From positions 32,001 through 96,000 of the forward strand of contig CAVYHV010000015.1 of NCBI GenBank assembly GCA_963768425.1: a DNA stretch of 64,000 nt. Direction: 5' to 3'. This stretch comes from Candidatus Bathyarchaeota archaeon. GTDB taxonomy: Archaea > Thermoproteota > Bathyarchaeia > Bathyarchaeales > Bathycorpusculaceae. How positions within the stretch are numbered: position 1 is the stretch's first letter; each line of letters begins with the position of its first letter. Shown one piece after another: positions 1-64,000 of the stretch. The position numbers and the translations under genes are program-made. The notes below the pieces were generated by a model. It worked only from the letters and a program-made list of their open reading frames with translations. It searched no databases and had not been told where the DNA came from.

Positions 1-533
1 TAACTGAAAAGTGCAAAAGCTAGGCAGTAGTCGCGTTGTACAATAAGATGAGACTAAACCTTTCTCGGCGTCTTCGTAGTGGTGAATTACCCCCGCGAGG
101 ATTTTGTGTTTGGATTCGTTGATGCAACGGTTGGTTCAATTGAATTATCAATTGTGGCAAAATTTTTTTTCGTTGATCTTTAGGTTTTCTTGCCTACTTT
201 TTACAGATGTTACTACGTCCAAGAACATGGCTAAACGATCACCCATGCCCAACTCTTAAGATGAGTATCTAAACTTCCCACCGACCATCTTATCACAGCC
301 ATCGATAGGTATAGTGTACGAGCACTAACGCTGCAGAAAAAAGTTGTGAAAAGAAATGGAAAAAATCGGCGTTATCCACGCCAAATCAACGGTCATTCAT
401 AACGAATACTAAATAATTTTAGGCTGCAAATGAAGTGGGCTACTTTTTTTGAGTTTCGGCATAATACTGACGCTAAATACATAAGACATAAGGGCTTCTT
501 AAATTCAACGATTCCATAGATGACTCTGGAAAA

Positions 534-899
534 ATGGGGCCCAAGAACGAACATATAACTTTGTGGATATTGGATCAAGACCGCAAAGAAAATCGAGAAC
601 GCAGAAAAGCAGAAAATGCTCAAAAAAATCAGATGGATGCTGTTGAAGGCAAAAACCATTGTTCCAAGTGCAAGAAGACTTTTGACGAACCCAAGATAGT
701 CCTAGTTTGCCCTCATTGCTTGAGCAAAATAGAAGAAAAAGGCAAAACAGGCTGCCAATACTGGTTGGGTTTTCTGAACCAAAAAGAAAAGACCGAATCA
801 ATCCCACAGGAATGTGTTGAATGTCCAAGAGTTTTGGAGTGCATGCTTAGCCAAGAAAAATCTGCAAGCGCAGTTTCAGAAATTCGTAAATGGTACTGA
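534..899 (+). CDS. Small Cys-rich (zinc-binding) hypothetical protein
   Basis: 121-aa ORF with CSKC, CPHC, CQYWLGFL and CVECPRVLEC motifs. Confidence 0.6.
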   Translation: MGPKNEHITLWILDQDRKENRERRKAENAQKNQMDAVEGKNHCSKCKKTFDEPKIVLVCPHCLSKIEEKGKTGCQYWLGFLNQKEKTESIPQECVECPRVLECMLSQEKSASAVSEIRKWY

Positions 900-945
900 G
901 TTGCCAAGATTTGCAGATATCCGGCTCATTTACGCCTTTGCTGTT

Positions 946-1149
946 TTACCCAGATGCCACCGAAACTACGCGACCCATGAGATCTTCGTCTTGCTTTAAG
1001 TTTAGATACTTATCGATACCTTTAATCTCTAAAGACAACTCTTCTCTACCGTGCCCTAACATCTCAACAGCCGCATTGTTAACGTCAATAAAGTTTTCTT
1101 AAAGATCGATGACCCATATGGATTCATCCATGCCTTTAATCAGCTTCTT
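946..1149 (-). pseudogene. Decayed PAS domain, in-frame continuation of the upstream sensor
   Basis: Reads *KKLIKGMDESIWVIDL*ENFIDVNNAAVEMLGHGREEL, a copy of the upstream YRNLVNGMTETIWIIDFEGNFIDVNDAAVKTLGYSKEEL with in-frame stops. Confidence 0.7.
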
Positions 1150-2649
1150 TTAAGTTGCCTCACTTTCTCTTAAAGCTGCCTCTTTTTTCTTGTCGACTGA
1201 AATATCTCTTGCAGTGATTAGCGAAAGTTCTTCATTATTAGTTTCAAGCAAAGAAACGGAAAATAGAACGGGAAAAATTTCCCCATTTTTTCGCCTAAAA
1301 TATGATTCTTTGTTTCTTACTTTTCCTTCTTTGTTTAACATCAAAGTAATCCTTTCTCTATCAGAAGGGTCCGCCCAAATGTTAAGCTCTAAAGCACACT
1401 TACCAATAACTTCTTGCCTGGAGTAGCCAAACATTTCCAAAAAAATATCATTACACTCAACTATTAAGGAACCTCTTAATGTAGTAATCATAAAAGCATC
1501 TAGACTGGTTGAAAATGCTGTCCTAAGCCTTTCTTCACTTTCAATTAACGCTTGTTCAGCCTTCTTGCGTTCAGTGGTGTTTCGGGCTATGCTTAGAACT
1601 GCCCGCTTTCCACCGTATGTTATGAGACTTGAGCTAATCTCCACCGGAATTTCTTGTCCATCCTTAGTAACGTGAATTGTTTCAAAAACCCGATTCCTAA
1701 CAGAAGGAATTTCACCAAGCCTTTTTCTAATTTGCTCTGGGCTCATGATCTTATCAATGCCGCTAACACCAATACGCATCAACTCTTCTTTAGAATAGCC
1801 CAATGTTTTAACCGCGGCATCATTCACATCAATAAAGTTTCCCTCAAAATCAATAATCCAGATAGTTTCAGTCATGCCGTTAACTAAATTTCTATAATTT
1901 GCCTCGCTCTCCGCTAAGGCTTCTTCAGTTTTTTTGCGTGTGGTAATGTCGTGAGCGACAACGAAAGCGCAATCAAGTTCGTTGTTTGTGTATTTCAATT
2001 TCGCATTCAAGGTTGCCCAAATGGAACGACCGTCTTTCGTTATTACTCCAAATTCAACGTTTGGGTCTATTTTTTCTCCAGTTATGCTTTTTCTAAATAT
2101 TTCTCGGAAGCGTTCTTTGCTCTCAGCGTTAAGAAGGTCAAAAGGACTCATAGAAAGCAATTCTTTTTCCGAGTAACCCGACAGAGCGCACATATAGTCG
2201 TTAACACTTTTGAACTGGAGACTCTTGCAGTCGATTTCATAGATAGCGGCTGGAGCGTATTCTGCAAGATGGCTGTATTTTTCGTCTTCTTCCCGCAGCT
2301 TCTCCTCTGCCAAAGTTTTGGACAAAGCCAAAGCCAAATGGTCAGCTATCCTTTCCCACATCTGAATAGCTTCGAGAGAAAACATGTTCTTCCGCTTACT
2401 ATTTAACTGAAGCAACCCCAATCGATTGTTACCGACATGCAACGCAAGCAACGCAACCGACTCATAGCCTTCTCCGTTGCAACGGTTGCGAGTTCGAATT
2501 TGACGGTCCGCATCAGATGTTGTAGCAAGAAGCCGCGCGGTATCGTTTGACCAAAAGCTTCCCTTTTCAGTAAAGAATTTTTTTGAAGGGTCGAATCTTC
2601 CGCACAAAATGTTTTCACACATGCATTCGATAACTGGGTCACCTTTCAA
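1150..2649 (-). CDS. GAF + multi-PAS sensor, C-terminal part of a frameshifted gene starting at 4741
   Basis: GAF-like segment (GYESVALLALHVGNNRLGLLQLN) followed by three PAS/PAC repeats (DITTRKKTEEAL, NTTERKKAEQAL). The 2650-2825 gap encodes GAF-like residues in shifted frames. Confidence 0.8.
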   Translation of the reverse strand: MKGDPVIECMCENILCGRFDPSKKFFTEKGSFWSNDTARLLATTSDADRQIRTRNRCNGEGYESVALLALHVGNNRLGLLQLNSKRKNMFSLEAIQMWERIADHLALALSKTLAEEKLREEDEKYSHLAEYAPAAIYEIDCKSLQFKSVNDYMCALSGYSEKELLSMSPFDLLNAESKERFREIFRKSITGEKIDPNVEFGVITKDGRSIWATLNAKLKYTNNELDCAFVVAHDITTRKKTEEALAESEANYRNLVNGMTETIWIIDFEGNFIDVNDAAVKTLGYSKEELMRIGVSGIDKIMSPEQIRKRLGEIPSVRNRVFETIHVTKDGQEIPVEISSSLITYGGKRAVLSIARNTTERKKAEQALIESEERLRTAFSTSLDAFMITTLRGSLIVECNDIFLEMFGYSRQEVIGKCALELNIWADPSDRERITLMLNKEGKVRNKESYFRRKNGEIFPVLFSVSLLETNNEELSLITARDISVDKKKEAALRESEAT

Positions 2650-2824
2650 GTCTCGAATTAAATTGCCAGCAGCGTCCCTAGCGACAAAGTTTGTCCTCTA
2701 AGTAAGACGTGTTCAGGAGGAAAGCCTCTAGTTTCATAATAAGGATAATCATCTCCGTCTTTGAGCCTAATTCCTACCCCCTCGCAACCTGATTGTTTTT
2801 GGAAGAACTCAAGGGAAGCAGTAA

Positions 2825-4741
2825 TCAAATCCCTGGTACCAAAGTTGCATTAGTGATTTTCAGAAACTGGATCATTATCTCGCGTTCAGTTTCAGCTTTT
2901 TTGCGTTCAGTTATATCGATGATTGATCCTTCCAGTATTCCCTCTTCAGGATAAAGCTTCAAAGCCGTAAGACAGAGTCTAGCTTCGCTTTGCTTGTTTA
3001 GCATTTTGCATTCGAAATCTTCGACAAAGCCATTGGCTTTTAGTCGGTTAACCATGTCTATTCTTTCAACTGGGTTAGCCCAAAGAGTAAGCGATGATTT
3101 ACCTATTATTTCGTTCCGCCTGCGGCCAAAAATGCGGAGAAACTTTTCGTTGCAGTCAAGAATTTCAGATCCATCTAACTTGGTCCTAAACATTCCTGCT
3201 TCGGAGTTTTCGAAAATACTCCTATACTTTACTTCACTTTTCCTCAGTCCTTCCTCAGCTTTCTTGCGTTCAGTAATGTCATTCGCGTAAATGTTTACGT
3301 AGCCTTCGACAATGACAGGTGCAAATAACATCGAAAATACTTTTGCGCCATAGATCTGTTCACGCTCAATTTTAATGTTGGATTTTAGACAGTCAGCAAC
3401 AAGTTGATTTATGTCGTCAGGTGCACGTTCGCCAACTTTGATATTCCACTCGTTCAACAATAAAAGTGCAGCTGCATTTCCATAAAGAATTGTGCCTTCT
3501 CCTTTAATACGAAGCACGGGCAAAGGATTCTCAGAAGGAAACTTTGATAAACTTTTGATTTTGTCTTCTTGTCGCTTAAGTTCAGTTATATCATCAAAGA
3601 TTGAAACGAAATACCCGTTTTCTGGGCTATAGGTAAGTATGGAAAAACATCTTTCTGAACCTTGAAAGCAATATTCGAACCTTGCTGATTTACCATGGGA
3701 GATTATTGGCCAATATGTTGCAAGTAAATCTGTAAGATTCTTCGTGATTCCGCCAGGGAAAACATTTGTGCCTCGTTCTCCTAAGACGTTTTTCTCTATT
3801 CCAGTGATTCTTTTAAATGCAAGGTTTGTTTCCAATATAATAAAATCGATTGGTTTTCTATCTAATCCAAAAATTATTTTGTTGTAAGAAAAACCGCTAT
3901 TTAGGTTAGCAAATAAGTAATCAAATTGTCGTCGATCCCGTCTAAACGCCTTATTTTGGGGAATACTCGCCAAGAACCACGCTGCATTAAAATAGCTTTG
4001 AGCTAATTCTACCAAGCAAGGATTATTTGAAAAAACCGCATCACTCTTGCTTTCCACAAGTTTCATTGAGGTCGTGAGAAGAATTTCTTTGTCATCGTAT
4101 AGTCTAAGCCAAACTTCAAGTGGGGTAATAGCGTATCGGTGTTCAAAATTGGGGAATCTTTCTAATGTTTGGAGTACCCTCGAATGATTTGGTCCATGAA
4201 ATTCTTCTGTGATAATTCGTATGGTTACCTTTCGTTTCAAAGCGCTTTGGATGCTAAAGTTGTTAATGGCGATCCATCTGAGCAATCTTTCCAAAGAAAC
4301 CATAATACAAATTTTGTCTTTGGCGTTTTCAAGATGTTTTTGTAGCTCAAGTTCAAGTGCGTCTCCTCGGATTAAAACGAGTTGATTGCTTTCGGAGTCA
4401 GATTTTGTATTTTCCTTCTCTTTCAGTTTCTCAATTATTTTGTTTGCTTTTTTGTCCAGATCTATGCTTTCTTTGGTTCTTCTCAGCATCAAAATGCCAA
4501 CGGCGTCATTTATGGACAGAGGCTTATACTTGGTTGGAACAGTAACTATTTTTTCAACTAGTCCAGCTTCTAGTAAGTCAATAATTGCTCTATAAGTGTC
4601 GGGGCGGGCTACTTTTGAAACATTAGCGATTTCGCTAATAGATCCCAAGCCTATCCGAAGGAGACCAAGATACGACTTTGCTTGTGTACCACTAAGACCG
4701 AGATCAACTAATGTTTTGATGTTTTCATCAAGGGCACTCAA
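2825..4741 (-). CDS. TrmB-type HTH regulator fused to PAS domains (N-terminal part)
   Basis: N-terminal LGLSGTQAKSYLGLL...SEIANVSKVARPDTYRAI..L...GLVEK (TrmB-like HTH), a TrmB-like effector domain, then PAS repeats ending DITERKKAE. Confidence 0.8.
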   Translation of the reverse strand: MSALDENIKTLVDLGLSGTQAKSYLGLLRIGLGSISEIANVSKVARPDTYRAIIDLLEAGLVEKIVTVPTKYKPLSINDAVGILMLRRTKESIDLDKKANKIIEKLKEKENTKSDSESNQLVLIRGDALELELQKHLENAKDKICIMVSLERLLRWIAINNFSIQSALKRKVTIRIITEEFHGPNHSRVLQTLERFPNFEHRYAITPLEVWLRLYDDKEILLTTSMKLVESKSDAVFSNNPCLVELAQSYFNAAWFLASIPQNKAFRRDRRQFDYLFANLNSGFSYNKIIFGLDRKPIDFIILETNLAFKRITGIEKNVLGERGTNVFPGGITKNLTDLLATYWPIISHGKSARFEYCFQGSERCFSILTYSPENGYFVSIFDDITELKRQEDKIKSLSKFPSENPLPVLRIKGEGTILYGNAAALLLLNEWNIKVGERAPDDINQLVADCLKSNIKIEREQIYGAKVFSMLFAPVIVEGYVNIYANDITERKKAEEGLRKSEVKYRSIFENSEAGMFRTKLDGSEILDCNEKFLRIFGRRRNEIIGKSSLTLWANPVERIDMVNRLKANGFVEDFECKMLNKQSEARLCLTALKLYPEEGILEGSIIDITERKKAETEREIMIQFLKITNATLVPGI

Positions 4742-4940
4742 GATGCATTGCCTTCTACTCTTTGCAAATTGAGCAGTATTGTTCTGTTCTAGCGTATGTA
4801 GTCTTTAAGCTTTGGCGAATTCCACCCGATTTCGCTTAATTCAATTCAAAACTTTCAGAACAATATCCTGTTGGATGACCTTCCACCAACAACGGCTTAT
4901 TACCTAAACAGTCTCTATAGACTACGGGGATGATTGTATT

Positions 4941-5441
4941 ATGGCTCTAGACGATTTGGATAGAAAAATAATACAATATCTAAGCTCCGGAACAAACTCC
5001 TATCAAGAACTTGCCCGAACATGCAACGTTACAAGGAATACCATTTACCGGAGAGTTGCTGCCCTTGAAAAAGAAGGAATAATTAAGAATACCCTTCACT
5101 GCATCGTAAACTTGGAACAAATGGACCTCGTTCCTGTAACGATTGGAGTAAGAATTCATCAAAGTGACCAAGATAGAGCGATCAATCTGCTGACAACAAA
5201 CAGGAACGTGAGATTTCTGTGGCGAACCTATGGAGAGCACAACCTGATGCTCGTTGCTTTTTGTCCCAAAGGCAAAGAAGGCGAAATAATCCAAGATATC
5301 AAAGCTGCCCTTGAAGAACTAAACTCAGAACACATATGTGTATCTGTTGGTTACGTGTGGGAAAAGATGAGCTATTCGCCGTTTGATGACCAAACGGAAT
5401 TTGAAACGAAAATAGCGCAGATAATAGAAAATAGATATTGA
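4941..5441 (+). CDS. Lrp/AsnC family transcriptional regulator
   Basis: LDDLDRKIIQYL...SYQELARTCNVTRNTIYRRVAALEKEGII HTH plus a C-terminal RAM-like domain. Confidence 0.9.
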   Translation: MALDDLDRKIIQYLSSGTNSYQELARTCNVTRNTIYRRVAALEKEGIIKNTLHCIVNLEQMDLVPVTIGVRIHQSDQDRAINLLTTNRNVRFLWRTYGEHNLMLVAFCPKGKEGEIIQDIKAALEELNSEHICVSVGYVWEKMSYSPFDDQTEFETKIAQIIENRY

Positions 5442-5536
5442 TATTTACCAAAAACAGTAATCAGGCGTAACTATGTTTGTTTGATTCGAGAATGAAAGGA
5501 ACAAATCTGTTTATTTGCTGAAATCGTAAGAGAAAC

Positions 5537-5990
5537 TCAGATTGCTGTTGACGAGCAACTAACCTTTCTGTTCTCGGATTGAAGCAGGCTTTGTTTTAGA
5601 TCCAGCAGGACAAAGCTTCGCAGAGCACTTATCGCTGCAAACTTGGCTATAACGTCTAGAAACAAGTCTGGAAATGTCTCTAGCCACTTCCGGTAAGATA
5701 CCCTGATGGAAACATCAGTGGTGCCTAATTGATTTGCAAGCTCATTTTGCTTCTTAATAGCATCATATCGGTAACTTAGAAGATAGAATAAGCCTCCAAC
5801 AATGGACTTGGAGCTTTTACCGCTAAAAAATACAAATTTTCTGTGCATAAGTCTGATTAAGGATTTGCATAGTCTCGGAGGTTACTGTGTCAGCAATTGA
5901 TTTATCATACCAGACAGCATGTGCCGCAAAAGAGATTTCATCCAGAGGTATACGTCTTAGCAAACTCAATCTTTTCACTTCGTCTGTTAA
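5537..5990 (-). CDS. Short TFB/cyclin-fold-like protein, probably frameshifted near 5850; 5' end approximate
   Basis: SGKSSKSIVGGLFYLL...KKQNELANQLGTTDVSIRVSYRKWLE resembles the second cyclin repeat/HTH of TFB. An upstream frame continues LRRIPLDEISFAAHAVWYDK. Confidence 0.5.
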
Positions 5991-6189
5991 TCAAGATAAG
6001 TCAGCTCCTGACAGGGTTATCATTACCGCCCTACGCAAAAGAAACGTTTTTGTCATTTTTTTTGCACAAATTTATCTATTCAATGGAAATAGTGCATTAT
6101 GTCGAGAAGAACTGACTATTAAGATTGCTTTGCCATGAGTTCATAAAGGCTATTAACAGTTCACTCGTTTTCAGAATAAAGGTAACAAA

Positions 6190-8823
6190 ATGAGTATTAG
6201 AAATGCTTCAGCTGCGTCCAAGGTTCAAATTGCAGAAGATGAAAGTTCTCGACCCATTTTCAGCTTAGGTTCTTCTGTCCAAGAAGAAGCCTTGCATATT
6301 TTGCATGTTGATGATGACGCTGTCGCTCTTGCAAGTTTCGAAAATGATTCTGGAGACTGAAAACAACTTCTTGATTGACGTGGCAATTTCTGTTGATGAT
6401 GCTTTAAAAAAATTGCGAATGCACAATCCTACGATGCGATTGTTTCAGACTATGAAATGCCCCTGAAAAACGGATTAGAATTCTTGAAAGAACTCAGGGA
6501 CCAAAACAATCAAATTCCTTTCATCCTGTTTACGGGCAAAGGCAGAGAAGATGTTGCGGTCAAAGCTTTGAATTTGGGCGCTGACAGCTACATCAACAAA
6601 AACGGTTCTCCAGAAACAGTCTACTGCGAATTGGCAGATGCCATAAACAAGACTGTAGACCGCAAGAAGTCAAAGCAACTGCTTGTCGAGTCAGAGATGA
6701 AGTATCGCACGCTGGTTGAAAAATCGCTTCAGGGAATACTGATTACTCAAACTTCTCCGCTGCAACTGGTTTTTGCCAACGAGTCCATGGGAAACATTTT
6801 GGGCTATACTAATGACGAGTTGAAGTCACTTTCACCTTTAGAAATTGCAGGACTAATATATGACGAGGACAAAGCCGTTTTCTTTAGCCGCTTAGAAAGC
6901 CGCATACATGGGGAACCATCGGACTCAAGCCTTGAGTTTAGAGCAGTACGAAAAGACGGATCGATAGTTTGGCTGGAAGCATTCTCAAGCCGCATTGAAT
7001 ATATGGGGCAACCAGCGGTGCAGGGCATGTTTCTGGACATTGATGAACGCAAGAAGGTCAGCGAGATTTTGCGTGAAAGCGAACAAAGATATCGGGAACT
7101 GGCAAATTCTCTGCCGAACATTGTTTATGAATCTGACACAACTGGAAAGCTGGAATTTGTCAATGAGAAGGCACATGAGATTTCGGGCTATTCTCAGGGG
7201 AAGCTTGAAAAAGGGATGAATGTTCTGCAGTTCATTGTTCCTGAAGACAGAGAAAGAGCAATGAAAAATATGGAGCGGTTGTTAGCGGGAGGCAGTTATG
7301 TTCCTGCTGAGTACCTTTTCTTGCGGAAAGACGGAACCACTTTCCCAGCACTTATCACGACAACTCTTCGTATTTCCAAAGACAAGGTGACAGGGCTTAG
7401 AGGCTTGGTAATTGACATTACTGAACCCAAAAAAATGGAGCAAGAATTTAGGGACTTGGCGAAATTTCCTTCCGAAAATCCTAATCCTATCTTGCGCGTC
7501 TCAAAAGACAACCTGGTCTTGTATGTAAACCAAGCTGCAAAGTTATTGTTAAAGGAGATGAACATTGAAATCGGACAACCTACGCCCCTCTTCTTGAATC
7601 AGTCTATTGCCACGACTCTGAATTCAGGTTTTAGTCAGGAGGCTGAGTTTGAGCAAAACCAGCGAACGTACTTGTTTACAATAGCTCCGATAAAAGACGC
7701 TTCTTATGTCAACGTGTATGGACTAGAAATCACCGAACGCAAGAAAGCTGAAGAGGCTCTTAGGCAAGAGCGGGATATGCTTGAGTCAGTTACGTCAGCC
7801 AGCGGTGCTGGTTGGGTAATTGTCAGTAAAGACTACCATGTGTTATGGGCAAACGATTTTATAAAACGATACAAAGGTGACACCATAGGAAAATTATGTT
7901 ATGCAACGCTCAACAGTTTAGATACGCCTTGCCATGATTGCGGGGTCGCAAAAATTTTTGCGGGAAAAACAACATTTGACTCCCACGAATATTTCTCTAC
8001 GACTGTTGATGGCAACCCGTACTGGGTTGAAATTGTCGCTACCCCCTGTACGGATGGGAATGGAAACGTTACGTCCGCAGTGGAGATTTGTGTAGATATA
8101 ACAGAACGCAAGAAAAACGACGAGAAACTAAGAGAAAGCATTCATAAAAACGAATTAATCAATGAGAAACTCAGCGTTGTTGGCAGTTTAACTAGGCATG
8201 ACGTGGGCAACAAACTCACGGTTGTAAAATCCAATATTTATTTGCTCAAGAAACAAATTGGCGACAATCCAAAATTAGCTAAGTACCTTGAAGGCATCGA
8301 CTCTGCAATTAACCTGTCAGATGAGATGTTTGAGTTTAGCCGTTCCTACGAGAAAATTGGAGTAGAAAAACCTTCAAAAATAGATGTTGCCGAATGCTTT
8401 AATCAAGCTATCGCAATTTTGCCTAATTTGTGCACAATAAAAATCATCAATGATTGCCAAGGGCTAGAGGTAATGGCTGATTCGCTGCTTAAGAAACTTT
8501 TCTACAACTTACTCGACAACTCGCTAAAGTACGGGGAAAAAGTCAGGCAGATTCAACTGCACTTCAGTAAAGAAGATGAAGGGATAAAGCTGTTCTACGA
8601 AGACAACGGAGTCGGAATACCCGAAGCTAACAAGCAAAAACTCTTTACAGAAGGTTTCACCACAGGAAAAAGCGCAGGGCTTGGGCTGTTCCTGATAAAG
8701 AAAATGGTCGAAGTCTACGGCTGGACAATAACTGAAGAAGGAGAACCAGCCAAAGGAGCAAAATTTGTAATAACAATTCCTAGGCTAAATAAAAATGGGA
8801 AAGAGAACTTTCAAATTGCGTAA
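6190..8823 (+). CDS. Hybrid receiver-PAS-histidine kinase; receiver domain frameshifted at ~6330-6430, main ORF 6457..8823
   Basis: ILHVDDD and YDAIVSDYEMP receiver motifs, multiple PAS domains, H-box LTRHDVGNKL, N-box NLLDNSLKYG, G-boxes EDNGVGI and GLGLFLIK. Confidence 0.9.
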
Positions 8824-8845
8824 CAAGTTAAGGTAGTGTTTAACT

Positions 8846-9214
8846 ATGACAATAGAAAATACTCAAAAACAAGTAGAGTTTGCAGTGACGACTGACGCAT
8901 CAGGAATACATGCGACTTTTGTGAAAGTCGCCAAAACGACCGATATCCCATTGGGAAAGATGAGGCACCTGGAAGTTGATGGGCAAGCGGTACTTATTGC
9001 TAACGTCAAAGGTAAGTTTTATGCTGTCTGCGACATATGCCCTCATCTGAGTGCTATGCTATCCAAGGGAACTCTGAATGACTCAATCGTTATTTGCCCT
9101 CGCCATTTTTCAAGCTTCGACGTGACAACAGGAAGAGCAATTTCTGGAACGCGCAGCCGCTTGCGAACTTACGAACTGAAAGTGGACGGCAACGACTTGC
9201 TTATTGAAAGCTGA
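8846..9214 (+). CDS. Rieske-type [2Fe-2S] ferredoxin
   Basis: CPH...CPRH Rieske motifs and FDVTTG. Confidence 0.9.
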   Translation: MTIENTQKQVEFAVTTDASGIHATFVKVAKTTDIPLGKMRHLEVDGQAVLIANVKGKFYAVCDICPHLSAMLSKGTLNDSIVICPRHFSSFDVTTGRAISGTRSRLRTYELKVDGNDLLIES

Positions 9215-9338
9215 GTAACAAGTGAAAAACACTTTTTTGTTTATTTTCGAGGAATGATGCCATGAAATTCACCCAAAATACCTCACCTTGACTGTTTTTG
9301 AGAAAAAAAGCTTACTGGTGATGTCACCAATAGTCAGA

Positions 9339-9410
9339 GGTTCAAATCACACTAACACGTTCGGTTCAAATCACACTAACACGTTCGGTTCAAATCCCAT
9401 CGGATCCGCA
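9339..9410 (+). repeat. 24-bp tandem repeat (2 copies) running into a tRNA-3'-end-like remnant
   Basis: GGTTCAAATCACACTAACACGTTC x2, then GGTTCAAATCCCATCGGATCCGCA. Confidence 0.85.
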
Positions 9411-9547
9411 CGTAAATTCATCAAATTAGTTTTAGTGGTAAATTGGCGTCAAAATCCCCCGCCTGATACGCGCACGCTTTCTTGCCCAGATGGGAATCTC
9501 GCACACCGTTTAGGTCGAATTTAAAAAACTTGCTTATGTGATAAAGA

Positions 9548-11247
9548 CTATTGCCTTAAATTTTTGTTTTTTCTAAAGAACTGAAAGAGCGTAGCTATCA
9601 TAGCGAGGCTGACTATTGCTCCAAGGGCTATTCCTTCCAGCACTTCGGTAGGGTCAATCGCGTTTTTTGGAGAACTGCTAAGGTCTACGATGATTTGGTG
9701 GGTACAGAGGTGGTATGAGAAGGTCAGTATCCAAGAATCAGCATTTGACGAAACCGTGAAGCTTTCCGCGTTTCCGTCGATATACGCTTTGATGTTTGAT
9801 GTTTCGTTAACAAGCGACTTTGCGATGTAAACGTCGGCGTAGCCTCTTGTCCCGTTTAGTCCACTCACTGTGAAACTAAGCTGCCCGCTTGTCGAGTTGA
9901 ACGCCAAGTCAGTCACTGTCGAATTCGACGCTACAGAGAATGCGTCCTGCGCGTCCGCGGAGTTGTAGGGGGTAACCACAAAGTTAACTATGTGCTTGTT
10001 CCAGAGAAAACTGCGTTGCCCGCATAGGTGGCGTTGATGACGTAGTATCCAGTGACTGCAGGCAGCCACTCCGCTAAGAAGCCGCCGTTGGAATCTGTCT
10101 CGATTGTGGTTAGATTCAGCCAGGAGCCGCCTCCTGTTACGCTGTACGCGAGCAGAATCGGAGCTTCAGGGACACCCGGCCGTTGTAGGTTAAGCTGCCG
10201 TTGATTTCAACCATGAAGTTGGATAGTGTTGTAGAGCTTTGGCATGAAACGGCAAGAGTCGGCTTAAGCGACGAAGGATATGACAGATTAGCCGGTTTTG
10301 AATTCACAGTCAAGGTGTATGCTGCTTGCCCGTTTGCCGTTAGCACGTCCACAATTAACGGGTCCCCTAGGTTAATGTTCCAAGGTCCTGTTCCGTTAAC
10401 ACTTAAATCTGAACCGAAGCCACCTAAGACTATTTGGTGGTCAGACCAATTTACCAGGTCAATACCAATCGGGCATTCGATATCGTCTCTGGCAGCCTGC
10501 TTCCCAGCTGTCAAAGCCCTCTTCGTCGTATATTCTTATGACGGGAGTTGTGCCTCCGGCTACGGTGTCAATTGACCCATCGGACATGTTTGTAACCTGC
10601 GGCTGGATGTTGCCGAATCCGTTGCCGTCTATTATGATGGTTTGGTTTCGAGCTGCGGCTATGGGACTGACATAAGTTATGGCTGTGGGTTCTGCGACGC
10701 TAGACGGAGCATTAGGACCTACACTAACAGTGTACACTGCTTGCCCGTAAATAGTAAGTACGGCTATCAGCAGGGGATCTCCTGCCGCAATACTCCATTG
10801 AGTTTGATTGTTTGAGCCGCCGGAACCAAGTGCTGAGCCGAATCCACCCAAAACTATTTTGTCATTTGACCAAGCCTTTAAGATAACGCCTATCGAATCT
10901 GCGCCGGAACCTGGGGAATCTTGAACGCCAGCTTCCCAGCTGTTTGGTGGTTGCCCTAAATCGTAAATCCTGATGACTGGTGTGTCTCCTCCGCCAACGG
11001 TGTCGACGGAGCCGTCGCCTAAACTCAAAAGTTGAGGCTGAACGTTCCCGAAGTTGGTGCCGACTATAGTTATAGTCTGCTGTGTAGTTGCGGTTACTGG
11101 GGTTACTGAAGAAATTGAAGGTGACACTTCACCAGGCGCCCCAGCGGATGTTATGCTCTGGGATGAGCCTAACTGTAAACTTCCAGCTAACAATAATCCA
11201 CCAACCATCAAAACTATCAACAGCGCACTCCGAAGTATCGCCTTCAT
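9548..11247 (-). CDS. Exported membrane-anchored protein with two IPT/TIG-like repeats, split by frameshifts into three ORFs
   Basis: Signal peptide MKAILRSALLIVLMVGGLLL, duplicated QTI.I.G..FGN.QPQ...DGS.DTV.GG.TPVIRIYD repeat, C-terminal NSTVTDLAFNSTSGQLSFTVSG domain plus a TM helix. Confidence 0.7.
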
Positions 11248-11548
11248 GGTTACACCATATTTCCACCGTACCATCCGTAGCCTTATAAGCGGTCGCTTTT
11301 AATCATGGATCTTTAAGAAACCAAAAAAATTTCACCTTCAGCATTCTTGCCGAAGAATCAACGGCTTAAGCCTTCAAAAACTTCAATAACGGTGTAACTT
11401 TGTATTTTAAGGGCAAAATTGAACCTTTAAATAGCACATACATTAGCTTTCACCGCCGTTTTGTGTTCACTGGTGTTGTCAGCCTCAACACTTAAAACAG
11501 ATGCCCAGAATTCGGCTGATTGGCGCTTATACACATAGTCAAAATATC

Positions 11549-11736
11549 CTAGTGACGGTTTAAACGACGGCGTCAAGCTAGCCCTCGGCACTTTTGCTTA
11601 TTTTATGCTTGTTTCTTGACAATTTCTTGGTTCTTCGCAAAGAAAGGGAAAAGTACACTCGCTTTGGCTGTTCAAACCTCCCGGACCATAATGCAGTTAG
11701 AACTCTGCAGGGTTCAAAACCCGTAGAGTCCCAAAC
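11549..11736 (+). repeat. ~190-bp direct repeat copy 1, beginning with 38-bp motif copy 1 (11554-11591)
   Basis: Aligns by eye along its length with 20449-20638. Confidence 0.9.
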
Positions 11737-11901
11737 TCGAAGCCTGATACAATCCCCTTAAATAATTATTCATCTGAATTCCAATCCTCTCTTGATGCTC
11801 AGAAGGCCGAGACCGTCTGGCCTCCACCCAACCTACTTTAAAAGACCTTGGCCATGTTGTCTAAAAAAAGACAATGCAGAATTGCCTTCAGAGAATTTAG
11901 A

Positions 11902-12076
11902 GTTTGCTGAGGCTCTGGAAACTAAGGAAGAAAAGTTTTTTCTTTAGGAGAATAAAGAAAAATGCAAATTCTTCAATTGCAGCTAATTTGAAATGTAACC
12001 AGAGCCTTCTCGGCGCCCATTCTTTTATCGCTCCATTTTCTCATGGTTTTAAAGGACTAAAAAAAGGAAAAAAGGA
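11902..12076. repeat. Conserved hairpin element plus terminator tract downstream of surface-protein gene, copy A
   Basis: GCTGAGGCTCTGG...CCAGAGCCTTCTCGGC inverted ends; homologous to 16093-16258 and 25771-25945. Confidence 0.8.
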
Positions 12077-12098
12077 ATTTTGTGTTGGTTTTTGTTGT

Positions 12099-14819
12099 TT
12101 ACGGGTGTTTTCTTGTGACGAGGAGTGCGAGTACCGCGCCGATTACGATTATGATGATGGCAATTGCTATAATTCCGTATTCGACTGTGGCGTTTGACGC
12201 TAAACCTGTAGTTGGTGTTGATGTTGGTGCTGCTGTTGCTGCTGCGTTTTGTACAGGAATGGCGGTTTCTGCGCTTGAACCCCAGTAACCATTAGTGCCT
12301 GAGAAGGTTGCAGTAACAACGTATTTGCCTGGAATACTTGGAGGCGCCCACATGTAGCTGAATGCGCCTTTTGAATCAGTTGTTGCGGTGCCAAGAGTAA
12401 TGAAGTTGCCGTTCGGGTCTGTGGCAGTCAACGTTACTGTAACGCCTGTGAAATTAGTTGGTTCTGGCTGCTGCTGATAAACGTAGCCCATCCAAGCCTT
12501 CATGCTTGTTTCAGAGCAAACTGGGACTCCATATGGAAAGTCTGCTTTCTGTTCTGTTTGCTGTGTGCCAGCGGAAGTATCTATCACCGTGCCCTGAATA
12601 ATTACGCTGTTGCCTGCTGTGACAGTAGTCAGTGGCGCCTGTACAGTAGTAGCACTAGGTCCTCTGCCTACAACGTAGATTGAATTGTCATAACCGTTAA
12701 ACCATGTATTATAGCCATCAGCCATAGCATAGCTCATCTGCCCGAACTCGGCGGTTACGCCAGAAATAGTCCATATCTCCTGACCTGTAGTAGCGTTAAT
12801 AGCCCGTGCTTCCGCGCCCTTGTAAATCGGCGTTGTCCAAGTATGTGCACTGGTAACTGTGTAAACTATTCCGTTGCCAATAGCTTGCAGCTGGGTTGGA
12901 TAAACACCATAAGGATAGTTTAAGCCGGCGTTAGTACTGTTGCCTGCGCCGCCATTGCCATAAGTCCACAATAGCTTTCCAGTCAAATCGTTGTAGCAAT
13001 AGACTGTTCCTCCGTATGCGCTGCTGTAAAGATGACCATAAGCTACCGCGCCAGGTAATGTGCCTTCCGATGTACTGCCATAGTAATCAATAGCTTGTTG
13101 TGGTGGAGCCGTCCATAAATAGCTACCGTCAGTTAAGCTGTATCCAACCCATTGGACACCTTCTTTGTAATCCTGCATAAAGACGCGAGTGCTCCAATCG
13201 ACTGGGCCTTGCACGACTGTGTAGTTATTTGCTGGCGCTTGAAGTGTTTTCCACCATAGGACCGAACCGATTGCCCCCTTAGATGCGTTGAGGTTAACAA
13301 AGAAGTACGTGTAGGGAGCTGAGCTTACCCAACTGTAAAGCGCGTTTTGGCCGTTTGAAGGCATAGTACCGTTCATACAAAGTAACCCATCATTGTAGTT
13401 AGCTGAAACAACGATAAATGGCGCGGTCATGGTGTTGATATATGGTGTCGAAACGTTCCAGTCATAATAGCTTCCGCTGCCCCCATCAATTGTGCCCGTT
13501 GGGCCTCCCGGCGCTGGCCAAAGGTTCCATGCAAACAACAGAGATGAGTTCCACTCAGCAAGATTCCAATTTGGTTTCGCTGTTGTTCCTGCGTTTGCAA
13601 AGACATAGTCTAAGTAATTACCGTCTGGCCCCATTGCCCTTGCAGAGCCCTCAAGGAACGGACTAGGTGGACTTCCTAACTGTGCATTGGTGTATACGGG
13701 AATGTTAGTTACATTTAACAAAGACTGCCCTGTGTCACCGTCATAAATCAGCCAACTTGAACCAATTACAGCAACTATCATTGGCGGAGTAACTCCGTGC
13801 TCGTTCACTGTGTCAACTGATTGGACGTACCCAAATGATAAAGGCGGTATGTTAGAGTTGCTCCAAATTTGCTGTCCTGTCCGCAGGTCGACGCAAACAG
13901 TAGGTCCGTAAGCGAATGTAAATCCAAACGGTATGGTGTTCCAATAACCTGCACCTTCAAAGCCTACTGGTTCAGTATAGTAAATCATTCCATCCAGAAT
14001 TATCGGATTGTTGTATCTAATCAAATACGCAGATCCGTCGAAGTAAGTGTCCGCCGGAATGGCAACATTGTTTCCTCCAACTACTCCTCCAGATTGAAGC
14101 GACTTAGTCCACATAACATGGCTAGTTTGAGATCCTACAGCATCTCCAGGTGCAATCTGCATGAAGGTATTAGGTCCAGAGAGAGCATCCTGACCAGTAT
14201 TCATATAGCCGCCATAGTTTGGTGCACCGATACCTAGCCAGTTTGATGCAATCGTGTACCAGTTGGTGTTTTCGCCGTATATTGGTCGCGTCCAATAAGC
14301 GGTTGGAAGTGGGGCACCAGTCAAAACATTAGCTACGGGTGTGCTCGAAACAGTAACCGACGTTGATGCTGAAGCAGGTGCAAATGAATCGTTAGTGTAC
14401 GGGTCATCCGCTGTGATTGTTTCTCCCGGGTAAGAAAAGGTCAGGTTGTAAACGCCGAGTTGGTCAGGAACAAAGCTTGTGTGTTGATTTGAGGTTGTGT
14501 CGAAGACAGTAGGAAAATTCTGCGTTGTTACTGCACCATTAGGGGCGGTAATAGTAAGTTTATAGTTGTGGAATCTAAGGTTGTTACTTATCGATGCTCC
14601 GGGGTATGTATTGGTTAGCCACAGATAAACTGATATTGTCTGACCGACACCGTCTGGGTTAGGCGAAGCCCAAATGTATGCGTAGGTTGGAATTTGCCAT
14701 GCTGGCGTGTGTGCGTTAGCGTTTGGTATTATTATCAGTGAAGCTGTCATCAAAAATGTTAAAAGTACTGCAATAAAAACTGCCATTGTTTTACTTTTCA
14801 TTTTTTTCATTTTTTTCAC
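12099..14819 (-). CDS. Secreted PQQ-binding-like beta-propeller surface protein (paralogue 1)
   Basis: Signal peptide, repeated ...TG..lW propeller motifs (VDLRTGQQIWS, AINATTGQEIWT), C-terminal Ig-like domain, Thr/Ala linker and TM anchor ending RKHP. Confidence 0.85.
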   Translation of the reverse strand: MKKMKKMKSKTMAVFIAVLLTFLMTASLIIIPNANAHTPAWQIPTYAYIWASPNPDGVGQTISVYLWLTNTYPGASISNNLRFHNYKLTITAPNGAVTTQNFPTVFDTTSNQHTSFVPDQLGVYNLTFSYPGETITADDPYTNDSFAPASASTSVTVSSTPVANVLTGAPLPTAYWTRPIYGENTNWYTIASNWLGIGAPNYGGYMNTGQDALSGPNTFMQIAPGDAVGSQTSHVMWTKSLQSGGVVGGNNVAIPADTYFDGSAYLIRYNNPIILDGMIYYTEPVGFEGAGYWNTIPFGFTFAYGPTVCVDLRTGQQIWSNSNIPPLSFGYVQSVDTVNEHGVTPPMIVAVIGSSWLIYDGDTGQSLLNVTNIPVYTNAQLGSPPSPFLEGSARAMGPDGNYLDYVFANAGTTAKPNWNLAEWNSSLLFAWNLWPAPGGPTGTIDGGSGSYYDWNVSTPYINTMTAPFIVVSANYNDGLLCMNGTMPSNGQNALYSWVSSAPYTYFFVNLNASKGAIGSVLWWKTLQAPANNYTVVQGPVDWSTRVFMQDYKEGVQWVGYSLTDGSYLWTAPPQQAIDYYGSTSEGTLPGAVAYGHLYSSAYGGTVYCYNDLTGKLLWTYGNGGAGNSTNAGLNYPYGVYPTQLQAIGNGIVYTVTSAHTWTTPIYKGAEARAINATTGQEIWTISGVTAEFGQMSYAMADGYNTWFNGYDNSIYVVGRGPSATTVQAPLTTVTAGNSVIIQGTVIDTSAGTQQTEQKADFPYGVPVCSETSMKAWMGYVYQQQPEPTNFTGVTVTLTATDPNGNFITLGTATTDSKGAFSYMWAPPSIPGKYVVTATFSGTNGYWGSSAETAIPVQNAAATAAPTSTPTTGLASNATVEYGIIAIAIIIIVIGAVLALLVTRKHP

Positions 14820-14980
14820 TGAATTGCTTATTTATCGATCGCCTTATATGCCTTTGTTGTATAACGCAAAATAATGGACAAAACTCTTGAAATCCCACCT
14901 TTTGACTGAATATTTCACGTTTTTAGTTAATAAAGGAGAAGCATCACCAAAAAACGTCACAATTCAGTTTATGTAGCACC
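14820..14980. promoter_or_regulatory. Divergent promoter region, duplicated at 19300-19470
   Basis: Near-identical non-coding block (CTTATTTATCGATC.CCTTATATGCCTTTG ... AATTCAGTTTATGTAGCACC) upstream of paralogues 1 and 2. Confidence 0.7.
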
Positions 14981-14998
14981 TCAGGTAACAGTGTTTGC

Positions 14999-15964
14999 AT
15001 GAAAGAGCTTGAGCAGATAGATATCAAGATTCTCAAAATGCTTCTCAAAGACGGTCGAAGAAGCTTTTTAGAAATAGCTACACAATGCCACACCTCAAAA
15101 AATGTCATCTGGGCACATTACAAAGAACTCAAGAAGGCAGGCATAATTGTTGGCGCGACTATTCAATTTAACTATCAAAAATTTGGCTACCATGGCTTAG
15201 CGACCATAATGATGAATGTAGAATCGCAAAATCTTGCAAATGTTTTCAGTCGCATTAGCGAAATCCCTGAGATGCATATGTTTCGCTACTATAATTCTGT
15301 CTATAATATCGCTGCAATCTCCACTCTGAAAAACATGAGTGATTTAGAACACGTGAAACAAGTCATAAACAAAAACAACAAAATAAATGAGTTCAAAACT
15401 TATCTTTGGGTCGATGTTCGAAACATACCTGAAAACATTTTGTCTGATCCTTCTGACCATCAAGATGATTATGTTTGCCCTCCAGTAAATAATCAAGAAA
15501 ATTTCCAAAAAATTGATGAAATCGACCTACAAATAATCGATGCGCTCACTTTAAATGGGCGCTTGCCATTCCGACAAATCGCTCAACAGATTGGGGCATC
15601 AACCACCACAATAACTAGAAGATACGAACGGCTTAAGAAAAATAATCTAATCAAGGTCTCGATTCAAATTAATGCGTTGAAATTGGGTTTCCAAAGCATT
15701 CTGGAAGTTAGCTTAGCATTAGCTGATCAAAATGAGATAAACGAAGTGGCAAACAAGCTATCTAGAATCGCAGGAGTATCATATCTTGTAAAAATAAGCG
15801 GAAATTATGACTTGTCAGTCGTTGTTTTAGTAAAGGACTGTAATAACGTGGTTAAAATTAATGACGCAATCTTACAAATACCGAACATCAAAAAGATGGA
15901 AGCAACATTAAGGACACTTCCCGCCACTTGGTCTGGGAAACGTCAATATATATCTACGTTTTGA
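14999..15964 (+). CDS. Tandem (double) Lrp/AsnC family regulator
   Basis: Two HTH-RAM units (IDIKILKMLLKDGRRSF; IDEIDLQIIDALTLNGRLPFRQIA). Confidence 0.9.
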   Translation: MKELEQIDIKILKMLLKDGRRSFLEIATQCHTSKNVIWAHYKELKKAGIIVGATIQFNYQKFGYHGLATIMMNVESQNLANVFSRISEIPEMHMFRYYNSVYNIAAISTLKNMSDLEHVKQVINKNNKINEFKTYLWVDVRNIPENILSDPSDHQDDYVCPPVNNQENFQKIDEIDLQIIDALTLNGRLPFRQIAQQIGASTTTITRRYERLKKNNLIKVSIQINALKLGFQSILEVSLALADQNEINEVANKLSRIAGVSYLVKISGNYDLSVVVLVKDCNNVVKINDAILQIPNIKKMEATLRTLPATWSGKRQYISTF

Positions 15965-16092
15965 TAAATTGAAAAGGAATTGTCATTTTCTTGAATAAAA
16001 ACACTATTAATAGCAGATTATGGTTCGAATCCCTCCTCAGTGTGAACTTAATAAAAACAAGGAAAACAAATGATTTTTTTGAAAAAATTGGG

Positions 16093-16258
16093 GTTTGCTG
16101 AGGCTCTGGAAACTAAGGAAGAAATTTTCTTTTTTAAGGAGAAAAAGAAAATGAACATTCTTCAAGTGCAGCTATTTCGAACATGACCAGAGCCTTCTCA
16201 GCCATTTATCTTTTCATCTCTTCTTGTTTTTTGGGGACTAAAAAAAGGGAAAGGGAGT
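16093..16258. repeat. Conserved hairpin element plus terminator tract, copy B
   Basis: GTTTGCTGAGGCTCTGGAAACTAAGGAAGAAA...CCAGAGCCTTCTCAGC. Confidence 0.8.
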
Positions 16259-16277
16259 TGTGTTAAGCACTTTTAAT

Positions 16278-17858
16278 TTATGGATGTTTTCTTGTGACAA
16301 GGAGTGCTATTACTGCGATTCCCACGATTATGACGATGATGATTGCGATACCTACGTATTCGATTGTTGATTGGGTTGCAATTCCGGTAAGAGGTGTCGC
16401 TGTTGGTGCTGCTGTTGCTGCGGGAGAGCCGGCATAGACGAAAGTTTCAGCCGCCGATGAGTAGTAGCCATTAGTTCCTGCAAAAGTTGCAAATATAGTG
16501 TAGTTACCTGTTATGCTTGGAGTCCATGTTAATCTGTAGCTGCCGCTCTGATCAGTCGTGGCGTAACCTATGGGGTAGTGGTTTCCATTAGAGTCTAAAA
16601 CAGCCAATTGCACTTGAACACCTGTGAAGTTAGTTGGTTCAGCCTGATCCTGGTAGACGTAGCCCATCCATGATTGCATGCTTGCGTCAGATGCACATGG
16701 AACCCCGTGTGGAAAGTCTGCTGCCTGTTGACTTTGGGTCGTGCCAGATGATATGTCCATCACTGTGCCGGTGATCGTTACCGGTGTAGCTGTCGTCACT
16801 CCTAGGTTAGGTGCTGAAACAGTGGTAGCACTGGGGCCTCTGCCAATACTGTATATTTGGTTGACGTAGCCGTTCATGCAGGTTATGTATCCATCCGCCG
16901 TAGCCCATTGTGGAGCAGCACTGGAAGTCCACTCGCTCGGGTATTCTGAGAGTGCCCATATTTGTTGTCCTGTTGTGGCGTTAACAGCGGTTGCTTCAGC
17001 GCCTTTGTACAGCGGGTCAGGAATGGTGTGCTCATCAGTAGCCAAGTATACTACTCCGTTAGCAATGGATTGTATCTGGGTTGGGTAAACTCCGTATGGT
17101 GTGTTTAAGCCAGCATAAGTGCTGTTACCTTCACCACCGTTGCCCCAAGTATAGACTAGTTGTCCAGTTACGTCGTTGAAGCAGTAGAGTATTCCTCCGA
17201 ATCCATCGACATAGAGGTTCCCGTAAGCAACTACTCCTGGAGGGGGTTGCCCTGGGTCGTAATAGTAATTAAAGGCGGCTGCGGTTGGAGTTGTCCATAG
17301 TAGTTGGCCCGTGTTTAGACTGTATCCTTGGAATTGTATAGTTTCCAGCGAATAAAGTGTGAAGACGCCGGTTTGGAAGTCGACTGCACTCTGTAAGAGA
17401 GTGACGTTGCCTGCTGGCGGATTATACGTCTTCATCCACAGGATTGAACCGATTGCACCGACAGATGAGTTAAGGTTGACGGCGAAGTATGTGTAAGGAA
17501 GTTGCGGGTATCCTGCTTTAGTCGCGCCGAAACCAACGGGTAGAGAGCCGTTTCTGCAAAGCATTACATCGCCATATTTTACTGCGAGTATCGACACGGG
17601 GTTTGATCCAGTTGGCGGTTGCACTATTTGTCCTGTGACGGCGCTGGGTGTTGCAGGTGGCGGCGGCATGGTGTTAAGCCATGGTAGTGAAATGTTCCAG
17701 TCATAAGTTGTTAATGAGCCGGAATTGATGCTTTTTATGGGAGCAGTGGTTCCAGGTGCAGCGGCATTGGAGTTAAGAGGTATGTTTGCATTCACCGTAA
17801 TTGAGGAGCCGCGTGGAACGAATGTTGTAAGGCCAGTTTGGTAGATAACCCATTTCAC
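16278..17858 (-). CDS. Beta-propeller surface protein paralogue 2, C-terminal part (frameshift near 17845)
   Basis: Homologous to the C-terminal half of paralogues 1, 3 and 4; TM anchor ending RKHP. Confidence 0.8.
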   Translation of the reverse strand: MKWVIYQTGLTTFVPRGSSITVNANIPLNSNAAAPGTTAPIKSINSGSLTTYDWNISLPWLNTMPPPPATPSAVTGQIVQPPTGSNPVSILAVKYGDVMLCRNGSLPVGFGATKAGYPQLPYTYFAVNLNSSVGAIGSILWMKTYNPPAGNVTLLQSAVDFQTGVFTLYSLETIQFQGYSLNTGQLLWTTPTAAAFNYYYDPGQPPPGVVAYGNLYVDGFGGILYCFNDVTGQLVYTWGNGGEGNSTYAGLNTPYGVYPTQIQSIANGVVYLATDEHTIPDPLYKGAEATAVNATTGQQIWALSEYPSEWTSSAAPQWATADGYITCMNGYVNQIYSIGRGPSATTVSAPNLGVTTATPVTITGTVMDISSGTTQSQQAADFPHGVPCASDASMQSWMGYVYQDQAEPTNFTGVQVQLAVLDSNGNHYPIGYATTDQSGSYRLTWTPSITGNYTIFATFAGTNGYYSSAAETFVYAGSPAATAAPTATPLTGIATQSTIEYVGIAIIIVIIVGIAVIALLVTRKHP

Positions 17859-19299
17859 CTACAGCTGGAATAGGGATCGTTGGAAGAAGGACTCCGTTGG
17901 ATGCATTTACTGGGTCTGGTGATAAACTTCCACCGCCGGTGTACGGATTAATGTCGTACTGCCAAAGTTTAGACATGTTCCATTCAGACATGTACCAATT
18001 TGGATTAGCAGCAGTGCCAATGTTGGTTATGACGTACTTTAATTCTTCACCGCTCGGACCCAAGATGTTATTGCTTACAACAGTATTCGGGAAGGCTACA
18101 ACGCTTGGGGGGGATGTAGCTATAGGTACGACGTATGAAGTGCTTGCGGGAAGATTAGTTACGTTGAACAGCGAGTCTCCTGTGTATGCATCATAAAGCT
18201 GCCACTGGCCTGTAATTGAGTTTGGTGAGACTAAGATTGGCGGGTAAACACCATGTTGGTCGGGGTCCCAGAGGCTGTAGATGTAGCCGAATGAAATTGG
18301 GGGTATGTTTGGGTTACTCCAGAGTTGTTGTCCTGTGCGGAGGTTAATTGCTACGGTGGGTCCGCTGCCGGGGCCAGTGAATGACGCTGGTTGTGTGTAG
18401 AATAGTACTCCGTCCATTATTATCGGATTGCTGAATCTTGGCTGATATGCAGATCCTTCGTAATAGGATGCTCCCTGAACAGCACCGCTGGGATTTGAGC
18501 CGCCGGCTGAAAACATGTTGCCTCCAACCACTCCTCCAAATTGAAGCGGCAAAGTCCACATAAGATGAGAAGTTAAAGGTCCTACGGCATCTGTATGATA
18601 CAGTGCTGCGTTTGCAGTGGCGCCATATCCTTCTGGCGGTCCCGAACCTGAGCCTAGCCAGTTTGACGAAAGTGGCCACCAGTTAGAGTCTGCACCGTAT
18701 ACTGGTTCTTGCCAGTAGCTTGTCGGTAGGGGTTCACTAGTTATAGCGCTGGAAATTGGTGCTGTTTGCACGGTGAGCGTTGTTGTTGCATTGCTAGGAA
18801 GATATGTATCGTTCACCATCGGTGATTGGGCGTAGCCGTTGCCATTTGCGCCGTACACTTGTCCTGGATAATAAAAGCTGAAAGTGTAGGTACCAACAGC
18901 GGTAGGAGTAAAGGATGTTTCCTGATTTGATGTTGTATCAGAGATGATTGGAAAAGTCGTTGTTGTTTTTGCCCCATCCGGTGCAGTTACGGTAAGCTGA
19001 TAGCCTAGGAATCTATAGTTGTTTGAAAGTAAGGCTGCGCTCGCTGTGTAACCGTTCGTTCCGACAGCGGCAGTTGTTCCACCGGGTGCTCCGTAAACTT
19101 CAGTAAGCCACATGTAAACGTTTATTGTTTGACCGACACCTATAGGATTAGGTTCGGCAACAATGTAGGCTTGTGTTGGAATTTGCCACACAGGTGTATG
19201 TGCGTTAACGCTTGGTATTATCATTAGTGAAGCTGTCATCGAAAATGTTAAAAGTACAGCAATAAGAATAGCCATTGTTTTGCTTTTCAGTTTTTTCAT
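17773..19299 (-). CDS. Beta-propeller surface protein paralogue 2, N-terminal part
   Basis: Signal peptide nearly identical to paralogue 1; PNPIGVGQ, NPIIMDG and INLRTGQQLWS motifs. Confidence 0.8.
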   Translation of the reverse strand: MKKLKSKTMAILIAVLLTFSMTASLMIIPSVNAHTPVWQIPTQAYIVAEPNPIGVGQTINVYMWLTEVYGAPGGTTAAVGTNGYTASAALLSNNYRFLGYQLTVTAPDGAKTTTTFPIISDTTSNQETSFTPTAVGTYTFSFYYPGQVYGANGNGYAQSPMVNDTYLPSNATTTLTVQTAPISSAITSEPLPTSYWQEPVYGADSNWWPLSSNWLGSGSGPPEGYGATANAALYHTDAVGPLTSHLMWTLPLQFGGVVGGNMFSAGGSNPSGAVQGASYYEGSAYQPRFSNPIIMDGVLFYTQPASFTGPGSGPTVAINLRTGQQLWSNPNIPPISFGYIYSLWDPDQHGVYPPILVSPNSITGQWQLYDAYTGDSLFNVTNLPASTSYVVPIATSPPSVVAFPNTVVSNNILGPSGEELKYVITNIGTAANPNWYMSEWNMSKLWQYDINPYTGGGSLSPDPVNASNGVLLPTIPIPAVGEMGYLPNWPYNIRSTRLLNYGECKHTS

Positions 19300-19458
19300 T
19301 TTTTTCCCTGAATGGCTTATTTATCGATCTCCTTATATGCCTTTGGTGCCTAACGCGAAAAAATGGACAAAACTATAGAAATCCAGTCTTTTGACTGAAT
19401 ATTTCTCGTCTTTAGCTAAAAAATGGGAAGCATTATCAAAAAAACAGGATAATTCAGT

Positions 19459-19695
19459 TTATGTAGCACCATCTCCAGCTTTATCCCACATCTCAAGCTT
19501 CTCATATTTCATTGCCGCCTCCTCATATCGCCCAGCTCTTTCAAGATTTCTGGCTTCTTCCATTATACATTCTCGTGGCGGAGGCGGAGGGACTGATAAA
19601 TCTGTTCAATCTTTTCTAAACTTTATACGGCAACGTGGACACCAAAAGACATCTGCGAAGGTATTGGTCGGATTTCGAAAGACGAGCTTTTGTTA
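19459..19695 (-). pseudogene. Truncated hypothetical gene remnant
   Basis: Reads ...FWCPRCRIKFRKD*TDLSVPPPPPRECIMEEARNLERAGRYEEAAMKYEKLEMWDKAGD and ends at the edge of the duplicated promoter block. Confidence 0.45.
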
Positions 19696-19829
19696 AAATC
19701 ATGGGGATATCTTGACGCCAGTTATTACCATTTAATTGAGCTGATTTTTGTGTAAATTATTCTGGTGTTCTATGGTAGAATTGAAATTTGCAAAAGACCT
19801 TTTAAGGTATATTTCGTAAGCTTGCCCAA

Positions 19830-20090
19830 ATGTTTCTTCAGGTTTTGGCTGCTGTAGTTCATAACCAATTTGAAGTCATTCACCCCTTCCAAGATGGCAA
19901 CGGGAGAGTCGGGCGACTATTGCTAAATAACATATTACTAAAACATAATCTGCCACCCTTAAACATCGAATTAAAAAATCGAGCCCAATACTTCGCCGCC
20001 CTACAAGCATACGAAAAAGAAAACAAAATACGCCCAACGTTGGAGCTCATGCTAAAAGAATACCATGCCCTCAAAAAAATCATCAAATAG
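19830..20090 (+). pseudogene. Fic-domain protein, C-terminal fragment
   Basis: Canonical Fic motif HPFQDGNGRVGR lies only about 17 aa from the ORF start; the N-terminal part is missing. Confidence 0.8.
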
Positions 20091-20267
20091 GTGACTACAA
20101 AAAACGGAAATGTAGTCACCCAGAATTCCTGGCGGCTGTTTGACGTGCAGAAAGTCGCTGGCCTGAATCTGGTCCGACCTACTCCCGCGTAGAAATGCTC
20201 CATTTGACTGTTTTTAAAGTATTTTGTTATTCTTGCTCCTTTAGCTCTTTGTGGTTTGAACCCGACA

Positions 20268-20397
20268 GAGGCTGTGTAAAAACTCAAATCGAGTTCAAAA
20301 AATTGCCTCAAATGTGCATTGAAATTTTTTTTAGGCCAGCATTATTTGCATGAAGCCAGCAATTTTCTGAGATCAAGAATAGTTTTTACATAGTCTG
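20268..20397. mobile_element. 130-bp MITE, copy 1
   Basis: TIRs GAGGCTGTGTAAAAACT / AGTTTTTACATAGTCTG; 4-bp TSD GACA (20264-20267, 20398-20401); inverted homologue at 23152-23281. Confidence 0.85.
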
Positions 20398-20448
20398 GAC
20401 ACGGGTCAAATCCCGCCCGACCCACTCCCAAGGCACACATTTAAGGTT

Positions 20449-20638
20449 CTAACGACGGTTTAAACGACGGCTTCAAGTTAGCCCTCGGCACATTTTTGCT
20501 TATTTTCTGCTTGTTTCTTGGCAATTTCTTGTTTCTTCGCAAAGAAAGGAAAAAGTACATTCGCTTCGGCTGTTCAAACTCCCGGACCATAATGTGGTTT
20601 GAACTCTGCGGGGTTCAAAAACCAATCGAGACCCAAAC
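20449..20638 (+). repeat. ~190-bp direct repeat copy 2, containing 38-bp motif copy 2 (20454-20491)
   Basis: GACGGTTTAAACGACGGCTTCAAGTTAGCCCTCGGCAC followed by sequence homologous to 11592-11736. Confidence 0.9.
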
Positions 20639-20717
20639 CGCTTCAGGCTCGAATCCAATCATAAAATTCTCATCTTATTTGCCCTGATCCCTTGAGATAA
20701 ATAAACATGAAGAAACT

Positions 20718-21168
20718 TCACTTGGCTTCGTCTGAAAAGAGTTGCTTTCCTTTTTCTGTGATTTCGATGGCACCTACTTGCTTGAAAATATTAACGTTGT
20801 CAGTAACGTTCCAGTATTCTGCGAGTTTGCCATTAACTATACGATAGATGTCAACAGCCTCAGCTCTTATCTTCTTTCCAGTAGGACTTAGTCCCATAAA
20901 TTCGCCTTTTGTGGGTCCCAGTATAGGAAAGGCGAACCCACACCTTGTTCCCTTCAGCGATGATGTCTTCAATAGATTCATGCCAATCAGGAAATGCGTT
21001 AAGACCCATAATAAATAATTGTTTGAGACCTTCTCGACCGACATTCTTGGAGCGGTCGATATAATCTGGTGCCACAAAATCGTCTATTAATTTCAAATAG
21101 TCCACGTTTCGATTATTATAGGCTTCAATAAATCTGCGAACAATCGCTTTATTCTCTTCTAAAGACAA
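20718..21168 (-). CDS. SnoaL-like ester cyclase, frameshifted near 20910
   Basis: MSLEENKAIVRRFIE...AFPDWHESIEDIIAEGNKVWVRLSYTGTH joined to GEFMGLSPTGKKI...YRIVNGKLAEYW. Confidence 0.85.
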
Positions 21169-21333
21169 AAAATCACCAGTAAATTCTATTCTCTTTTTGA
21201 GATTTAAGCGTGTTGTGAAGTGCAAGTTTTAGACTTTAGGGCTTATCCACTTCTTTGCAGTCTATCAAAGACTCCAAGAGTAACCGTTTCCCAACGTCAT
21301 TTTTAGATACTTTTCTTGTCGCATTCAAATCTC

Positions 21334-22149
21334 TTAAGTAATATCAACACGTTTTGAAGACTCGGCACTATGATCAAGAAAAAGAGCTATTAAATTCAAT
21401 GTGTTGTCAGTTATCAGCTCGCGCGATAAACCACTTTTAATTCCCATTTGATTCAAAGTCGTTCGTCTTAATTCCATCTCAGAAAGCAGACCATTCATAA
21501 GCATAGTTACATATTGAACGATAATACTTTCTTTCATATCATTCTTTATTGTTTTATCTTTCTTGCCTTTTCTAACTGCTTTTGACCAAAACTCACCATT
21601 TCTCAACATCTGAATAAAGAATTCAATGAAATGGGGCTCTTCAAAATATTTCTCAAATTCAAAATCTTCTAATGGCGAGAGGTCTTCAGTCAACTTGTTC
21701 AGGGTAGACTGTCCTACTTTGTTGACGATAAGTTCAATTATGGATTCAGGCATTAAGTTCATGTTTTTAATGTGCTCAAAAGTGTCATTGGTGATCTTTA
21801 GTACTATTGGGTTGTCGATGCCATCTTTGAGTGTTTTTGCGCAAAGGAATAGAACCTGTTCTTTTCCGGATACGTCAGTTGGTAGAGTGGCAATCATGGT
21901 TTCATTGAGTTCTTTGAAGACTTTTTTTCCGACGGCAAAAAAAACATCGTTTTTGTTTTTAAAATAATTATATATTGTTGTGCGACTTACAAACGCTGCT
22001 TCGGCAATATCTTCTAGAAGGACCTCATTTATAGGTTTTTTAGAGTAAAATTTTTCCGCTACGGCGAGAATTTCTTCTTTTGTTCTCTCTTTCTTTCTGT
22101 CGCGCAATTGTTTTTTTTCTTTGGAGGCATTGTTTTGAGTTAGTTTCAT
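21334..22149 (-). CDS. TetR/AcrR family regulator
   Basis: RDRKKERTKEEILAVAEKFY...LEDIAEAAFVSRTTIYNYFKNK. Confidence 0.9.
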   Translation of the reverse strand: MKLTQNNASKEKKQLRDRKKERTKEEILAVAEKFYSKKPINEVLLEDIAEAAFVSRTTIYNYFKNKNDVFFAVGKKVFKELNETMIATLPTDVSGKEQVLFLCAKTLKDGIDNPIVLKITNDTFEHIKNMNLMPESIIELIVNKVGQSTLNKLTEDLSPLEDFEFEKYFEEPHFIEFFIQMLRNGEFWSKAVRKGKKDKTIKNDMKESIIVQYVTMLMNGLLSEMELRRTTLNQMGIKSGLSRELITDNTLNLIALFLDHSAESSKRVDIT

Positions 22150-22206
22150 GACGTGAAAACATAATTGGCATCGCTGTTTATAAATATTTTACAGCTAATA
22201 CATAAT

Positions 22207-22221
22207 TTTACACCGTGTAAA
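22207..22221. promoter_or_regulatory. Candidate TetR operator palindrome
   Basis: TTTACAC-C-GTGTAAA perfect inverted repeat between the divergent tetR and membrane-protein genes. Confidence 0.5.
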
Positions 22222-22267
22222 TATTTATATGCGACGTGTACTATAGTAATTAAATGTCGTGTTTTGT

Positions 22268-22969
22268 ATGTCAACTGAAGAAGAAAATTTTTTGAGCAAA
22301 GAAAAGAGCGTTTTGCGATGGAGCGGTCTGGCTGGTATTCTGGCTGGAGTCTTTTTTATTTGCACCATCGTCACGCTAATTAATTTTGGGAATTCGACAA
22401 CAGCCAACGTTGCGGATTTGATCACAAAGTTTCCAGATCACAGAATGGACCTTGCGGTGGGAAATGTCTTCTACTTTTTGGTCAGCGTCTCGTTAGTTGG
22501 TCTCGCGCTTGGCCTGTATCAGGCTCTTCGAAGGGCGAGCATTGGACTCCCGCTCTTCGGGACTGTTCTATTCGTTCTAGGTCTAGGAGTAACCTTTATT
22601 GAAGATACTACGCAGATCGCTTTCGACCCGATCTCCAAACTCTATAATGCTGCCGCAGCGACCTCCACGGACAAAGCTACACTCACCCTCATATGGCAGG
22701 CAACACAGGGTATGTTCAATCAGTTTGACGTCGGAGCAACACTCCTCCTCTCCACAGGGTTAATCGTTCTTGGAGCAGCCATGATCAGGGTACCAGCTTT
22801 TGGCAAAATCTTCGGCGGGCTAAGTATTGCAATCGGAGCGGCTCAGATCGTAGGGATATCTTTCCTTTCAACCAATTCTGCCGCATACGCACCATTCGCC
22901 CTCCTAGCCTTCTTAATCTTCCCAGTCGTCTTCGGATGGAAACTCTACAGTCTATCAAGGAAGCCATAA
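22268..22969 (+). CDS. Multi-pass membrane protein (DUF4386-like)
   Basis: About six hydrophobic helices; LRWSGLAGILAG N-terminus. Confidence 0.7.
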   Translation: MSTEEENFLSKEKSVLRWSGLAGILAGVFFICTIVTLINFGNSTTANVADLITKFPDHRMDLAVGNVFYFLVSVSLVGLALGLYQALRRASIGLPLFGTVLFVLGLGVTFIEDTTQIAFDPISKLYNAAAATSTDKATLTLIWQATQGMFNQFDVGATLLLSTGLIVLGAAMIRVPAFGKIFGGLSIAIGAAQIVGISFLSTNSAAYAPFALLAFLIFPVVFGWKLYSLSRKP

Positions 22970-23151
22970 GAAATCTTGGAATTGTTCTTGGGGGACTCCT
23001 TTTACGGAGTCTTTCAACACAATAAACTGTGTTGGAATCCCAACGGGCCGCCATAAGAATTTTTTAAGAAGAATTGAGGATTCGCTTAGCGCGCGCTAAA
23101 GTGTTTTCAAACGCGCTTGACGCTTTTAGGCGATTGGACCTGACCCCATTT

Positions 23152-23281
23152 GAGACTGTGTAAAAACTATTTTTAATTTCAGAAAATTGCTGGTTTTATC
23201 TAAATAATGTTGGTTTAAAAAAGGATTCAAAACATATTTGAAGCAATTTTTTGGGCTTGATTTGAGTTTTTACACAGCCTG
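23152..23281. mobile_element. 130-bp MITE, copy 2 (inverted relative to copy 1)
   Basis: TIRs GAGACTGTGTAAAAACT / AGTTTTTACACAGCCTG; 4-bp TSD ATTT (23148-23151, 23282-23285). Confidence 0.85.
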
Positions 23282-23326
23282 ATTTGGGGTCAAATCCCAC
23301 CGGACTCGCACCTTTAAAGTTCTAGC

Positions 23327-23364
23327 GACGGTTTAAACGACGGCTTCAAGCTTGCCCTCGGCAC
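23327..23364 (+). repeat. 38-bp motif copy 3
   Basis: GACGGTTTAAACGACGGCTTCAAGCTTGCCCTCGGCAC. Confidence 0.9.
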
Positions 23365-23524
23365 TTTTGAGTTCAATAGAAGCTTGTTTTAACAATAAAG
23401 TCACACTTTGGAATAATTTGCCTACAACTCAGGGATTCGTGAAATATTGAAAATGAGATGAATAGAGTCAAATTGTAGAAATCTTTTTACTTCTTGTTGC
23501 TCATAAGGACATAGGCGACTAAAA

Positions 23525-23734
23525 GTGACCCTAACAATCAATAGCGATGAACTGAAAACTGTCCTTGATAAACTAGATACGGTGAAACTTGAACTTTTAC
23601 GATTGAGAGCAATGTTGTTGCCAGAAGAGGAGGCTACGGAACAAGAAAAGAAAGAGATCAAAAAAGCGAAACAAGAACTATCAAAAGGGTCAAGGATAAA
23701 CCTTAAAGAGTTTATTGATGAACTGGGCTGCTGA
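23525..23734 (+). CDS. Putative antitoxin
   Basis: 69-aa ORF (LLPEEEATEQEKKEIKKAKQELSKGSRINLKE) directly upstream of a RelE-like gene. Confidence 0.75.
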   Translation: MTLTINSDELKTVLDKLDTVKLELLRLRAMLLPEEEATEQEKKEIKKAKQELSKGSRINLKEFIDELGC

Positions 23735-23741
23735 CTTCTAA

Positions 23742-24003
23742 TTGTTTGACATCACTGTTGCTCAACGAGCCCAGAAGAGTCCAAGAAGCTGCCTGAACAC
23801 CTCAAACGCAGAATTGTCGAACTTCTTTTAATCTTACGGGAAAACCCAGTCCCAGCAGAATACTATGATGTAAAGAAACTGAAGGGACTGGCAGACACAT
23901 ATAGAATTAGAATCGGTGATTTCAGAATTATCTATGAAATTTCTTGGGACAAAGCGGCGGTGAATATATTATATATTGGGTCCGGGAAAACGCGTATTCT
24001 TGA
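23742..24003 (+). pseudogene. relE: RelE/ParE toxin, frameshifted (absent from ORF track)
   Basis: MFDITVAQRAQK / KKLPEHLKRRIVELLLILRENPVP..YDVKKLKGLADTYRIRIGDFRIIYEI. Confidence 0.8.
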
Positions 24004-24006
24004 ATC

Positions 24007-24045
24007 GACGGTTTAAACGACGACATGAAGCTAGTCCCTCGGCAC
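24007..24045 (+). repeat. 38-bp motif copy 4
   Basis: GACGGTTTAAACGACGACATGAAGCTAGTCCCTCGGCAC(CA), 3 bp after the toxin stop codon. Confidence 0.9.
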
Positions 24046-24265
24046 CAAATATCCTTAATTTAAGGTTATTTTGCAATATTGGGCATAAATTACAACATTA
24101 TATGCGCTCTGCAAGCAGGGTAATGAGATATGAAAGAGGGAACGTTTCTACTCATAGACTTTACCGGAAAAGCAAAATATTGATTGAAGCAAACAATACT
24201 GCTTCACGATTGGAGGTAACAGATTGATTTCGGGGACAAGGGGTCTCCAGATATTTTTATAAATG

Positions 24266-24535
24266 TTAGAGCATTTTTGAAAAGTCATCGTACACTTTGC
24301 TTCTATGGCCGACAAAAAGAATGACTACTTGGTTTTTGTTTTGGTCTATCTCGTAGATAACTCTGTAGTCGCCTACTCGTAGACTCCAGAAATCTGATTG
24401 TTTTAGGGGTTTTCCTGTTTTGTCGGGGTTTTCACGCAGTTGCTTTGCGCTCTCGACTATTCTTGTTCGGACGTGTTTTTCAGTTTTTTGGAGTTCTTTT
24501 GCTGCTTTAGGGTGCAGAAGTACTTTGAAAGTCAC
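24266..24535 (-). CDS. relE: RelE/ParE family toxin
   Basis: FKVLLHPKAAKEL...GKPLK...WSLRVGDYRVIYEID...ILFVGHRSKVY. Confidence 0.9.
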   Translation of the reverse strand: MTFKVLLHPKAAKELQKTEKHVRTRIVESAKQLRENPDKTGKPLKQSDFWSLRVGDYRVIYEIDQNKNQVVILFVGHRSKVYDDFSKML

Positions 24536-24753
24536 TCTAGTTCCTCTATAGGAATGAGGGATTCTGGGCGTTGTTTTGCTTCTTCGCTACGTTCCATGAG
24601 TGTGTTGAAGAAGTTGCATGTTTTTTCGCGTTCTTGATAGTAGGTGATGATTGATTTTATGGCGTCGCTTCGGTTTTTGAAGCGGCCTTCTGCTACCCAT
24701 CCATCTATTTCCTCGAGGGTTTTTTGTGGAAGACGTAGTTGTACTTGAGCCAA
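24532..24753 (-). CDS. Ribbon-helix-helix antitoxin
   Basis: VQLRLPQKTLEEIDGWVAEGRFKNRSDAIK; 4-bp overlap with the toxin gene. Confidence 0.85.
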   Translation of the reverse strand: MAQVQLRLPQKTLEEIDGWVAEGRFKNRSDAIKSIITYYQEREKTCNFFNTLMERSEEAKQRPESLIPIEELE

Positions 24754-24852
24754 ATATGTCGCCGTAAACAGTACTGTTTACAACTCACTTAAACGTTTCC
24801 TAAACAACCATCCGAGTCCCGACCCACTCTGTCTTGCGGATAATGGTGCAAC

Positions 24853-24890
24853 GAAGGTTTAAACGACGACATGAAGCTAGCCCTCTGCAC
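24853..24890 (+). repeat. 38-bp motif copy 5
   Basis: GAAGGTTTAAACGACGACATGAAGCTAGCCCTCTGCAC(CA). Confidence 0.85.
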
Positions 24891-25770
24891 CAACTATACT
24901 TTTAAGAAAAAAGAGCTCTCGGTGAGAGAAAATGGCTTTGAGCTTGTTCTGATGCACCGAGTTTCCACGTAGTCTAATATGCTTGATCGTGTTTGTTCTG
25001 TGGCTTTTGTAAGGTTTATGGCTCTGTTTCTGGCTTTTCATTCTTTCGTCTTTCTGGTTTTCTCCATTTCTCAAAATGGTTCAGACTTTTTAATGCCACA
25101 AACAAGAGCCCGAGCACATTGGATTATAAAGCGTACAACTGGAAGGTTTCCCGGTTGATACCGGGCACTATGCGAAAACATCTGTAGAAGGTTAGTGTTT
25201 TGAAATAATGCGTTCAAAACCAAAAATTTTATTGGGTTAATTAGCTTGGCTTCTACCGATCCTTTCATTTCATCTGACTGGAAGAGGATAGAGAAAAGAT
25301 ATCAAACTCTATGAATATGTCTAAAAGGATGCGACGAGAGTAGGCTCAGCTAGATGTAGGATTATTCAGATGGAACAGTGTGCTAATTTTATTGGTTTTG
25401 ATCGCTTAGAATTTCTCTCAGGAACGTCCCAATCACTGCATATTTTTTCTAACGTTAAAGCAATGGGTTGATAGGATTCATATGGCGTTTCTTTGACACC
25501 TAACATTATCTTATATGCCAAGATATAATATAGTTATTTCATTGGCTGTAATATTACGGTTTTCGACATAAGGCTAAAATCAACAAAGATATTCATATTC
25601 TAAGTTTTGGCTAACAAGTCTTCTCAAAAAGTCTTCAATCCCGCTTTATCATAGATTTCTGTAAATGCTTTGATGATTTGAGGCTTTGCTCAGTTAAGTC
25701 TTGATTTTCTTGTGGCTTTTAGAGAGTCTATTGAAACTTGGTCAAATTGATCCAAAATTCGCACGATGTA

Positions 25771-25945
25771 GAGTTTACTTAGGCTCTGGAAAATTAAAGA
25801 AGAATTTCTTCATAGTTAGTCGAAAAAAAATCTGCATCGCTGCCTTGCAGCAATTCGTGACGCTATCAGAGCATTCTGAGCCATTTCTCTATTTCAGCTA
25901 ATCTCAATGTTTTTTAGGGGCTAAAAAAAGGAAAAGGGAATTTTG
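25771..25945. repeat. Conserved hairpin element plus terminator tract, copy C (diverged)
   Basis: GAGTTTACTTAGGCTCTGGAAAATTAAAGAAGAA...TCAGAGCATTCTGAGCCATT. Confidence 0.65.
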
Positions 25946-25969
25946 ATTTTTTATCATGGTTGCTTTTGC

Positions 25970-28639
25970 TTATGGACGTTTTCTTGTGACGAGTAACGCG
26001 ATTACGGCGCCGATTATGATAATGACGATGATGATTGCGATGCCCATGTATTCGAGTGCGTTTTGTGTTGCTAAACCGCTGAGCGGTGTTGATGTTGGTG
26101 CTTGTGTTGGTGCTGGGGCGCTGGCATAGAAAGCGGTTTGAGCGGAAGAACCATAGTATGCTGGTGTACCTGCGAAGGTAGCTGTGACGGTGTAGTTGCC
26201 TTTGATGTCAGGTGTCCAATTTAAGCTGTAGAAGCCGTTTGCGTCAGTTGTGGTTGTTCCGATTGAGCGGTAGTTGTTGTTGCTGTCTAAGACGTATAGT
26301 GTGACTGGAACTCCCGTTATGTTGGTCGGCATTGGCTCCTGTTCATAAACAGCTTCCATAAACTGCTCCATGCTAGCGTCAGAAACACAAGGCAAGCCAT
26401 TGGGGAAGTTTGCTGCTACTGCTTGTTGCTGTGAACCTGAAGATATGTCAGTGACCATTCCTGAGATGGTTATTGGAGTAGTTGTTGATACGCCGACGGA
26501 AGGTGCGCTAACTGTTGTTTTTGTGGGGCCTACGCCATATGAGTATATCTGGTTGTCGTATGCATTGAAAGTCAAGAGTTGCCCGTCGACTACTGCTGGA
26601 CATGAACCTGTGTCAAAGTTGATTATGCTCCAGACAAGTTTTCCTGTCGTTGCGTTGATTGCGTAAAGTTTTGCTCCGCTGAATAGTGGCGGACCGTAGC
26701 AGTGTCCAGATTCGGCAAAGAGCATGCCGCCTGCAAGTGTGGCTTCGTAGTCGCCGATGATCCAGAAGGGATTGACACCGTAGGGTGTGTTTTCTCCAGC
26801 TGTTCCGTCAGTAAAGCTCCAAATGAGGTTGCCGTTGGTAATGTTATATTTGTAGATCCATCCGCCGAATGTCCATGCGTATAAAGCTCCGCCTGCACAT
26901 ACGCCGCTTGTTTGGTCGTAGTAGCCTAAAGGATTCTGGAAGGGAGTTGTTGGACCCCACACTTGTTGTCCTGTGGTTGTGCTGTAACCGGAAAATGTTG
27001 TCGTTTCTTTGGTATATTCAACGTAGACTCCATCGTTAGCTCCTGGTATGGCCATGACTGTTGAATAGGGGGTTTCGGTTTGGTTCTTTATCCAAAGTTG
27101 CGCTCCAGTGTTAAGGTTATAGGCTGCTCGCATAACCCAGCCTGTGGCAAATGAGTACATGGAATACTCACCAGCGCCTGCTCCTAAGATGGCTATGTTG
27201 TTGTCTGGATCTATTACTGCGTGTCCAACTTCGTCAAGTATCCAGCTAACTCCTGGAGGGAAAGCAGTCCCTTGATAGCTGTTTGGCAGTGGTACTGACC
27301 AGACTACTCCTTTAGAGTAGGCAGTTACAGAGTTTTGGTTTAGCGTCGAGAAGCCTAAATCAACTCCTCCGCCTATTAGGCAAACGCTGGAGTTCCAGAA
27401 GTTCAGGAATTGAGTTCCAGTGGCGTTGGTACTGGTGTAGTACTGCAACAGAATGCCGTTGCTTCCTTCAATGTTTGTAACGCCGAATGATCCTGAGGGT
27501 CCTGAGCCGTTAATGCTTAGTATATAGTTTCCGGTTGCTGCGTCAAATAGGTCAAGGTAGTTTATTCCGTTTGTCGTTCTAGTTGCCCAGAGGTAGCTTT
27601 GTCCGCCGTAAGTGTTCGGTGATTTATACACGTATACTTGTCCGCACATCAGAAGATCATATGAACCTGGAGCAAAGTAGTCTCGATAGTTCTTGGTCCA
27701 AAGAATTTGTCCTGATCTTAGGTCTCTGGCAACCCACCCTTGGTAGGCTCCACCACTTGAATAGGTTGGGACAGCATCATAGTAAAGAACTCCGTTGATG
27801 ATTATCGGTGAAAACTTAGGTTGATACTGGAACCCTGAGTAGTAGTTGCCTTGCTCGCTGGCACCGAATTCGCCGCCCATTTGACCGCCTGGTGAGCCAG
27901 GAACTAGTGGAGTAGTCCAAAGTATGTGTGCAGAGGTTGGTGCTGTGGTGTATGGGTTGTAGTTGCCGGTGACTGCGTAGTCTCCAGTGTTTGCGAATTC
28001 TACATCTCCTAATCCGAACCAGTTGCCGTCTAATACATACCAATTGTGATTGAACGCTTCGACAGGGTTCGTCCAGTAACTAGTTGGCAGCGGATTCTCC
28101 GAAATAGTGCTTGCGGGAGTTTGCGTAACCGAGATGGTCTCAGCTGCACTGGTAGAAGCACCAAAAACGTCGCCTATTGCCTGGGTATTGGAAAACGTCA
28201 TGCCGCCCGGGTTTCCTTGGTCACCTGTCAGAGTCTCTCCAGGGAAGCTAAAGACTGCAGTGTAGTTGCCTAGTTCGGTCGGAGTAAATGTCGCGGTGTA
28301 GCCGCCTGCGTCATCAGATTGGAATGGTCCCAGGACTACTTGTTTACCGTCTGGCTGCGTAATTGTGACAGAAAGGCCTACCCATCGGTCACCTAACGGC
28401 CCGAAGGCAGTAGTTGGAGGTTTGTCAACCCACATTACAAGGAAAACGTTCTGACCTATGCCTACTTGCTGAGGGACAGCTTGAAGATACGCGTAAGTTG
28501 CAATTGTTCCTTGAATATCACGCGCTTTGGTGCTTGGTACGATTGCGATTGCTGCAGAAATTGAGAGGACTAATATCAAAGCAATTGACAGAGTTTTTTG
28601 GTTTTCATTTGATAATTGCATTTTTCTTTTTTTCTCCAT
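25970..28639 (-). CDS. Secreted PQQ-binding-like beta-propeller surface protein (paralogue 3)
   Basis: Signal peptide, DLRSGQILWT and AINATTGKLVWS propeller motifs, Ig-like domain, TM anchor ending RKRP. Confidence 0.85.
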   Translation of the reverse strand: MEKKRKMQLSNENQKTLSIALILVLSISAAIAIVPSTKARDIQGTIATYAYLQAVPQQVGIGQNVFLVMWVDKPPTTAFGPLGDRWVGLSVTITQPDGKQVVLGPFQSDDAGGYTATFTPTELGNYTAVFSFPGETLTGDQGNPGGMTFSNTQAIGDVFGASTSAAETISVTQTPASTISENPLPTSYWTNPVEAFNHNWYVLDGNWFGLGDVEFANTGDYAVTGNYNPYTTAPTSAHILWTTPLVPGSPGGQMGGEFGASEQGNYYSGFQYQPKFSPIIINGVLYYDAVPTYSSGGAYQGWVARDLRSGQILWTKNYRDYFAPGSYDLLMCGQVYVYKSPNTYGGQSYLWATRTTNGINYLDLFDAATGNYILSINGSGPSGSFGVTNIEGSNGILLQYYTSTNATGTQFLNFWNSSVCLIGGGVDLGFSTLNQNSVTAYSKGVVWSVPLPNSYQGTAFPPGVSWILDEVGHAVIDPDNNIAILGAGAGEYSMYSFATGWVMRAAYNLNTGAQLWIKNQTETPYSTVMAIPGANDGVYVEYTKETTTFSGYSTTTGQQVWGPTTPFQNPLGYYDQTSGVCAGGALYAWTFGGWIYKYNITNGNLIWSFTDGTAGENTPYGVNPFWIIGDYEATLAGGMLFAESGHCYGPPLFSGAKLYAINATTGKLVWSIINFDTGSCPAVVDGQLLTFNAYDNQIYSYGVGPTKTTVSAPSVGVSTTTPITISGMVTDISSGSQQQAVAANFPNGLPCVSDASMEQFMEAVYEQEPMPTNITGVPVTLYVLDSNNNYRSIGTTTTDANGFYSLNWTPDIKGNYTVTATFAGTPAYYGSSAQTAFYASAPAPTQAPTSTPLSGLATQNALEYMGIAIIIVIIIIGAVIALLVTRKRP

Positions 28640-29020
28640 TCAGTTTTGTTTTTCTATTGAGCAAAAGGCACAGACAAGATGGAGAATAGATATGTTCGCC
28701 ACTTGCCCGCCGCTTGCCCATTGGCTTATCACAAAAATTTATATTTAATACTTTGCAAGACTGAGAAAAACAAATCGACAAAATTGCATTTTCGTACAAA
28801 AAAAGGCAACAATGAATGTTCATCCAAGGAAGCCCAAATTTGCAAGAGCAAGAAGAAATGAAGATTTGCGGAAGAGATCACCAATCGCTTTTAGTCCAAA
28901 CCTTGTCTTCGGCACCGCTATGTCTATTTTTTTGAGAAAGCATGCATTTTGGCGATATGGATTTAATGTTTCTATCAAGTTTATATCTGAATTCTCAAAT
29001 GTTACTTTTGGTGTTTAGTT

Positions 29021-29574
29021 ATGGAACTTGATGATTGCATTAAGGGTAGAAGAAGCGTCAGAAGCTTTACCGATGAACCCGTGTCAAAAGAGGAAGTCCA
29101 AGCGATATTGGAAGCAGGCACGTGGGCGCCCACAGGAATGAACAGGCAGCCTTGGAAGTTCATTATCATCGAAAACAAGAAAGTAATCCAGCTCGTCTCT
29201 GAAGAACCAAGGTTTTAGTTAGACAAAACATGCCGCCGCTGGCAAAGCAATACTCCACAGAACAAGACGTTATCTGCTACGACACACCCATGCTTATCCT
29301 AATATGCGCGGAAAAAGACAAGCAATGGGAAAACCTCAACCTGCTCGACTCAGTGCTTGCTGCCCAGAACATGTTTTTGAAAGCGTATGAACTAGGGCTT
29401 GGAACATGCTATATGGGTTTCGTCACTTTGCTCAATAGCAAGCCGGAAGTGCTCAAAAAGATCGGCGTGCCGGAAAACTACCGGATGATGGTGCCATTCA
29501 TTTTGGGACACCCGAAAACAAAACAGGGCAAAGGGAAGAGAAACAAGCCCGAAATCAAAGAATGGCTAAAGTAA
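29021..29574 (+). CDS. Nitroreductase family protein, frameshifted near 29205
   Basis: IKGRRSVRSF...WAPTGMNRQPWKF and AAQNMFLKAYELGLGTCYMG motifs in consecutive ORFs. Confidence 0.85.
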
Positions 29575-29870
29575 AACACTTAAATTTTTGCCTTGACCGA
29601 AAGTCAAGTGCTTTTTTTCTTCGAGAATCTATTGTTTTTTCTATAAGTCGAAATGAGTTTAGGCTTTGCGAATATCTGGCGAACAGCTTCTTCGTTGTTG
29701 CTAATTAATATTATAAGTTAAGATTTCAAGATCGTTCTCTTCATATGGTTTTCTTTTGATGGTTTATGGGTAGATTATGGGAAATCCTTAAGAAAGACGG
29801 CGAAGAGGGCAAATGCTATGATTACTCGGGAAAGGTAGCTTCGGAAGGTTTGTTGATAAGAGCTGGTTAG

Positions 29871-32800
29871 ATGGCAAGGTCGTTTTTTGATTCACTGAAT
29901 CATTTCATTCGAAGACGTTACAGGTGGGTTATAGCTGCTTGGGTAGTTGCGGTTGTGCTTTCGCTTTTCCTTATCCCAAGTTTCTTCTCATCTGTCTCCT
30001 ACGACCTTACAGGAGGGTTCGGAGCTCCAGCTAATACAATGTCGGAAAAGGCAGCCAACATCATCCAAGCCGAGTTTCCCGACGGCAACCTTAGCGATGC
30101 CAGCATTATTGTTCTTGTCCAGAACACTTCAGTTTATTCAGATGCTCTAAAGCAGGTTGTTCTGGCTCTAAACCAAACTTTGTCTGATGATTCAAACGTG
30201 GGCAACTTCACGGGTGAACAGACTCTCTATTCAAGTGAAGCAAATGTTCTCAACGGCTCCCTCCCGGCGATAATTAACCAGACAGCTGCACTTCAACCCA
30301 ATATAGTCCTGATCAACCAAGGCTTGTATTCATTGACTGGAAACCTGTCGTTGCTTAGCCAAAACCTGTTCCAAATGCAGGATGGAATCAACCAAACAGC
30401 GCAACTTGTATGGGGAGTTCCAGCGGCATTTGTTAATGTTTGGCAGGGCGTATCTCAGCAGTTCGTTGGGTCGGGTGACACTAACCCCTTCGACGCCAAC
30501 GCGCAAGCCAACACGTCCACGCTTAACGTAACAAGCAATTTCGGAGGCAACACCCAATCCATAGGATACTACATTGCTTTCTTCAACGCTTGGAACTCCA
30601 GTTTCTTGACTCTTCCACCGAGCACATCTGTGTCTGATAGGGAAGCCTACGCTGTCGGCCAAGCTGTCACCGGATTCTTGAGCAACCCTCAGATTGATAC
30701 CCAAACAGGCCAGATGATCGGCCTCGTCGCTTCCGGCTTAACCAGCGTAAATTGGAACCAAGCCGCTGCAGTTGAGAACTTAACGATTACAAGCATGGTT
30801 TCTGACATTCCGTCGAGTCTTGCATCTTCTCTTGGCGCTTCACCGTTAAGCGTCGTGAATGAACTATACAATCTCGGACGGTCGCCTTCAAACTCAACCA
30901 TTGAAAACTACTCCATTACTCTATTAGAAAAAAGCTACAGCAACATGTCAACGGCAGATGCAGGCTTTTCTGTTTCTGACTTAATGCACTCCGCCTACGA
31001 TTTAGGCTCATCACCGACCAACCTGCAGACATGGAACCTTGCGTGTGAATTAACATCAAACGCGACTCAAACTGCTATGGTCGATTCTCCTCTCTTCAGC
31101 GTAAACACCGACTCATTCACCAGTCTTCTCGAATCGCTCTCGCCAAACGCAACCGCCAATGATATCACTCAAGCAATTAACAACGAAGTTGCAACCAAAT
31201 CCTGCATAGGCTACCCATTTGTGCTAACCTCAGCGTTGACACACAACTTTGTTAACTCACAAAACAACACCATGATGGTCGTCTTCAGTTTCGCGTCCAC
31301 TCCAGACGATAACACGATTGCCCATGTGAAGGCCGCTGTGCAAAACTCTGGGATTCAAAGTTACGGAACCGTCTTCGTCACTGGCGGTGCAGTATTGACT
31401 TCTGATGTCGCGAAAGCATTCATACCCGCCTTAGAAGTCACTATAGGTCCTGGAATAGCAATCTCACTATTGATAGTCGGACTGCTCTTTCTGGCGCCGA
31501 TGGCTGCTCTCATCCCCGTCATGCTGGGAGGCGTTTCGATTTCCGTCGCGCTTGCCTCCATCTACGAAGGATTCGTGAAAATTGGCCATGGAAACCTCAC
31601 TTTTCTCACTCCAACCCTGACTATACTTCTCATGCTAGGTTTGGCCGTGGACTACTCGGTTTTGCAGCTTAGACGCACAAGGGAAGAACGGCTGAAAGGC
31701 AAAACAATCGAAGAAAGCGTAGGAATCTCCATCAAATGGGCAGGCCAAGCTGTATTGACCGCAGGCATAACCGTCATCGTAGCTTACATCGTCATGGCGG
31801 TTGCAAACGTGCCCATATTCAGCGACGTTGGAACAGCAATAGCCTTAGGAGTCGCAATCTTGCTCGCGGCGTCTTTGACTTTGCTGCCTGCTTTGGAAAT
31901 TGCCTTAGGCGATAAGATCTTCTGGCCAGGGCTGAAGGGAAAAATCAACGCAAAGTCTGACCCCAACAAAAACGTGCTTAGACGTTTGGCTCATTGTACG
32001 CTTAAAAGGAAAGTGCCCGTTGTCGTAATCATCAGTGTCATTGCGCTAAGCGCTTTTATCGTTATGTATAGCACTCCAACAAGCGAGGAGTTCCTTAGGC
32101 TGATTCCGAACTTCCCGAGCAACCAGGGACTGACTGCTTTAGCCAACGATTTTGGAAGCGGAACCTTAGGGCCGACATCAATCGTCGTCACGACTGCGAC
32201 GCCGATAACTTATGGAGAGAACCAGTTTAACCAGACGCTGCTTAACCAAATTGACGCCATCACAAATTCTGCTGCAGATTCCAAAGGCGTCGATTCAGCT
32301 TCGGGCACAACTAGACCCTATGGAGATGCCTTCAACTACGCTTCGATCGGTAACATGTCTGTTCCAATTCAGCAGCAGTACGAAAGCCAAATGTTCTCAA
32401 CCATCGGTAAAGATAACAAAACCGCAGTGATCACCGTTAACCTGGCGGATTCAGGCTTTAGCCCCGCCGCTATCAACTCGCTCAAAGGTGTCGAAAAGAA
32501 CATCAGCAAACTGTCTCTACTGGCAGGAGTGAAAATTTACTATGGCGGAGAAACCCAGTCCATCTATGATGGTCAAACATTCATGACGAATTTGATTCCT
32601 GAAGTCGTGGCTATCCTTGCAGCGGCAGTCTACGTGATCTTATTCTTCCAGCTAAAATCCGCTTTTACCCCGGTTCGACTTATAGTTACGATTCTCTGCA
32701 GCGTCGTTTGCTCATTAGCAATCGTTTGCTTCGTCTTTTACTATGCCCTAAACCTGCCCATCCTTAACTTCGCGCCGCTCTTCGTTGTGGTAACCATGCT

Positions 32801-33143
32801 TGGCGTAGGAATAGACTACGACATATTCTTCATAACCCGCATAAGAGAAGAAGTCCTCAACGGAAAAACAGACAATGACGCAATAGTAGAAGCCATCGAC
32901 AAAGTCTGGGTAACAATCCTCGGCTTAGGCCTGGTCCTTGCAACCGTCTTCCTGTCACTGGTAATAACCAACATTGCCGTGCTTGAAGAAATCGCACTAG
33001 CCGTTGCCGCCGCAATCCTGATCGACGTAACCGTAGTAATCCTCTTCTTCGTACCTTCACTAATGGGTTTGGCGCAGAAATTCAACTGGTGGCCCTACCG
33101 ATTCACAAAAAACAAAAAAGCTGAAAACAACAAGCATGTTTAG
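29871..33143 (+). CDS. MMPL/RND family transporter
   Basis: Two TM bundles with GLAVDYSV and GVGIDYDIFFITRIREE motifs; large extracytoplasmic loop. Confidence 0.9.
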   Translation: MARSFFDSLNHFIRRRYRWVIAAWVVAVVLSLFLIPSFFSSVSYDLTGGFGAPANTMSEKAANIIQAEFPDGNLSDASIIVLVQNTSVYSDALKQVVLALNQTLSDDSNVGNFTGEQTLYSSEANVLNGSLPAIINQTAALQPNIVLINQGLYSLTGNLSLLSQNLFQMQDGINQTAQLVWGVPAAFVNVWQGVSQQFVGSGDTNPFDANAQANTSTLNVTSNFGGNTQSIGYYIAFFNAWNSSFLTLPPSTSVSDREAYAVGQAVTGFLSNPQIDTQTGQMIGLVASGLTSVNWNQAAAVENLTITSMVSDIPSSLASSLGASPLSVVNELYNLGRSPSNSTIENYSITLLEKSYSNMSTADAGFSVSDLMHSAYDLGSSPTNLQTWNLACELTSNATQTAMVDSPLFSVNTDSFTSLLESLSPNATANDITQAINNEVATKSCIGYPFVLTSALTHNFVNSQNNTMMVVFSFASTPDDNTIAHVKAAVQNSGIQSYGTVFVTGGAVLTSDVAKAFIPALEVTIGPGIAISLLIVGLLFLAPMAALIPVMLGGVSISVALASIYEGFVKIGHGNLTFLTPTLTILLMLGLAVDYSVLQLRRTREERLKGKTIEESVGISIKWAGQAVLTAGITVIVAYIVMAVANVPIFSDVGTAIALGVAILLAASLTLLPALEIALGDKIFWPGLKGKINAKSDPNKNVLRRLAHCTLKRKVPVVVIISVIALSAFIVMYSTPTSEEFLRLIPNFPSNQGLTALANDFGSGTLGPTSIVVTTATPITYGENQFNQTLLNQIDAITNSAADSKGVDSASGTTRPYGDAFNYASIGNMSVPIQQQYESQMFSTIGKDNKTAVITVNLADSGFSPAAINSLKGVEKNISKLSLLAGVKIYYGGETQSIYDGQTFMTNLIPEVVAILAAAVYVILFFQLKSAFTPVRLIVTILCSVVCSLAIVCFVFYYALNLPILNFAPLFVVVTMLGVGIDYDIFFITRIREEVLNGKTDNDAIVEAIDKVWVTILGLGLVLATVFLSLVITNIAVLEEIALAVAAAILIDVTVVILFFVPSLMGLAQKFNWWPYRFTKNKKAENNKHV

Positions 33144-33471
33144 GTCGATTTATTTAGTTTGCTATCAGTAACAAGTTTTTCGGTTTGCTTCGATGAGTTA
33201 AATCAATTGCGCCTTAATGCGCTGTTAATTTAATAAACAAGCTAACTTAAAACACGCCCATGCCATTTACAGCCTAAAACAAGGCTACAGTGCCAGACTC
33301 CGCCTATTCTGTAAATTAGGGTATTTAATTAAATGGGTCTTCAAAAAAATTTGGAAATAATTTTGAAATTTTGGGGCTTAACAAAAATCGTGCCTTTTAA
33401 GGGGCTAATTATTCAGCCATTACAATAGCAAAAATAAAATATAGTTGTTCTAACTGTATTTCGGTGGTTGT

Positions 33472-33942
33472 TTGGGCATGAGAGTGATTGATGCAACTCT
33501 TATTGGGCTTGCTTTAATTTCTCTAATCTTTGTTGGAATGGTCTTTTTGATTGTTGACTTACTGATTTTCAATTCTGTTAACCCTGTCTCAATTGAGATA
33601 GCAGATTTGGGCATGTTTTTAGGTTTAGCTTTTGGGTTGTTTGCAGGGAATTGGTATACTAAGCAACAACTGAGCATTTTATCCGAAAAGATTGAGTTTA
33701 GCAGTTTGGGTTCCAAGGGATTGTACTATGCCTTGTTTTCTGGGTTGGCGATATTTCTTGTTTGTTCGTTCTTTGTTATTTTTTATAACGAGATCGTTTT
33801 CGCAGAGGGTTTGATTACCTTCGTTATTTCAGCAACTTTTGCTTTGTACGTAATAAGGTTAATTGTTGTCTATTCATGGGAAAAGAGAGTAAGAAAAATA
33901 ATGATGATGGAGTGGAACAAATTTTATGCTATACCAAAATAA
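33472..33942 (+). CDS. Hypothetical membrane protein
   Basis: 156 aa with four hydrophobic segments. Confidence 0.6.
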   Translation: MGMRVIDATLIGLALISLIFVGMVFLIVDLLIFNSVNPVSIEIADLGMFLGLAFGLFAGNWYTKQQLSILSEKIEFSSLGSKGLYYALFSGLAIFLVCSFFVIFYNEIVFAEGLITFVISATFALYVIRLIVVYSWEKRVRKIMMMEWNKFYAIPK

Positions 33943-34009
33943 TCAGGTTTTAAGTTTTTCCATCGCTTGCTTTGGGTTTTAACTCTTAGAACTAACAATC
34001 AACCTTCGA

Positions 34010-34333
34010 TCAAAGCGTTTTCAACCAATCATCAAGTTGCTTCTCTTTTAAGCCCACGCCGAATCTTCCGTCAAGACGTTTGGAGACTTTGCCTTTTTCA
34101 AAGAATATAATGGTTGGAACAGCCTCAACGTCGTATATATCCCACAACTCATTGTCGTAGTCATCAAGCATGACGTGAATGATTTCTCCGTCGTTGAATA
34201 TGCCTGTTTTCTTTTGGAAAACCGGAACAAAACTCCTGCAGTAAGGACACCATGAAGCATGAAAAAGTGCAAGAACTTTCTCGTTCTTCTTCAATTCCTG
34301 ATTTAGGCCTTGTTCACTATCAACTTTGATCAT
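34010..34333 (-). CDS. Thioredoxin family protein
   Basis: FHASWCPYC active site; VPTIIFFEKGK. Confidence 0.9.
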   Translation of the reverse strand: MIKVDSEQGLNQELKKNEKVLALFHASWCPYCRSFVPVFQKKTGIFNDGEIIHVMLDDYDNELWDIYDVEAVPTIIFFEKGKVSKRLDGRFGVGLKEKQLDDWLKTL

Positions 34334-34593
34334 AAGTATCATTCTAAATCGTTTTGCGTTGTTCATAAACGTGCCGTTCCTGCTCCAACAAACGCACATT
34401 TATAAAATTTCTCTTGACTAGACATAGTAGATATTTCTTAAGGATAGAGGGTTCTCACTTGAAGAGAACAAGGGTTACTTTGTTATCTTTTAAGGCGCAA
34501 ACGGGAGACGTTTTCCATGGAAACCGACATTAGCAATCATCCCAACTTTAAGGAAAGCTAAATAGATTAATCCATATCAAATAGCTGAACACG

Positions 34594-35316
34594 ATGTCAC
34601 GTAAAGCTTATCGAAGAGGATATCCAGTTGCAGTTTTAATCGGAATAGAGAGTGACCATGCTGCCTTATGGCAAATTTTCAGCCAAGTAGCCAAGCAACA
34701 ACAAACTTTATCCCTAGCTGGGAACCGAAGCGACACAAAAAACCTGTACTGCTTTCACGAAGCAGTCATAAACGCAATTCGGCCGACTTTGAAGGAAGGA
34801 GTCAGAAGCATCGTAATAGCAGCGCCTCCGCGGACCAATTATGCACAGGAATTCCAAAATCACATTAAGGCACATCACAGCTGGCTTCTTTCAGGAACCA
34901 ACAAAGCCACATTCTCCACCATCACAGGTTCAGCAAGCACACCCACCCAAGTTGCCGCCATTACAAAAACAGCAGCCTTCAAACAATCAATCAGCGAAAC
35001 AACAACGGAAGAAGCAGAAAACCTTCTTGAAATCCTCGAAAAAAAGCTAAGCTCCCCTGAAAACTCGGTGCTTTTTTCTCTGCAAGACGCGGAACATTTT
35101 ATTCTCGGAACGCAAACAGAGGGGAAGCCTAAGCCTGAATACCTCATGCTTACAGATGAGTTCCTTTCGAAGAGTCGGCAAAAATACCGAATTCAAAAGC
35201 TCATGCAGATTGCGGCAAACAAAGGAGTAAAAACCCGAGTAATAAGTGCGGAGTCAACTGCTGGAAAACGGCTAACGCAGTTTGGCGGAATTGTTTGTTT
35301 GGCAAAACGTGATTAG
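34594..35316 (+). CDS. Pelota/eRF1-like protein (domains 2-3 only)
   Basis: C-terminus KGVKTRVISAESTAGKRLTQFGGIVCL parallels pelota RANVNVISTEHEAGAKLLSLGGIAALL in this window. Confidence 0.7.
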   Translation: MSRKAYRRGYPVAVLIGIESDHAALWQIFSQVAKQQQTLSLAGNRSDTKNLYCFHEAVINAIRPTLKEGVRSIVIAAPPRTNYAQEFQNHIKAHHSWLLSGTNKATFSTITGSASTPTQVAAITKTAAFKQSISETTTEEAENLLEILEKKLSSPENSVLFSLQDAEHFILGTQTEGKPKPEYLMLTDEFLSKSRQKYRIQKLMQIAANKGVKTRVISAESTAGKRLTQFGGIVCLAKRD

Positions 35317-35321
35317 CCAAC

Positions 35322-36053
35322 CTAAAGAAATCCATTATCCTTAAGTTGCCCAATTGATATTTTGCCAGAATGCAAAGAAGTAGCCACCAACGCCCCTGAA
35401 ATACCAGTATCCCGCAGCTCAAGCAAATCACTGATGTCTCTGACGCCGCCTCCAACGTACAGATTCAACGGCACTTCTGCAAGCACTTTTTTCATAAAAT
35501 CCATGTTCACTCCTTCGCCGCTGCCTACCCGCGCCAAATCCAAAACAATGACTTGTGAAACGCCCATGACCTTGAACTCGTTTAGAAGGCAAATTGGATT
35601 CGTGCATCCATTGAATCCCAACTTGACAAGGACCTTGTCGCCTCTCAAATCCAAGCTTACAATGACGCGGTCGCTTCCAAACGCTTTTACCGCTTCGCCG
35701 ACGAAGCTTTTGTTTTGGAGTGTTTCGGTTCCGATGACAAGTTTTGAAACCCCGTTCTCAAGCAATTTCTCGGCTCGTTCCATTGAGGTCACGCCTGCAT
35801 CGATCATCAGGTTAAGACCCGTTGCGTCAGAGATACGTTGGAAAACTTGAAAGTTGGCGGAGCAATCGATTATGGCATCTAAATCAGCAATATACAACTC
35901 GCTAAAACCGAGCTTTTTGAAGTCCTTTGCAACTTCAACTGGGTCGACTGAATTGGACAAGCTGCTTTGAAGGGGTTTATACTCGCTTCTCTTGCCCCTG
36001 ATAGCATGGACCACGACGCCGTTTAAAATGTCGATCACTGGTATTGCTTTCAA
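35322..36053 (-). CDS. HisA/HisF-related TIM-barrel protein (C1-cofactor-associated type)
   Basis: IPVIDILNGVVVHA, LYIADLDAI, VLDLARVGSGEG and VGGGVRD motifs. Confidence 0.85.
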   Translation of the reverse strand: MKAIPVIDILNGVVVHAIRGKRSEYKPLQSSLSNSVDPVEVAKDFKKLGFSELYIADLDAIIDCSANFQVFQRISDATGLNLMIDAGVTSMERAEKLLENGVSKLVIGTETLQNKSFVGEAVKAFGSDRVIVSLDLRGDKVLVKLGFNGCTNPICLLNEFKVMGVSQVIVLDLARVGSGEGVNMDFMKKVLAEVPLNLYVGGGVRDISDLLELRDTGISGALVATSLHSGKISIGQLKDNGFL

Positions 36054-36156
36054 TCTTGCTCGCTAACTGGAATTATTCGTTGCAAATAGAAAAACCTAGC
36101 CTTCGTTGAGCAAAACTTTTAAAGCCTTCATTAATGCGCTTGATTACTGACAACGA

Positions 36157-36897
36157 TTGAAGCTACTAATTAGCCCCGTAAACGCACAAGAAGCCGCCGA
36201 AGCTATTGCTGGAGGCGCCACCATAATTGACGTCAAAAACCCTCAAGAAGGCGCCTTAGGAGCCAATTTTCCATGGGTCATCAAGCAGATAAAGGAGCTT
36301 GCACCGAAAAACGTTCAAGTTAGTTGCGCTTTAGGCGACATCCCGAATCTTCCTGGTTCTGTGTCGCTTGCAGCCTTGGGTGCAGCTTCGTTGGGGGTTG
36401 ATTACGTCAAGGTAAGTCTTTATGGGTGCAAAACAGTTGAGGAAGCACTGTATCTCCTTCAAAACGTTAACAGAGCTGCTAAGGAATGCAACCCCAAAAT
36501 CAAGGTGGCTGCCGTTGGTTACGCTGACGCAAAAAAAACTAATTTGCTAGATCCAAGGCAGGTTCCCGAAGTAGCAGCCAAAGCGCACGTTGAGGTAGCC
36601 ATGCTTGACACGCAGTTTAAAGACGGAAAGACCCTCTTCTTCCACCTCTCGGCGGAGCAACTTAAGAAATTCGTTGATCGTAGCCATCAACTGGGTCTTG
36701 AAGTGGCGTTGGCTGGGTCACTGCGGAAGGAAGATTTGCCTGTAGTTTACCGTTTGGGCGCCGATATAGTAGGTTTGCGTGGAGCAGCCTGCACAAACAG
36801 AGACCGAGTCAAGGGAGAAATGAAGAGAGCTCTCGTGGGCGAACTTGTGGAAGTTATCAGTCAAACTGAATTGCAAGCTAACAAGCCGAGGGTTTAA
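36157..36897 (+). CDS. mfnB: (5-formylfuran-3-yl)methyl phosphate synthase
   Basis: MKLLISP...GGA.IIDVKNPQEGALGANFPW, MLDT..KDG, LAGSL and DIVGLRGAAC motifs. Confidence 0.9.
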   Translation: MKLLISPVNAQEAAEAIAGGATIIDVKNPQEGALGANFPWVIKQIKELAPKNVQVSCALGDIPNLPGSVSLAALGAASLGVDYVKVSLYGCKTVEEALYLLQNVNRAAKECNPKIKVAAVGYADAKKTNLLDPRQVPEVAAKAHVEVAMLDTQFKDGKTLFFHLSAEQLKKFVDRSHQLGLEVALAGSLRKEDLPVVYRLGADIVGLRGAACTNRDRVKGEMKRALVGELVEVISQTELQANKPRV

Positions 36898-36899
36898 CC

Positions 36900-38039
36900 T
36901 TGCATGCAGGCGGCTTAAGCAGGAAACTGGTGCTGGCTGAAATTAAAAAAGTCCGGCACTTAGACCAGCGCTACGATGACGGTAAGGTTTTGTGTTCCAT
37001 GTGTACAAAGCCGCATCCGACGGCGGAGAAAGCTTACAAGCTCTTTTTGAATTCTAACTTAGGCGACCCTGGACTATTTCCAGGGAGCGTACAGCTTGAA
37101 CAAGAAGTTGTACATGAATTAGCGACCCTCCTTCATGGCGAAAACGGCATTGGACACGTAGTTTCAGGGGGAACCGAAGCTAATTTGATGGCACTTTTAG
37201 CCGCAAGAAACACGGCAAATGTCAGCGCTCCCGAAATCGTTTTGCCTGAATCGGCTCATTTCTCATTCACCAAAGTCTGCAATGTCCTAAAAATAAAGTC
37301 AGTGTACGTCAAATTAGACAGCTCTTTCAGAGTTGACCCAGTTCAGGTTGTGAAATCTATCAGCGAAAACACTATCGCAATCGTCGGGACTGCTGGAACT
37401 TCGGAACTGGGTGTGGTCGATCCAATCGAGGAACTTTCACGAATTGCGCTAGAGCGCAAGGTTTGGTTACATGTTGATGCAGCCTTCGGAGGCTTAGTTA
37501 TTCCGTTCTTAGATGGCGACAAACCTAAGTTTGATTTCTCATTGGAGGCAGTGAAATCTATGACAGTTGACCCTCACAAGATGGGAATGGCTGCCATTCC
37601 AGCAGGCGGAATCCTCTTCAGACACCAAGAAGCCTTGGATTGTCTCAAAACTGAAACGCCTTACTTAACCGATCGATACCAGTACACGTTTGTCGGAACA
37701 CGAACAGGTGCTGCAGCTGCTTCAGCATGGGCAGCTTTTAAGTCGCTAGGCATTGAAGGGTACAGGAAAATCGTCGGCAAATGCATGAAGAATACCCAGC
37801 TAATCGCTGACGGACTGGTAGATGAGGGTTGCAGCCTTGTCGTGCAGCCATCCCTGAACATCGTGGCGTTCCGCAGCAACGGTGGCACTAAACGCATGTC
37901 AGAGAGACTTCGACAGAAAGGCTGGCTTATCTCTTACGTGCCACGGTACGATTGCATAAGAATCGTTGTCATGCCGCACGTTAAGAAGAAGCATGCCGAA
38001 GTTTTTTTGAAGGACGTCGCCGGAATCGAAAAGCTTTAA
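36900..38039 (+). CDS. mfnA: L-tyrosine decarboxylase (PLP group II)
   Basis: SMCTKPH, SNLGDPGLFPG, SGGTEAN, LHVDAAFGG and VDPHKMG motifs. Confidence 0.92.
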   Translation: MHAGGLSRKLVLAEIKKVRHLDQRYDDGKVLCSMCTKPHPTAEKAYKLFLNSNLGDPGLFPGSVQLEQEVVHELATLLHGENGIGHVVSGGTEANLMALLAARNTANVSAPEIVLPESAHFSFTKVCNVLKIKSVYVKLDSSFRVDPVQVVKSISENTIAIVGTAGTSELGVVDPIEELSRIALERKVWLHVDAAFGGLVIPFLDGDKPKFDFSLEAVKSMTVDPHKMGMAAIPAGGILFRHQEALDCLKTETPYLTDRYQYTFVGTRTGAAAASAWAAFKSLGIEGYRKIVGKCMKNTQLIADGLVDEGCSLVVQPSLNIVAFRSNGGTKRMSERLRQKGWLISYVPRYDCIRIVVMPHVKKKHAEVFLKDVAGIEKL

Positions 38040-38080
38040 GGTTACGCAGGGTTTCCATCGAATCTTAAAGGGACAATGCT

Positions 38081-39313
38081 TTGAAGATTTTGCTTTACGA
38101 GCATGTTTCAGGCGGCGGATACGCAGGAAAACCACTGGACCAAAGCGTTTTATCAGAAGGGTTCGGTATGCTACGCTGCCTCGCCCAAGATTTCAAAGCT
38201 GCAGGAAACGAAGTAACAGTTTTACTTGATGAACGCATCGCAAAAATGAAGCCGCCTCTCTCAGCTAAAAGCACAGTTCCAGTTTTTCAAGCCCAAGAAG
38301 TCGAAAAATCTCTGGTTAACGCTGCTAAAACTAACGATGCTGTCTACGTTATTGCGCCTGAAACAGGACAGATCCTGCAGTCACTGGTCACTCTCGTTGG
38401 GAAAACATCGAAAGTGGCTCTTAATTGCGAAGCCAGCGCTATTGGCAACGTTGCGGATAAGGCGGTTCTCTACGAGACCCTCAGGAACAACGATTTATAC
38501 ACTCCTGAAACGGTCATCTTTGACGTTGAGAATGACTTAGCCCAAGTTGAGCGAGAAATCAGAAGTCGACTGAGTTACCCTGTCGTCGTTAAGCCTGTGG
38601 ATGGTGTTAGCTGCGGAGGATTAAGCATCATCCACGAAGACCGTCTATTAGAAACTGCAATCGAGAAAATAAAGTCGACATCATCCGCAAAAAGTTTCAT
38701 TGCACAAGAGTTCATTTGCGGCGAAAACGCGAGCGTAAGCCTGATTTGCAAGGAAGATAAAGCGTTATCAGCTAGCCTGAATAAACAGATCGTTAATCTT
38801 TCCGAACCAGAAGGAGCTTCAAGCTATGAAGGCGGCGCGGTTCCTTTTGATCATGCGCTAAAGACTGAAGCGTTCAAAGCGGCGGAAAAGGTTGCATCGT
38901 GTTTTGTTGGATTGCGAGGCTACGTCGGGGTTGACTTCGTTTTGGCGCAAGGCAGGGCATTTGTTGTGGATATTAATCCTAGATTAACGACGTCTTATGT
39001 TGGTTTGAGCAAAGTTGCTGGTTTTAACGTGGCAGAGGCAATGGTTCATGCCGTACTTGATAACAAGTTTCTAGTACAGCAGGAAAACAAGGGGTTCGTT
39101 TATTTTTCTAAAGTTCGATTGCCCAAGCCTTCAATTGATGTCTTCTCTAAGGTCGCTCAAATAGACGGGGTTATTTCACCGCCTTTCCCCGTTGACGGCG
39201 AGTCAGAAGCGATTTCGCTGGTGGCTGCTAATGGCGAATCCATGTCTGACGCGGAGCTGCGGTTCGAAGAAGCTAAAAAGCGGCTGCTCAAGTTATCAGT
39301 GGGAGAAAGATAG
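38081..39313 (+). CDS. mfnD: ATP-grasp tyramine-L-glutamate ligase
   Basis: EGFGML, VIAPET, VVKPVDGVSC, GYVGVDFV and DINPRLTTSYVG motifs; operon context. Confidence 0.8.
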   Translation: MKILLYEHVSGGGYAGKPLDQSVLSEGFGMLRCLAQDFKAAGNEVTVLLDERIAKMKPPLSAKSTVPVFQAQEVEKSLVNAAKTNDAVYVIAPETGQILQSLVTLVGKTSKVALNCEASAIGNVADKAVLYETLRNNDLYTPETVIFDVENDLAQVEREIRSRLSYPVVVKPVDGVSCGGLSIIHEDRLLETAIEKIKSTSSAKSFIAQEFICGENASVSLICKEDKALSASLNKQIVNLSEPEGASSYEGGAVPFDHALKTEAFKAAEKVASCFVGLRGYVGVDFVLAQGRAFVVDINPRLTTSYVGLSKVAGFNVAEAMVHAVLDNKFLVQQENKGFVYFSKVRLPKPSIDVFSKVAQIDGVISPPFPVDGESEAISLVAANGESMSDAELRFEEAKKRLLKLSVGER

Positions 39314-39314
39314 C

Positions 39315-40385
39315 GTGGTAGACGTGTTAGGATTTGACATCGGGGGCGCGAACACCAAAGCTGTACTAGTTCGTACGCAAAACGGTAGACTAAAAGACAT
39401 AAAGCTTGACATCGAGTATTTCCCGATTTGGAAAGAACCACAAAAACTCTCAAAAGTCCTCTTGAAGTTGAAGCAACGACTGGGTGCCGAAAGACTCGAT
39501 GGATTAGGGGTTACAATGACCGCTGAATTATCGGATGCTTACCAAACCAAACGTGAAGGAGTTCACAGCGTTATAGCCGGAGTTAAAGAATCGTTTCCTG
39601 ACACGCCTATCCACGTGCTAAATACAGATTGCGAGTTGGAGTCGACAGCCAAGGCAGAATTGGCGCCACTTGGGGTAGCGGCTGCAAATTGGGTTGCTAC
39701 AGGATGGTTGGTTGCCCAGCGAATAGCCAACTGCGTGATAGCTGACGTCGGAAGCACAAGCACCAGTATAATTCCAGTCGCTTCAGGGAAAGTGGCTGCA
39801 CTGGGCAAAACGGATTTGGACAAACTAATTTGTGGAGAGCTTGTTTACACGGGAGGTTTAAGGACAAATGTCGCGGCAATTGTCCAATCCATTCCTGTCA
39901 GAGGCGGAGTAGCCAGCGTGGCATCTGAAATGTTTGCGCTATCCGCAGATGTCCACATAATCTTAGGCCACATCACAGAAGCGCAGTACACTAGTGAGAC
40001 TGCGGACGGACGCGGCAAGACGTTACGTGAAGCCTATGCAAGGTTAGCTAGGGTAGTTTGCGCTGATACAGACATGTTGACGAATCAGGAAATATTTGAG
40101 ATGGCAAAATACATCTACCTCAGCCAACTTTTGCAAGTTACCCAAGGCTTAACCAAAGTCTACTCACACGTTAAAAAGCAAGCGAAAAACGAAGTTTCAA
40201 TCGTGGTCACGGGTCTCGGTAAAGATTTTATCGCAAGAAAAGCAGCTGAAAAAATCGGCGCTGACTCTATCTTCGATTTGGGAACCTTTCTGCCAAAAGA
40301 AATGTCGATGGCGACGCCTGCTTTCGCAGTTGCATTGATGACAGCGAACAAGATTGAGGGGGAGACAATCTGTTGGACGCAGTAA
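39315..40385 (+). CDS. mfnF: Hydantoinase-A-like methanofuran condensing enzyme
   Basis: GFDIGGANTK, VTMTAELSDAY, AAANW, DVGSTSTSIIP and ELVYTGGLRT motifs. Confidence 0.85.
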   Translation: MVDVLGFDIGGANTKAVLVRTQNGRLKDIKLDIEYFPIWKEPQKLSKVLLKLKQRLGAERLDGLGVTMTAELSDAYQTKREGVHSVIAGVKESFPDTPIHVLNTDCELESTAKAELAPLGVAAANWVATGWLVAQRIANCVIADVGSTSTSIIPVASGKVAALGKTDLDKLICGELVYTGGLRTNVAAIVQSIPVRGGVASVASEMFALSADVHIILGHITEAQYTSETADGRGKTLREAYARLARVVCADTDMLTNQEIFEMAKYIYLSQLLQVTQGLTKVYSHVKKQAKNEVSIVVTGLGKDFIARKAAEKIGADSIFDLGTFLPKEMSMATPAFAVALMTANKIEGETICWTQ

Positions 40386-41050
40386 TGGTCAAAGTCGGCG
40401 GAAGCCTTGCATTGCAACCGGATAAACTGAGAAGCTTATGCGGAAAATTGACCGAGTTTTCTTATGCACACAAATTAGTTATATTGCCGGGAGGCGGCGA
40501 ATTTGCCGACGCGGTCAGAAACTTAGATGAGCGATTCCATTTGTCGCCTAAGATTTCTCATCGCATGGCGATTTTAGGGATGGATCAATATGGGTTGCTG
40601 CTGTCTAACCTGCTGGCGGGTTCAAAGCTTGTTTATGAGCTTGATGATCTGCAAGAAATCCTCAATTCAGGTGAGTTGCCAGTTTTTTTGCCGTCGGCTT
40701 TCTTGTTTTCTAAAGATGCACTTGAGAACTCGTGGGATGTTACTTCTGACACTATCGCCGTCTATATTGCAAGCCAACTGGGCTTATCCAAAGTTGTCTT
40801 AGTGACTGATGTTGATGGAGTCTACTCCAGTGACCCTAAGAAGTTTTTAAATGCAAAATTGATCAGGAAGTTGTCCGCTTCCAAGCTCCTAAAAATGAGC
40901 GAGAGAACGAGCGTTGATAAGTTCTTGCCAAAACTAATCTTGCAGTCCCAGCTTGAATGTTTCGTCGTAAATGGGCTACATTCCCAGCGCATCAAGGCAA
41001 TCTTAACTGGAAAAGAAACAGTTTGCACCAAAATAACCCGAAATCCATAG
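40373..41050 (+). CDS. mfnE: Amino-acid-kinase-family [5-(aminomethyl)furan-3-yl]methyl phosphate kinase
   Basis: VKVGGSL, PGGGEFADAVR, HRMAILGMDQYG, SWDVTSD and TDVDG motifs. Confidence 0.85.
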   Translation: MDAVMVKVGGSLALQPDKLRSLCGKLTEFSYAHKLVILPGGGEFADAVRNLDERFHLSPKISHRMAILGMDQYGLLLSNLLAGSKLVYELDDLQEILNSGELPVFLPSAFLFSKDALENSWDVTSDTIAVYIASQLGLSKVVLVTDVDGVYSSDPKKFLNAKLIRKLSASKLLKMSERTSVDKFLPKLILQSQLECFVVNGLHSQRIKAILTGKETVCTKITRNP

Positions 41051-41206
41051 AAATCTTCTAACGAGTTCCTTTAAAAGCACAAAGATATTTGGAATTGTTC
41101 AACAGCCATCTTTAAAAATTAATTTATGCAGCACCTGCATGAATTCTTTCAAATAGGTGAAAGGATAAAATAGAAAAAATAAAAAAAGGATATTGGAAGT
41201 TGCCGT

Positions 41207-41371
41207 TTAGATCTTTTTCTTATCCACGACTTCTCGGAAGGTTTTGTCGCAGCACTTGTAAAGAGCAATGGTCAATTGTGTGCGTTTTCCTTTTTTGTCT
41301 GGTTTGCCAGCCATCTTCCAAGTTTTGGTTGCATTTTTTACTTCTTTTCCACAAGTTGGGCATTTTGCCAT
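41207..41371 (-). CDS. Small basic Cren7-like/zinc-ribbon protein (absent from ORF track)
   Basis: MAKCPTCGKEVKNATKTWKMAGKPDKKGKRTQLTIALYKCCDKTFREVVDKKKI (54 aa), followed by a T-rich terminator. Confidence 0.75.
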   Translation of the reverse strand: MAKCPTCGKEVKNATKTWKMAGKPDKKGKRTQLTIALYKCCDKTFREVVDKKKI

Positions 41372-41598
41372 GATTATCCCTACGCTTGAATGTTATCATA
41401 TGGATCAGCATAAAACACTTGTGGTACATGCACTTAAAAATGGCTAAAAAGGCTTTCTTATAGCGTGAAAAACATGGAAAATGCAACCGTTTTATTGAAA
41501 AAACGGCGCTAACTCACTACATTGCGGGGCGCCATAAGAAATGTTCCTAAACCAAGTTCTTAAGAAAATGGAGGAAAGTAAAAGAATTATTAGCTCAA

Positions 41599-42207
41599 GT
41601 GATGAAGCTAAGTCTGGAGAACCAGATGATTGTCGGTTTAGATTTGGCAGGCGTCGAAACACGACCAACCGGCGTCTGCATCCTTACAGGAATGAACGCT
41701 CAAACTTGCCTGATGTATACGGACACGGAAATCCTCGCAAAAATCAAGGCAATTAATCCTGCCGTTGTAGCCATCGACGCGCCTTTAAGCCTGCCTCCTG
41801 GACGGAAATCCCTTGAAGATAGAACTGGTGTTCACCTTAGAGAATGCGACAGGGAACTCTTGAAAAGGCACATAAAGTTTTTTCCAATTACGCTGGGTCC
41901 TATGCGAAAACTGACCATACGCGGAATAAACCTGAGACATGCTTTAGAGGCGGAACGATTGGTTGTGATTGAGGCGTATCCAGGCGGTGCACAAGACGTT
42001 CGTGGAATCCTCCGAAAGCAGAAAGGGCTCGAAAAACTAAAGTCTGGTCTTGAGAGCTTAGGCATAAAAGGGCTGAAGAACGAATTAAGCGACCATGAAC
42101 TTGATGCAGTAACTTGTGCATATGTGGGCAAACTCTTTCTAGAGGGCAAATCTGTAACTTATGGAGCCCCAGAAGGAATAGTTATGCCGAAAGGTACAAA
42201 ACCCTGA
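41599..42207 (+). CDS. DUF429 (RNase H-like fold) protein
   Basis: VGLDLAG, VAIDAPLSLP, IEAYPG and DHELDAVTCAY motifs. Confidence 0.85.
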   Translation: MMKLSLENQMIVGLDLAGVETRPTGVCILTGMNAQTCLMYTDTEILAKIKAINPAVVAIDAPLSLPPGRKSLEDRTGVHLRECDRELLKRHIKFFPITLGPMRKLTIRGINLRHALEAERLVVIEAYPGGAQDVRGILRKQKGLEKLKSGLESLGIKGLKNELSDHELDAVTCAYVGKLFLEGKSVTYGAPEGIVMPKGTKP

Positions 42208-42431
42208 TTATGAAACAGAGTTCTTTTCAGAAAATCCACAATTAGGAGTGGCTCAATTGTTAGTAAATTAATTAGTTCTAACGCTTTGATTAATCTTTTA
42301 AGAGGTTTTCTTGAAAAGAGCAGGAGTGTCTAATCTGACGTGCAAGGGTCAAAAGAACAGTAAATAATGAAACAAGTGGGTCTCTTCAAAATATCCTTTA
42401 CTTGAAGAGAAAAAAGAAGGGAGATTTGACT

Positions 42432-42956
42432 TTACGCAGAAGGAGCCGGTGGAGGTGGAGATGCCATTGGAGATGGCGCAGAAGATTGAAATACTTGTTT
42501 TATTTGAGCAACGGTTGTTCCCGCCCAGCGATCGGTCAATTTTTGGCGCTTGTCATTTCCAGCTGTGACAACTGCTATCAACCAGTCCAGGAAAAGGAAA
42601 AGCGCGAAGATCTTGCTTATATTGCGTATGAATGATTTCCCAAATGATATCCGTCCGCCTTTTTCCAGCTGCACCTCTAAACCCATGACTCTTTTTCCAA
42701 CTGTTCCTCCCCAGACGACGTCCAATATGATGAAATAAAGTATTGAAAGCAGCCCAAAAAGCCCAAAAGTTAGCCAAATTCCGCCGTAGAAAAGCACCGA
42801 AGAGCCTGAAGCTATGGCAGCAACAGCTATCACCGCTACTATAATGCCCAGTATTGTTGTTACTATGAAGATTATTATTGCGTCGATGATGTAAGCGATT
42901 AAGCGTATAACCCAATGCGTAAAGTCAATCTGTCCACTATTGTTGCTACTTGTCAT
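42432..42956 (-). CDS. RDD family membrane protein
   Basis: RLIAYIID, GGTVGKRVMGLEV and QKLTDRWAGTTV motifs. Confidence 0.9.
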   Translation of the reverse strand: MTSSNNSGQIDFTHWVIRLIAYIIDAIIIFIVTTILGIIVAVIAVAAIASGSSVLFYGGIWLTFGLFGLLSILYFIILDVVWGGTVGKRVMGLEVQLEKGGRISFGKSFIRNISKIFALFLFLDWLIAVVTAGNDKRQKLTDRWAGTTVAQIKQVFQSSAPSPMASPPPPAPSA

Positions 42957-43042
42957 TTGCTAAAAACCTCTAACTAGATTGTTGTATAAGCGCCTTATTA
43001 TCGTTTTCGATTTATCGATTAAACTCTAAAAAGAAGTATGTT

Positions 43043-43690
43043 TCAAGGCTTGAAACCTATCAAGAGCGCCATTTCCATCCATTTCCAGTAACAGTCAACG
43101 TCAGCGAAACCAATCTGTCTTAAGAATTTAAGCTGCGTTTCAACATCCAAAAGTCTGTTAGATGGGTCTTCTGTTTTGGGAACTCCTGATAGCTCCAAGA
43201 ATTTCAGGTGAACGTTCTCTGTCGAAGAAGCAACGCGGTCAAGATTGCAGAACACGCCTTTTGGATTTAGTAGACCGAAAACTTCTTTGTACAGTTGCCT
43301 TTTTCTGGGATGCTCAAGGTGATGGATCGCCAAACTGGAGACTACGGCGTCAAAACATCCGAGTTGCTTAGCCGGAAGGGGTCGTCTTAAATCATGTTTA
43401 AACACAGTTACGCTCGTTTCTTTCGTGAAGCGTTCTTCGGCGCGTTCAAGCATAGGCTCGGAAAAGTCCAATGCCACACCTTGTGCGTCTGGCTTGTTCA
43501 GCTTAACCAAGGCCATTAATCTGCCGTTACCTGTTCCCAAATCCAAAATCCGCTTGGTGTGTTTAGGGATTTGTTCAAGCAGCACTCTTTCCCCTTCTGT
43601 TCTATGGGGAAGTTTATCTGCTCTTGCCAAGTACGCAAGGACATGATCAATTCTTTGCCATTCGCTCTTAGGTACATCTTCTTTTTCCAA
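43043..43690 (-). CDS. Class I SAM-dependent methyltransferase
   Basis: ILDLGTGNG, FDAVVSSLAIHHL and LLNPKGVF motifs. Confidence 0.9.
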   Translation of the reverse strand: MEKEDVPKSEWQRIDHVLAYLARADKLPHRTEGERVLLEQIPKHTKRILDLGTGNGRLMALVKLNKPDAQGVALDFSEPMLERAEERFTKETSVTVFKHDLRRPLPAKQLGCFDAVVSSLAIHHLEHPRKRQLYKEVFGLLNPKGVFCNLDRVASSTENVHLKFLELSGVPKTEDPSNRLLDVETQLKFLRQIGFADVDCYWKWMEMALLIGFKP

Positions 43691-43871
43691 AGTCCATCCC
43701 TCCTCTATAACAAGCGGCAGGATATTTTTAATTTGCGTCGTTTACTTACGGAATTGGAGGGCTCAAAGCGGCAAAACTTTTCTCTCGACCTGAAAATACT
43801 CTTCCTAAGCTAACAATCCTTATATTGTGTTGATTCCTTTGAAAGGGGAATATTAAAAGGGGTTTCTGTTT

Positions 43872-44213
43872 ATGGAGTTTTGCCCAACTTGCGGCGTTCG
43901 TCTTGAGCCGAAGAAATCTGATGGTGCAATAGCACTTGTTTGCTCAAAATGCGGCTTCACCAAGCAGGCATCATGCAGCCGTGAGCAAGCTAAAGTAGTG
44001 AAAGTTATTCAGCCTAAATCCCAGCCGTTTATGACCGTCATAAGCGAAGAGGAACAAAAAGTCAAAACCATGCCGACAATACGCATGAAATGCGAGAAGT
44101 GCGGAAACAACATGGTTTACGTTTGGCAAGTACAAACTCGAGGCGGGGACGAAGCGTCAACCCAATTCATGCGCTGCACCAAATGCGGACACACCTTCAG
44201 AGAATACTCATAG
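43872..44213 (+). CDS. tfs: Transcription factor S (RpoM/TFS)
   Basis: MEFCPTCG...CEKCG...WQVQTRGGDEASTQFMRCTKCGHTFREY. Confidence 0.92.
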   Translation: MEFCPTCGVRLEPKKSDGAIALVCSKCGFTKQASCSREQAKVVKVIQPKSQPFMTVISEEEQKVKTMPTIRMKCEKCGNNMVYVWQVQTRGGDEASTQFMRCTKCGHTFREYS

Positions 44214-44825
44214 AAATGTTTTCCTTGATCTCAAAAAAGCGTCTTTTCATATGGTGAAGAACCCGTCGAGAAGCAAATTACGTACGCTATTTGAACCCCG
44301 CTTACCATGTCAGTTTTTTGGCAAAGTGTTGGTTAGAGTTTACGTGAAGCTTAAGGTTATTGACTTACGGTTTGAAGCAAACGAAGAAAAGTAAAATTTC
44401 CAAGGACAGCAACATAACAAACTATGCTTGAACCCGTCCGCTTATTGTCAAGTATAAACAGGTGTGCGAAAACGGTTCTTTTCATATTTCATACGCAAAA
44501 ATTAAGGGTGAAAAAAAGGACAGTTTTTCCTTCTTTTGAAGTTTTAAGTTTGAGTTTTGCTCTTTTTCTCTTTTCGTGCTTTTCTTTTCGCGTCTCGTTC
44601 TTTTTTGGTTAGTGGTTTTTCTTTTTTCGGCATGTTTTATCTCCGGGTGTAATGATATGCAAGTTAGCACTTTAATAATTTTCGACAAAACCCCGTTGCC
44701 ACAACTGCTACATTATGGGAAATCTGCAATAATAGACAATCATTACAATTCACACGTTTCAAAATTTGAGTACTAAATTAATAAAAAGAAAAGTGTTAAT
44801 TGAGTTAAGATGTTAGCTTAAAAGC

Positions 44826-44969
44826 TTAATATCTTCTTGGTGGTCTGCGTTTAGAATAGCATTCTCGGCAATATACTGGCCTGCTTCCGTCTGGCTTGAA
44901 AGGAACTTCACATTCTTTTCCACAGTCAGCGCAGGTTGCCTTGTGCATTTCTTTGTTACCGTATGACAT
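44826..44969 (-). CDS. CxxC-x17-CxxC domain small protein (absent from ORF track)
   Basis: MSYGNKEMHKATCADCGKECEVPFKPDGSRPVYCRECYSKRRPPRRY. Confidence 0.9.
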   Translation of the reverse strand: MSYGNKEMHKATCADCGKECEVPFKPDGSRPVYCRECYSKRRPPRRY

Positions 44970-45370
44970 TTTCGTTTTTCACTTCCTATTACATTTCTTT
45001 TGCAAATCACTTTGCAAGCATGCCTAAGGTTGAACTTACTATAAAATCTATCCGTTGCAGAAGGCTAAGAGGGTTATTCGCCCCGTGTATCGTTGCGGTT
45101 GCACTCCGCTTTTGGCCTGTACTCTACCTTCTTTGTCCGCGCCTTATGGTGTCTTTCACATTCTTTTATTCGAACAAGCATCCACTCGTTTTCTTCGTAA
45201 ACGCAACCGCAAACCAAAGTTTTAGTCGTCAAAACCATTCATCTCTAAACTGCTCGCCAGTCAAATAAGAAATAACTGCAGTACCTCATAACGATTCCTC
45301 TTAGCCGCCCTTTAATCGCATGGTTTGCTACACAACCTAAATAAACTAATTTTCTTATCCAACATTCACC

Positions 45371-45904
45371 TTGAACTTTGAAAACGTAACGTTGACTGAT
45401 TCTGTCTTTTTCCGATGCATGTGCTGCGGTATTTGTTGCCGTATGCAGCCACCCGACGTTGACGACGCCGAGCGGAAACGGATAGAGGCAAAAGGATTCA
45501 AAGATTTCTTAGAGCGCCCTGACGAAGGCGGAATTCGTTGGATCCGCAGAAAAAAAGATGCCAGCTGCCATTTCCTTACAAAAAACAACAAGTGCGCCAT
45601 CTACAACGTGCGCCCAGCGGCTTGCAGATTGGAACCATTCACAATAGCCGACTACGACTCCGAGAAAAACCGAATAGAAGTAGAACTGAACTTCCCTTTT
45701 TCAAGCTGCTGTGTGGGAACCTGCGAAGAAAAAGAAATGGGGTCTTTTCAGGAAATCGCGAAAGCCGCTCAAGTAATGTTGCGGAAGATTTTAGCTGTAA
45801 CTGCGAAAGACTTAGAGCTTCCCATAAAGGATAAGAGGGTTCGCGCTGAAACTCGGTCAAGAATTCTTCGAAGAAAAATAGAAGCCGCCGACCTACAACT
45901 ATAA
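45371..45904 (+). CDS. YkgJ family cysteine-cluster protein
   Basis: CMCCGICC, CHFL and CAIYNVRPAACRLEPF motifs. Confidence 0.88.
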   Translation: MNFENVTLTDSVFFRCMCCGICCRMQPPDVDDAERKRIEAKGFKDFLERPDEGGIRWIRRKKDASCHFLTKNNKCAIYNVRPAACRLEPFTIADYDSEKNRIEVELNFPFSSCCVGTCEEKEMGSFQEIAKAAQVMLRKILAVTAKDLELPIKDKRVRAETRSRILRRKIEAADLQL

Positions 45905-45918
45905 CCTATTTTAAGCTG

Positions 45919-46329
45919 CTAAAACTCCGGCAGGATGTCCCCTTCTGACTTTTCCGCAGGCATGGGAGAGACGTTGGCAGCTTGCGCCTTCTCAGCCATC
46001 TTCTTTGCGACGGCAATTTGTCTTTTAACGTCATCCACTCCTGACTGTAATGATTGCAACGCAATAACTTCCCATGTGTTTTGGCTCCAGAACGGTAAAC
46101 TATTCATTGTCTTGCTCAATTCTTCAGCAGACGGAGATTCAATAATCATTACTCCAGCTCTTTGACCTGCGAACAATCCTCCGATTATTATTTTTTTGTC
46201 TTCCCAATCCTTCAACATTTGTATGCTTGGCAAAATCATGTGTTCCGCAGCCATTGTGAAATCCGCTGGGTTAACAGGACCGCCATAGTCAATTCCTCTG
46301 CCTATCACTAAAAACCTCAAAAAATTCAC
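45919..46329 (-). CDS. Hypothetical protein (muconolactone-isomerase-like ferredoxin fold)
   Basis: GGLFAGQRAGVMIIESPSAEELSKTMNSLPFW...WEVIAL pattern. Confidence 0.6.
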   Translation of the reverse strand: MNFLRFLVIGRGIDYGGPVNPADFTMAAEHMILPSIQMLKDWEDKKIIIGGLFAGQRAGVMIIESPSAEELSKTMNSLPFWSQNTWEVIALQSLQSGVDDVKRQIAVAKKMAEKAQAANVSPMPAEKSEGDILPEF

Positions 46330-46585
46330 CTAACAAGAAAGAACAATTCCTTCTCCCTTAAGTATATGTGATTGTCAAAAAACAGCAACAACAGAAAATC
46401 GAGCCTTATTTGACTTTTCATTTAATCAAATTGCGTTGCACTGTCAAGCGCTAACGTTCGCAAAGCTTTTTAGCTTGCTCGCTTAACCCTTATGGTGCGG
46501 GAGAAGTGACTTCTATCTTAAAGCGCTTTATCTGCTCTAATTTACGGCTAATTTCTCGAAGCTACTTCTTCCAAAAAAACTAAAA

Positions 46586-47542
46586 ATGAGGAAAACAAAA
46601 ATGCAAAAACCAATTAGTAAATCTGTGACTATTATTTTCGCAATACTTTTTTCGATTTCAATGGCAGCTTCAATTATAATGATACCAAACGCTAACGCGC
46701 ATACGCCATCTTGGAGTATTCCAGAATATGCCTACATTTTCGCTGCGCCAAGCCCTATAGGGGTAGGTCAGACAACGCACGTTTACATGTGGCTTGACAG
46801 TGTTTTCGGTGCAGCAGGCACTGCAACCGTTGGTACAAGTGAAGCATTGCTTTCAAACAATTACAGATTCCACAACTTTCAGCTCATCATTACTTCACCT
46901 TCCGGTACAAACACAACGGAAACCTTTGCTATCGTCTCAGACCCAACATCGTCACAACCCTATTCCTTTACTCCCAGCGCAACCGGCACGTACACCTTAA
47001 CATTTAATTTTCCAGGACAAGGTTATGCAGAATACGCTGGCCAGTATAATCCCACTTCAAATCTGGTTGGCGATACTTATCTGCCTTGCAGCGCGTCAAC
47101 AACAATTACTGTTCAGTCAACGCCAATAACAGGTACACCCGGTGCCCCGTTACCGACAGCTTACTGGTCATATCCAATATACGGTTCAAACTATGACTGG
47201 TACACGATTTCGTCAAACTGGCTAGGTTTTGGTGTAGGACTTTCCGCTTCTGTGCCCCCACAACCCTCAGGCTACACTAGCACTTCATTGTACTCCGGTG
47301 ATGGCATAGGGCCGCTAACTTCACACATTATGTGGACAACGCAGACTCAAATTGGCGGGGAAGTCGGAGGAAACATGTTTACCAACGATCAGTCAGTCGG
47401 CTACTTCGAAGGCTCATCATATGCACCCAGATTCCAAAACCCGATAATAATAGACGGATACCTATACTACACAGTAGTCGCATCATTCACTGGTTCGCCT
47501 CTCTTGGGCGGAAGTCGCTACCGGACCAACCGTCTGCGTTAA
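46586..47542 (+). CDS. Beta-propeller surface protein paralogue 4, N-terminal part (frameshift near 47516)
   Basis: Signal peptide, PSPIGVGQ and NPIIIDG. The shifted frame continues ATGPTVCVNLQTGKQLWS into the 47595 ORF. Confidence 0.8.
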   Translation: MRKTKMQKPISKSVTIIFAILFSISMAASIIMIPNANAHTPSWSIPEYAYIFAAPSPIGVGQTTHVYMWLDSVFGAAGTATVGTSEALLSNNYRFHNFQLIITSPSGTNTTETFAIVSDPTSSQPYSFTPSATGTYTLTFNFPGQGYAEYAGQYNPTSNLVGDTYLPCSASTTITVQSTPITGTPGAPLPTAYWSYPIYGSNYDWYTISSNWLGFGVGLSASVPPQPSGYTSTSLYSGDGIGPLTSHIMWTTQTQIGGEVGGNMFTNDQSVGYFEGSSYAPRFQNPIIIDGYLYYTVVASFTGSPLLGGSRYRTNRLR

Positions 47543-47594
47543 TCTTCAAACAGGAAAGCAGCTCTGGAGCAACCAGAATATTCCACAACTATTA

Positions 47595-49532
47595 ATGGGC
47601 ATGACACCGGACGTTTACGACCCTGACCAACACGGAGTTTATCCGCCAATTCTAGTTGCAAGCGTTACTGCACCTGACGGTTCAACAACTTGGGAACTGT
47701 TTGATGGTTTCACGGGAGATGCACTATTCAACGTAACCGACGTTCCTTCAGGCGCAGCAGCATGGGGTCCACAAGGTGAGTACCTGCAGTATATCCTCAC
47801 TAATGATGGCACGCCGACAGCTCCACAATGGTATTTGTCTGAATGGAACTCCTCCAGGCTTTGGTTATACGACATCAATCCATACACTGGCAGTGGAAGC
47901 GTCTCGCCGTCAATCCTAATTCAACCCGGCAACGGTTTCCTGGGCTTTCCTTTTAGCAGTGTGCTTCCTATTCCAATCACAGGCGAAGATGTGTTTTACC
48001 CAACCGGAGCAGTAGGATTCGTACCTTACGGTTCAGCACTTAATGTCAACGGAAACATCGGCATCGCGCAAGGCCATGCTATATCTGCATTTAATTCGCC
48101 AACAACTTATGACTGGAACATTTCGTTATCATACCTAAACGCACTACCAGTACCACCCCTCGTTATAACTCCCATCGGCCCCATGGGCGGCGTTCCCATA
48201 ACGATCGGCGCAGTAGACTACGGAGATATGATGCTTGCCTACACTACGCTCCCAACAGGTTACGCAGCAGACGGCGGAGGCGTCCCACAACCCCCATCAT
48301 GGACAATGTACGGCATAAACCTCAACTCATCTGTAGGCGCGGTCGGTTCTGTACTTTGGAGCAAGACGATTACAACGCCACCGGGAAATCTGACTATCTC
48401 ATTTAGCGGAGCTGACTGGCAGACCCGTACCTTTGAAATGAACTATGAAGAAACTATGCAATGGACAGGATTCAGTCTAACAAATGGCGCACAGCTCTGG
48501 GGACCAACTCCATCTCAAACAGCCCTCGACTACTACGGCACACCGGGATCTCCCCCATTGCAAGCCTTCCTTGCCTACGGCACACTCTACAGCAGTTCAT
48601 ACGGCGGAATATGCTACGCCTATAACGATCAAACTGGAAAACTATTATGGACATGGGGCAACGGTGGACCATCTCAACCAGACAACAGCACCTACGCAGG
48701 CTTTAACGGACCTTACGGTGTCTATCCAACCCAAATACAAGCTATTGATAAAGGCGTCGTATACCTAGCTACAGATGAACACACTGTAACCAACCCAATT
48801 TACGTGGGCGCAACGATAGTCGCCATTAACGCCACCACAGGACAGCAAATATGGAGGCTTTCAGGATACCCAAGCGAATGGGCCGGGACTGGTAGCGCAT
48901 GGGCTGTCGCAGCTGGCTACTTGACATTCTTTAACGGGTACGACGGCCAAATCTACTCTGTAGGCAGAGGGCCCAGCGCAACAACAGTACAGGCACCATT
49001 GACCTCTACAACAGCCGGAGCCAACGTAGCCATACAGGGCACAGTGATCGACACTTCAACAGGCACACAGCAATCAACGCAGAAGGCTGATTTTCCCTAC
49101 GGTGTTCCATGCGCATCTGACACAAGCATGCAGGCGTGGATGGGCCACGTTTACCAGCAAATGCCAGAACCGACCGATTTCACAGGCGTTACTGTAACGT
49201 TGACCGCTCTTGATCCAAACAACAACACTGTTCCCATCGGCCAAGCCACAACCAACGCTTATGGTCTATACAACTACCAGTGGACGCCACCAAATGTTCC
49301 AGGCAAGTACACCGTTACCGCAACATTCTCAGGCACAAATGGTTACTATCCATCAAGTGCACAAACAACTATGATCGTAGGCTCGCCAGCAGCAACAGCC
49401 GCGCCAACAGCAACACCACTTAGCGGCGTCGCCACACAGGCTACACTCGAATACATAGGCATCGCAATCATAATCGTGATAATCATCATCGGTGCAGTAC
49501 TCGCACTGCTGATGATGAGAAAACACGCATAA
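47595..49532 (+). CDS. Beta-propeller surface protein paralogue 4, C-terminal part
   Basis: Homologous to paralogues 1-3; TM anchor ending RKHA. Confidence 0.8.
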   Translation: MGMTPDVYDPDQHGVYPPILVASVTAPDGSTTWELFDGFTGDALFNVTDVPSGAAAWGPQGEYLQYILTNDGTPTAPQWYLSEWNSSRLWLYDINPYTGSGSVSPSILIQPGNGFLGFPFSSVLPIPITGEDVFYPTGAVGFVPYGSALNVNGNIGIAQGHAISAFNSPTTYDWNISLSYLNALPVPPLVITPIGPMGGVPITIGAVDYGDMMLAYTTLPTGYAADGGGVPQPPSWTMYGINLNSSVGAVGSVLWSKTITTPPGNLTISFSGADWQTRTFEMNYEETMQWTGFSLTNGAQLWGPTPSQTALDYYGTPGSPPLQAFLAYGTLYSSSYGGICYAYNDQTGKLLWTWGNGGPSQPDNSTYAGFNGPYGVYPTQIQAIDKGVVYLATDEHTVTNPIYVGATIVAINATTGQQIWRLSGYPSEWAGTGSAWAVAAGYLTFFNGYDGQIYSVGRGPSATTVQAPLTSTTAGANVAIQGTVIDTSTGTQQSTQKADFPYGVPCASDTSMQAWMGHVYQQMPEPTDFTGVTVTLTALDPNNNTVPIGQATTNAYGLYNYQWTPPNVPGKYTVTATFSGTNGYYPSSAQTTMIVGSPAATAAPTATPLSGVATQATLEYIGIAIIIVIIIIGAVLALLMMRKHA

Positions 49533-49842
49533 AACAACCAAGGGAAAAAACCCATTTCCCCTTTCTTTTTATTTAACTTTTAAGTCAGAATTTTTCAAAT
49601 CGTTCAAATCTTGAAATTGATTTATCGGCAAGGCTATCCCTCAAGAATAATAGTACACGTTGCTTCACGACTCGAAGTGTAAGATTAAATCATGAAACAA
49701 GCTTCGTGCACTCATCGATTTGAAGAAAAATATGTAGTTGTAAGTTTTTAGAGGGCATTTTTTGTCTTTTGCTGTCAGGTAACTTATTTATTTGATGTTT
49801 TTCTATCGTATATCAGTATTCAATGTTGAATGCTTCTTGCAC

Positions 49843-50385
49843 GTGAAAATTAAATATCCAAAACTCTCGTTGTTCATAATAAGTGTAATCTTAGTGTACT
49901 TCCTTTTTTCTGGATTAGCATACAAACCCTTGCATGATGCCCTTATTTTCATGGGGTATTTTGGAACTTTTCTTGCGGGTTTACTGTATCCCTATGCATT
50001 AACTTCGTCGGCGGGTACAGCGATATTGCTGATTCTCGCTAAAGATCAAAACTTCCTCTTAGCAGGAGTTATAGCTGGAGGCGGCGCTTTGATAAGTGAC
50101 ATGGTTATCTTCCTTTTTGTTAAACATGGCTTTAATGATGAGGTACAAAAACTCTCAAAAGAAAAAGTTGTTCAAACTATTAATCGATGGATACCTGATT
50201 CCATTAGAGTCTACTTGCTTGCGACTTTTGCCAGTATTCTAATTGCATCGCCGCTTCCAACTGAAATTGGTATTATGCTAATGACATCAATAAAGAACAT
50301 GTCTACCAAGAAATTCGTAATAATTGTGTATATCCTGCATGCAAGCGCAATCTTCATAATTCTTCTAATTGGCCGCATTGTATAA
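49843..50385 (+). CDS. Hypothetical membrane protein
   Basis: Multiple TM segments; IASPLPTEIG motif. Confidence 0.7.
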   Translation: MKIKYPKLSLFIISVILVYFLFSGLAYKPLHDALIFMGYFGTFLAGLLYPYALTSSAGTAILLILAKDQNFLLAGVIAGGGALISDMVIFLFVKHGFNDEVQKLSKEKVVQTINRWIPDSIRVYLLATFASILIASPLPTEIGIMLMTSIKNMSTKKFVIIVYILHASAIFIILLIGRIV

Positions 50386-50660
50386 TTTGGAGAGTCAAGA
50401 CTTTTTTTGCTTAAGGGTAACAAAGTCAGGCCTTTTAATGTGTTTTTCTATAAGAGATAGTTTGAGTAAAGACGCCTCGTGCAGCGTCATATGTGCTTTT
50501 TGACTGCGCCAAACCCCGCTTGTGCCTTATAGCACCTAAAGATCTCTTAGCCAGGTTTTCACTTAAACGCTTTCAATTCACTTTGCCTTTGTCGTCTAAA
50601 AACTGATAAGTAACATATCCTCTATACCATTAAGGCAAAAATGGAGGATGAGAAAATAAA

Positions 50661-50792
50661 ATGCCAAAATTAACCTTTACCGTAAGCCATGAAAACGACA
50701 AACGATTAAGAGAAAAAGTGCTTAACAGAGGCGACCTATCCTGCATAATAAACGACGCATTAGACCAATACTTCAAGAAAGCGGAACAATAA
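50661..50792 (+). CDS. Small ribbon-helix-helix-like protein (absent from ORF track)
   Basis: MPKLTFTVSHENDKRLREKVLNRGDLSCIINDALDQYFKKAEQ, with GGAGG upstream. Confidence 0.65.
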   Translation: MPKLTFTVSHENDKRLREKVLNRGDLSCIINDALDQYFKKAEQ

Positions 50793-51068
50793 CAAAGAAA
50801 CAACAATGACAGAAGCTCCGTAAACCTTGGAAAAAGAACGATTCACAGTCAAAAAACCCAGTTGAGGAAGTTCAAAAAGTTACTAATTGTCAAGTCTATA
50901 TTACGTAGAAATAAAAGCCTTCATAAATTCATTCGACATAGTCTGATAAAATAATTGCTCCACCGCAAACCGGACATCCTACTTAATTACGTCTTCTTAA
51001 ATTTTAAAGATGTAAGTTATGAAGGGTTGCATAAATTATTAGAACAACTTGTTACACATATGTTTACT

Positions 51069-51317
51069 ATGAACAAATCAGAAGCTTTAGCGGTGTTGGG
51101 CGAGATTCGAGATGCCCTAAAAAACTCAGAGGTCTTAAGCTGCGTTTCCCTCGATGGCTCGCAGGTTTCTCACGTATCAACTGGTGGGTATGAAATAAAG
51201 ATGAAATGCGAATTAGACAGCGTCTCAAAGGACGCAATAAACGGCGTACTGAAAAGAAATGAACTATACATGAAAGAACAAAACGGCTATGTAATTTTCC
51301 GTTCTCTTAAAGACTAA
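51069..51317 (+). CDS. Small hypothetical protein
   Basis: MNKSEALAVLGEI...YEIKMK...LKRNELYMKEQNGYVIFR; similar to 52877..53092. Confidence 0.65.
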   Translation: MNKSEALAVLGEIRDALKNSEVLSCVSLDGSQVSHVSTGGYEIKMKCELDSVSKDAINGVLKRNELYMKEQNGYVIFRSLKD

Positions 51318-51929
51318 CATGACGTGATTAGCATCCTCGTTTTTCTAATCATATGACACTAGTCACGCCACTTCTATGAAATGCTGTCTTTTGATTGCTC
51401 ACTGTGCGTATGCTCTAAAGAGATTACATGTTTTGTTTTGACTCATCTTTCTATGCTTGATATTTGAGAGATGCCCAAGATGCTGTGACACCGATTAGCG
51501 ATTCCTTTGCAAGCTTTTTTCAAAAGACAAAGAAAGCGAAGTAAGCGCGCACTTAAGTAACATGGAAAGGGGTAAGGGAGTTTGCAATATTAAGATTTGA
51601 GGTTTACAAAAGCAAATAAAGTTATGCAACACAATCCACTGTGAGGGAGAAGGCAAATGCAAGAGCCATCGCACACGTGGATTCCTAGAACAGGCAGACA
51701 ATTGTTCATGAGGTGTGTCGATATCATGTGCCTCTTCGGAATAGCCGGTTATGCTTTAAAACTTCCGACATTCTTTAACAACTGGGTTTACTATCCGTTG
51801 TCGCCGAACCTCGGGGACAGCTTATTCCTATTAGTCTGCGTTGCATGGTTTGTAGTGAGATTACGAAAGCTCTATGTCTGCAATTAAAAAGCAATAAGTA
51901 CGCGCTTTGCGGTATTATATCGGCCTTTT

Positions 51930-52142
51930 TCAAACACTTTTATCAACATTGTAATTTTCCACGCGCTCCATTATCCCCCAATCTACACTTTCTAAAACCA
52001 CCACACTAAGTTCTTTATCCTTATTTACTCTTAATTCTGTTCCACAGCTAGGGCATTGAATTATTTCTCCAACTTCAGCATACTTTAAGAAATCTGCTTT
52101 ATTTGAGAAATCATATCCACATTCAGGACATTTTGCACTCAT
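51930..52142 (-). CDS. LysW/ArgW-like zinc-ribbon carrier protein with aberrant C-terminus
   Basis: CPECG...EVGEIIQCPSCGTELRV...ESVDWG. Confidence 0.65.
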   Translation of the reverse strand: MSAKCPECGYDFSNKADFLKYAEVGEIIQCPSCGTELRVNKDKELSVVVLESVDWGIMERVENYNVDKSV

Positions 52143-52876
52143 GTGTTATACACCTCACAAGCTATGAAGCCGCGTCAATAGCCGCCTGGAAGTCGGCAGC
52201 ACTAGAACCCGTTAAAACATTACGCATGTTGTACGCCAAATAATAATTTGGTTTTGAATTATTAGATTTTATGAATTTCTGATAAGCGTTCGTGGTTAGA
52301 TAACAATAACTCTGGACAGTAGTTGGTAGGCTGGAACTTTGGGTTTGAATGTCTGTTTTTCTCGTCAGCATTCTCTGTTAATAGACGCGGACGTTTGCGG
52401 AGTAAGGCTGTCGCCATTACTCTTAATTTCTTGGCAGGCTTTCTTTCCTGAAGAAAAGGGAAGCGGAGCAAACAAGCGGGGGCGATGCAAAAAGAGCACG
52501 CGTTCGATCTTAATCTGAACGAGAAAAGCGATTACTTTATTATTTTTTGGTTTAGAAAAGTTATTTTACTATTTTGAATTTGCTTTTGCATTCATTACAA
52601 GTGTAGCCCTCAATTACGAAATAGCTGTTCTGTAAAAGCGTTTGAGGCTTTGAAACTTCTTTGTGACAGTTAGGACATTCAGCCACTTAGATCAACTCTC
52701 TCCGTACGTTACAGTACTATATGATATATTAAGTTATGATGTAACATCATGTGACAACACATCAACAATCAAAAATATAGATTAATTATTCAGCTATTTG
52801 GCTTCGATCTCGAGTTTCTTTGAAAATTGCATAAAGTTTATTAAATTTGTACGTTCTCAAGGGGCTGAGGGGTAAC

Positions 52877-53092
52877 TTGTTCGATAGGAAAGAAGCTGTT
52901 GCTTTATTAAGAGAGTTAGGTTTAGAGCATTTAATACAACCTTCTTTCGTCATCCTCAAACAAAGAACACCTAACAGTTACCAATTAGAGATTAAAGGCG
53001 AATATGACCACGAAGAAATTGAGGTCTTTCTAAAGAAAAGAAACTTAACATATCAAGAGAAGAAAGACTATTTAGTTATTTTTAAGCCATAA
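52877..53092 (+). CDS. Small hypothetical protein
   Basis: DRKEAVALLREL...YQLEIK...FLKKRNLTYQEKKDYLVIFKP. Confidence 0.65.
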   Translation: MFDRKEAVALLRELGLEHLIQPSFVILKQRTPNSYQLEIKGEYDHEEIEVFLKKRNLTYQEKKDYLVIFKP

Positions 53093-53112
53093 GGAAAAAT
53101 GATAATAAGTCG

Positions 53113-53238
53113 TTATCTAGTAACTTTGAAACAGCAGTTACAGTTCATACATGTGTAGGCTTCGACACGGAAAAGCTGAGTTTCCAACATTTTGTTAGGT
53201 TCTGCAACTTCTTCGCCACAGTTAGGGCATTTAGCCAT
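53113..53238 (-). CDS. Small zinc-ribbon protein
   Basis: MAKCPNCGEEVAEPNKMLETQLFRVEAYTCMNCNCCFKVTR. Confidence 0.6.
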   Translation of the reverse strand: MAKCPNCGEEVAEPNKMLETQLFRVEAYTCMNCNCCFKVTR

Positions 53239-53601
53239 TTTGATCTCTCGGTACGGTACAATGCCTTCCAATAGAGGAACAACTATTACTTGAAAATATG
53301 TTGGCACACTTTGATACAACAAACAACCAGAACCAGGAGTGTGCGTTTTTTCTCTGCGCTCTTAATAATTTTTGCTTATTGTTTTCTTTATCTGTAGGAA
53401 AAAAACACTATAGGTCTCAAGAGGTCTTACTATGCAGTACTCAACATGCGAAATAAGTCGTCTCTTAAATGCAAGTTTTGGATATCATTTTTCTTAAAAC
53501 CAAGCGTTTATACTATAAAACGATGACACTTCTTTTTGGTTTACAGTTTGCTTTGCAATACAAGACCTTGATCGCAAGGTCGTCTATCTGTCGTCTATCT
53601 G

Positions 53602-54117
53602 TTAATAGAGCGAAGCCACGATTGCAGTTGTGATCTCTTGAATTTGTGGAACCTCTGTTTGTATTTGAGAAATAAGTAGCTGCAGGTCTTTGTTATCGCT
53701 AGTTTTTACCGCGCATATTAGGTCGTAGGGTCCGAAGACCGTATCAGCCGACAAGACTTTAGGTATACCTTGAAGCTTTTCTTGGACTAGTTCAAGATTT
53801 CTAGGTTGAGTATGCAGGAGTAGGAAAGCATACGGTTCCTCAGCAAAAGATTTGCCTTCTGAGATTACAATAAGGGTTTCCGTCTTGTCAATCATTGCTC
53901 CTTGAGCAGAAATTGTTCTAATTGGGTCGAACCATTTGCTGATAAATTCGTCAAGGTTTTTTAATCCGCGTAGTTGGATAAGAACTTCAGCAGGACCAAG
54001 AAGCAAGTATATATCTTTCTTGGATAGACCAATTTTAATCAACTCATCCAAAACTTTGGTTTTAGCGCCCACTTTGCAAGATAACGTATTGCAAGATAAT
54101 ATCATATATACCTTCAT
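53602..54117 (-). CDS. Tandem Lrp/AsnC ligand-binding (RAM) domain protein without HTH
   Basis: LLLGPAEVLI and DTVFGPYDLICAV repeats. Confidence 0.8.
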   Translation of the reverse strand: MKVYMILSCNTLSCKVGAKTKVLDELIKIGLSKKDIYLLLGPAEVLIQLRGLKNLDEFISKWFDPIRTISAQGAMIDKTETLIVISEGKSFAEEPYAFLLLHTQPRNLELVQEKLQGIPKVLSADTVFGPYDLICAVKTSDNKDLQLLISQIQTEVPQIQEITTAIVASLY

Positions 54118-54237
54118 AAAGTGGTCAATAGTATATTGACATAATCAGCTTGATAAGCCTAACGTAATTTTGACTTTAAGAAAGACAAGATAGCACACTT
54201 ATTCTTGCCAATACGAATGTAATGTCCGAGTTGGACT

Positions 54238-54262
54238 TTTGGGCTGGTGTGTTGGTTGTAAC
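54238..54262 (-). repeat. Displaced copy of the RNase P RNA 3' end (att-like)
   Basis: TTTGGGCTGGTGTGTTGGTTGTAAC is identical to 56116-56140. Confidence 0.9.
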
Positions 54263-54723
54263 ACACCTATTTTGGCGAAATTGCCACAGTTTCCCCCTCT
54301 TTTTACTCTTGACCAACTAAAAGATAGTTCTTAATGGAAGCTTTTTCTTTAATGATTTCAACATCCCCTCTTTTACTCGTTTTTTTCGGGCTACTTGTTG
54401 ACTATCTTAAGCACACGATAGGATACTCTCCTCGGTCAGAACTATGATAATTGAGGGTCAAGCGCGCGCAACGAAGACTTGATAGAACTATAACTAAATT
54501 TAGGGAACTCAAATAAATACAATGACATTTTTCAACGTTGAGCTCCTAAAGGAGTTTTAGCGAAACATTACACACCCTCAAAGAGTTAGGAAGTTACATG
54601 AAATCTATGACTAGGCAAATTTCAGATTACGCGATTAATAATATCTTTTTTTAGAAAACATGTTGCGCCTAATTCAGTCAACAAAAAGCTTAAGTAGTTA
54701 TTCAAAACAAAAGGGACTAAATA

Positions 54724-55143
54724 GTGTTCAAGATGACTAATCCTACACCTTTAATAAGTGATTCAAACAGATTAAAATCACAAGGGGCAGCACAGATTTT
54801 ATCAATCGCCATATTCATAGCAGTGATTGTCTTCTCTTTAGCCGCATACTATTATATTAAACGCCCTTTTTGGGTTGCCATCTCCGCCGGTGCCTTAGGC
54901 GGATTAGTGCACGAAATGGTTCAAAGCGGCGGTAAGTATGTTCTTCCAAACACTGACGAAAATGGAGACTTCATGTTGGGTGGCTTAGTTGGATTACTTG
55001 CAGGAGGAATAGCTGGAGTGTTAACATATGAAGCACTTCTAGGAACGACTCCCATTCCATTTCCGGCAATAGCTGTTACCGCCTTCTTGGCTGGAGCAGC
55101 AGTAAAAGGAATAGCAGATGCGGCAAATCCTCCAAAAAAATAG
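54724..55143 (+). CDS. Hypothetical Gly-rich membrane protein
   Basis: Four TM segments; AGALGGLVHEMVQSGGK. Confidence 0.7.
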   Translation: MFKMTNPTPLISDSNRLKSQGAAQILSIAIFIAVIVFSLAAYYYIKRPFWVAISAGALGGLVHEMVQSGGKYVLPNTDENGDFMLGGLVGLLAGGIAGVLTYEALLGTTPIPFPAIAVTAFLAGAAVKGIADAANPPKK

Positions 55144-55423
55144 AGCGTTTACTAGTTAAGCATTACAAAACACAAGAGCTCAAACTGCCTTCTGCAAACT
55201 GCACTATGTGTCATCTTAAGTCTGCAGTTGACTCTTTTAATAACCGATTTTTCCATGAGGAATTACCGCATTATTTTTAGTTTAAAGAACTTGTAAAGTC
55301 CAAATCAACAAAATATTAATGTTTGAGTCCAAAAAGTTTTCCAACAATTTTTAGCGTCACCATATCCCAGGGTGGGAAAGCTTTTATGCTATTCAAAACA
55401 AGATAAAATATAGGGGTTTTGAA

Positions 55424-55978
55424 ATGTCTGTAGAGTCGGGAAAAAATTTGGGCGGCATCGGTTCCATATTCTTGGTGATACCAATTCCATTTCTGAGCAT
55501 CGTTGGCATAATACTAGTCCTTTTTGGAATGAACAACTTATCTAAAGCGTACAACGACCCAAGCATTTGGCAAAACACGCTCTATGCTGTGGTCTTCGGA
55601 ATAATAGGAATAATTGCAGCTGGCTTAACTCTTGTCTCGCTGTTTTTCGGAGGGATTTTCGCTAGCGGTGTTTTTGTAGCGGGCACAGGATTAGCAGGAT
55701 TTTTTGCAGGACTCATCGTATTTCTGGTGGTAGCTTTCATATTCTATATACTTGAAGCTATCTATATCAGAAGAGCATTTGATTCTCTCGCAAACAAATC
55801 TGGAGTTGGGTTATTTAGAACTGGAGGATTGCTTTTGCTAATCGGTGCGGTTCTTACAATAGTTTTGGTTGGTTTGTTCTTAATTTTCATCGCGTGGATA
55901 CTGATACTTGTAGCTTTCTTCCAGATACCAACAAGTTCAATGCCTCCGCAGTCTCAGATGCCACCGCCACCAATGTAG
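55424..55978 (+). CDS. DUF996 family membrane protein
   Basis: KNLGGIGSI...LSKAYNDPSIW...SGVGLFRTGGLLLLIGAVLTIVLVG; Pro-rich tail. Confidence 0.85.
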   Translation: MSVESGKNLGGIGSIFLVIPIPFLSIVGIILVLFGMNNLSKAYNDPSIWQNTLYAVVFGIIGIIAAGLTLVSLFFGGIFASGVFVAGTGLAGFFAGLIVFLVVAFIFYILEAIYIRRAFDSLANKSGVGLFRTGGLLLLIGAVLTIVLVGLFLIFIAWILILVAFFQIPTSSMPPQSQMPPPPM

Positions 55979-56118
55979 TGACCTAAATTTTCTTTTTTTT
56001 CTTCCATGTTCTTAGTCGTTAATTTTTCTTGTGTTAGAGCGCACTAAAAAGAGTTGTTTGGCTTTTGCGTTTGGTGCGTTGGGTTTTTGAAAACCTCTGT
56101 TGTTTACAACAAAGATTT

Positions 56119-56436
56119 GGGCTGGTGTGTTGGTTGTAACCCGCCTTCTGTTGTCTGTGGCATTCGGCTAATCGGGCTACCCGCGCCTTGGGTAGAGTCC
56201 TCATTGGCGACTGTTTGCCCTTTCCACTTGCAGGACGGCCGTTTCACCGGTTCCATGTTGGCGCACTCGACCTCACTAAGGCGTCATCGACAAGTCCAAC
56301 TGGACGTTTCGTTTCTGCTCCGTTGCTAACGCTCTCGCGTTGCTCCTTTTGGGGAGCTGCAATTCTACACGTGGGCGGAGTTTCCTCAGACCCATCATTT
56401 CTTGGGTCCGAAAGCCACACACCAACTCGCCAGCCC
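56119..56436 (-). ncRNA. rnpB: Archaeal RNase P RNA
   Basis: Minus strand contains GAGGAAACTCCGCCC and ACAGAAGGCGGGTTA (P4 pseudoknot halves), GCAGAAACGA, TGAAACGGCCGTCC, and a terminal GGGCTGG/CCAGCCC P1 helix. Confidence 0.95.
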
Positions 56437-56482
56437 AACCAACAACGCACGTTGGCAAGCAATAAGAATTTCTATCATTACC

Positions 56483-57364
56483 TTAGGCGAGTTTGCCCTC
56501 TGCGATTAAAAAGACTTTGCCGCCGACCTCCGCCTGCAGAGCGTCGCCAGACTTGTAGGCTTTCAGCAGAAGCAGCGAGGGACGTCCCATTTCAATGCCT
56601 TGCTCAACCGTAACATCAACTTCATCGGTGCCGAAGTAGCGATAATGCGATAGGTAACCTGCAAGGCAGCCGTTTCCTGACCCAGTTGCTGGATCCTCAG
56701 GGATGCCGAACAAGTTTACGAATACGCGAACATGCAGATCTGTGCCTCCATGGATTGTTTGAGAGCAGAAAATCAATATGCCTCCTTTGACTTCGCTGGT
56801 CATCTCGCGGAGACGAGTAATGTTTATGGTTGCTCGTTTGGCTGCATCTAAGGTTTTTAGAGGCACAATTATGAAGGGCATGCCTGTGGAAACTTCCTGA
56901 ATTGGGAACCGATGGTCAAAATCCGCTTCGTTAATTTGCAGAACTTTAGCGAGCTTCGAGGTTGCGAATGTTTCTCCGAAAACTGGGGGAACCTGCTTCA
57001 TCCACAACGTTTCTTGATCGGCATCTTTTTCGAAGCTGACAGGTATCTGCCCAACCTTTAGATTAAGCATAACTTTGTCCTCTTTGTCGCCTGCTATGAA
57101 ATGTTTGATTACGTATGCTGTGCCCAAGGTTGGGTGTCCTGCGAAAGGAATCTCAGAATTGGGTGTGAAGATGCGTACATCGTAGCCTCCGTTCCGCGGC
57201 AGGCTTGAAAGAATGAAAGTGGTTTCTGAAAAATGCATCTCGTTCGCTATCTTCTGCATCTCCACAGTCGCAAAACCGCCTGCGTTAATGAACACTGCAA
57301 GCTGGTTGCCTGCATATTTTTCCTGCCCGAACACATCAACCAAATAAAATTTTAAACCGTTCAT
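56483..57364 (-). CDS. PhzF family isomerase
   Basis: VDVF....YAGNQLAV, FSETTF, EIPFAGHPTLG and EDPATGSGNG motifs. Confidence 0.92.
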   Translation of the reverse strand: MNGLKFYLVDVFGQEKYAGNQLAVFINAGGFATVEMQKIANEMHFSETTFILSSLPRNGGYDVRIFTPNSEIPFAGHPTLGTAYVIKHFIAGDKEDKVMLNLKVGQIPVSFEKDADQETLWMKQVPPVFGETFATSKLAKVLQINEADFDHRFPIQEVSTGMPFIIVPLKTLDAAKRATINITRLREMTSEVKGGILIFCSQTIHGGTDLHVRVFVNLFGIPEDPATGSGNGCLAGYLSHYRYFGTDEVDVTVEQGIEMGRPSLLLLKAYKSGDALQAEVGGKVFLIAEGKLA

Positions 57365-57445
57365 CTAAACCGCCTATTTACTGGAATACAATTGAGCGGT
57401 TAGTTAGCGGAACGGATAAAACTTTCCTCACACAACACTCTAAAC

Positions 57446-58030
57446 ATGAATAAACGAGTCATCCTCATCACGGGAACGCCATGCACGGGAAAAACAACCA
57501 CTGCCAAAGCATTAGCCGCTAAGATCAACGCAGCGTACATTAACCTCACCGATTTCGCGAAAACCAACAGCCTCACCTTAGGTGAGGACAAAGAAAGAAA
57601 AACCATCATAATTGATGAAGAAAAAATGCCTCAAAAACTCGCCGAAACCATAAGCGCTTCAGAAAAAGAAGACATCATCATTGACGGCCACTATGCCGCC
57701 GCCGTAACCCCAACAGCTCTTGTTACTAAAGTTTTTGTTTTGCGCCGCAACCCAAAGGAGCTTAAGGTTTTCATGGAAAGGTGTGGGTATGTGGACTCAA
57801 AACTGTGGGAGAATCTTCAGGCGGAAATCGTTGACGTTTGTCTTGTTGAAGCTATTCAGAGTCAGCGGGGAAAAGTGTGCGAACTCGACGTTACGGGTTT
57901 GTCGGTTGACGAGGTTGTTAGTATGATCTTGGATGTTTTAGATGAAAGAAAAGCCTGCTACGTGGGTATTGTTGATTGGTTGGGCGTTCTTGAGCGGGAA
58001 GGGTTGACGGATCAGTACCTGAAAGTTTAG
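57446..58030 (+). CDS. Adenylate kinase, AK6/Fap7 type
   Basis: LITGTPCTGKTT P-loop, IIDGHY, and VFVLRRNP...ENLQAEI. Confidence 0.88.
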   Translation: MNKRVILITGTPCTGKTTTAKALAAKINAAYINLTDFAKTNSLTLGEDKERKTIIIDEEKMPQKLAETISASEKEDIIIDGHYAAAVTPTALVTKVFVLRRNPKELKVFMERCGYVDSKLWENLQAEIVDVCLVEAIQSQRGKVCELDVTGLSVDEVVSMILDVLDERKACYVGIVDWLGVLEREGLTDQYLKV

Positions 58031-58242
58031 TTTCTCGGTTTCTTGTGCTGCAGTGCGCTGACGCAAAATGTATTCCTGTGAAAAACGCCGAGCGTCGAAT
58101 TATGAAAATTGTTATCAAAGAATATTGACGTGTTACGTGAAACGATTGGCTTCAGAGTTAACTACGCTGTCAGTCAATTCTTGTTGTTTAAACCACTTGG
58201 CTGTATAAATAGAAGCCTAAACAGATTTGAGCTCTAAAACAG

Positions 58243-58605
58243 CTACATGAAGGCGCCCATTTTTTGTTTGGTAAGTAAAGTGATTTTTCGGCGGTTGCTG
58301 TAGGATTTGGCGTGGTCGCTGAATTTGTCGGCTATCATGATTGGACTGCCCAGGCCGACGTCTTCTGAAGCCGTGTCTAACCCTATGATCAAATTGACGC
58401 CGACGGTGCGGTTCCAATCCCTGACCCAGACGCCTTGCTCTTGGCGGCCTTTCTGCACGATAAGGTCGAAGTGGCGGGTTGCACCGCTGTATCCATCCAT
58501 GGCAGCGTTTTCCTTGTTTACTTTGTACCCTTCTTTCTTGAAGTACTTAACCGCCAACCCAATCAGGTTTGCCCTGGGCTTTACTTGTACTACATCCTTG
58601 CTCAT
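58243..58605 (-). CDS. Mrr-like restriction-endonuclease-fold protein
   Basis: YFKKEGYKV...GYSGATRHFDLIV...VWVRDWNRTVGVN...ADKFSDHAKSY. Confidence 0.7.
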   Translation of the reverse strand: MSKDVVQVKPRANLIGLAVKYFKKEGYKVNKENAAMDGYSGATRHFDLIVQKGRQEQGVWVRDWNRTVGVNLIIGLDTASEDVGLGSPIMIADKFSDHAKSYSNRRKITLLTKQKMGAFM

Positions 58606-58678
58606 AACGCACGCTCCCTTTTCCCTTGCATACCCTTATCAACATGTAAGTGGAAAAGCCTTTCGGAAGCGACAGCAG

Positions 58679-58876
58679 TTGAAACCGACCCAGATCGTGA
58701 AATGCACAAAATGCCAAGGTTTAATGTTAACCACGAAACAACAGAAAACCAAAATCTGCCCCTACTGCGGCGCACACGTGGACCTTTTAAAAGCGCAGAA
58801 AGTGGCTTCAGCAAAGAACCCCTTCGAAGCTTCGACGCTACTTCGAAAACTAAAAAGCGAAAAAGGATTCACATAG
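58679..58876 (+). CDS. DUF1922-like zinc-ribbon protein
   Basis: IVKCTKCQGL...KTKICPYCG...EASTLLRKLK. Confidence 0.75.
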   Translation: MKPTQIVKCTKCQGLMLTTKQQKTKICPYCGAHVDLLKAQKVASAKNPFEASTLLRKLKSEKGFT

Positions 58877-58883
58877 CCACGAT

Positions 58884-59822
58884 TCAACGTATCTGACGCA
58901 GCATCTCGCATGTCTTACACAAATCCCCTGCGGACGGCTCACCACATTCAACACAGGTTTTAAACCCTTCCTTAGACGCGGTCTCTTCTAACGCTGGCCT
59001 CAATCTATCCATTGCTCTGAACACTGTGAATTTGGTTCCCGCATGCTTCGACTCCATGCGGTTTAGCATCCAACGAATGTCATTGCGCAGGGCTTCGGAA
59101 GCATATGGGCACGGGGTATCTTGGAACTTGATTTTTTTCACGTATGCATAGAGGGCGCTTTCGTTCTCTGGAATTTCGCAGAAAGGCTTGATTTTCTGCA
59201 CCAAGAGCGGATGCACTTCGCCCGTGACGGGTTTCCCCTTCGCGAGACGTGTGATGTCGCCGCGGAAGATGTTCATGAGCACGGTTTGGGCTTCGTCATC
59301 AAGGGTGTGGGCTGTTGCAACCTTGTTGGCGTGGACTTGTCTTGCAGCAATGTTGATTGCTTTGCGCCGAAGAACCCCGCAGTAAGCGCACGCAGTCAAT
59401 TCTGTTTGCCCTTTGGAACGGGCTTTCATTATCATTTCGTCAAGCGTAAATCCATATAGATCCTTAAAGGAGACGACGTGATGCGGAATCTTAAGTTGCA
59501 TGCAGCTTTCAGCTGCAATTGCTAGGGCTTCGTTTCGGTACCCGGCGATTCCTTCGTCGACTGTTACGGCTGTGAGCTTGGTTTTTGGGCGGCGACGATT
59601 CATCTTCACTAAAATGGACAGTAGGCTTAGGCTGTCTTTGCCTCCTGAGACTGCCACCGCAAGATGGTCATTGAAGTTTAGCATATGGTAGCGGGTGATG
59701 GTTGCGCGCACTTTGCTTTCGATAGACTCCGTGAAGCACTTTTTGCACAGCGTTTCCCCTGAGTATTGCCTGTGAAAGAAGGCTTCTCGGGTTTTACAGA
59801 TACTGCAGAGCGTGGCACTCAT
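58884..59822 (-). CDS. tRNA 2-thiolation protein (TtuA/Ncs6/NcsA family)
   Basis: CSIC...CKKC, AVSGGKDS PP-loop, CAYCGVLRR, TAHTLDDEAQT, CPY and a C-terminal CVECG...CKTC. Confidence 0.9.
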   Translation of the reverse strand: MSATLCSICKTREAFFHRQYSGETLCKKCFTESIESKVRATITRYHMLNFNDHLAVAVSGGKDSLSLLSILVKMNRRRPKTKLTAVTVDEGIAGYRNEALAIAAESCMQLKIPHHVVSFKDLYGFTLDEMIMKARSKGQTELTACAYCGVLRRKAINIAARQVHANKVATAHTLDDEAQTVLMNIFRGDITRLAKGKPVTGEVHPLLVQKIKPFCEIPENESALYAYVKKIKFQDTPCPYASEALRNDIRWMLNRMESKHAGTKFTVFRAMDRLRPALEETASKEGFKTCVECGEPSAGDLCKTCEMLRQIR

Positions 59823-59914
59823 CGTTTTCCCAAGCTTAAGAGTAATCAAATGTTGATTAACGGTTAAGGTAAATAAACAATGCAGTCTTAAAACACTATA
59901 AAGGCTGGAAAAAC

Positions 59915-60619
59915 ATGGCTGTCAAGCCGACTAAACCCGCAGACTATAAAGAAGTAAACTACACATCGGCACGTTGGGAGCTGCTGCGTGAGCTTCGGGG
60001 CGAAGCGGCTTGGGTTATGTCAGCTTTGGAAGCTTTTCATTTGCAGTCAATTACGCATGGAAGCTTAGCCAGAGGCAACGTTAAGAAGGGAAGCGACGTG
60101 GACGTGTTCATCGGTGAAGTGCAGAACAGCTTCCTTGTGGAAACCGCATTGGAAAAAGCAGGTGTTCCGGTTAACTCCAGACGTATTGTTCAAGCCACCC
60201 CGACGTACGCTATGAAGGCACATATCGAAGTTAGTGAACGGATCACGGTCACTTTTCCCCTGATGGAGATGCGAACGGTTGAACGGGAGTTTTACCGTTT
60301 CGGCGGCGAAACAGACCTCAGACAACTCAAAGAAAGCGTTCGGGTTCCAGGCGTAGATAAGAGGTTGATGCTTATTGAACCAACAGAAACGGGTCACGTA
60401 GAAAGCAGCGTCATCGGCAAAGAACAAACTGCCGCGAAATTTCTAGGCATTTCCGCCGAAACCGTTCGTGACAGGGTTCACACCTTAATGAAAAGAGACA
60501 CAACGGGAAGAACAGGTGTATTCATTAAAAAGGAACTTATGCCTGACGAAACCTTCGAGTTAGCACTCAAAAAATTGGCTGACTTGAACCCTGCAGTTAG
60601 ACGCAGAATGAAAAAATAG
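59915..60619 (+). CDS. Nucleotidyltransferase-domain protein
   Basis: HGSLARGNVKKGSDVDVF, EFYRFGG, RVPGVDKRL and GRTGVF motifs. Confidence 0.85.
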   Translation: MAVKPTKPADYKEVNYTSARWELLRELRGEAAWVMSALEAFHLQSITHGSLARGNVKKGSDVDVFIGEVQNSFLVETALEKAGVPVNSRRIVQATPTYAMKAHIEVSERITVTFPLMEMRTVEREFYRFGGETDLRQLKESVRVPGVDKRLMLIEPTETGHVESSVIGKEQTAAKFLGISAETVRDRVHTLMKRDTTGRTGVFIKKELMPDETFELALKKLADLNPAVRRRMKK

Positions 60620-60621
60620 GT

Positions 60622-61191
60622 TTAGGGAGGTGCGGGGTAGTAGATGAGTTCTTTTTCTTCGAGTAACGCTTGGATTTTGTCGACTGCTTCGTAAACTTGT
60701 TCTTCTTTTTTCGCTCCTACACAGACAAGTTTGCCAGCTGAGAAAATTAGGAACACGACTTTTGGCTCATCCATGCGGTAAACTGCGCCTGGGAACTGTT
60801 CAGGCTCATACATGACTTTGCTTAGCTTGTAGACAAGGCTTTCGAGGTCAATTTCGCCGCCGAGCTCTGCGGAAGCAACGATGTTTTGAATGTTAACTAT
60901 TGGTTTCTCTGTAATTTGGATGCCTTCGCCGCGAAGTTCCTTCACAACTTTTTCCACAGCGCTACGGGATTCTTTTTCTGACTTTGCGCCTGTGCAAACC
61001 ATTTTGCCAGTGCCGAAAATCAACGTGGCAGTTTTGGGTTTCTTGAGTCTGAAAACTAAGCCTGGGAAAACGCTTGGGTTGTACTCTGTCTGAGGAAACT
61101 TTTCAACTATTTTCTGTAAATCAATTTTCTGATTAAGTGAAACAGAAGCTACAATGTTTTGTATGTTAATAATTGGTTTACGTTTACTCAT
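60622..61191 (-). CDS. tbp: TATA-box-binding protein
   Basis: Two repeats: NIQNIVAS...YNPSVFPGLVFR and YEPEQFPGAVYR. Confidence 0.97.
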   Translation of the reverse strand: MSKRKPIINIQNIVASVSLNQKIDLQKIVEKFPQTEYNPSVFPGLVFRLKKPKTATLIFGTGKMVCTGAKSEKESRSAVEKVVKELRGEGIQITEKPIVNIQNIVASAELGGEIDLESLVYKLSKVMYEPEQFPGAVYRMDEPKVVFLIFSAGKLVCVGAKKEEQVYEAVDKIQALLEEKELIYYPAPP

Positions 61192-61294
61192 GACTTTTCA
61201 CGGGCTTGACTATTTAAATAGAACAGGTGGTATATAACGTAATCCCTTTATAAAGGCTTTATATATGGCGAGCCGCGGTTCTGTAACGTCTTCG

Positions 61295-61555
61295 TCAGGC
61301 TTTTCTCTGTAAACTTTCGTCTGTTCGTGCCTTCAATGGTATCATGTAGGGAATTGCTTTTCGTGGTACAACTTCAAAAGCATAAAGGATACCATCAATT
61401 CCTTGCGCTGAAACCATTTTCATGCTTTTTGTTGATACATCAATGAAATGGGTTACTTCAATTATTTTATTTCCTTTGAGTGGCACATCGCATTCATGAG
61501 CATTAAACTTTTCATCTGAAAGCAATGATTTACAGTATGAACATTTTATGATCAA
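61295..61555 (-). CDS. Small zinc-finger-like passenger protein
   Basis: CSYC...FNAHEC; the stop codon lies within the left TIR. Confidence 0.65.
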   Translation of the reverse strand: MIIKCSYCKSLLSDEKFNAHECDVPLKGNKIIEVTHFIDVSTKSMKMVSAQGIDGILYAFEVVPRKAIPYMIPLKARTDESLQRKA

Positions 61556-61737
61556 GAGCCCTCTAAACCTCCCGAAATAAAACCGTCATCTTTGTTTTTG
61601 CCTTTTTTATCAAAACTGTGTAGAATTTTGTTCTCTTTTTCTAACCGCTCATTTTCTTTCGCTAACTCATTATATAGCTTTAGCGTGGGCGCTTCTTCTA
61701 GCTTGAACTTTTCTCGCCCTTCTAATCTGACTACCAT
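61552..61737 (-). CDS. Small hypothetical passenger protein
   Basis: 61 aa, GAGG upstream, 4-bp overlap with the next ORF. Confidence 0.5.
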   Translation of the reverse strand: MVVRLEGREKFKLEEAPTLKLYNELAKENERLEKENKILHSFDKKGKNKDDGFISGGLEGS

Positions 61738-61911
61738 AACTAGAACCTCTTTGACCTGAATAACTCAAATTTAATCATCCTCAATAGAAAAATAATGGAG
61801 CAGACGAAAGTTTACATGGAGAAGAAACAGACGAAGACGTTACAGAACCCGAGCCGCCGCCAATTAGCGTCAAAAAATCTGATCCTCAGATTGTTCTTCG
61901 GCGTCGCCACT

Positions 61912-62646
61912 TTATTGGTAGAGCGGGAACCTTAGCAAGGCTGCGATGCCTCCTAGACTTAGGAGTTTTGCTCCTGCTTCATGTTCTGTGCTGATTACGT
62001 TTACGTTTGCACGGCGCCTCTCCGCTTCCCGCATGAGTCCCTCAAGCTTTAGCCGCTGCGCTTCGTCGGCATCGCGAATAGCTGTGTCTGCAATCACAAG
62101 TTTCTCAACTGCTCCCAAATTGACTGCGTTCTCCACAGAATCAAACCCATAGGTTACTGTGCCTTCGCCTTTGCCAAGCCGCTTCATGACTTCCTCGATG
62201 GACTCCATTTCCTCCAAGAAGCGAAGTTTGTGGGAAGCCTTCAACAAAACACCGCTGCGCAATGCTTCGTCGATGCCTGCTGTTCCGCCGTTATTGACGC
62301 TTTTGATGTCAGCGACACATTTGGATATTTCCGGGGCTTCTTCATTTAGGTATCTTACGAAGTCAGTTTTGACGTAACCAGCGCCTATGATAACGATTGG
62401 GTTGCGGTTTGGGGTCCAAAGTTTCTCGAGGCTGTTCAAAGCCAAGCGAAAGTATGCTTTTGTTGCTTCTACCCGTTTGTCAGCTTCATGTTTTCCGGGG
62501 AGCCGCATGCGTTGTTCCACTCGGGTTTCGTACCCGTACTGTTTGGTTTCTGCTATGGCGAAGCCTTCGTCGTCGATCGAAATTATCAGCATAGGTTTCT
62601 CGGTTTGACTTGCTTTCTCAAGTCTGTCTAGCAGGTGAGCTGCCAC
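61912..62646 (-). CDS. pelA: Pelota, C-terminal part (frameshift near 62645)
   Basis: GGTAGIDEALRSG, VTYG..V..A...GAVEKL and STEHEAGAKLLSLGGIAALLRF. Confidence 0.88.
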   Translation of the reverse strand: MAAHLLDRLEKASQTEKPMLIISIDDEGFAIAETKQYGYETRVEQRMRLPGKHEADKRVEATKAYFRLALNSLEKLWTPNRNPIVIIGAGYVKTDFVRYLNEEAPEISKCVADIKSVNNGGTAGIDEALRSGVLLKASHKLRFLEEMESIEEVMKRLGKGEGTVTYGFDSVENAVNLGAVEKLVIADTAIRDADEAQRLKLEGLMREAERRRANVNVISTEHEAGAKLLSLGGIAALLRFPLYQ

Positions 62647-62987
62647 TCGGTCTTTACAATAGTCACAGGTTTATCGAGCGAAATACTTAGTGTGTGATGG
62701 GCTCCGGTGGGGATGATGTCAGGTGCATGGCAGATTAATCCGTGGACGCGCAGCCTGCCGAGGAATTTGTCCCAACTGACCGATTCCACTTTGACCCCCA
62801 TAAAAGCGGAAACACGTTCGGCGCTTTTCGGACGACTCGTTTCAGTGTCGCTTTTTATGGCTCTACTGCTGTATGCGTAGACCTCATCGCTCTTGTAAAT
62901 GACGTTGTAGAGGTGCCACAAGTCATCCGGCGAGTCAGGAACCACTTTGACGAAACCTTGCCGCAGGTTTTTCTCGATAATCTTCAC
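62628..62987 (-). CDS. pelA: Pelota, N-terminal part
   Basis: VKVVPDSPDDLWHLYNVI...RLRVHG...GAHHTL. Confidence 0.88.
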   Translation of the reverse strand: MKIIEKNLRQGFVKVVPDSPDDLWHLYNVIYKSDEVYAYSSRAIKSDTETSRPKSAERVSAFMGVKVESVSWDKFLGRLRVHGLICHAPDIIPTGAHHTLSISLDKPVTIVKTEWQLTC

Positions 62988-63143
62988 AACACGCACTTCT
63001 AGTGAGGCTAATTGCGCACAAAGAAATAAAAACATATTACTGCTTTGTTTTCAAAACCAGAATCTTTCAAACAAGCGCAAACCAATTTGTGGACAAACCT
63101 TAAATTTTCCTATTTCCCTAGTTTATCTGTTAACTATTTTTAG

Positions 63144-63515
63144 GTGAGTTTTATGTCTGAAACGTTTGAAGGTTTCATGTGCAAATATATCCAGGGTCAA
63201 ACACTCATTTTCAAAAAATACCTCTTAGCAGCATTAGACAGCCAGGACAAATCTCTCTGCTACTTAGATATGAGTATGGGAACACCTCTCCCGTCGATGG
63301 ATGTCAAGAACTGCGAGTTGCTTACTGACGCTGGTCTTTTCCGTGAAGAAGTCAAAACTACTCGGGATGGCCGCAACAGATACGAACTGTTTTACCTGAC
63401 TGATTTAGGCATGGAAATGGTAGAGAAAATTAAAGAACAAAACTACACAGAGGATATTCCTCAAAGCCTCCAAGTTGCGGGATCCGCAAGCGAACAAACT
63501 AAACTGCAGCAATAA
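63144..63515 (+). CDS. Hypothetical protein (possible winged-helix wing)
   Basis: LTDAGLFREE...RNRYELFYLTDLG pattern. Confidence 0.6.
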   Translation: MSFMSETFEGFMCKYIQGQTLIFKKYLLAALDSQDKSLCYLDMSMGTPLPSMDVKNCELLTDAGLFREEVKTTRDGRNRYELFYLTDLGMEMVEKIKEQNYTEDIPQSLQVAGSASEQTKLQQ

Positions 63516-63584
63516 AATAAAACGCTATCTTATTCTAAAAGAGAAAAGAGTTCGGGAAAAAAAATTCCCGTTTTTTTCTGCTGA

Positions 63585-64000
63585 CTAAATTAGATGTAGC
63601 AGGTTGATGAATAGCGGGATGAAGACGATTGATAGTGTGCTGAGCAGTTTTATCAGTACATGAAGGCTTGGTCCTGCAGTGTCTTTTAATGGGTCGCCGA
63701 CTGTGTCGCCTACTACCGCTGCTGCGTGAGCTGGCGAGCCTTTGCCGCCGTATTTGCCGGTTTCAATGAATTTCTTTGCATTGTCCCATGCTCCACCGCC
63801 AGTATTCATGAATAGTGCTAGAGGAACAGCCGATATTGTTGCGCCGATTACGAATGCGCCTACAGCTTCAGGTCCCAGAAGGACACCGATTATTATTGGA
63901 ACGATGACAAGGATTAGTCCTGGAAGCACCATGCCTTTTAATGCAGCTTTTGTGCTGATGTCTACTGCTTTGCCGTATTCGGGTTTGCCTGTGCCTTCCA
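63585..64000 (-). CDS. hppA: Membrane-bound H+/Na+-translocating pyrophosphatase, C-terminal part (runs off the window)
   Basis: GGAWDNAKKFIE and HAAAVVGDTVGDPLKDTAGPSL. Confidence 0.95.
   Translation of the reverse strand, partial: EGTGKPEYGKAVDISTKAALKGMVLPGLILVIVPIIIGVLLGPEAVGAFVIGATISAVPLALFMNTGGGAWDNAKKFIETGKYGGKGSPAHAAAVVGDTVGDPLKDTAGPSLHVLIKLLSTLSIVFIPLFINLLHLI

Follow-up and report, generated by a model that had tools for sequence, protein, structure and literature searches.

The window, by which we mean the whole stretch of 64,000 nt analysed here, belongs to contig C15 of a Candidatus Bathyarchaeota genome (G000). The host is a peat-soil archaeon. Five copies of a 38-nt site, an arrangement for which the chance expectation is nil, lie in the window on the + strand at 11554..11591, 20454..20491, 23327..23364, 24007..24045 and 24853..24890. 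They separate modules of very different size and content, which an earlier note, made from the sequence alone, had described as an integron-like cassette array.

The repeated site and its tRNA anchor

The 38-nt pattern of the earlier note, searched with up to three mismatches, matches at 11554, 20454, 23327 and 24853, always on the + strand, and none of 100 shuffled sequences contains any match. The copy at 24007 escapes this pattern only because of one extra base (AGTCCCTC versus AGCCCTC) and is visible in the alignment. The 13-mer GGTTTAAACGACG is exact in all five copies; with up to two mismatches it gives eight matches versus 1.68 expected, five of the eight being exact. Pattern, shuffles, alignment and 13-mer agree that the five-copy repeat is real. 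The scan of the organism's own genome that had been proposed finds the site elsewhere only at C13:100611, C13:102151 and C24:6004, each time on the − strand; with only three copies outside the window, the copies are thus clustered, and co-oriented within each cluster.

Each site consists of a conserved 27-nt arm, P (GACGGTTTAAACGACGGCGTCAAGCTA in copy 1), followed by an 11-nt core, GCCCTCGGCAC, which equals the final 11 nt (positions 64-74) of tRNA-Phe(GAA). The core is exact in copies 1, 2 and 3; copy 4 carries an extra T in the core region, and copy 5 one mismatch in P and one in the core. In both of these copies CA comes next, so that the end of copy 4 reads ...GGCACCA. The tRNA-acceptor-like ending noticed earlier was thus correctly recognized, since the tRNA-Phe 3' end closes all five copies. 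The imperfect inverted repeat GGTTTAAA-7 bp-TTCAAGYT that had also been proposed is not confirmed, the sole clear palindrome of the site being GTTTAAAC within P. Nor was a shared fold found among single-strand DNA folds of the five copies on the + strand and two on the − strand (z from -1.27 to +0.47).

The intact tRNA-Phe(GAA) gene lies at C15:28554-28628 (window positions -3446 to -3372), on the same strand as the site copies, 3.4 kb ahead of the window and 14.9 kb ahead of copy 1. The array is therefore bounded on one side by the intact tRNA-Phe and on the other by a directly repeated 3' portion of this gene; there copy 5 forms the right border of the island and is followed by syntenic chromosome. 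RNase P RNA is the only gathering-level Rfam match in the window.

The units of the array

Domain searches largely bear out the gene content given in the earlier note, except that the SnoaL-like cyclase is split over two overlapping frames. Unit 1 (+) starts directly behind tRNA-Phe, outside the window, occupies window positions 1..11553 and measures about 14.9 kb in total. Its Pfam content comprises an IS5/IS1182-like transposase, PAS sensor kinases, TrmB/AsnC regulators, a Rieske protein and a TIG-domain protein. It begins with a left arm formed by a sequence of 130-185 nt, here called Y, which follows tRNA-Phe and recurs after copies 1 and 2 with 89-93 % identity.

Unit 2 (11592..20453, +, 8.9 kb) opens with such a Y-type arm (11592..11736, +), 90.8 % identical to C15:28618-28747 and 89.2 % identical to the copy behind site 2. 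It encodes, on the − strand, two PQQ/Ig surface-type proteins with domain matches to PQQ beta-propellers (12099-14819 and 16278-17858) and a 508-aa ORF to which no family was assigned (17773-19299), and, on the + strand, an AsnC-type regulator (14999-15964) and an 86-aa C-terminal fragment of a Fic protein (19830-20090); it carries no integrase. About 55 nt upstream of site 2 lies a MITE-like inverted repeat (20269..20396; 38-nt arms, 52-nt spacer), whose arms are similar to the 3' end of the IS110-family elements found in this genome.

Unit 3 (20492..23326, +, 2.8 kb) again starts with a Y-type arm (20492-20638), followed by the frameshifted SnoaL-like cyclase (20718-21225, −; overlapping frames 20718-21077 and 20860-21225), a TetR regulator (21334-22149, −), a DUF4386 membrane protein (22259-22969, +) and a second MITE-like repeat (23131-23302). 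Unit 4 (23365..24006, +, 0.64 kb) combines a small antitoxin-like ORF (23525-23734) with a RelE/ParE-like toxin frame (about 23740-24016) whose N-terminal part is out of frame; no ATG-, GTG- or TTG-started frame of at least 50 aa was found for it in this interval. Its conserved core frame ends at a TAA (24014-24016) within the motif, while in the orthologue of the related genome G002 the stop, a TGA, lies 6 nt ahead of the CGACGG. Unit 5 (24046..24852, −, 0.81 kb) is composed of a ParE toxin (24266-24535, −) and an RHH antitoxin (24532-24753, −). The same ParE/RHH module is found between two P-cores at the locus L089 and at the right end of an integrase-bearing element at L084. Genes within the units thus use both strands.

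Comparison with a genome of the same genus

The presence/absence variation that the earlier note had asked for is seen between G000 and the same-genus genome G002, with borders at the sites themselves. From the end of tRNA-Phe to the last P-core the distance is 28.3 kb in G000 versus 0.9 kb in contig C4 of G002, where the interval contains two P-cores and the RelE unit. The latter (unit 4) stands there directly behind tRNA-Phe, with 90.4 % identity over 732 nt, and the homology stops at the P-cores. The flanks common to both genomes include tRNA-Val and tRNA-Phe, two left-flank genes with 57-64 % amino acid identity, and a flanking ORF (29230-29574) with 73 %.

Distribution of P and match of the core to the local tRNA

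In all, 125 unique copies of P were collected, almost all from Bathyarchaeia. P is present in 31 of 81 genomes of the genus, compared with a total of two matches for the reversed control, and in none of 16 genomes from other genera of the order. It further occurs in 48 GTDB stretches, of which 44 have Bathyarchaeia or Bathyarchaeota in their titles, and in 86 metagenome stretches. P is near-invariant across more than 100 copies, and both flanks are variable; a variable hexamer inside P has no compensating partner.

Behind P comes a tRNA 3' end, from tRNA-Phe, tRNA-Leu(TAG) or tRNA-Ser(CGA), which in most cases corresponds to the tRNA gene immediately upstream. Among 68 unique copies, 30 cores are Phe-like, 13 Leu(TAG)-like, 13 Ser(CGA)-like and 12 of other types. 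Where an upstream same-strand tRNA is present (20 cases), the core equals the 3' end of this very tRNA in 14, differs from it by one base or one indel in three more, and mismatches the nearest upstream tRNA in the remaining three (L085, G003:C1, and G000:C24 with two mismatches). Rare core variants also track the local tRNA, namely GCCCGTAGCAC in G010:C16 and G022:C10 and GCCCGCTGCAC in L093. Junction partners vary and break at the P-core: the start of the ParE unit is found behind at least four different upstream sequences, and one right-end sequence class (U=3) is joined to both Phe-like and Ser-like cores.

Integrases

The recombinase had been predicted to be encoded elsewhere, and as far as the array is concerned this holds. 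The genome has seven PF00589 matches, none on contig C15, and a tblastn search of this contig with five tyrosine recombinases (E<1) found no integrase or remnant in the 28-kb array. When units are delimited by a tRNA end or P-core at the left and P at the right, 31 of 32 across all loci, including all five here, have no integrase; their sizes range from 0.64 to 14.9 kb.

The exception, L084, is a whole element consisting of tRNA-Phe (42-116), an integrase on the reverse strand (150-1299) that is frameshifted over three frames, two ORFs, ParE/RHH and a P-core (3917-3957). At four of 68 copies (L056, L060, L073 and L098) an integrase gene, or what is left of its C-terminal part, is found no more than 1 kb downstream of the P-core, in opposite orientation and with its 3' end facing the core. 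These integrases match PF00589, and two of them (L098, L084) have weak N-terminal matches to zinc ribbons. The family occurs in 72 of 81 genomes of the genus versus 31 of 81 for P, so that co-occurrence with one recombinase, a test suggested earlier, does not discriminate. The one intact integrase of the genome (C14:260427-261785) sits at an array with 23-nt att repeats, GTTCAAGTCCCACCCC(G/T)GCACCA, that have no P arm; it is thus possible that P is tied to a different subfamily or to some other enzyme.

A free or circular P-core-P' form had no match in viral contigs, and none of 80 metagenome loci showed a terminal overlap. Circles or empty-site variants were likewise not seen in public run data, which consist of short low-depth contigs with no informative joints.

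Probable serial integration at the tRNA-Phe 3' end

The fusion of P to a tRNA-Phe end, with an intact tRNA-Phe upstream on the same strand, makes the copies attR-type junctions. The five repeats are best read as the right-hand boundaries of five successively integrated segments, and we consider it probable (roughly 0.7) that a tandem array of segments formed at the 3' end of tRNA-Phe(GAA), with the repeats as its attR-type junctions. The observations behind this reading are the repeat itself, its identity to the tRNA end, the tRNA upstream, the polymorphic insertion, the agreement of the cores with the local tRNAs of other genomes, and one integrase-bearing element that ends in P. The view that a recombination junction was used repeatedly to accrete cargo is thereby supported. 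The units may be mobile at the present day.

Each segment, in circular form, would have carried an attachment site P-core-P', where P is the 27-nt arm, the core the 11 nt identical to tRNA positions 64-74, and P' a left arm of one of several types (the 130-185-nt Y sequence, the leader of a toxin-antitoxin module, or the sequence flanking an integrase gene on its 3' side). The segment would be inserted by site-specific recombination within or at the edge of the core, which would restore the tRNA gene at attL from the segment's own core copy and leave the displaced tRNA end behind P at attR. Each new insertion at the restored tRNA would move the older units outward and presumably give the order tRNA-Phe, U1, P-core, U2, P-core, and so on to U5, P-core and chromosome. 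The likely enzyme is a member of the zinc-ribbon tyrosine integrase family that is abundant in the genus, its catalysis being predicted.

Since the five window units encode no integrase, they are best read as decayed elements or as non-autonomous units that would have depended on an integrase in trans. If the units were simply decayed autonomous elements, one integrase among 32 would be an unusually low number. P is linked to the integrase mainly through L084, whose integrase is frameshifted and whose ParE-P part could represent another unit of greater age.

Competing explanations

In an integron-like cassette system, the P-core would be a recombination site borne by the cassettes, equivalent to attC, with the tRNA 3' end as the insertion point in place of attI; a tyrosine integrase encoded on the chromosome or nearby would act in trans to excise, insert and reorder cassettes that have no integrase of their own. 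This reading is rather unlikely, although 31 of 32 units bounded by tRNA or P (0.64-14.9 kb) are integrase-free, their cargo is "cellular" (toxin-antitoxin pairs, PQQ propellers, sensor kinases, a cobalt ECF transporter), P stays almost constant between variable flanks, the integrase genes or remnants at L098, L060, L073 and L056 lie immediately beyond the last P-core, in the manner of a platform gene, and the class U=3 right end occurs with Phe-like as well as Ser-like cores. Serial tRNA insertion, however, accounts for the varied junction partners with neither excision nor reordering, and no circles, excised forms or empty sites were seen in the short low-depth run contigs. Moreover, the site has no attC-like fold, the genes lie on both strands with no apparent common promoter, and the array contains broken genes (SnoaL, RelE, the Fic piece), as relics would.

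It is improbable that P is a regulatory or RNA element, either a protein-binding site or a promoter with a TTTAAA TATA box some 22-25 nt before the core, which was copied together with tRNA-end fragments. The strong conservation and the TATA-like TTTAAA inside a perfect 8-bp palindrome would suit such an element, but downstream genes point either way, the site has no Rfam family, and there is neither a common fold nor a compensating partner for the variable hexamer. A promoter alone is also insufficient to explain why P always stands exactly before an 11-nt end that tracks the local tRNA and at which homology between genomes breaks.

Most improbable of all are IS or MITE ends, or local duplication of the tRNA-Phe flank by unequal crossing-over. 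Several copies do have MITE-like inverted repeats or IS genes beside them (a gene of the IS110 family precedes C13:102151, one of IS5/IS1182 type follows the tRNA flank, and genes of the latter type stand upstream of P in several relatives), and Y is present three times. But terminal inverted repeats at both ends were not found (an inverted left half of P within 400 nt in only two of 125 copies), all copies have one orientation with respect to the tRNA, and the MITE-like repeats, which are features of their own, accompany only two of the five window copies. Moreover, the units that the copies separate show no sequence relationship and so are not duplicates of one another, and at other loci this arm is found fused to three different tRNA ends.

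Relation to known systems

As far as the excerpts of PMC6563490 and PMC8371274 go, archaeal tyrosine-recombinase elements form tandem arrays through re-use of the site (PMC6563490 citing Das et al. 2013 for arrays), their att sites may measure as little as 8-17 bp (14 nt in the case of IntSNJ2), and the integrase gene is often lost after integration. In what these sources describe for Sulfolobales ("gene capture"), Thaumarchaeota, Thermococcales and Methanococcales, the tRNA 3' target, the restored tRNA, the partial tRNA copy as a direct repeat, the re-used site and the lost integrase genes all resemble the present case, as does the short att identity in relatives of the phylum. In contrast to those arrays, the tRNA identity is limited here to 11 nt (positions 64-74), one near-invariant 27-nt arm is common to units at three tRNAs, and 31 of 32 units have no integrase and one to few ordinary genes each. 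With the haloarchaeal SNJ2 integrase system, as excerpted from PMC8371274, the array shares a very short tRNA att (14 nt in SNJ2) and the lack of a stem-loop; unlike SNJ2 it involves no virus, and the likeness is one of att site features.

Integrons have been reported in Archaea (10.1101/2022.02.06.479319 / PMC9668308). Like integrons in general, the array has ordered, same-orientation sites between small modules, toxin-antitoxin pairs included, with no recombinase inside the modules. The analogy fails as membership: there is no intI near the array and no attI; the array begins at a tRNA gene that serves as its anchor; a fixed duplex-type arm plus tRNA end, with fold z-scores of -1.27 to +0.47 and no common structure, is not attC; genes run both ways; and L084 is a complete element with its own integrase.

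In bacteria, CIMEs (accretion-mobilisation in streptococcal ICEs) and IMEX elements, which exploit XerCD at dif, make use of a recombinase in trans. They resemble the present units in being att-flanked, devoid of a recombinase and arranged in tandem beside autonomous relatives; they differ in that the host here is archaeal, the target a tRNA gene and the enzyme putative.

Tandem tRNA-targeted integration is a known process; what is particular here is the near-absence of own recombinases in the segments. The 31 of 32 integrase-free units suggest that small units may be moved by a recombinase acting in trans. Going further, it is conceivable, if rather doubtful, that the genus runs a tRNA-anchored cassette system, in which integrase-less units of 0.6-15 kb ending in P would be served by a zinc-ribbon integrase in trans. 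Equally speculative is that tRNA-Phe, tRNA-Leu and tRNA-Ser would receive such units at their 3' ends, and perhaps release them again, with the 11-nt end as an exchangeable crossover segment. If true, this would be a functional counterpart of the integron, with its evolutionary origin in tRNA-targeting integrative elements.

A repeated site made of a conserved arm and a tRNA end

The earlier note had described a site repeated between small groups of genes, and this observation is confirmed. A search of the window with the 38-nt pattern, allowing up to three mismatches, returns copies at 11554, 20454, 23327 and 24853, all on the + strand, and no match in 100 shuffles of the sequence; a fifth copy, at 24007, has one added base and was recovered by alignment. 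The 13-mer GGTTTAAACGACG is exact in all five. A genome scan for clustering, which the note had also proposed, found only three further copies in the rest of the 2.96-Mb assembly (G000): a pair separated by 1.5 kb at the end of contig C13, and a single copy 386 nt past tRNA-Ser(CGA) on C24. The site is therefore rare and occurs in clusters, within which all copies point the same way.

A tRNA-Phe(GAA) gene was located with ARAGORN at 28554-28628 of C15, the contig of which the window is 32001-96000, on the strand of the site copies and 3.4 kb ahead of the window start. Since its 3' end reads ...CCCTGCCCTCGGCAC, the rightmost 11 nt of each copy, the core (GCCCTCGGCAC), equal tRNA positions 64-74, counted from the 3' end. 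The leftmost 27 nt, arm P, have the form GACGGTTTAAACGACG-variable hexamer-AAGCTA, are not tRNA sequence and contain the palindrome GTTTAAAC; the 3' part of P seems to resemble a decayed T-loop region. ARAGORN predicts no tRNA gene inside the window. On C13 the two cores are GCCCGCAGCAC, which is the 3' end of tRNA-Ser(CGA), and the decayed GCCGCAGCAGC, and between both copies lies a 41-nt tRNA-Ser 3' fragment without P.

The sequence behind the tRNA is itself repeated. Y, the 130-185 nt behind tRNA-Phe, also stands behind copies 1 and 2, with 89-93 % identity. Its distal part (window 20572-20658) is similar to tRNA-Ala(CGC) repeats of C10 (28756, 34433) in their 3' end and flank, and the arms themselves may be mosaics of older tRNA-end junctions. 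At least three other conserved-arm families are fused to tRNA 3' ends in G000: ...TACTGGTAAATTGG... before Ser(GGA), Ser(TGA) and Leu(GAG) ends, the hairpin CGCTTAA-N4-TTAAGCG before tRNA-Arg ends and ...GGTATATGTGAGCATATGCATAGGT before tRNA-Gln ends (C2:5195, C6:958, C6:8029, C10:3751, C13:24932, C22:99195; C8:91893, C18:25518, C19:1255; C14:16429, C18:30665). The genome seems riddled with tRNA-end junctions from several element families. Many of its tRNA genes, on several contigs, carry introns, some of them predicted to be long.

Contents of the units and neighbouring elements

The segments ending rightward at copies 1 to 5 are called units 1 to 5, unit 1 beginning behind tRNA-Phe. According to Pfam, unit 1 encodes PAS sensor kinases, TrmB/AsnC regulators, a Rieske protein and an IS5/IS1182-like transposase; unit 2 two PQQ/Ig surface-type proteins, an AsnC regulator and a C-terminal piece of Fic; unit 3 a frameshifted SnoaL-like gene, TetR and DUF4386; unit 4 an antitoxin-like ORF and a RelE-like frame, the N-terminus of which is out of register in G000 and open from TTG in the relative G002; and unit 5 ParE/RHH. 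No tyrosine recombinase gene, nor a detectable remnant of one, was found on C15. Small units at other loci carry ordinary cargo, e.g., a single PQQ propeller (1.9 kb), CbiM/Q/O with a dehydrogenase (4.7 kb) or PIN with a PAS kinase (3 kb). At the tRNA-Ser(CGA) of C24 (2700-6510), the P-core is followed by DUF2683/ParE, a tRNA-Ser 3' fragment (ATCCTGCCCGCAACACCA) and three PIN-toxin modules, one of them paired with a MazE-type antitoxin, making this a toxin-antitoxin-rich islet at another tRNA.

Two transposase genes were considered as the enzyme and rejected. The IS5/IS1182-like gene (DUF772 and DDE; C15:28745-30310) interrupts the Y arm 130 nt past tRNA-Phe, and its homologues, often found 150-1500 nt upstream of P elsewhere, stand in either orientation (locus L073, G002:C3, G001:C9); it is read as an inserted IS, and these positions suggest that such elements prefer conserved arms for insertion. 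The IS110-family gene beside C13:102151 recurs on C14 without any P and is taken for a mere neighbour. Copies 2 and 3 are each preceded, at a distance of about 55 nt, by a MITE-like inverted repeat (window 20269-20396 and 23131-23302). The family to which these belong has members of about 140 bp, whose long inverted arms enclose about 50 nt of spacer, and occurs also at C13:102200-102345, C19:5297-5457 and C33:12858-12984. The IS110-family elements on C13 and C14 end, on the 3' side, in sequence that matches these arms, and the mutual homology of the two elements stops within MITE-arm-like sequence. The outer part of the MITE arms resembles a tRNA T-arm and acceptor end, tRNA-Ala(CGC)-like at copy 2 and tRNA-Arg(TCT)-like at copy 3.

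Distribution of the arm and insertion polymorphism

With up to two mismatches, P occurs in 10 of 24 other genomes of the genus and in none of 16 from other genera of the order. A larger draw places it in 31 of 81 genus genomes, G000 included; the reversed pattern gave two matches in total. Scanning GTDB for the exact pattern, with each species represented by one genome, returned 48 stretches, by title 44 from Bathyarchaeia/Bathyarchaeota, two from Hadarchaeota and one each from Methanobacteriota and Clostridia, the last being probably a chance match, as no tRNA-like core is seen there. JGI metagenomes contributed 86 stretches, with P-core and tRNA laid out alike, and viral contigs none.

Among 68 unique copies, the cores are Phe-like in 30, Leu(TAG)-like in 13, Ser(CGA)-like in 13 and other in 12, and are followed by CCA in 39 and by a T-run in 19. 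The pattern used to collect these copies fixes 20 bases of P, where conservation is partly by construction; the first unconstrained position past it is A in 65 of the 68. Where a same-strand upstream tRNA lay within the fetched locus, the core equals its 3' end in 14 of 20 cases, rare variants included; of the remaining six, three are off by a single base or indel and three fail to match. Here tRNAs were compared by their 3' ends and not by name, ARAGORN isotype calls being unreliable for intron-bearing tRNAs.

The same tRNA in a relative carries a much shorter array. On G002:C4, tRNA-Val and tRNA-Phe are followed by 190 nt, a degenerate P-core, a RelE unit 90.4 % identical to window 23320-24047 and a P-core, past which the flank repeats the sequence that follows the tRNA. 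The tRNA end and the last P-core are 0.9 kb apart in G002 versus 28.3 kb in G000. Both flanks are common to the two genomes: on the left two proteins of 57-64 % identity, about 13 kb from tRNA-Val in G002 versus 2.7 kb in G000, and on the right an ORF (window 29230-29574; 73 % identity) about 4.1-4.2 kb from the last P-core in each. Across genomes one unit start is found behind differing unit ends, and vice versa: the start of the ParE unit has at least four unrelated preceding sequences and its end three differing following ones. The break between variable neighbours is always at the P-core. Serial insertion at the tRNA explains these varied junction partners without reordering.

Integrases and their relation to the arm

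Only one of 32 delimited units (0.64-14.9 kb) bears an integrase. At this locus, L084, which opens its contig, tRNA-Phe (42-116) is followed by 33 nt and then by a reverse-strand PF00589 gene split across three frames (150-1299); beyond it come two ORFs, ParE/RHH, a P-core (3917-3957) and a second left arm like that behind the tRNA. Its left arm contains an inverted copy of P, which was considered as a general feature and dismissed, being found in only 2 of 125 copies. At four other loci (L056, L060, L073, L098) a gene of the same integrase family, or a C-terminal remnant, stands downstream of a P-core at a distance of less than 1 kb, in opposite orientation, its 3' end facing the core.

An intact gene in the equivalent position exists in G000. 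It encodes a zinc-ribbon tyrosine integrase of 453 aa (C14:260427-261785, - strand) behind an intron-bearing tRNA-Leu (260234-260356), which ARAGORN at default settings missed. The array concerned (C14:260234-291320) has two further tRNA-end repeats, near 285585 and 291070, and behind both stands a C-terminal remnant of an integrase. Since its att repeats are 23 nt long, from T-loop to CCA, and no P arm is present, a simple link between P and this integrase is weakened. Their co-occurrence says nothing, because the integrase family is present in 72 of the 81 genus genomes (P in 31), and its copies, frequently many per genome, frequently contain internal stops. The stretch C28:17733-19166 holds the gene of an unrelated PF00589 recombinase of 454 aa and, 60 nt past its stop, the left half of P (ACGGTTTAAACGA), with an upstream context known from some full P sites; T-arm-like sequence follows where the P end and core would normally stand. 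We know of no study of the archaeal integrase family concerned.

Probable tandem integration and its alternatives

We read the array as tandem site-specific integration at a tRNA 3' end, with a probability of about 0.7. Each P-core would be the attR junction of an inserted unit and the rebuilt tRNA the attL, and units farther from the tRNA would be older insertions; that only copies 4 and 5 carry core changes fits this order, weakly. The units of the window are best read as decayed or non-autonomous.

The near absence of integrases from the units favours another reading, in which these are cassettes moved in trans via the P-core, in the manner of an integron. No circle, empty site or activity was seen that would speak for such movement, which we consider unlikely. 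None of 80 metagenome loci has a terminal overlap and no contig is circular; 11 public runs contained no more than 0.15 of the words sampled, and four of them, once assembled, gave only low-depth contigs of 150-380 nt, the single joint in which is between the two MITE copies, on opposite strands. A free element with attP was likewise sought among the viral contigs and the terminal overlaps of these loci, and none was found. The integron-like cassette array of the earlier note survives in part: one site was recombined repeatedly and the recombinase is encoded elsewhere, but the array is no integron. Integrons, archaeal ones included, are reported to rest on IntI and attC, and both are absent from this array. 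Attempts to fold the site like attC, as single-strand DNA, gave no significant or common hairpin.

That P is a promoter or RNA element is highly improbable, as this leaves the junction behaviour without explanation and is unsupported by Rfam and by folding. An RNA gene at the site was rejected, the sole Rfam gathering-level match in the window being the archaeal RNase P RNA at 56125-56430 on the - strand (RF00373, 191 bits). Two further candidates were discarded: a vestigial T-arm in the 3' part of P (GGCT/AGCC), the variable hexamer showing no co-variation with the constant 3' side, and a P inside a split integrase ORF of the SSV type, stops lying directly upstream in the open frame and no long ORF being present.

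Relation to known systems and significance

PMC6563490 describes archaeal and bacterial tyrosine-recombinase elements that build arrays through re-use of one site, and gives a median of 17 bp and a minimum of 8 bp for thaumarchaeal att sites. According to PMC8371274, tandem integration is known in archaea, the att site of IntSNJ2 is 14 nt long and integrated archaeal elements may be without an integrase after gene loss; integrons are reported in Archaea (PMC9668308). A full-text search of a limited literature found neither arm P nor integrase-less units anchored at tRNA genes described for Bathyarchaeia. We file the array under tRNA-targeted tandem integration, a known process, here in a form with a short identity of 11 nt, a common invariant arm and mostly integrase-less units.

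The picture, defined by sequence, is that of uncultured peat and soil Bathyarchaeia stacking accessory genes behind tRNA genes in units tagged by one 27-nt arm. Short, nearly invariant and present in more than 100 copies, P is a handy marker of variable gene islets in these genomes, and the P-core offers a defined substrate on which to test an archaeal integrase family. If the units are not mobile in trans, the arrays would be a clear yet ordinary example of units integrating in tandem and then decaying; if the integrase-less units are, they would amount to integron-like gene shuffling that uses a different site and a different enzyme.

Follow-up and report, generated by a model that had tools for sequence, protein, structure and literature searches.

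Genomic islands and proviruses that tyrosine integrases have inserted into the 3' ends of tRNA and tmRNA genes, which are the islands that Islander maps according to the accessible part of its description (PMC4383910), are the closest described counterparts of the locus presented here. A structured RNA gene other than a tRNA gene can also serve as attB: phage phiEf11 integrates into ffs, the gene for the 4.5S RNA, which was called a novel site in 2025 in the accessible text of that report (PMC12540744). In archaea, tyrosine integrases comprise the classical (pNOB8/SNJ2-like) and the so-called 'suicidal' SSV types, and the accessible text of a review names tRNA genes, intergenic sites and protein-coding genes as their targets, while the term 'RNase P RNA' occurs 0 times in it (PMC8371274). 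A further island resource distinguishes, in the part of its description that is available, tRNA/tmRNA, coding and intergenic sites (PMC12424338). Islands in the 3' ends of structured RNA genes are known; a search of the literature yielded no report in which rnpB, the gene for the RNase P RNA, serves as an att site. Such targets may be listed in the supplementary tables that accompany island databases.

The locus lies in a stretch of 64,000 nucleotides (the window) from a Candidatus Bathyarchaeota archaeon (genome G000), in which rnpB is followed by an insert of 1.9 kb. Based on sequence comparison, this insert is most probably an integrase-less remnant of mobile elements for which the rnpB 3' end serves as integration site throughout this group of archaea. 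It shares with tRNA/tmRNA islands the intact RNA gene and a displaced direct 3' fragment marking the ends and, in relatives, an integrase at one end, tandem arrays and an empty site. In contrast to them, it has the RNase P RNA gene as its target and a core formed by the 3' strand of the terminal helix of this RNA, and the copy in the window carries no tyrosine (or serine) integrase, which in such islands is usually encoded at one end. As in phiEf11, with its identity segment of around 27 nt, the attB would be a non-tRNA structured RNA gene; however, the accessible text on phiEf11 describes a bacterial phage at one locus, whereas the pattern reported here is archaeal, class-wide and linked to at least three integrase clades.

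The rnpB gene and its duplicated 3' end

The features of the locus are, in the order of their coordinates:

53602-54117, minus strand: gene for a protein of 171 aa that contains an Lrp/AsnC ligand-binding domain (PF01037, 45.7 bits)
54238-54262, no strand: displaced copy of the rnpB 3' end, attR-like, still attached to the ancestral downstream flank
54263-54303, no strand: distal island arm, homologous to displaced-core arms of relatives
54724-55143, plus strand: cargo gene for a 139-aa hydrophobic protein, no family matches above cut-off
55424-55978, plus strand: cargo gene for a 184-aa DUF996 membrane protein (Pfam DUF996, 101.9 bits)
56055-56115, minus strand: proximal island arm, a hairpin and U run directly after the RNA 3' end
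56116-56140, no strand: proximal core copy within the rnpB 3' end, attL-like, exact repeat
56117-56430, minus strand: rnpB, intact gene for the archaeal RNase P RNA, with the att core formed by its final ~25 nt

The RNA gene matches the Rfam model RF00373 over model positions 1-288 with 191.4 bits against a threshold of 84 (56125-56430, minus strand). Its 5' flank at 56421-56438 pairs with 56117-56134, so that the terminal helix reaches 56117 and the repeat corresponds to the 3' strand of this helix. The 25-nt rnpB 3' end, TTTGGGCTGGTGTGTTGGTTGTAAC, is found exactly at 54238-54262 and 56116-56140. These are the only two matches in the window when up to three mismatches are allowed, where 100 dinucleotide-preserving shuffles expect 0, and the only exact 25-nt copies in the whole assembly (33 contigs, 2.96 Mb); at 94% identity, the repeat can be followed over 31 nt (54238-54268 versus 56116-56146). 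The duplication of the rnpB tail, which an earlier note on this DNA had described, is thus confirmed, and so is the attL/attR-type geometry it had proposed: an intact rnpB gene and a displaced 3' fragment in direct orientation bound an insert. Homology to relatives past rnpB ends at 56114-56120, and the displaced copy and its flank are retained in the closest relative, G084 (flanks 92-95% identical), from position 40296-40325 of its contig C4 onward.

The same comparison identifies the Lrp/AsnC-like gene as the ancestral downstream neighbour of rnpB, located outside the island; in G084, G002 and G126, this gene comes after the outermost of the displaced copies. The zone at 49.6-54.2 kb, which the earlier note had considered as possible older cargo, is syntenic and 91-93% identical in the closest relative. 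Degenerate cores (at least 16 of 25 positions), of which around 0.26 per 10 kb and strand are expected by chance, were found neither in 44.0-54.2 kb nor inside the island nor to the right of rnpB. With the Lrp gene conserved as well, this zone is best described as conserved flank, judging from the sequences compared, and older cargo is not demonstrable.

Displaced rnpB 3' ends in related genomes

Duplicated rnpB 3' ends were sought in relatives, where any direct copy of 18 nt or more that matched the rnpB tail of the same genome at 90% identity or better was counted as displaced. Of 38 genomes of the genus, 22 have such copies within 20 kb downstream (27 copies), whereas inverted copies were found in 0 of 38, and the controls with the 5' segment and two middle segments of the gene gave 0, 0 and 1. 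Three regions (G592 as well as G563 and G611, the latter two being too short) were excluded from one comparison. The pattern also occurs in other families and in another order of the same class, but among 57 genomes from the remaining classes of the phylum it was not found. In G084, rnpB is followed by an island of 5.3 kb, a core, 22.4 kb of sequence, a second core and the Lrp flank. The integrase gene of G084 lies in the 5.3-kb island, 33 bp from the RNA end; a 555-aa P-loop protein of this island gave no match in PHROGs and NCBIfam. G002 carries a tandem array, in which a distal arm, a core and a family-B arm follow each other.

It could be argued that the repeat arose by local duplication or gene conversion, or is an assembly artefact, and that the copy is kept for the promoter region of the Lrp/AsnC-like gene. 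Indeed, the displaced copy is located around 120 bp upstream of the start codon of this gene, and both are conserved together in G084, G002 and G126. The excess of direct downstream copies over inverted copies and over copies of other gene parts argues against this explanation, as do the integrases that adjoin the site and the metagenome contigs described below.

Integrases adjacent to rnpB

Of 37 relatives, 13 have an integrase-like open reading frame that starts no more than ~520 bp from the rnpB 3' end; six carry single reading frames of at least 319 aa and seven broken or partial ones. Eight proteins match PF00589 above the cut-off (G084, G042, G055, G003, G008, G105, G066 and G120), so the objection that there is no rnpB-adjacent integrase family does not hold. 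With the G084 integrase as the single query, homologues with 65-74% identity were found beside rnpB in four further loci, and homologues with 33-43% identity beside tRNA genes in six loci. The integrase tree contains three rnpB-linked clades (SH-aLRT 95-100), two of which are separated by the tRNA-adjacent homologues; this placement would mean that the target switched repeatedly from tRNA genes to rnpB.

Like the archaeal integrases of the review cited above, these proteins have PF00589 catalytic domains encoded in integrated archaeal elements. One clade resembles the SSV type in that its reading frame runs out of the att core: in this co-directional clade, the frame passes through the rnpB core into a protein of ~305-318 aa, and upstream of the displaced core it is open for 42 aa in G055, 40 aa in G003 and 0 aa in G042. 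In SSV-type integrases, the att core lies within the reading frame, which is split on integration, and PF16795 is the Pfam model of this 'suicidal' type; the rnpB-adjacent proteins match PF00589 and gave no match to PF16795 at E<=0.001.

Cargo and arms of the island

From core to core, the island measures around 1.9 kb and contains two open reading frames, whose 139-aa and 184-aa products each have several hydrophobic stretches; neither was matched in PHROGs or NCBIfam. The DUF996 gene has its own promoter and T-rich terminator, and orthologues with 82-86% amino acid identity occur in five different contexts in five species. When this unit of ~630 bp was inspected for recombination sites at its ends, the part common to all contexts consisted of promoter, gene and T-rich terminator only. 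The cargo genes were found downstream of rnpB in 0 of 37 relatives (20 kb downstream being searched for the 139-aa gene); none of them thus offers a full-length parent of the island, and the possibility that relatives all carry both genes without the repeat can be dismissed. No integrase or integrase fragment was detected in the island or elsewhere in the window: of the seven PF00589 matches in the genome, none is on the contig of the window, and a tblastn search with 36 integrases against 54150-56200 (E<=10) matched translated rnpB only. The earlier description of two membrane-protein genes without an integrase is hence accurate for this insert, and the action of an integrase at the locus is deduced from the relatives.

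In other species, a homologue of the proximal arm is found ahead of 'family B' integrase genes that adjoin rnpB. The arm is 85-91% identical to the sequence following rnpB in G105, G066, G120, G021 and G131, 79% identical to that of G028 and, over 29 nt, 93% identical to that of G029; G105, G066 and G120 have integrase reading frames behind the homologue, and G028 has two integrase fragments there. Homologues of the distal arm are found in G084, with its integrase-bearing island, and in G130, G014, G126 and G085; window positions 54295-54236 are 93% identical over 60 nt to positions 17873-17931 of G084 contig C4. The two ends of the island thus match two different integrase-bearing types, family B at the proximal and the G084-like type at the distal end, which points to a decayed composite.

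Empty site and metagenome junctions

An empty site was sought in relatives, and a precise one-copy form is present on metagenome contigs. In run X3, a contig of 430 nt links 54237 to 56116 by a single core copy with 25 shared letters, and in run X1, a contig of 1749 nt has the same joint with 49 diverged letters in between. These empty-site contigs are ~93-96% identical to the window and belong to relatives, that is, to other strains than the source. Across four metagenome runs, at least four different sequences adjoin 56116-56122, and no contig covers 54328-55367. Contigs of the runs X2 and X4, from independent metagenomes, span the proximal junction at 56009-56156. An artefact might be suspected since the best of the public runs sought for the source stretch contains 0.12 of its sampled words; together with the recurrence in relatives, the adjoining integrases and the precise empty site, however, the independent contigs largely refute an origin of the repeat by duplication, gene conversion or misassembly, which we consider highly improbable.

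Run X2 also contains a joint from 56114 to 54237, going back 1878 positions (one contig, depth 3.8, side 36). This is what a circle junction would give. The joint was not counted as one, since the arms recur in many islands and the same joint would arise from a relative with a tandem array such as that of G002.

Origin of the 1.9-kb island

Displaced tails, integrases next to rnpB, the empty site and the homologous arms all support the proposal of the earlier note that an element targeted rnpB and was later reduced. Comparison of the loci shows the rnpB 3' end as an att site of tyrosine-recombinase elements, as is the case at tRNA and tmRNA genes. The element brings along the final ~25 nt of rnpB in a copy of its own, and recombination inside that copy leaves an intact rnpB gene composed of the host 5' part and the 3' end of the element; the original host 3' end is shifted to the far side of the insert, where it is joined to the Lrp/AsnC-like neighbour. 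At the locus in the window, two elements may have integrated successively, and a subsequent internal deletion may have eliminated the integrases together with the core copy in the middle, of which the degenerate-core scan found none left, so that two membrane-protein genes would remain between two cores. This two-element history is suggested by arm homology of ~60 nt and ~40 nt only. The remnant would be immobile on its own and could at most be moved by a matching integrase acting in trans.

CIMEs, known from the literature on Streptococcus ICESt, are att-flanked derivatives of integrative elements that lack an integrase and are moved in trans by a cognate one. The island resembles them in having two att cores around cargo and no recombinase, and in a probable origin by tandem accretion and deletion; in contrast to CIMEs, its two ends derive from different element types. 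Alternatively, the 1.9-kb unit might be a complete miniature element, comparable to a CIME or satellite, which is moved in trans by integrases encoded elsewhere. Small islets that are bounded by cores and in which no integrase was detected are frequent at this site (1.4 kb in G021, 1.3 kb in G128, 0.7 kb in G098 and G109, 1.0 kb in G013 and G106), both arms of the island are conserved, G000 encodes five PF00589 integrases above the cut-off elsewhere, and the X2 joint has the form expected of a circle. However, the arms come from two different island types, 0 of 37 relatives have another copy of the island or of its cargo beside rnpB, none of the G000 integrases lies beside an rnpB-like sequence in a 13-mer scan, and the tandem array accounts for the X2 joint equally well. 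A miniature element is thus an unlikely explanation, and a decayed leftover of integrase-bearing elements is preferred.

rnpB as a possible integration hot spot in Bathyarchaeia

A broader interpretation, to which we would give somewhat less than an even chance, is that rnpB represents a main integration hot spot of this whole archaeal class. At least three tyrosine-integrase lineages would use it, some having switched from tRNA targets, each integration would replace the 3' strand of the terminal helix and supply a trailer hairpin, and islets may move in trans. If this is true, the RNase P RNAs of many Bathyarchaeia would be chimeras of host and element, and one may ask how an essential ribozyme copes with the repeated replacement of a strand of its closing helix. 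The elements would also provide natural pairs of integrases and att sites, whose target is single-copy, essential and conserved. Island finders that need precise ends look to tRNA and tmRNA genes, and a scheme that recognises tRNA/tmRNA, coding and intergenic sites could overlook islands in rnpB or class them as intergenic. If rnpB is a regular integration site in Bathyarchaeia, it would be a simple anchor from which the mobilome of this abundant uncultured group can be mapped.

A duplicated rnpB tail marks an integration site

The 25-mer TTTGGGCTGGTGTGTTGGTTGTAAC has exact matches at only two places in the assembly (2.96 Mb, 33 contigs), namely positions 54238-54262 and 56116-56140 of the window. 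With up to three mismatches allowed, it matches the window twice versus not once in 100 shuffles, and the pair can be extended to 31 nt with 94% identity; the exact 25-bp duplication described in the earlier note is thus real. The copies enclose a 1.9-kb island, and the features of this region are:

56125-56430, minus strand: rnpB, the archaeal RNase P RNA gene (RF00373; 191.4 bits, full model), the sole Rfam family in the window
54724-55143, plus strand: 139-aa ORF, no family above the cut-off
55424-55978, plus strand: 184-aa ORF, Pfam DUF996 (101.9 bits)

No tRNA genes were found in the window by ARAGORN. Positions 56421-56438, which flank the RNA on its 5' side, base-pair with 56117-56134, and homology to relatives ends at 56114-56120; the repeat can thus be identified as the last ~25 nt of rnpB, which form the 3' strand of the closing helix. 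The repeat is an integration scar.

A DNA search over 120 genomes of the genus identified G084 as the closest relative, with flanks that are 92-95% identical.

Direct alignments of contig C4 of G084 with the window
G084:C4 12241-12620, window 56500-56120, 97%
G084:C4 40321-43020, window 54255-51541, 93%
G084:C4 44326-46870, window 51551-49006, 91%

The distance from rnpB to the common flank is 27.7 kb in G084 versus 1.85 kb in the window. In G084, an integrase ORF of 386 aa (PF00589, 65.6 bits; N-terminal zinc ribbon DUF7838) ends 33 bp from the RNA 3' end. The rnpB tail recurs 5.3 kb downstream, and this second copy is directly followed by a tyrosine-recombinase-like ORF of 394 aa, whose XerA/XerC matches are weak and far below the cut-off. 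A third copy (40296-40325) borders on the Lrp/AsnC-like flank that the window also has. The comparison with G084 therefore indicates that the displaced copy of the window is the original rnpB end, still joined to its old neighbor, and that new DNA entered between the two. The left flank is otherwise syntenic, with ~1.3 kb extra in G084 (C4:43020-44326) relative to window position ~51545.

Relatives with an empty site were found among Logan contigs of four peat and soil metagenomes, compared with the window at 85% likeness or more; the best public run contained a 0.12 share of the sampled words from the window stretch. In a contig of run X3 (430 nt, depth 10.5), window positions 53947-54237 continue directly into 56116-56249 with 25 letters in common, which makes it a one-copy empty site. 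The same 54237-to-56116 joint is present in a contig of run X1 (1749 nt), with 49 diverged letters in between. The empty-site contigs differ by ~4-7% from the window and so derive from relatives. At least four distinct sequences adjoin 56116-56122 in runs X1, X2 and X4, and the proximal junction, on the rnpB side of the island, is crossed by contigs of X2 and X4 (56009-56154 and 56040-56156).

Recurrence of islands at rnpB

Sequence following rnpB, as much as 20 kb of it, was taken from 37 relatives of the genus, and these and G000, the genome that holds the window, were subjected to the same test, in which the last 45 nt of each genome's own rnpB had to recur over at least 18 nt with at least 90% identity. 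Direct displaced copies, 27 in total, were present in 22 of the 38 genomes and inverted copies in 0/38. Among control segments searched in the same DNA, the 5' segment gave no match and the middle segments gave none and one, the latter being a portion of a longer fragment in G031. Longer copies in G002 and G108 (88-90% identity) fall below the threshold and were not counted. An integrase HMM detected integrase-like ORFs in 13/37 relatives, and the distance from the rnpB 3' end to the start of the ORF is at most ~520 bp in each. Six relatives carry single ORFs of 319-434 aa (G003, G008, G066, G084, G105, G120) and seven carry broken or partial integrases (G010, G014, G028, G085, G115, G126, G130); the HMM includes several of the matched proteins, which match by construction, and the seven broken or partial ones are outside the model. 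PF00589 was above the cut-off in eight proteins, those of the six relatives with single ORFs and of G042 and G055 from other families. Integrase decay at rnpB is thus as common as integrase presence. In G023, rnpB is assembled twice (at the end of contig C4, which terminates exactly at the rnpB 3' end, and at C13:2418-2718), and many assemblies of the genus have a contig end no more than about 1-4 kb away from rnpB, as would be expected from a mixed population at an attachment site.

The arrangement extends beyond the genus. In other families of the same order, 2/13 genomes (G042, G055) possess a copy of 24-25 nt located 4.6-4.9 kb downstream, together with a PF00589 integrase whose open frame begins within the rnpB tail. 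Of 401 genomes of the class, 124 were matched by a degenerate 21-nt motif for the tail, compared with one for the reversed control motif. At least two same-strand copies on one contig were found in 19 genomes; some of these belong to other genera of the family or to two other families of the order, and two (G394, G437) to a family outside the order. An Rfam scan of 14 multi-copy regions placed rnpB at one of the copies in 11. In G263, G419, G485, G463, G107 and G072, integrases overlap the rnpB tail or lie directly beside it, and the 15.7-kb island of G394 has a PF00589 match (32.5 bits) ~430 bp in from its distal end. In other classes of the phylum, the same test detected a displaced copy in 0/57 genomes (57 of 60 regions used). 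One genome of another class, G528, carries an integrase-like ORF fragment on contig C11, 562-825 nt downstream of rnpB (integrase HMM, E 2e-8), and no displaced copy within 20 kb of rnpB.

Further arrangements were observed in individual genomes. Locus L096 (G263:C12:98500-105934) contains rnpB followed by two tandem islands, each with a co-directional integrase ORF (1290-2228 and 6355-7275) that begins inside a core copy, a core being a copy of the rnpB 3' end. In L104 (G013:C1:100000-108500), L097 (G263:C19) and L103 (G473:C23), integrase segments lie between two rnpB-tail-like cores, and rnpB was not found on the extracted stretch; these segments could represent islands that the assembler separated at the repeats, secondary-site elements or separate replicons. 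An open frame through the core also continues upstream of the displaced copy in two genomes, by 42 aa in G055 and 40 aa in G003, as might be seen if integration had split the gene.

The integrases belong to several lineages. Among 15 further archaeal loci with homologs of the G084 integrase, four with 65-74% identity and one with 33% are rnpB-adjacent, six with 33-43% identity are adjacent to tRNA genes, and four have neither gene on the stretch covered. A quick IQ-TREE analysis of 34 integrases, which left out two short rows and one ORF that could not be picked, revealed three rnpB-linked clades.

rnpB-linked integrase clades
Co-directional with rnpB, 10 rows, SH-aLRT 100
G084-like, convergent with rnpB, 6 rows, SH-aLRT 100
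Family B, 6 rows, SH-aLRT 95

The tRNA-adjacent proteins and the integrases of G000 itself fall between the co-directional and G084-like clades. The root is uncertain, and any number of target switches read from the tree would thus be tentative.

The island as a probable composite remnant

Both island ORFs encode several hydrophobic stretches. The seven PF00589 matches of G000 all lie outside the contig of the window, and a tblastn search of 36 integrases against 54150-56200 (E<=10) only matched translations of rnpB itself, which agrees with the earlier description of two membrane-protein genes and no integrase. On the proximal side, the first ~60 nt past the RNA (56116 to 56055) are 85-91% identical to the post-rnpB sequence of G105, G066, G120, G021 and G131, 79% identical to that of G028 and 93% identical over 29 nt to that of G029. 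Next to this type of arm follows a family B integrase ORF in G105, G066 and G120, and two integrase fragments in G028. Immediately past the RNA end, this arm forms a predicted 12-bp hairpin with a trailing UUUU and probably serves as trailer or terminator of the regenerated rnpB. The distal arm (54303 to 54263), beside the displaced copy, matches arms beside displaced copies in G084, G130, G014, G126 (twice) and G085, and G084-type integrases or fragments are present in G084, G130 and G014. Window positions 54295-54236 (60 nt) are 93% identical to G084 17873-17931, so the distal arm is that of the integrase-bearing island of G084. No match to the distal arm was found at the displaced copies of family B islands (G105, G120, G008, G021, G131).

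In the standard model, DNA beside the intact gene is the latest arrival and DNA beside the displaced copy the earliest. Arms from different island types would then point to two integrations in succession and a later deletion, by which both integrases and the middle core would have been lost; no degenerate core was detected inside the island. The proposal that an element targeted rnpB and has since been reduced is supported by the recurrent displaced rnpB tails and rnpB-adjacent integrases of relatives, by the empty site and by arms homologous to those of integrase-bearing islands. The island of the window is an ordinary, decayed, integrase-less remnant.

The two cargo genes were found downstream of rnpB in 0/37 relatives. 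Orthologs of the DUF996 gene (82-86% amino acid identity) occur in five species in five different contexts, and the DNA common to these loci comprises promoter, gene and terminator only. Three single-gene units of ~630 bp, 49757-50391 (197-aa membrane protein), 53589-54213 (171-aa Lrp/AsnC-like) and 55372-56000 (184-aa DUF996), have matches with 77-87% nucleotide identity at scattered loci in many genomes of the genus; neighboring core genes are lower, at about 70-80%.

It had also been suggested that the 49.6-54.2 kb zone may be older cargo. An older mobile origin is conceivable, but nothing shows it: the zone is syntenic and 91-93% identical in G084 and contains no further core copies. Its genes for the Lrp/AsnC-like 171-aa protein, a 120-aa protein and the 197-aa membrane protein are found downstream of rnpB in several species; the outermost displaced copy is followed by the Lrp/AsnC-like gene in G084, G002 and G126, and the 120-aa gene sits between rnpB and a displaced copy in G035 and G130. 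The low G+C content (0.33-0.41) and the multi-copy small zinc-ribbon genes of the zone are compatible with an old variable region. In a repeated module at 51930-53322, small zinc-ribbon ORFs (CxxC...CxxC, 41-70 aa), spaced by 622 and 552 nt, are paired with an 81-aa ORF, and both families have several paralogs on other G000 contigs. A 43-aa ORF (50661-50792), which has no Pfam match, has a copy on contig C6 (171392-171520; 97.7% identity).

rnpB as an attachment site

The geometry of the island is that of tRNA and tmRNA islands, as outlined in PMC4383910. No paper describing rnpB as an attachment site was found in a full-text search, with subscription papers and supplementary tables outside its scope, and the matched passages containing 'rnpB' concern its use as a phylogenetic or reference gene. 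The passages on targets in a review of archaeal tyrosine recombinases name tRNA genes, intergenic sites and protein-coding genes (PMC8371274), and 'RNase P RNA' does not occur in this review, nor 'RNase P' in papers on Bathyarchaeia viruses and archaeal proviruses (PMC10848311, PMC11705971). In 2025, ffs was presented as a novel non-coding RNA attB (PMC12540744). The outstanding feature is the site, rnpB, and not the island of the window itself: rnpB is a recurrent landing place across Bathyarchaeia, used by at least three integrase lineages.
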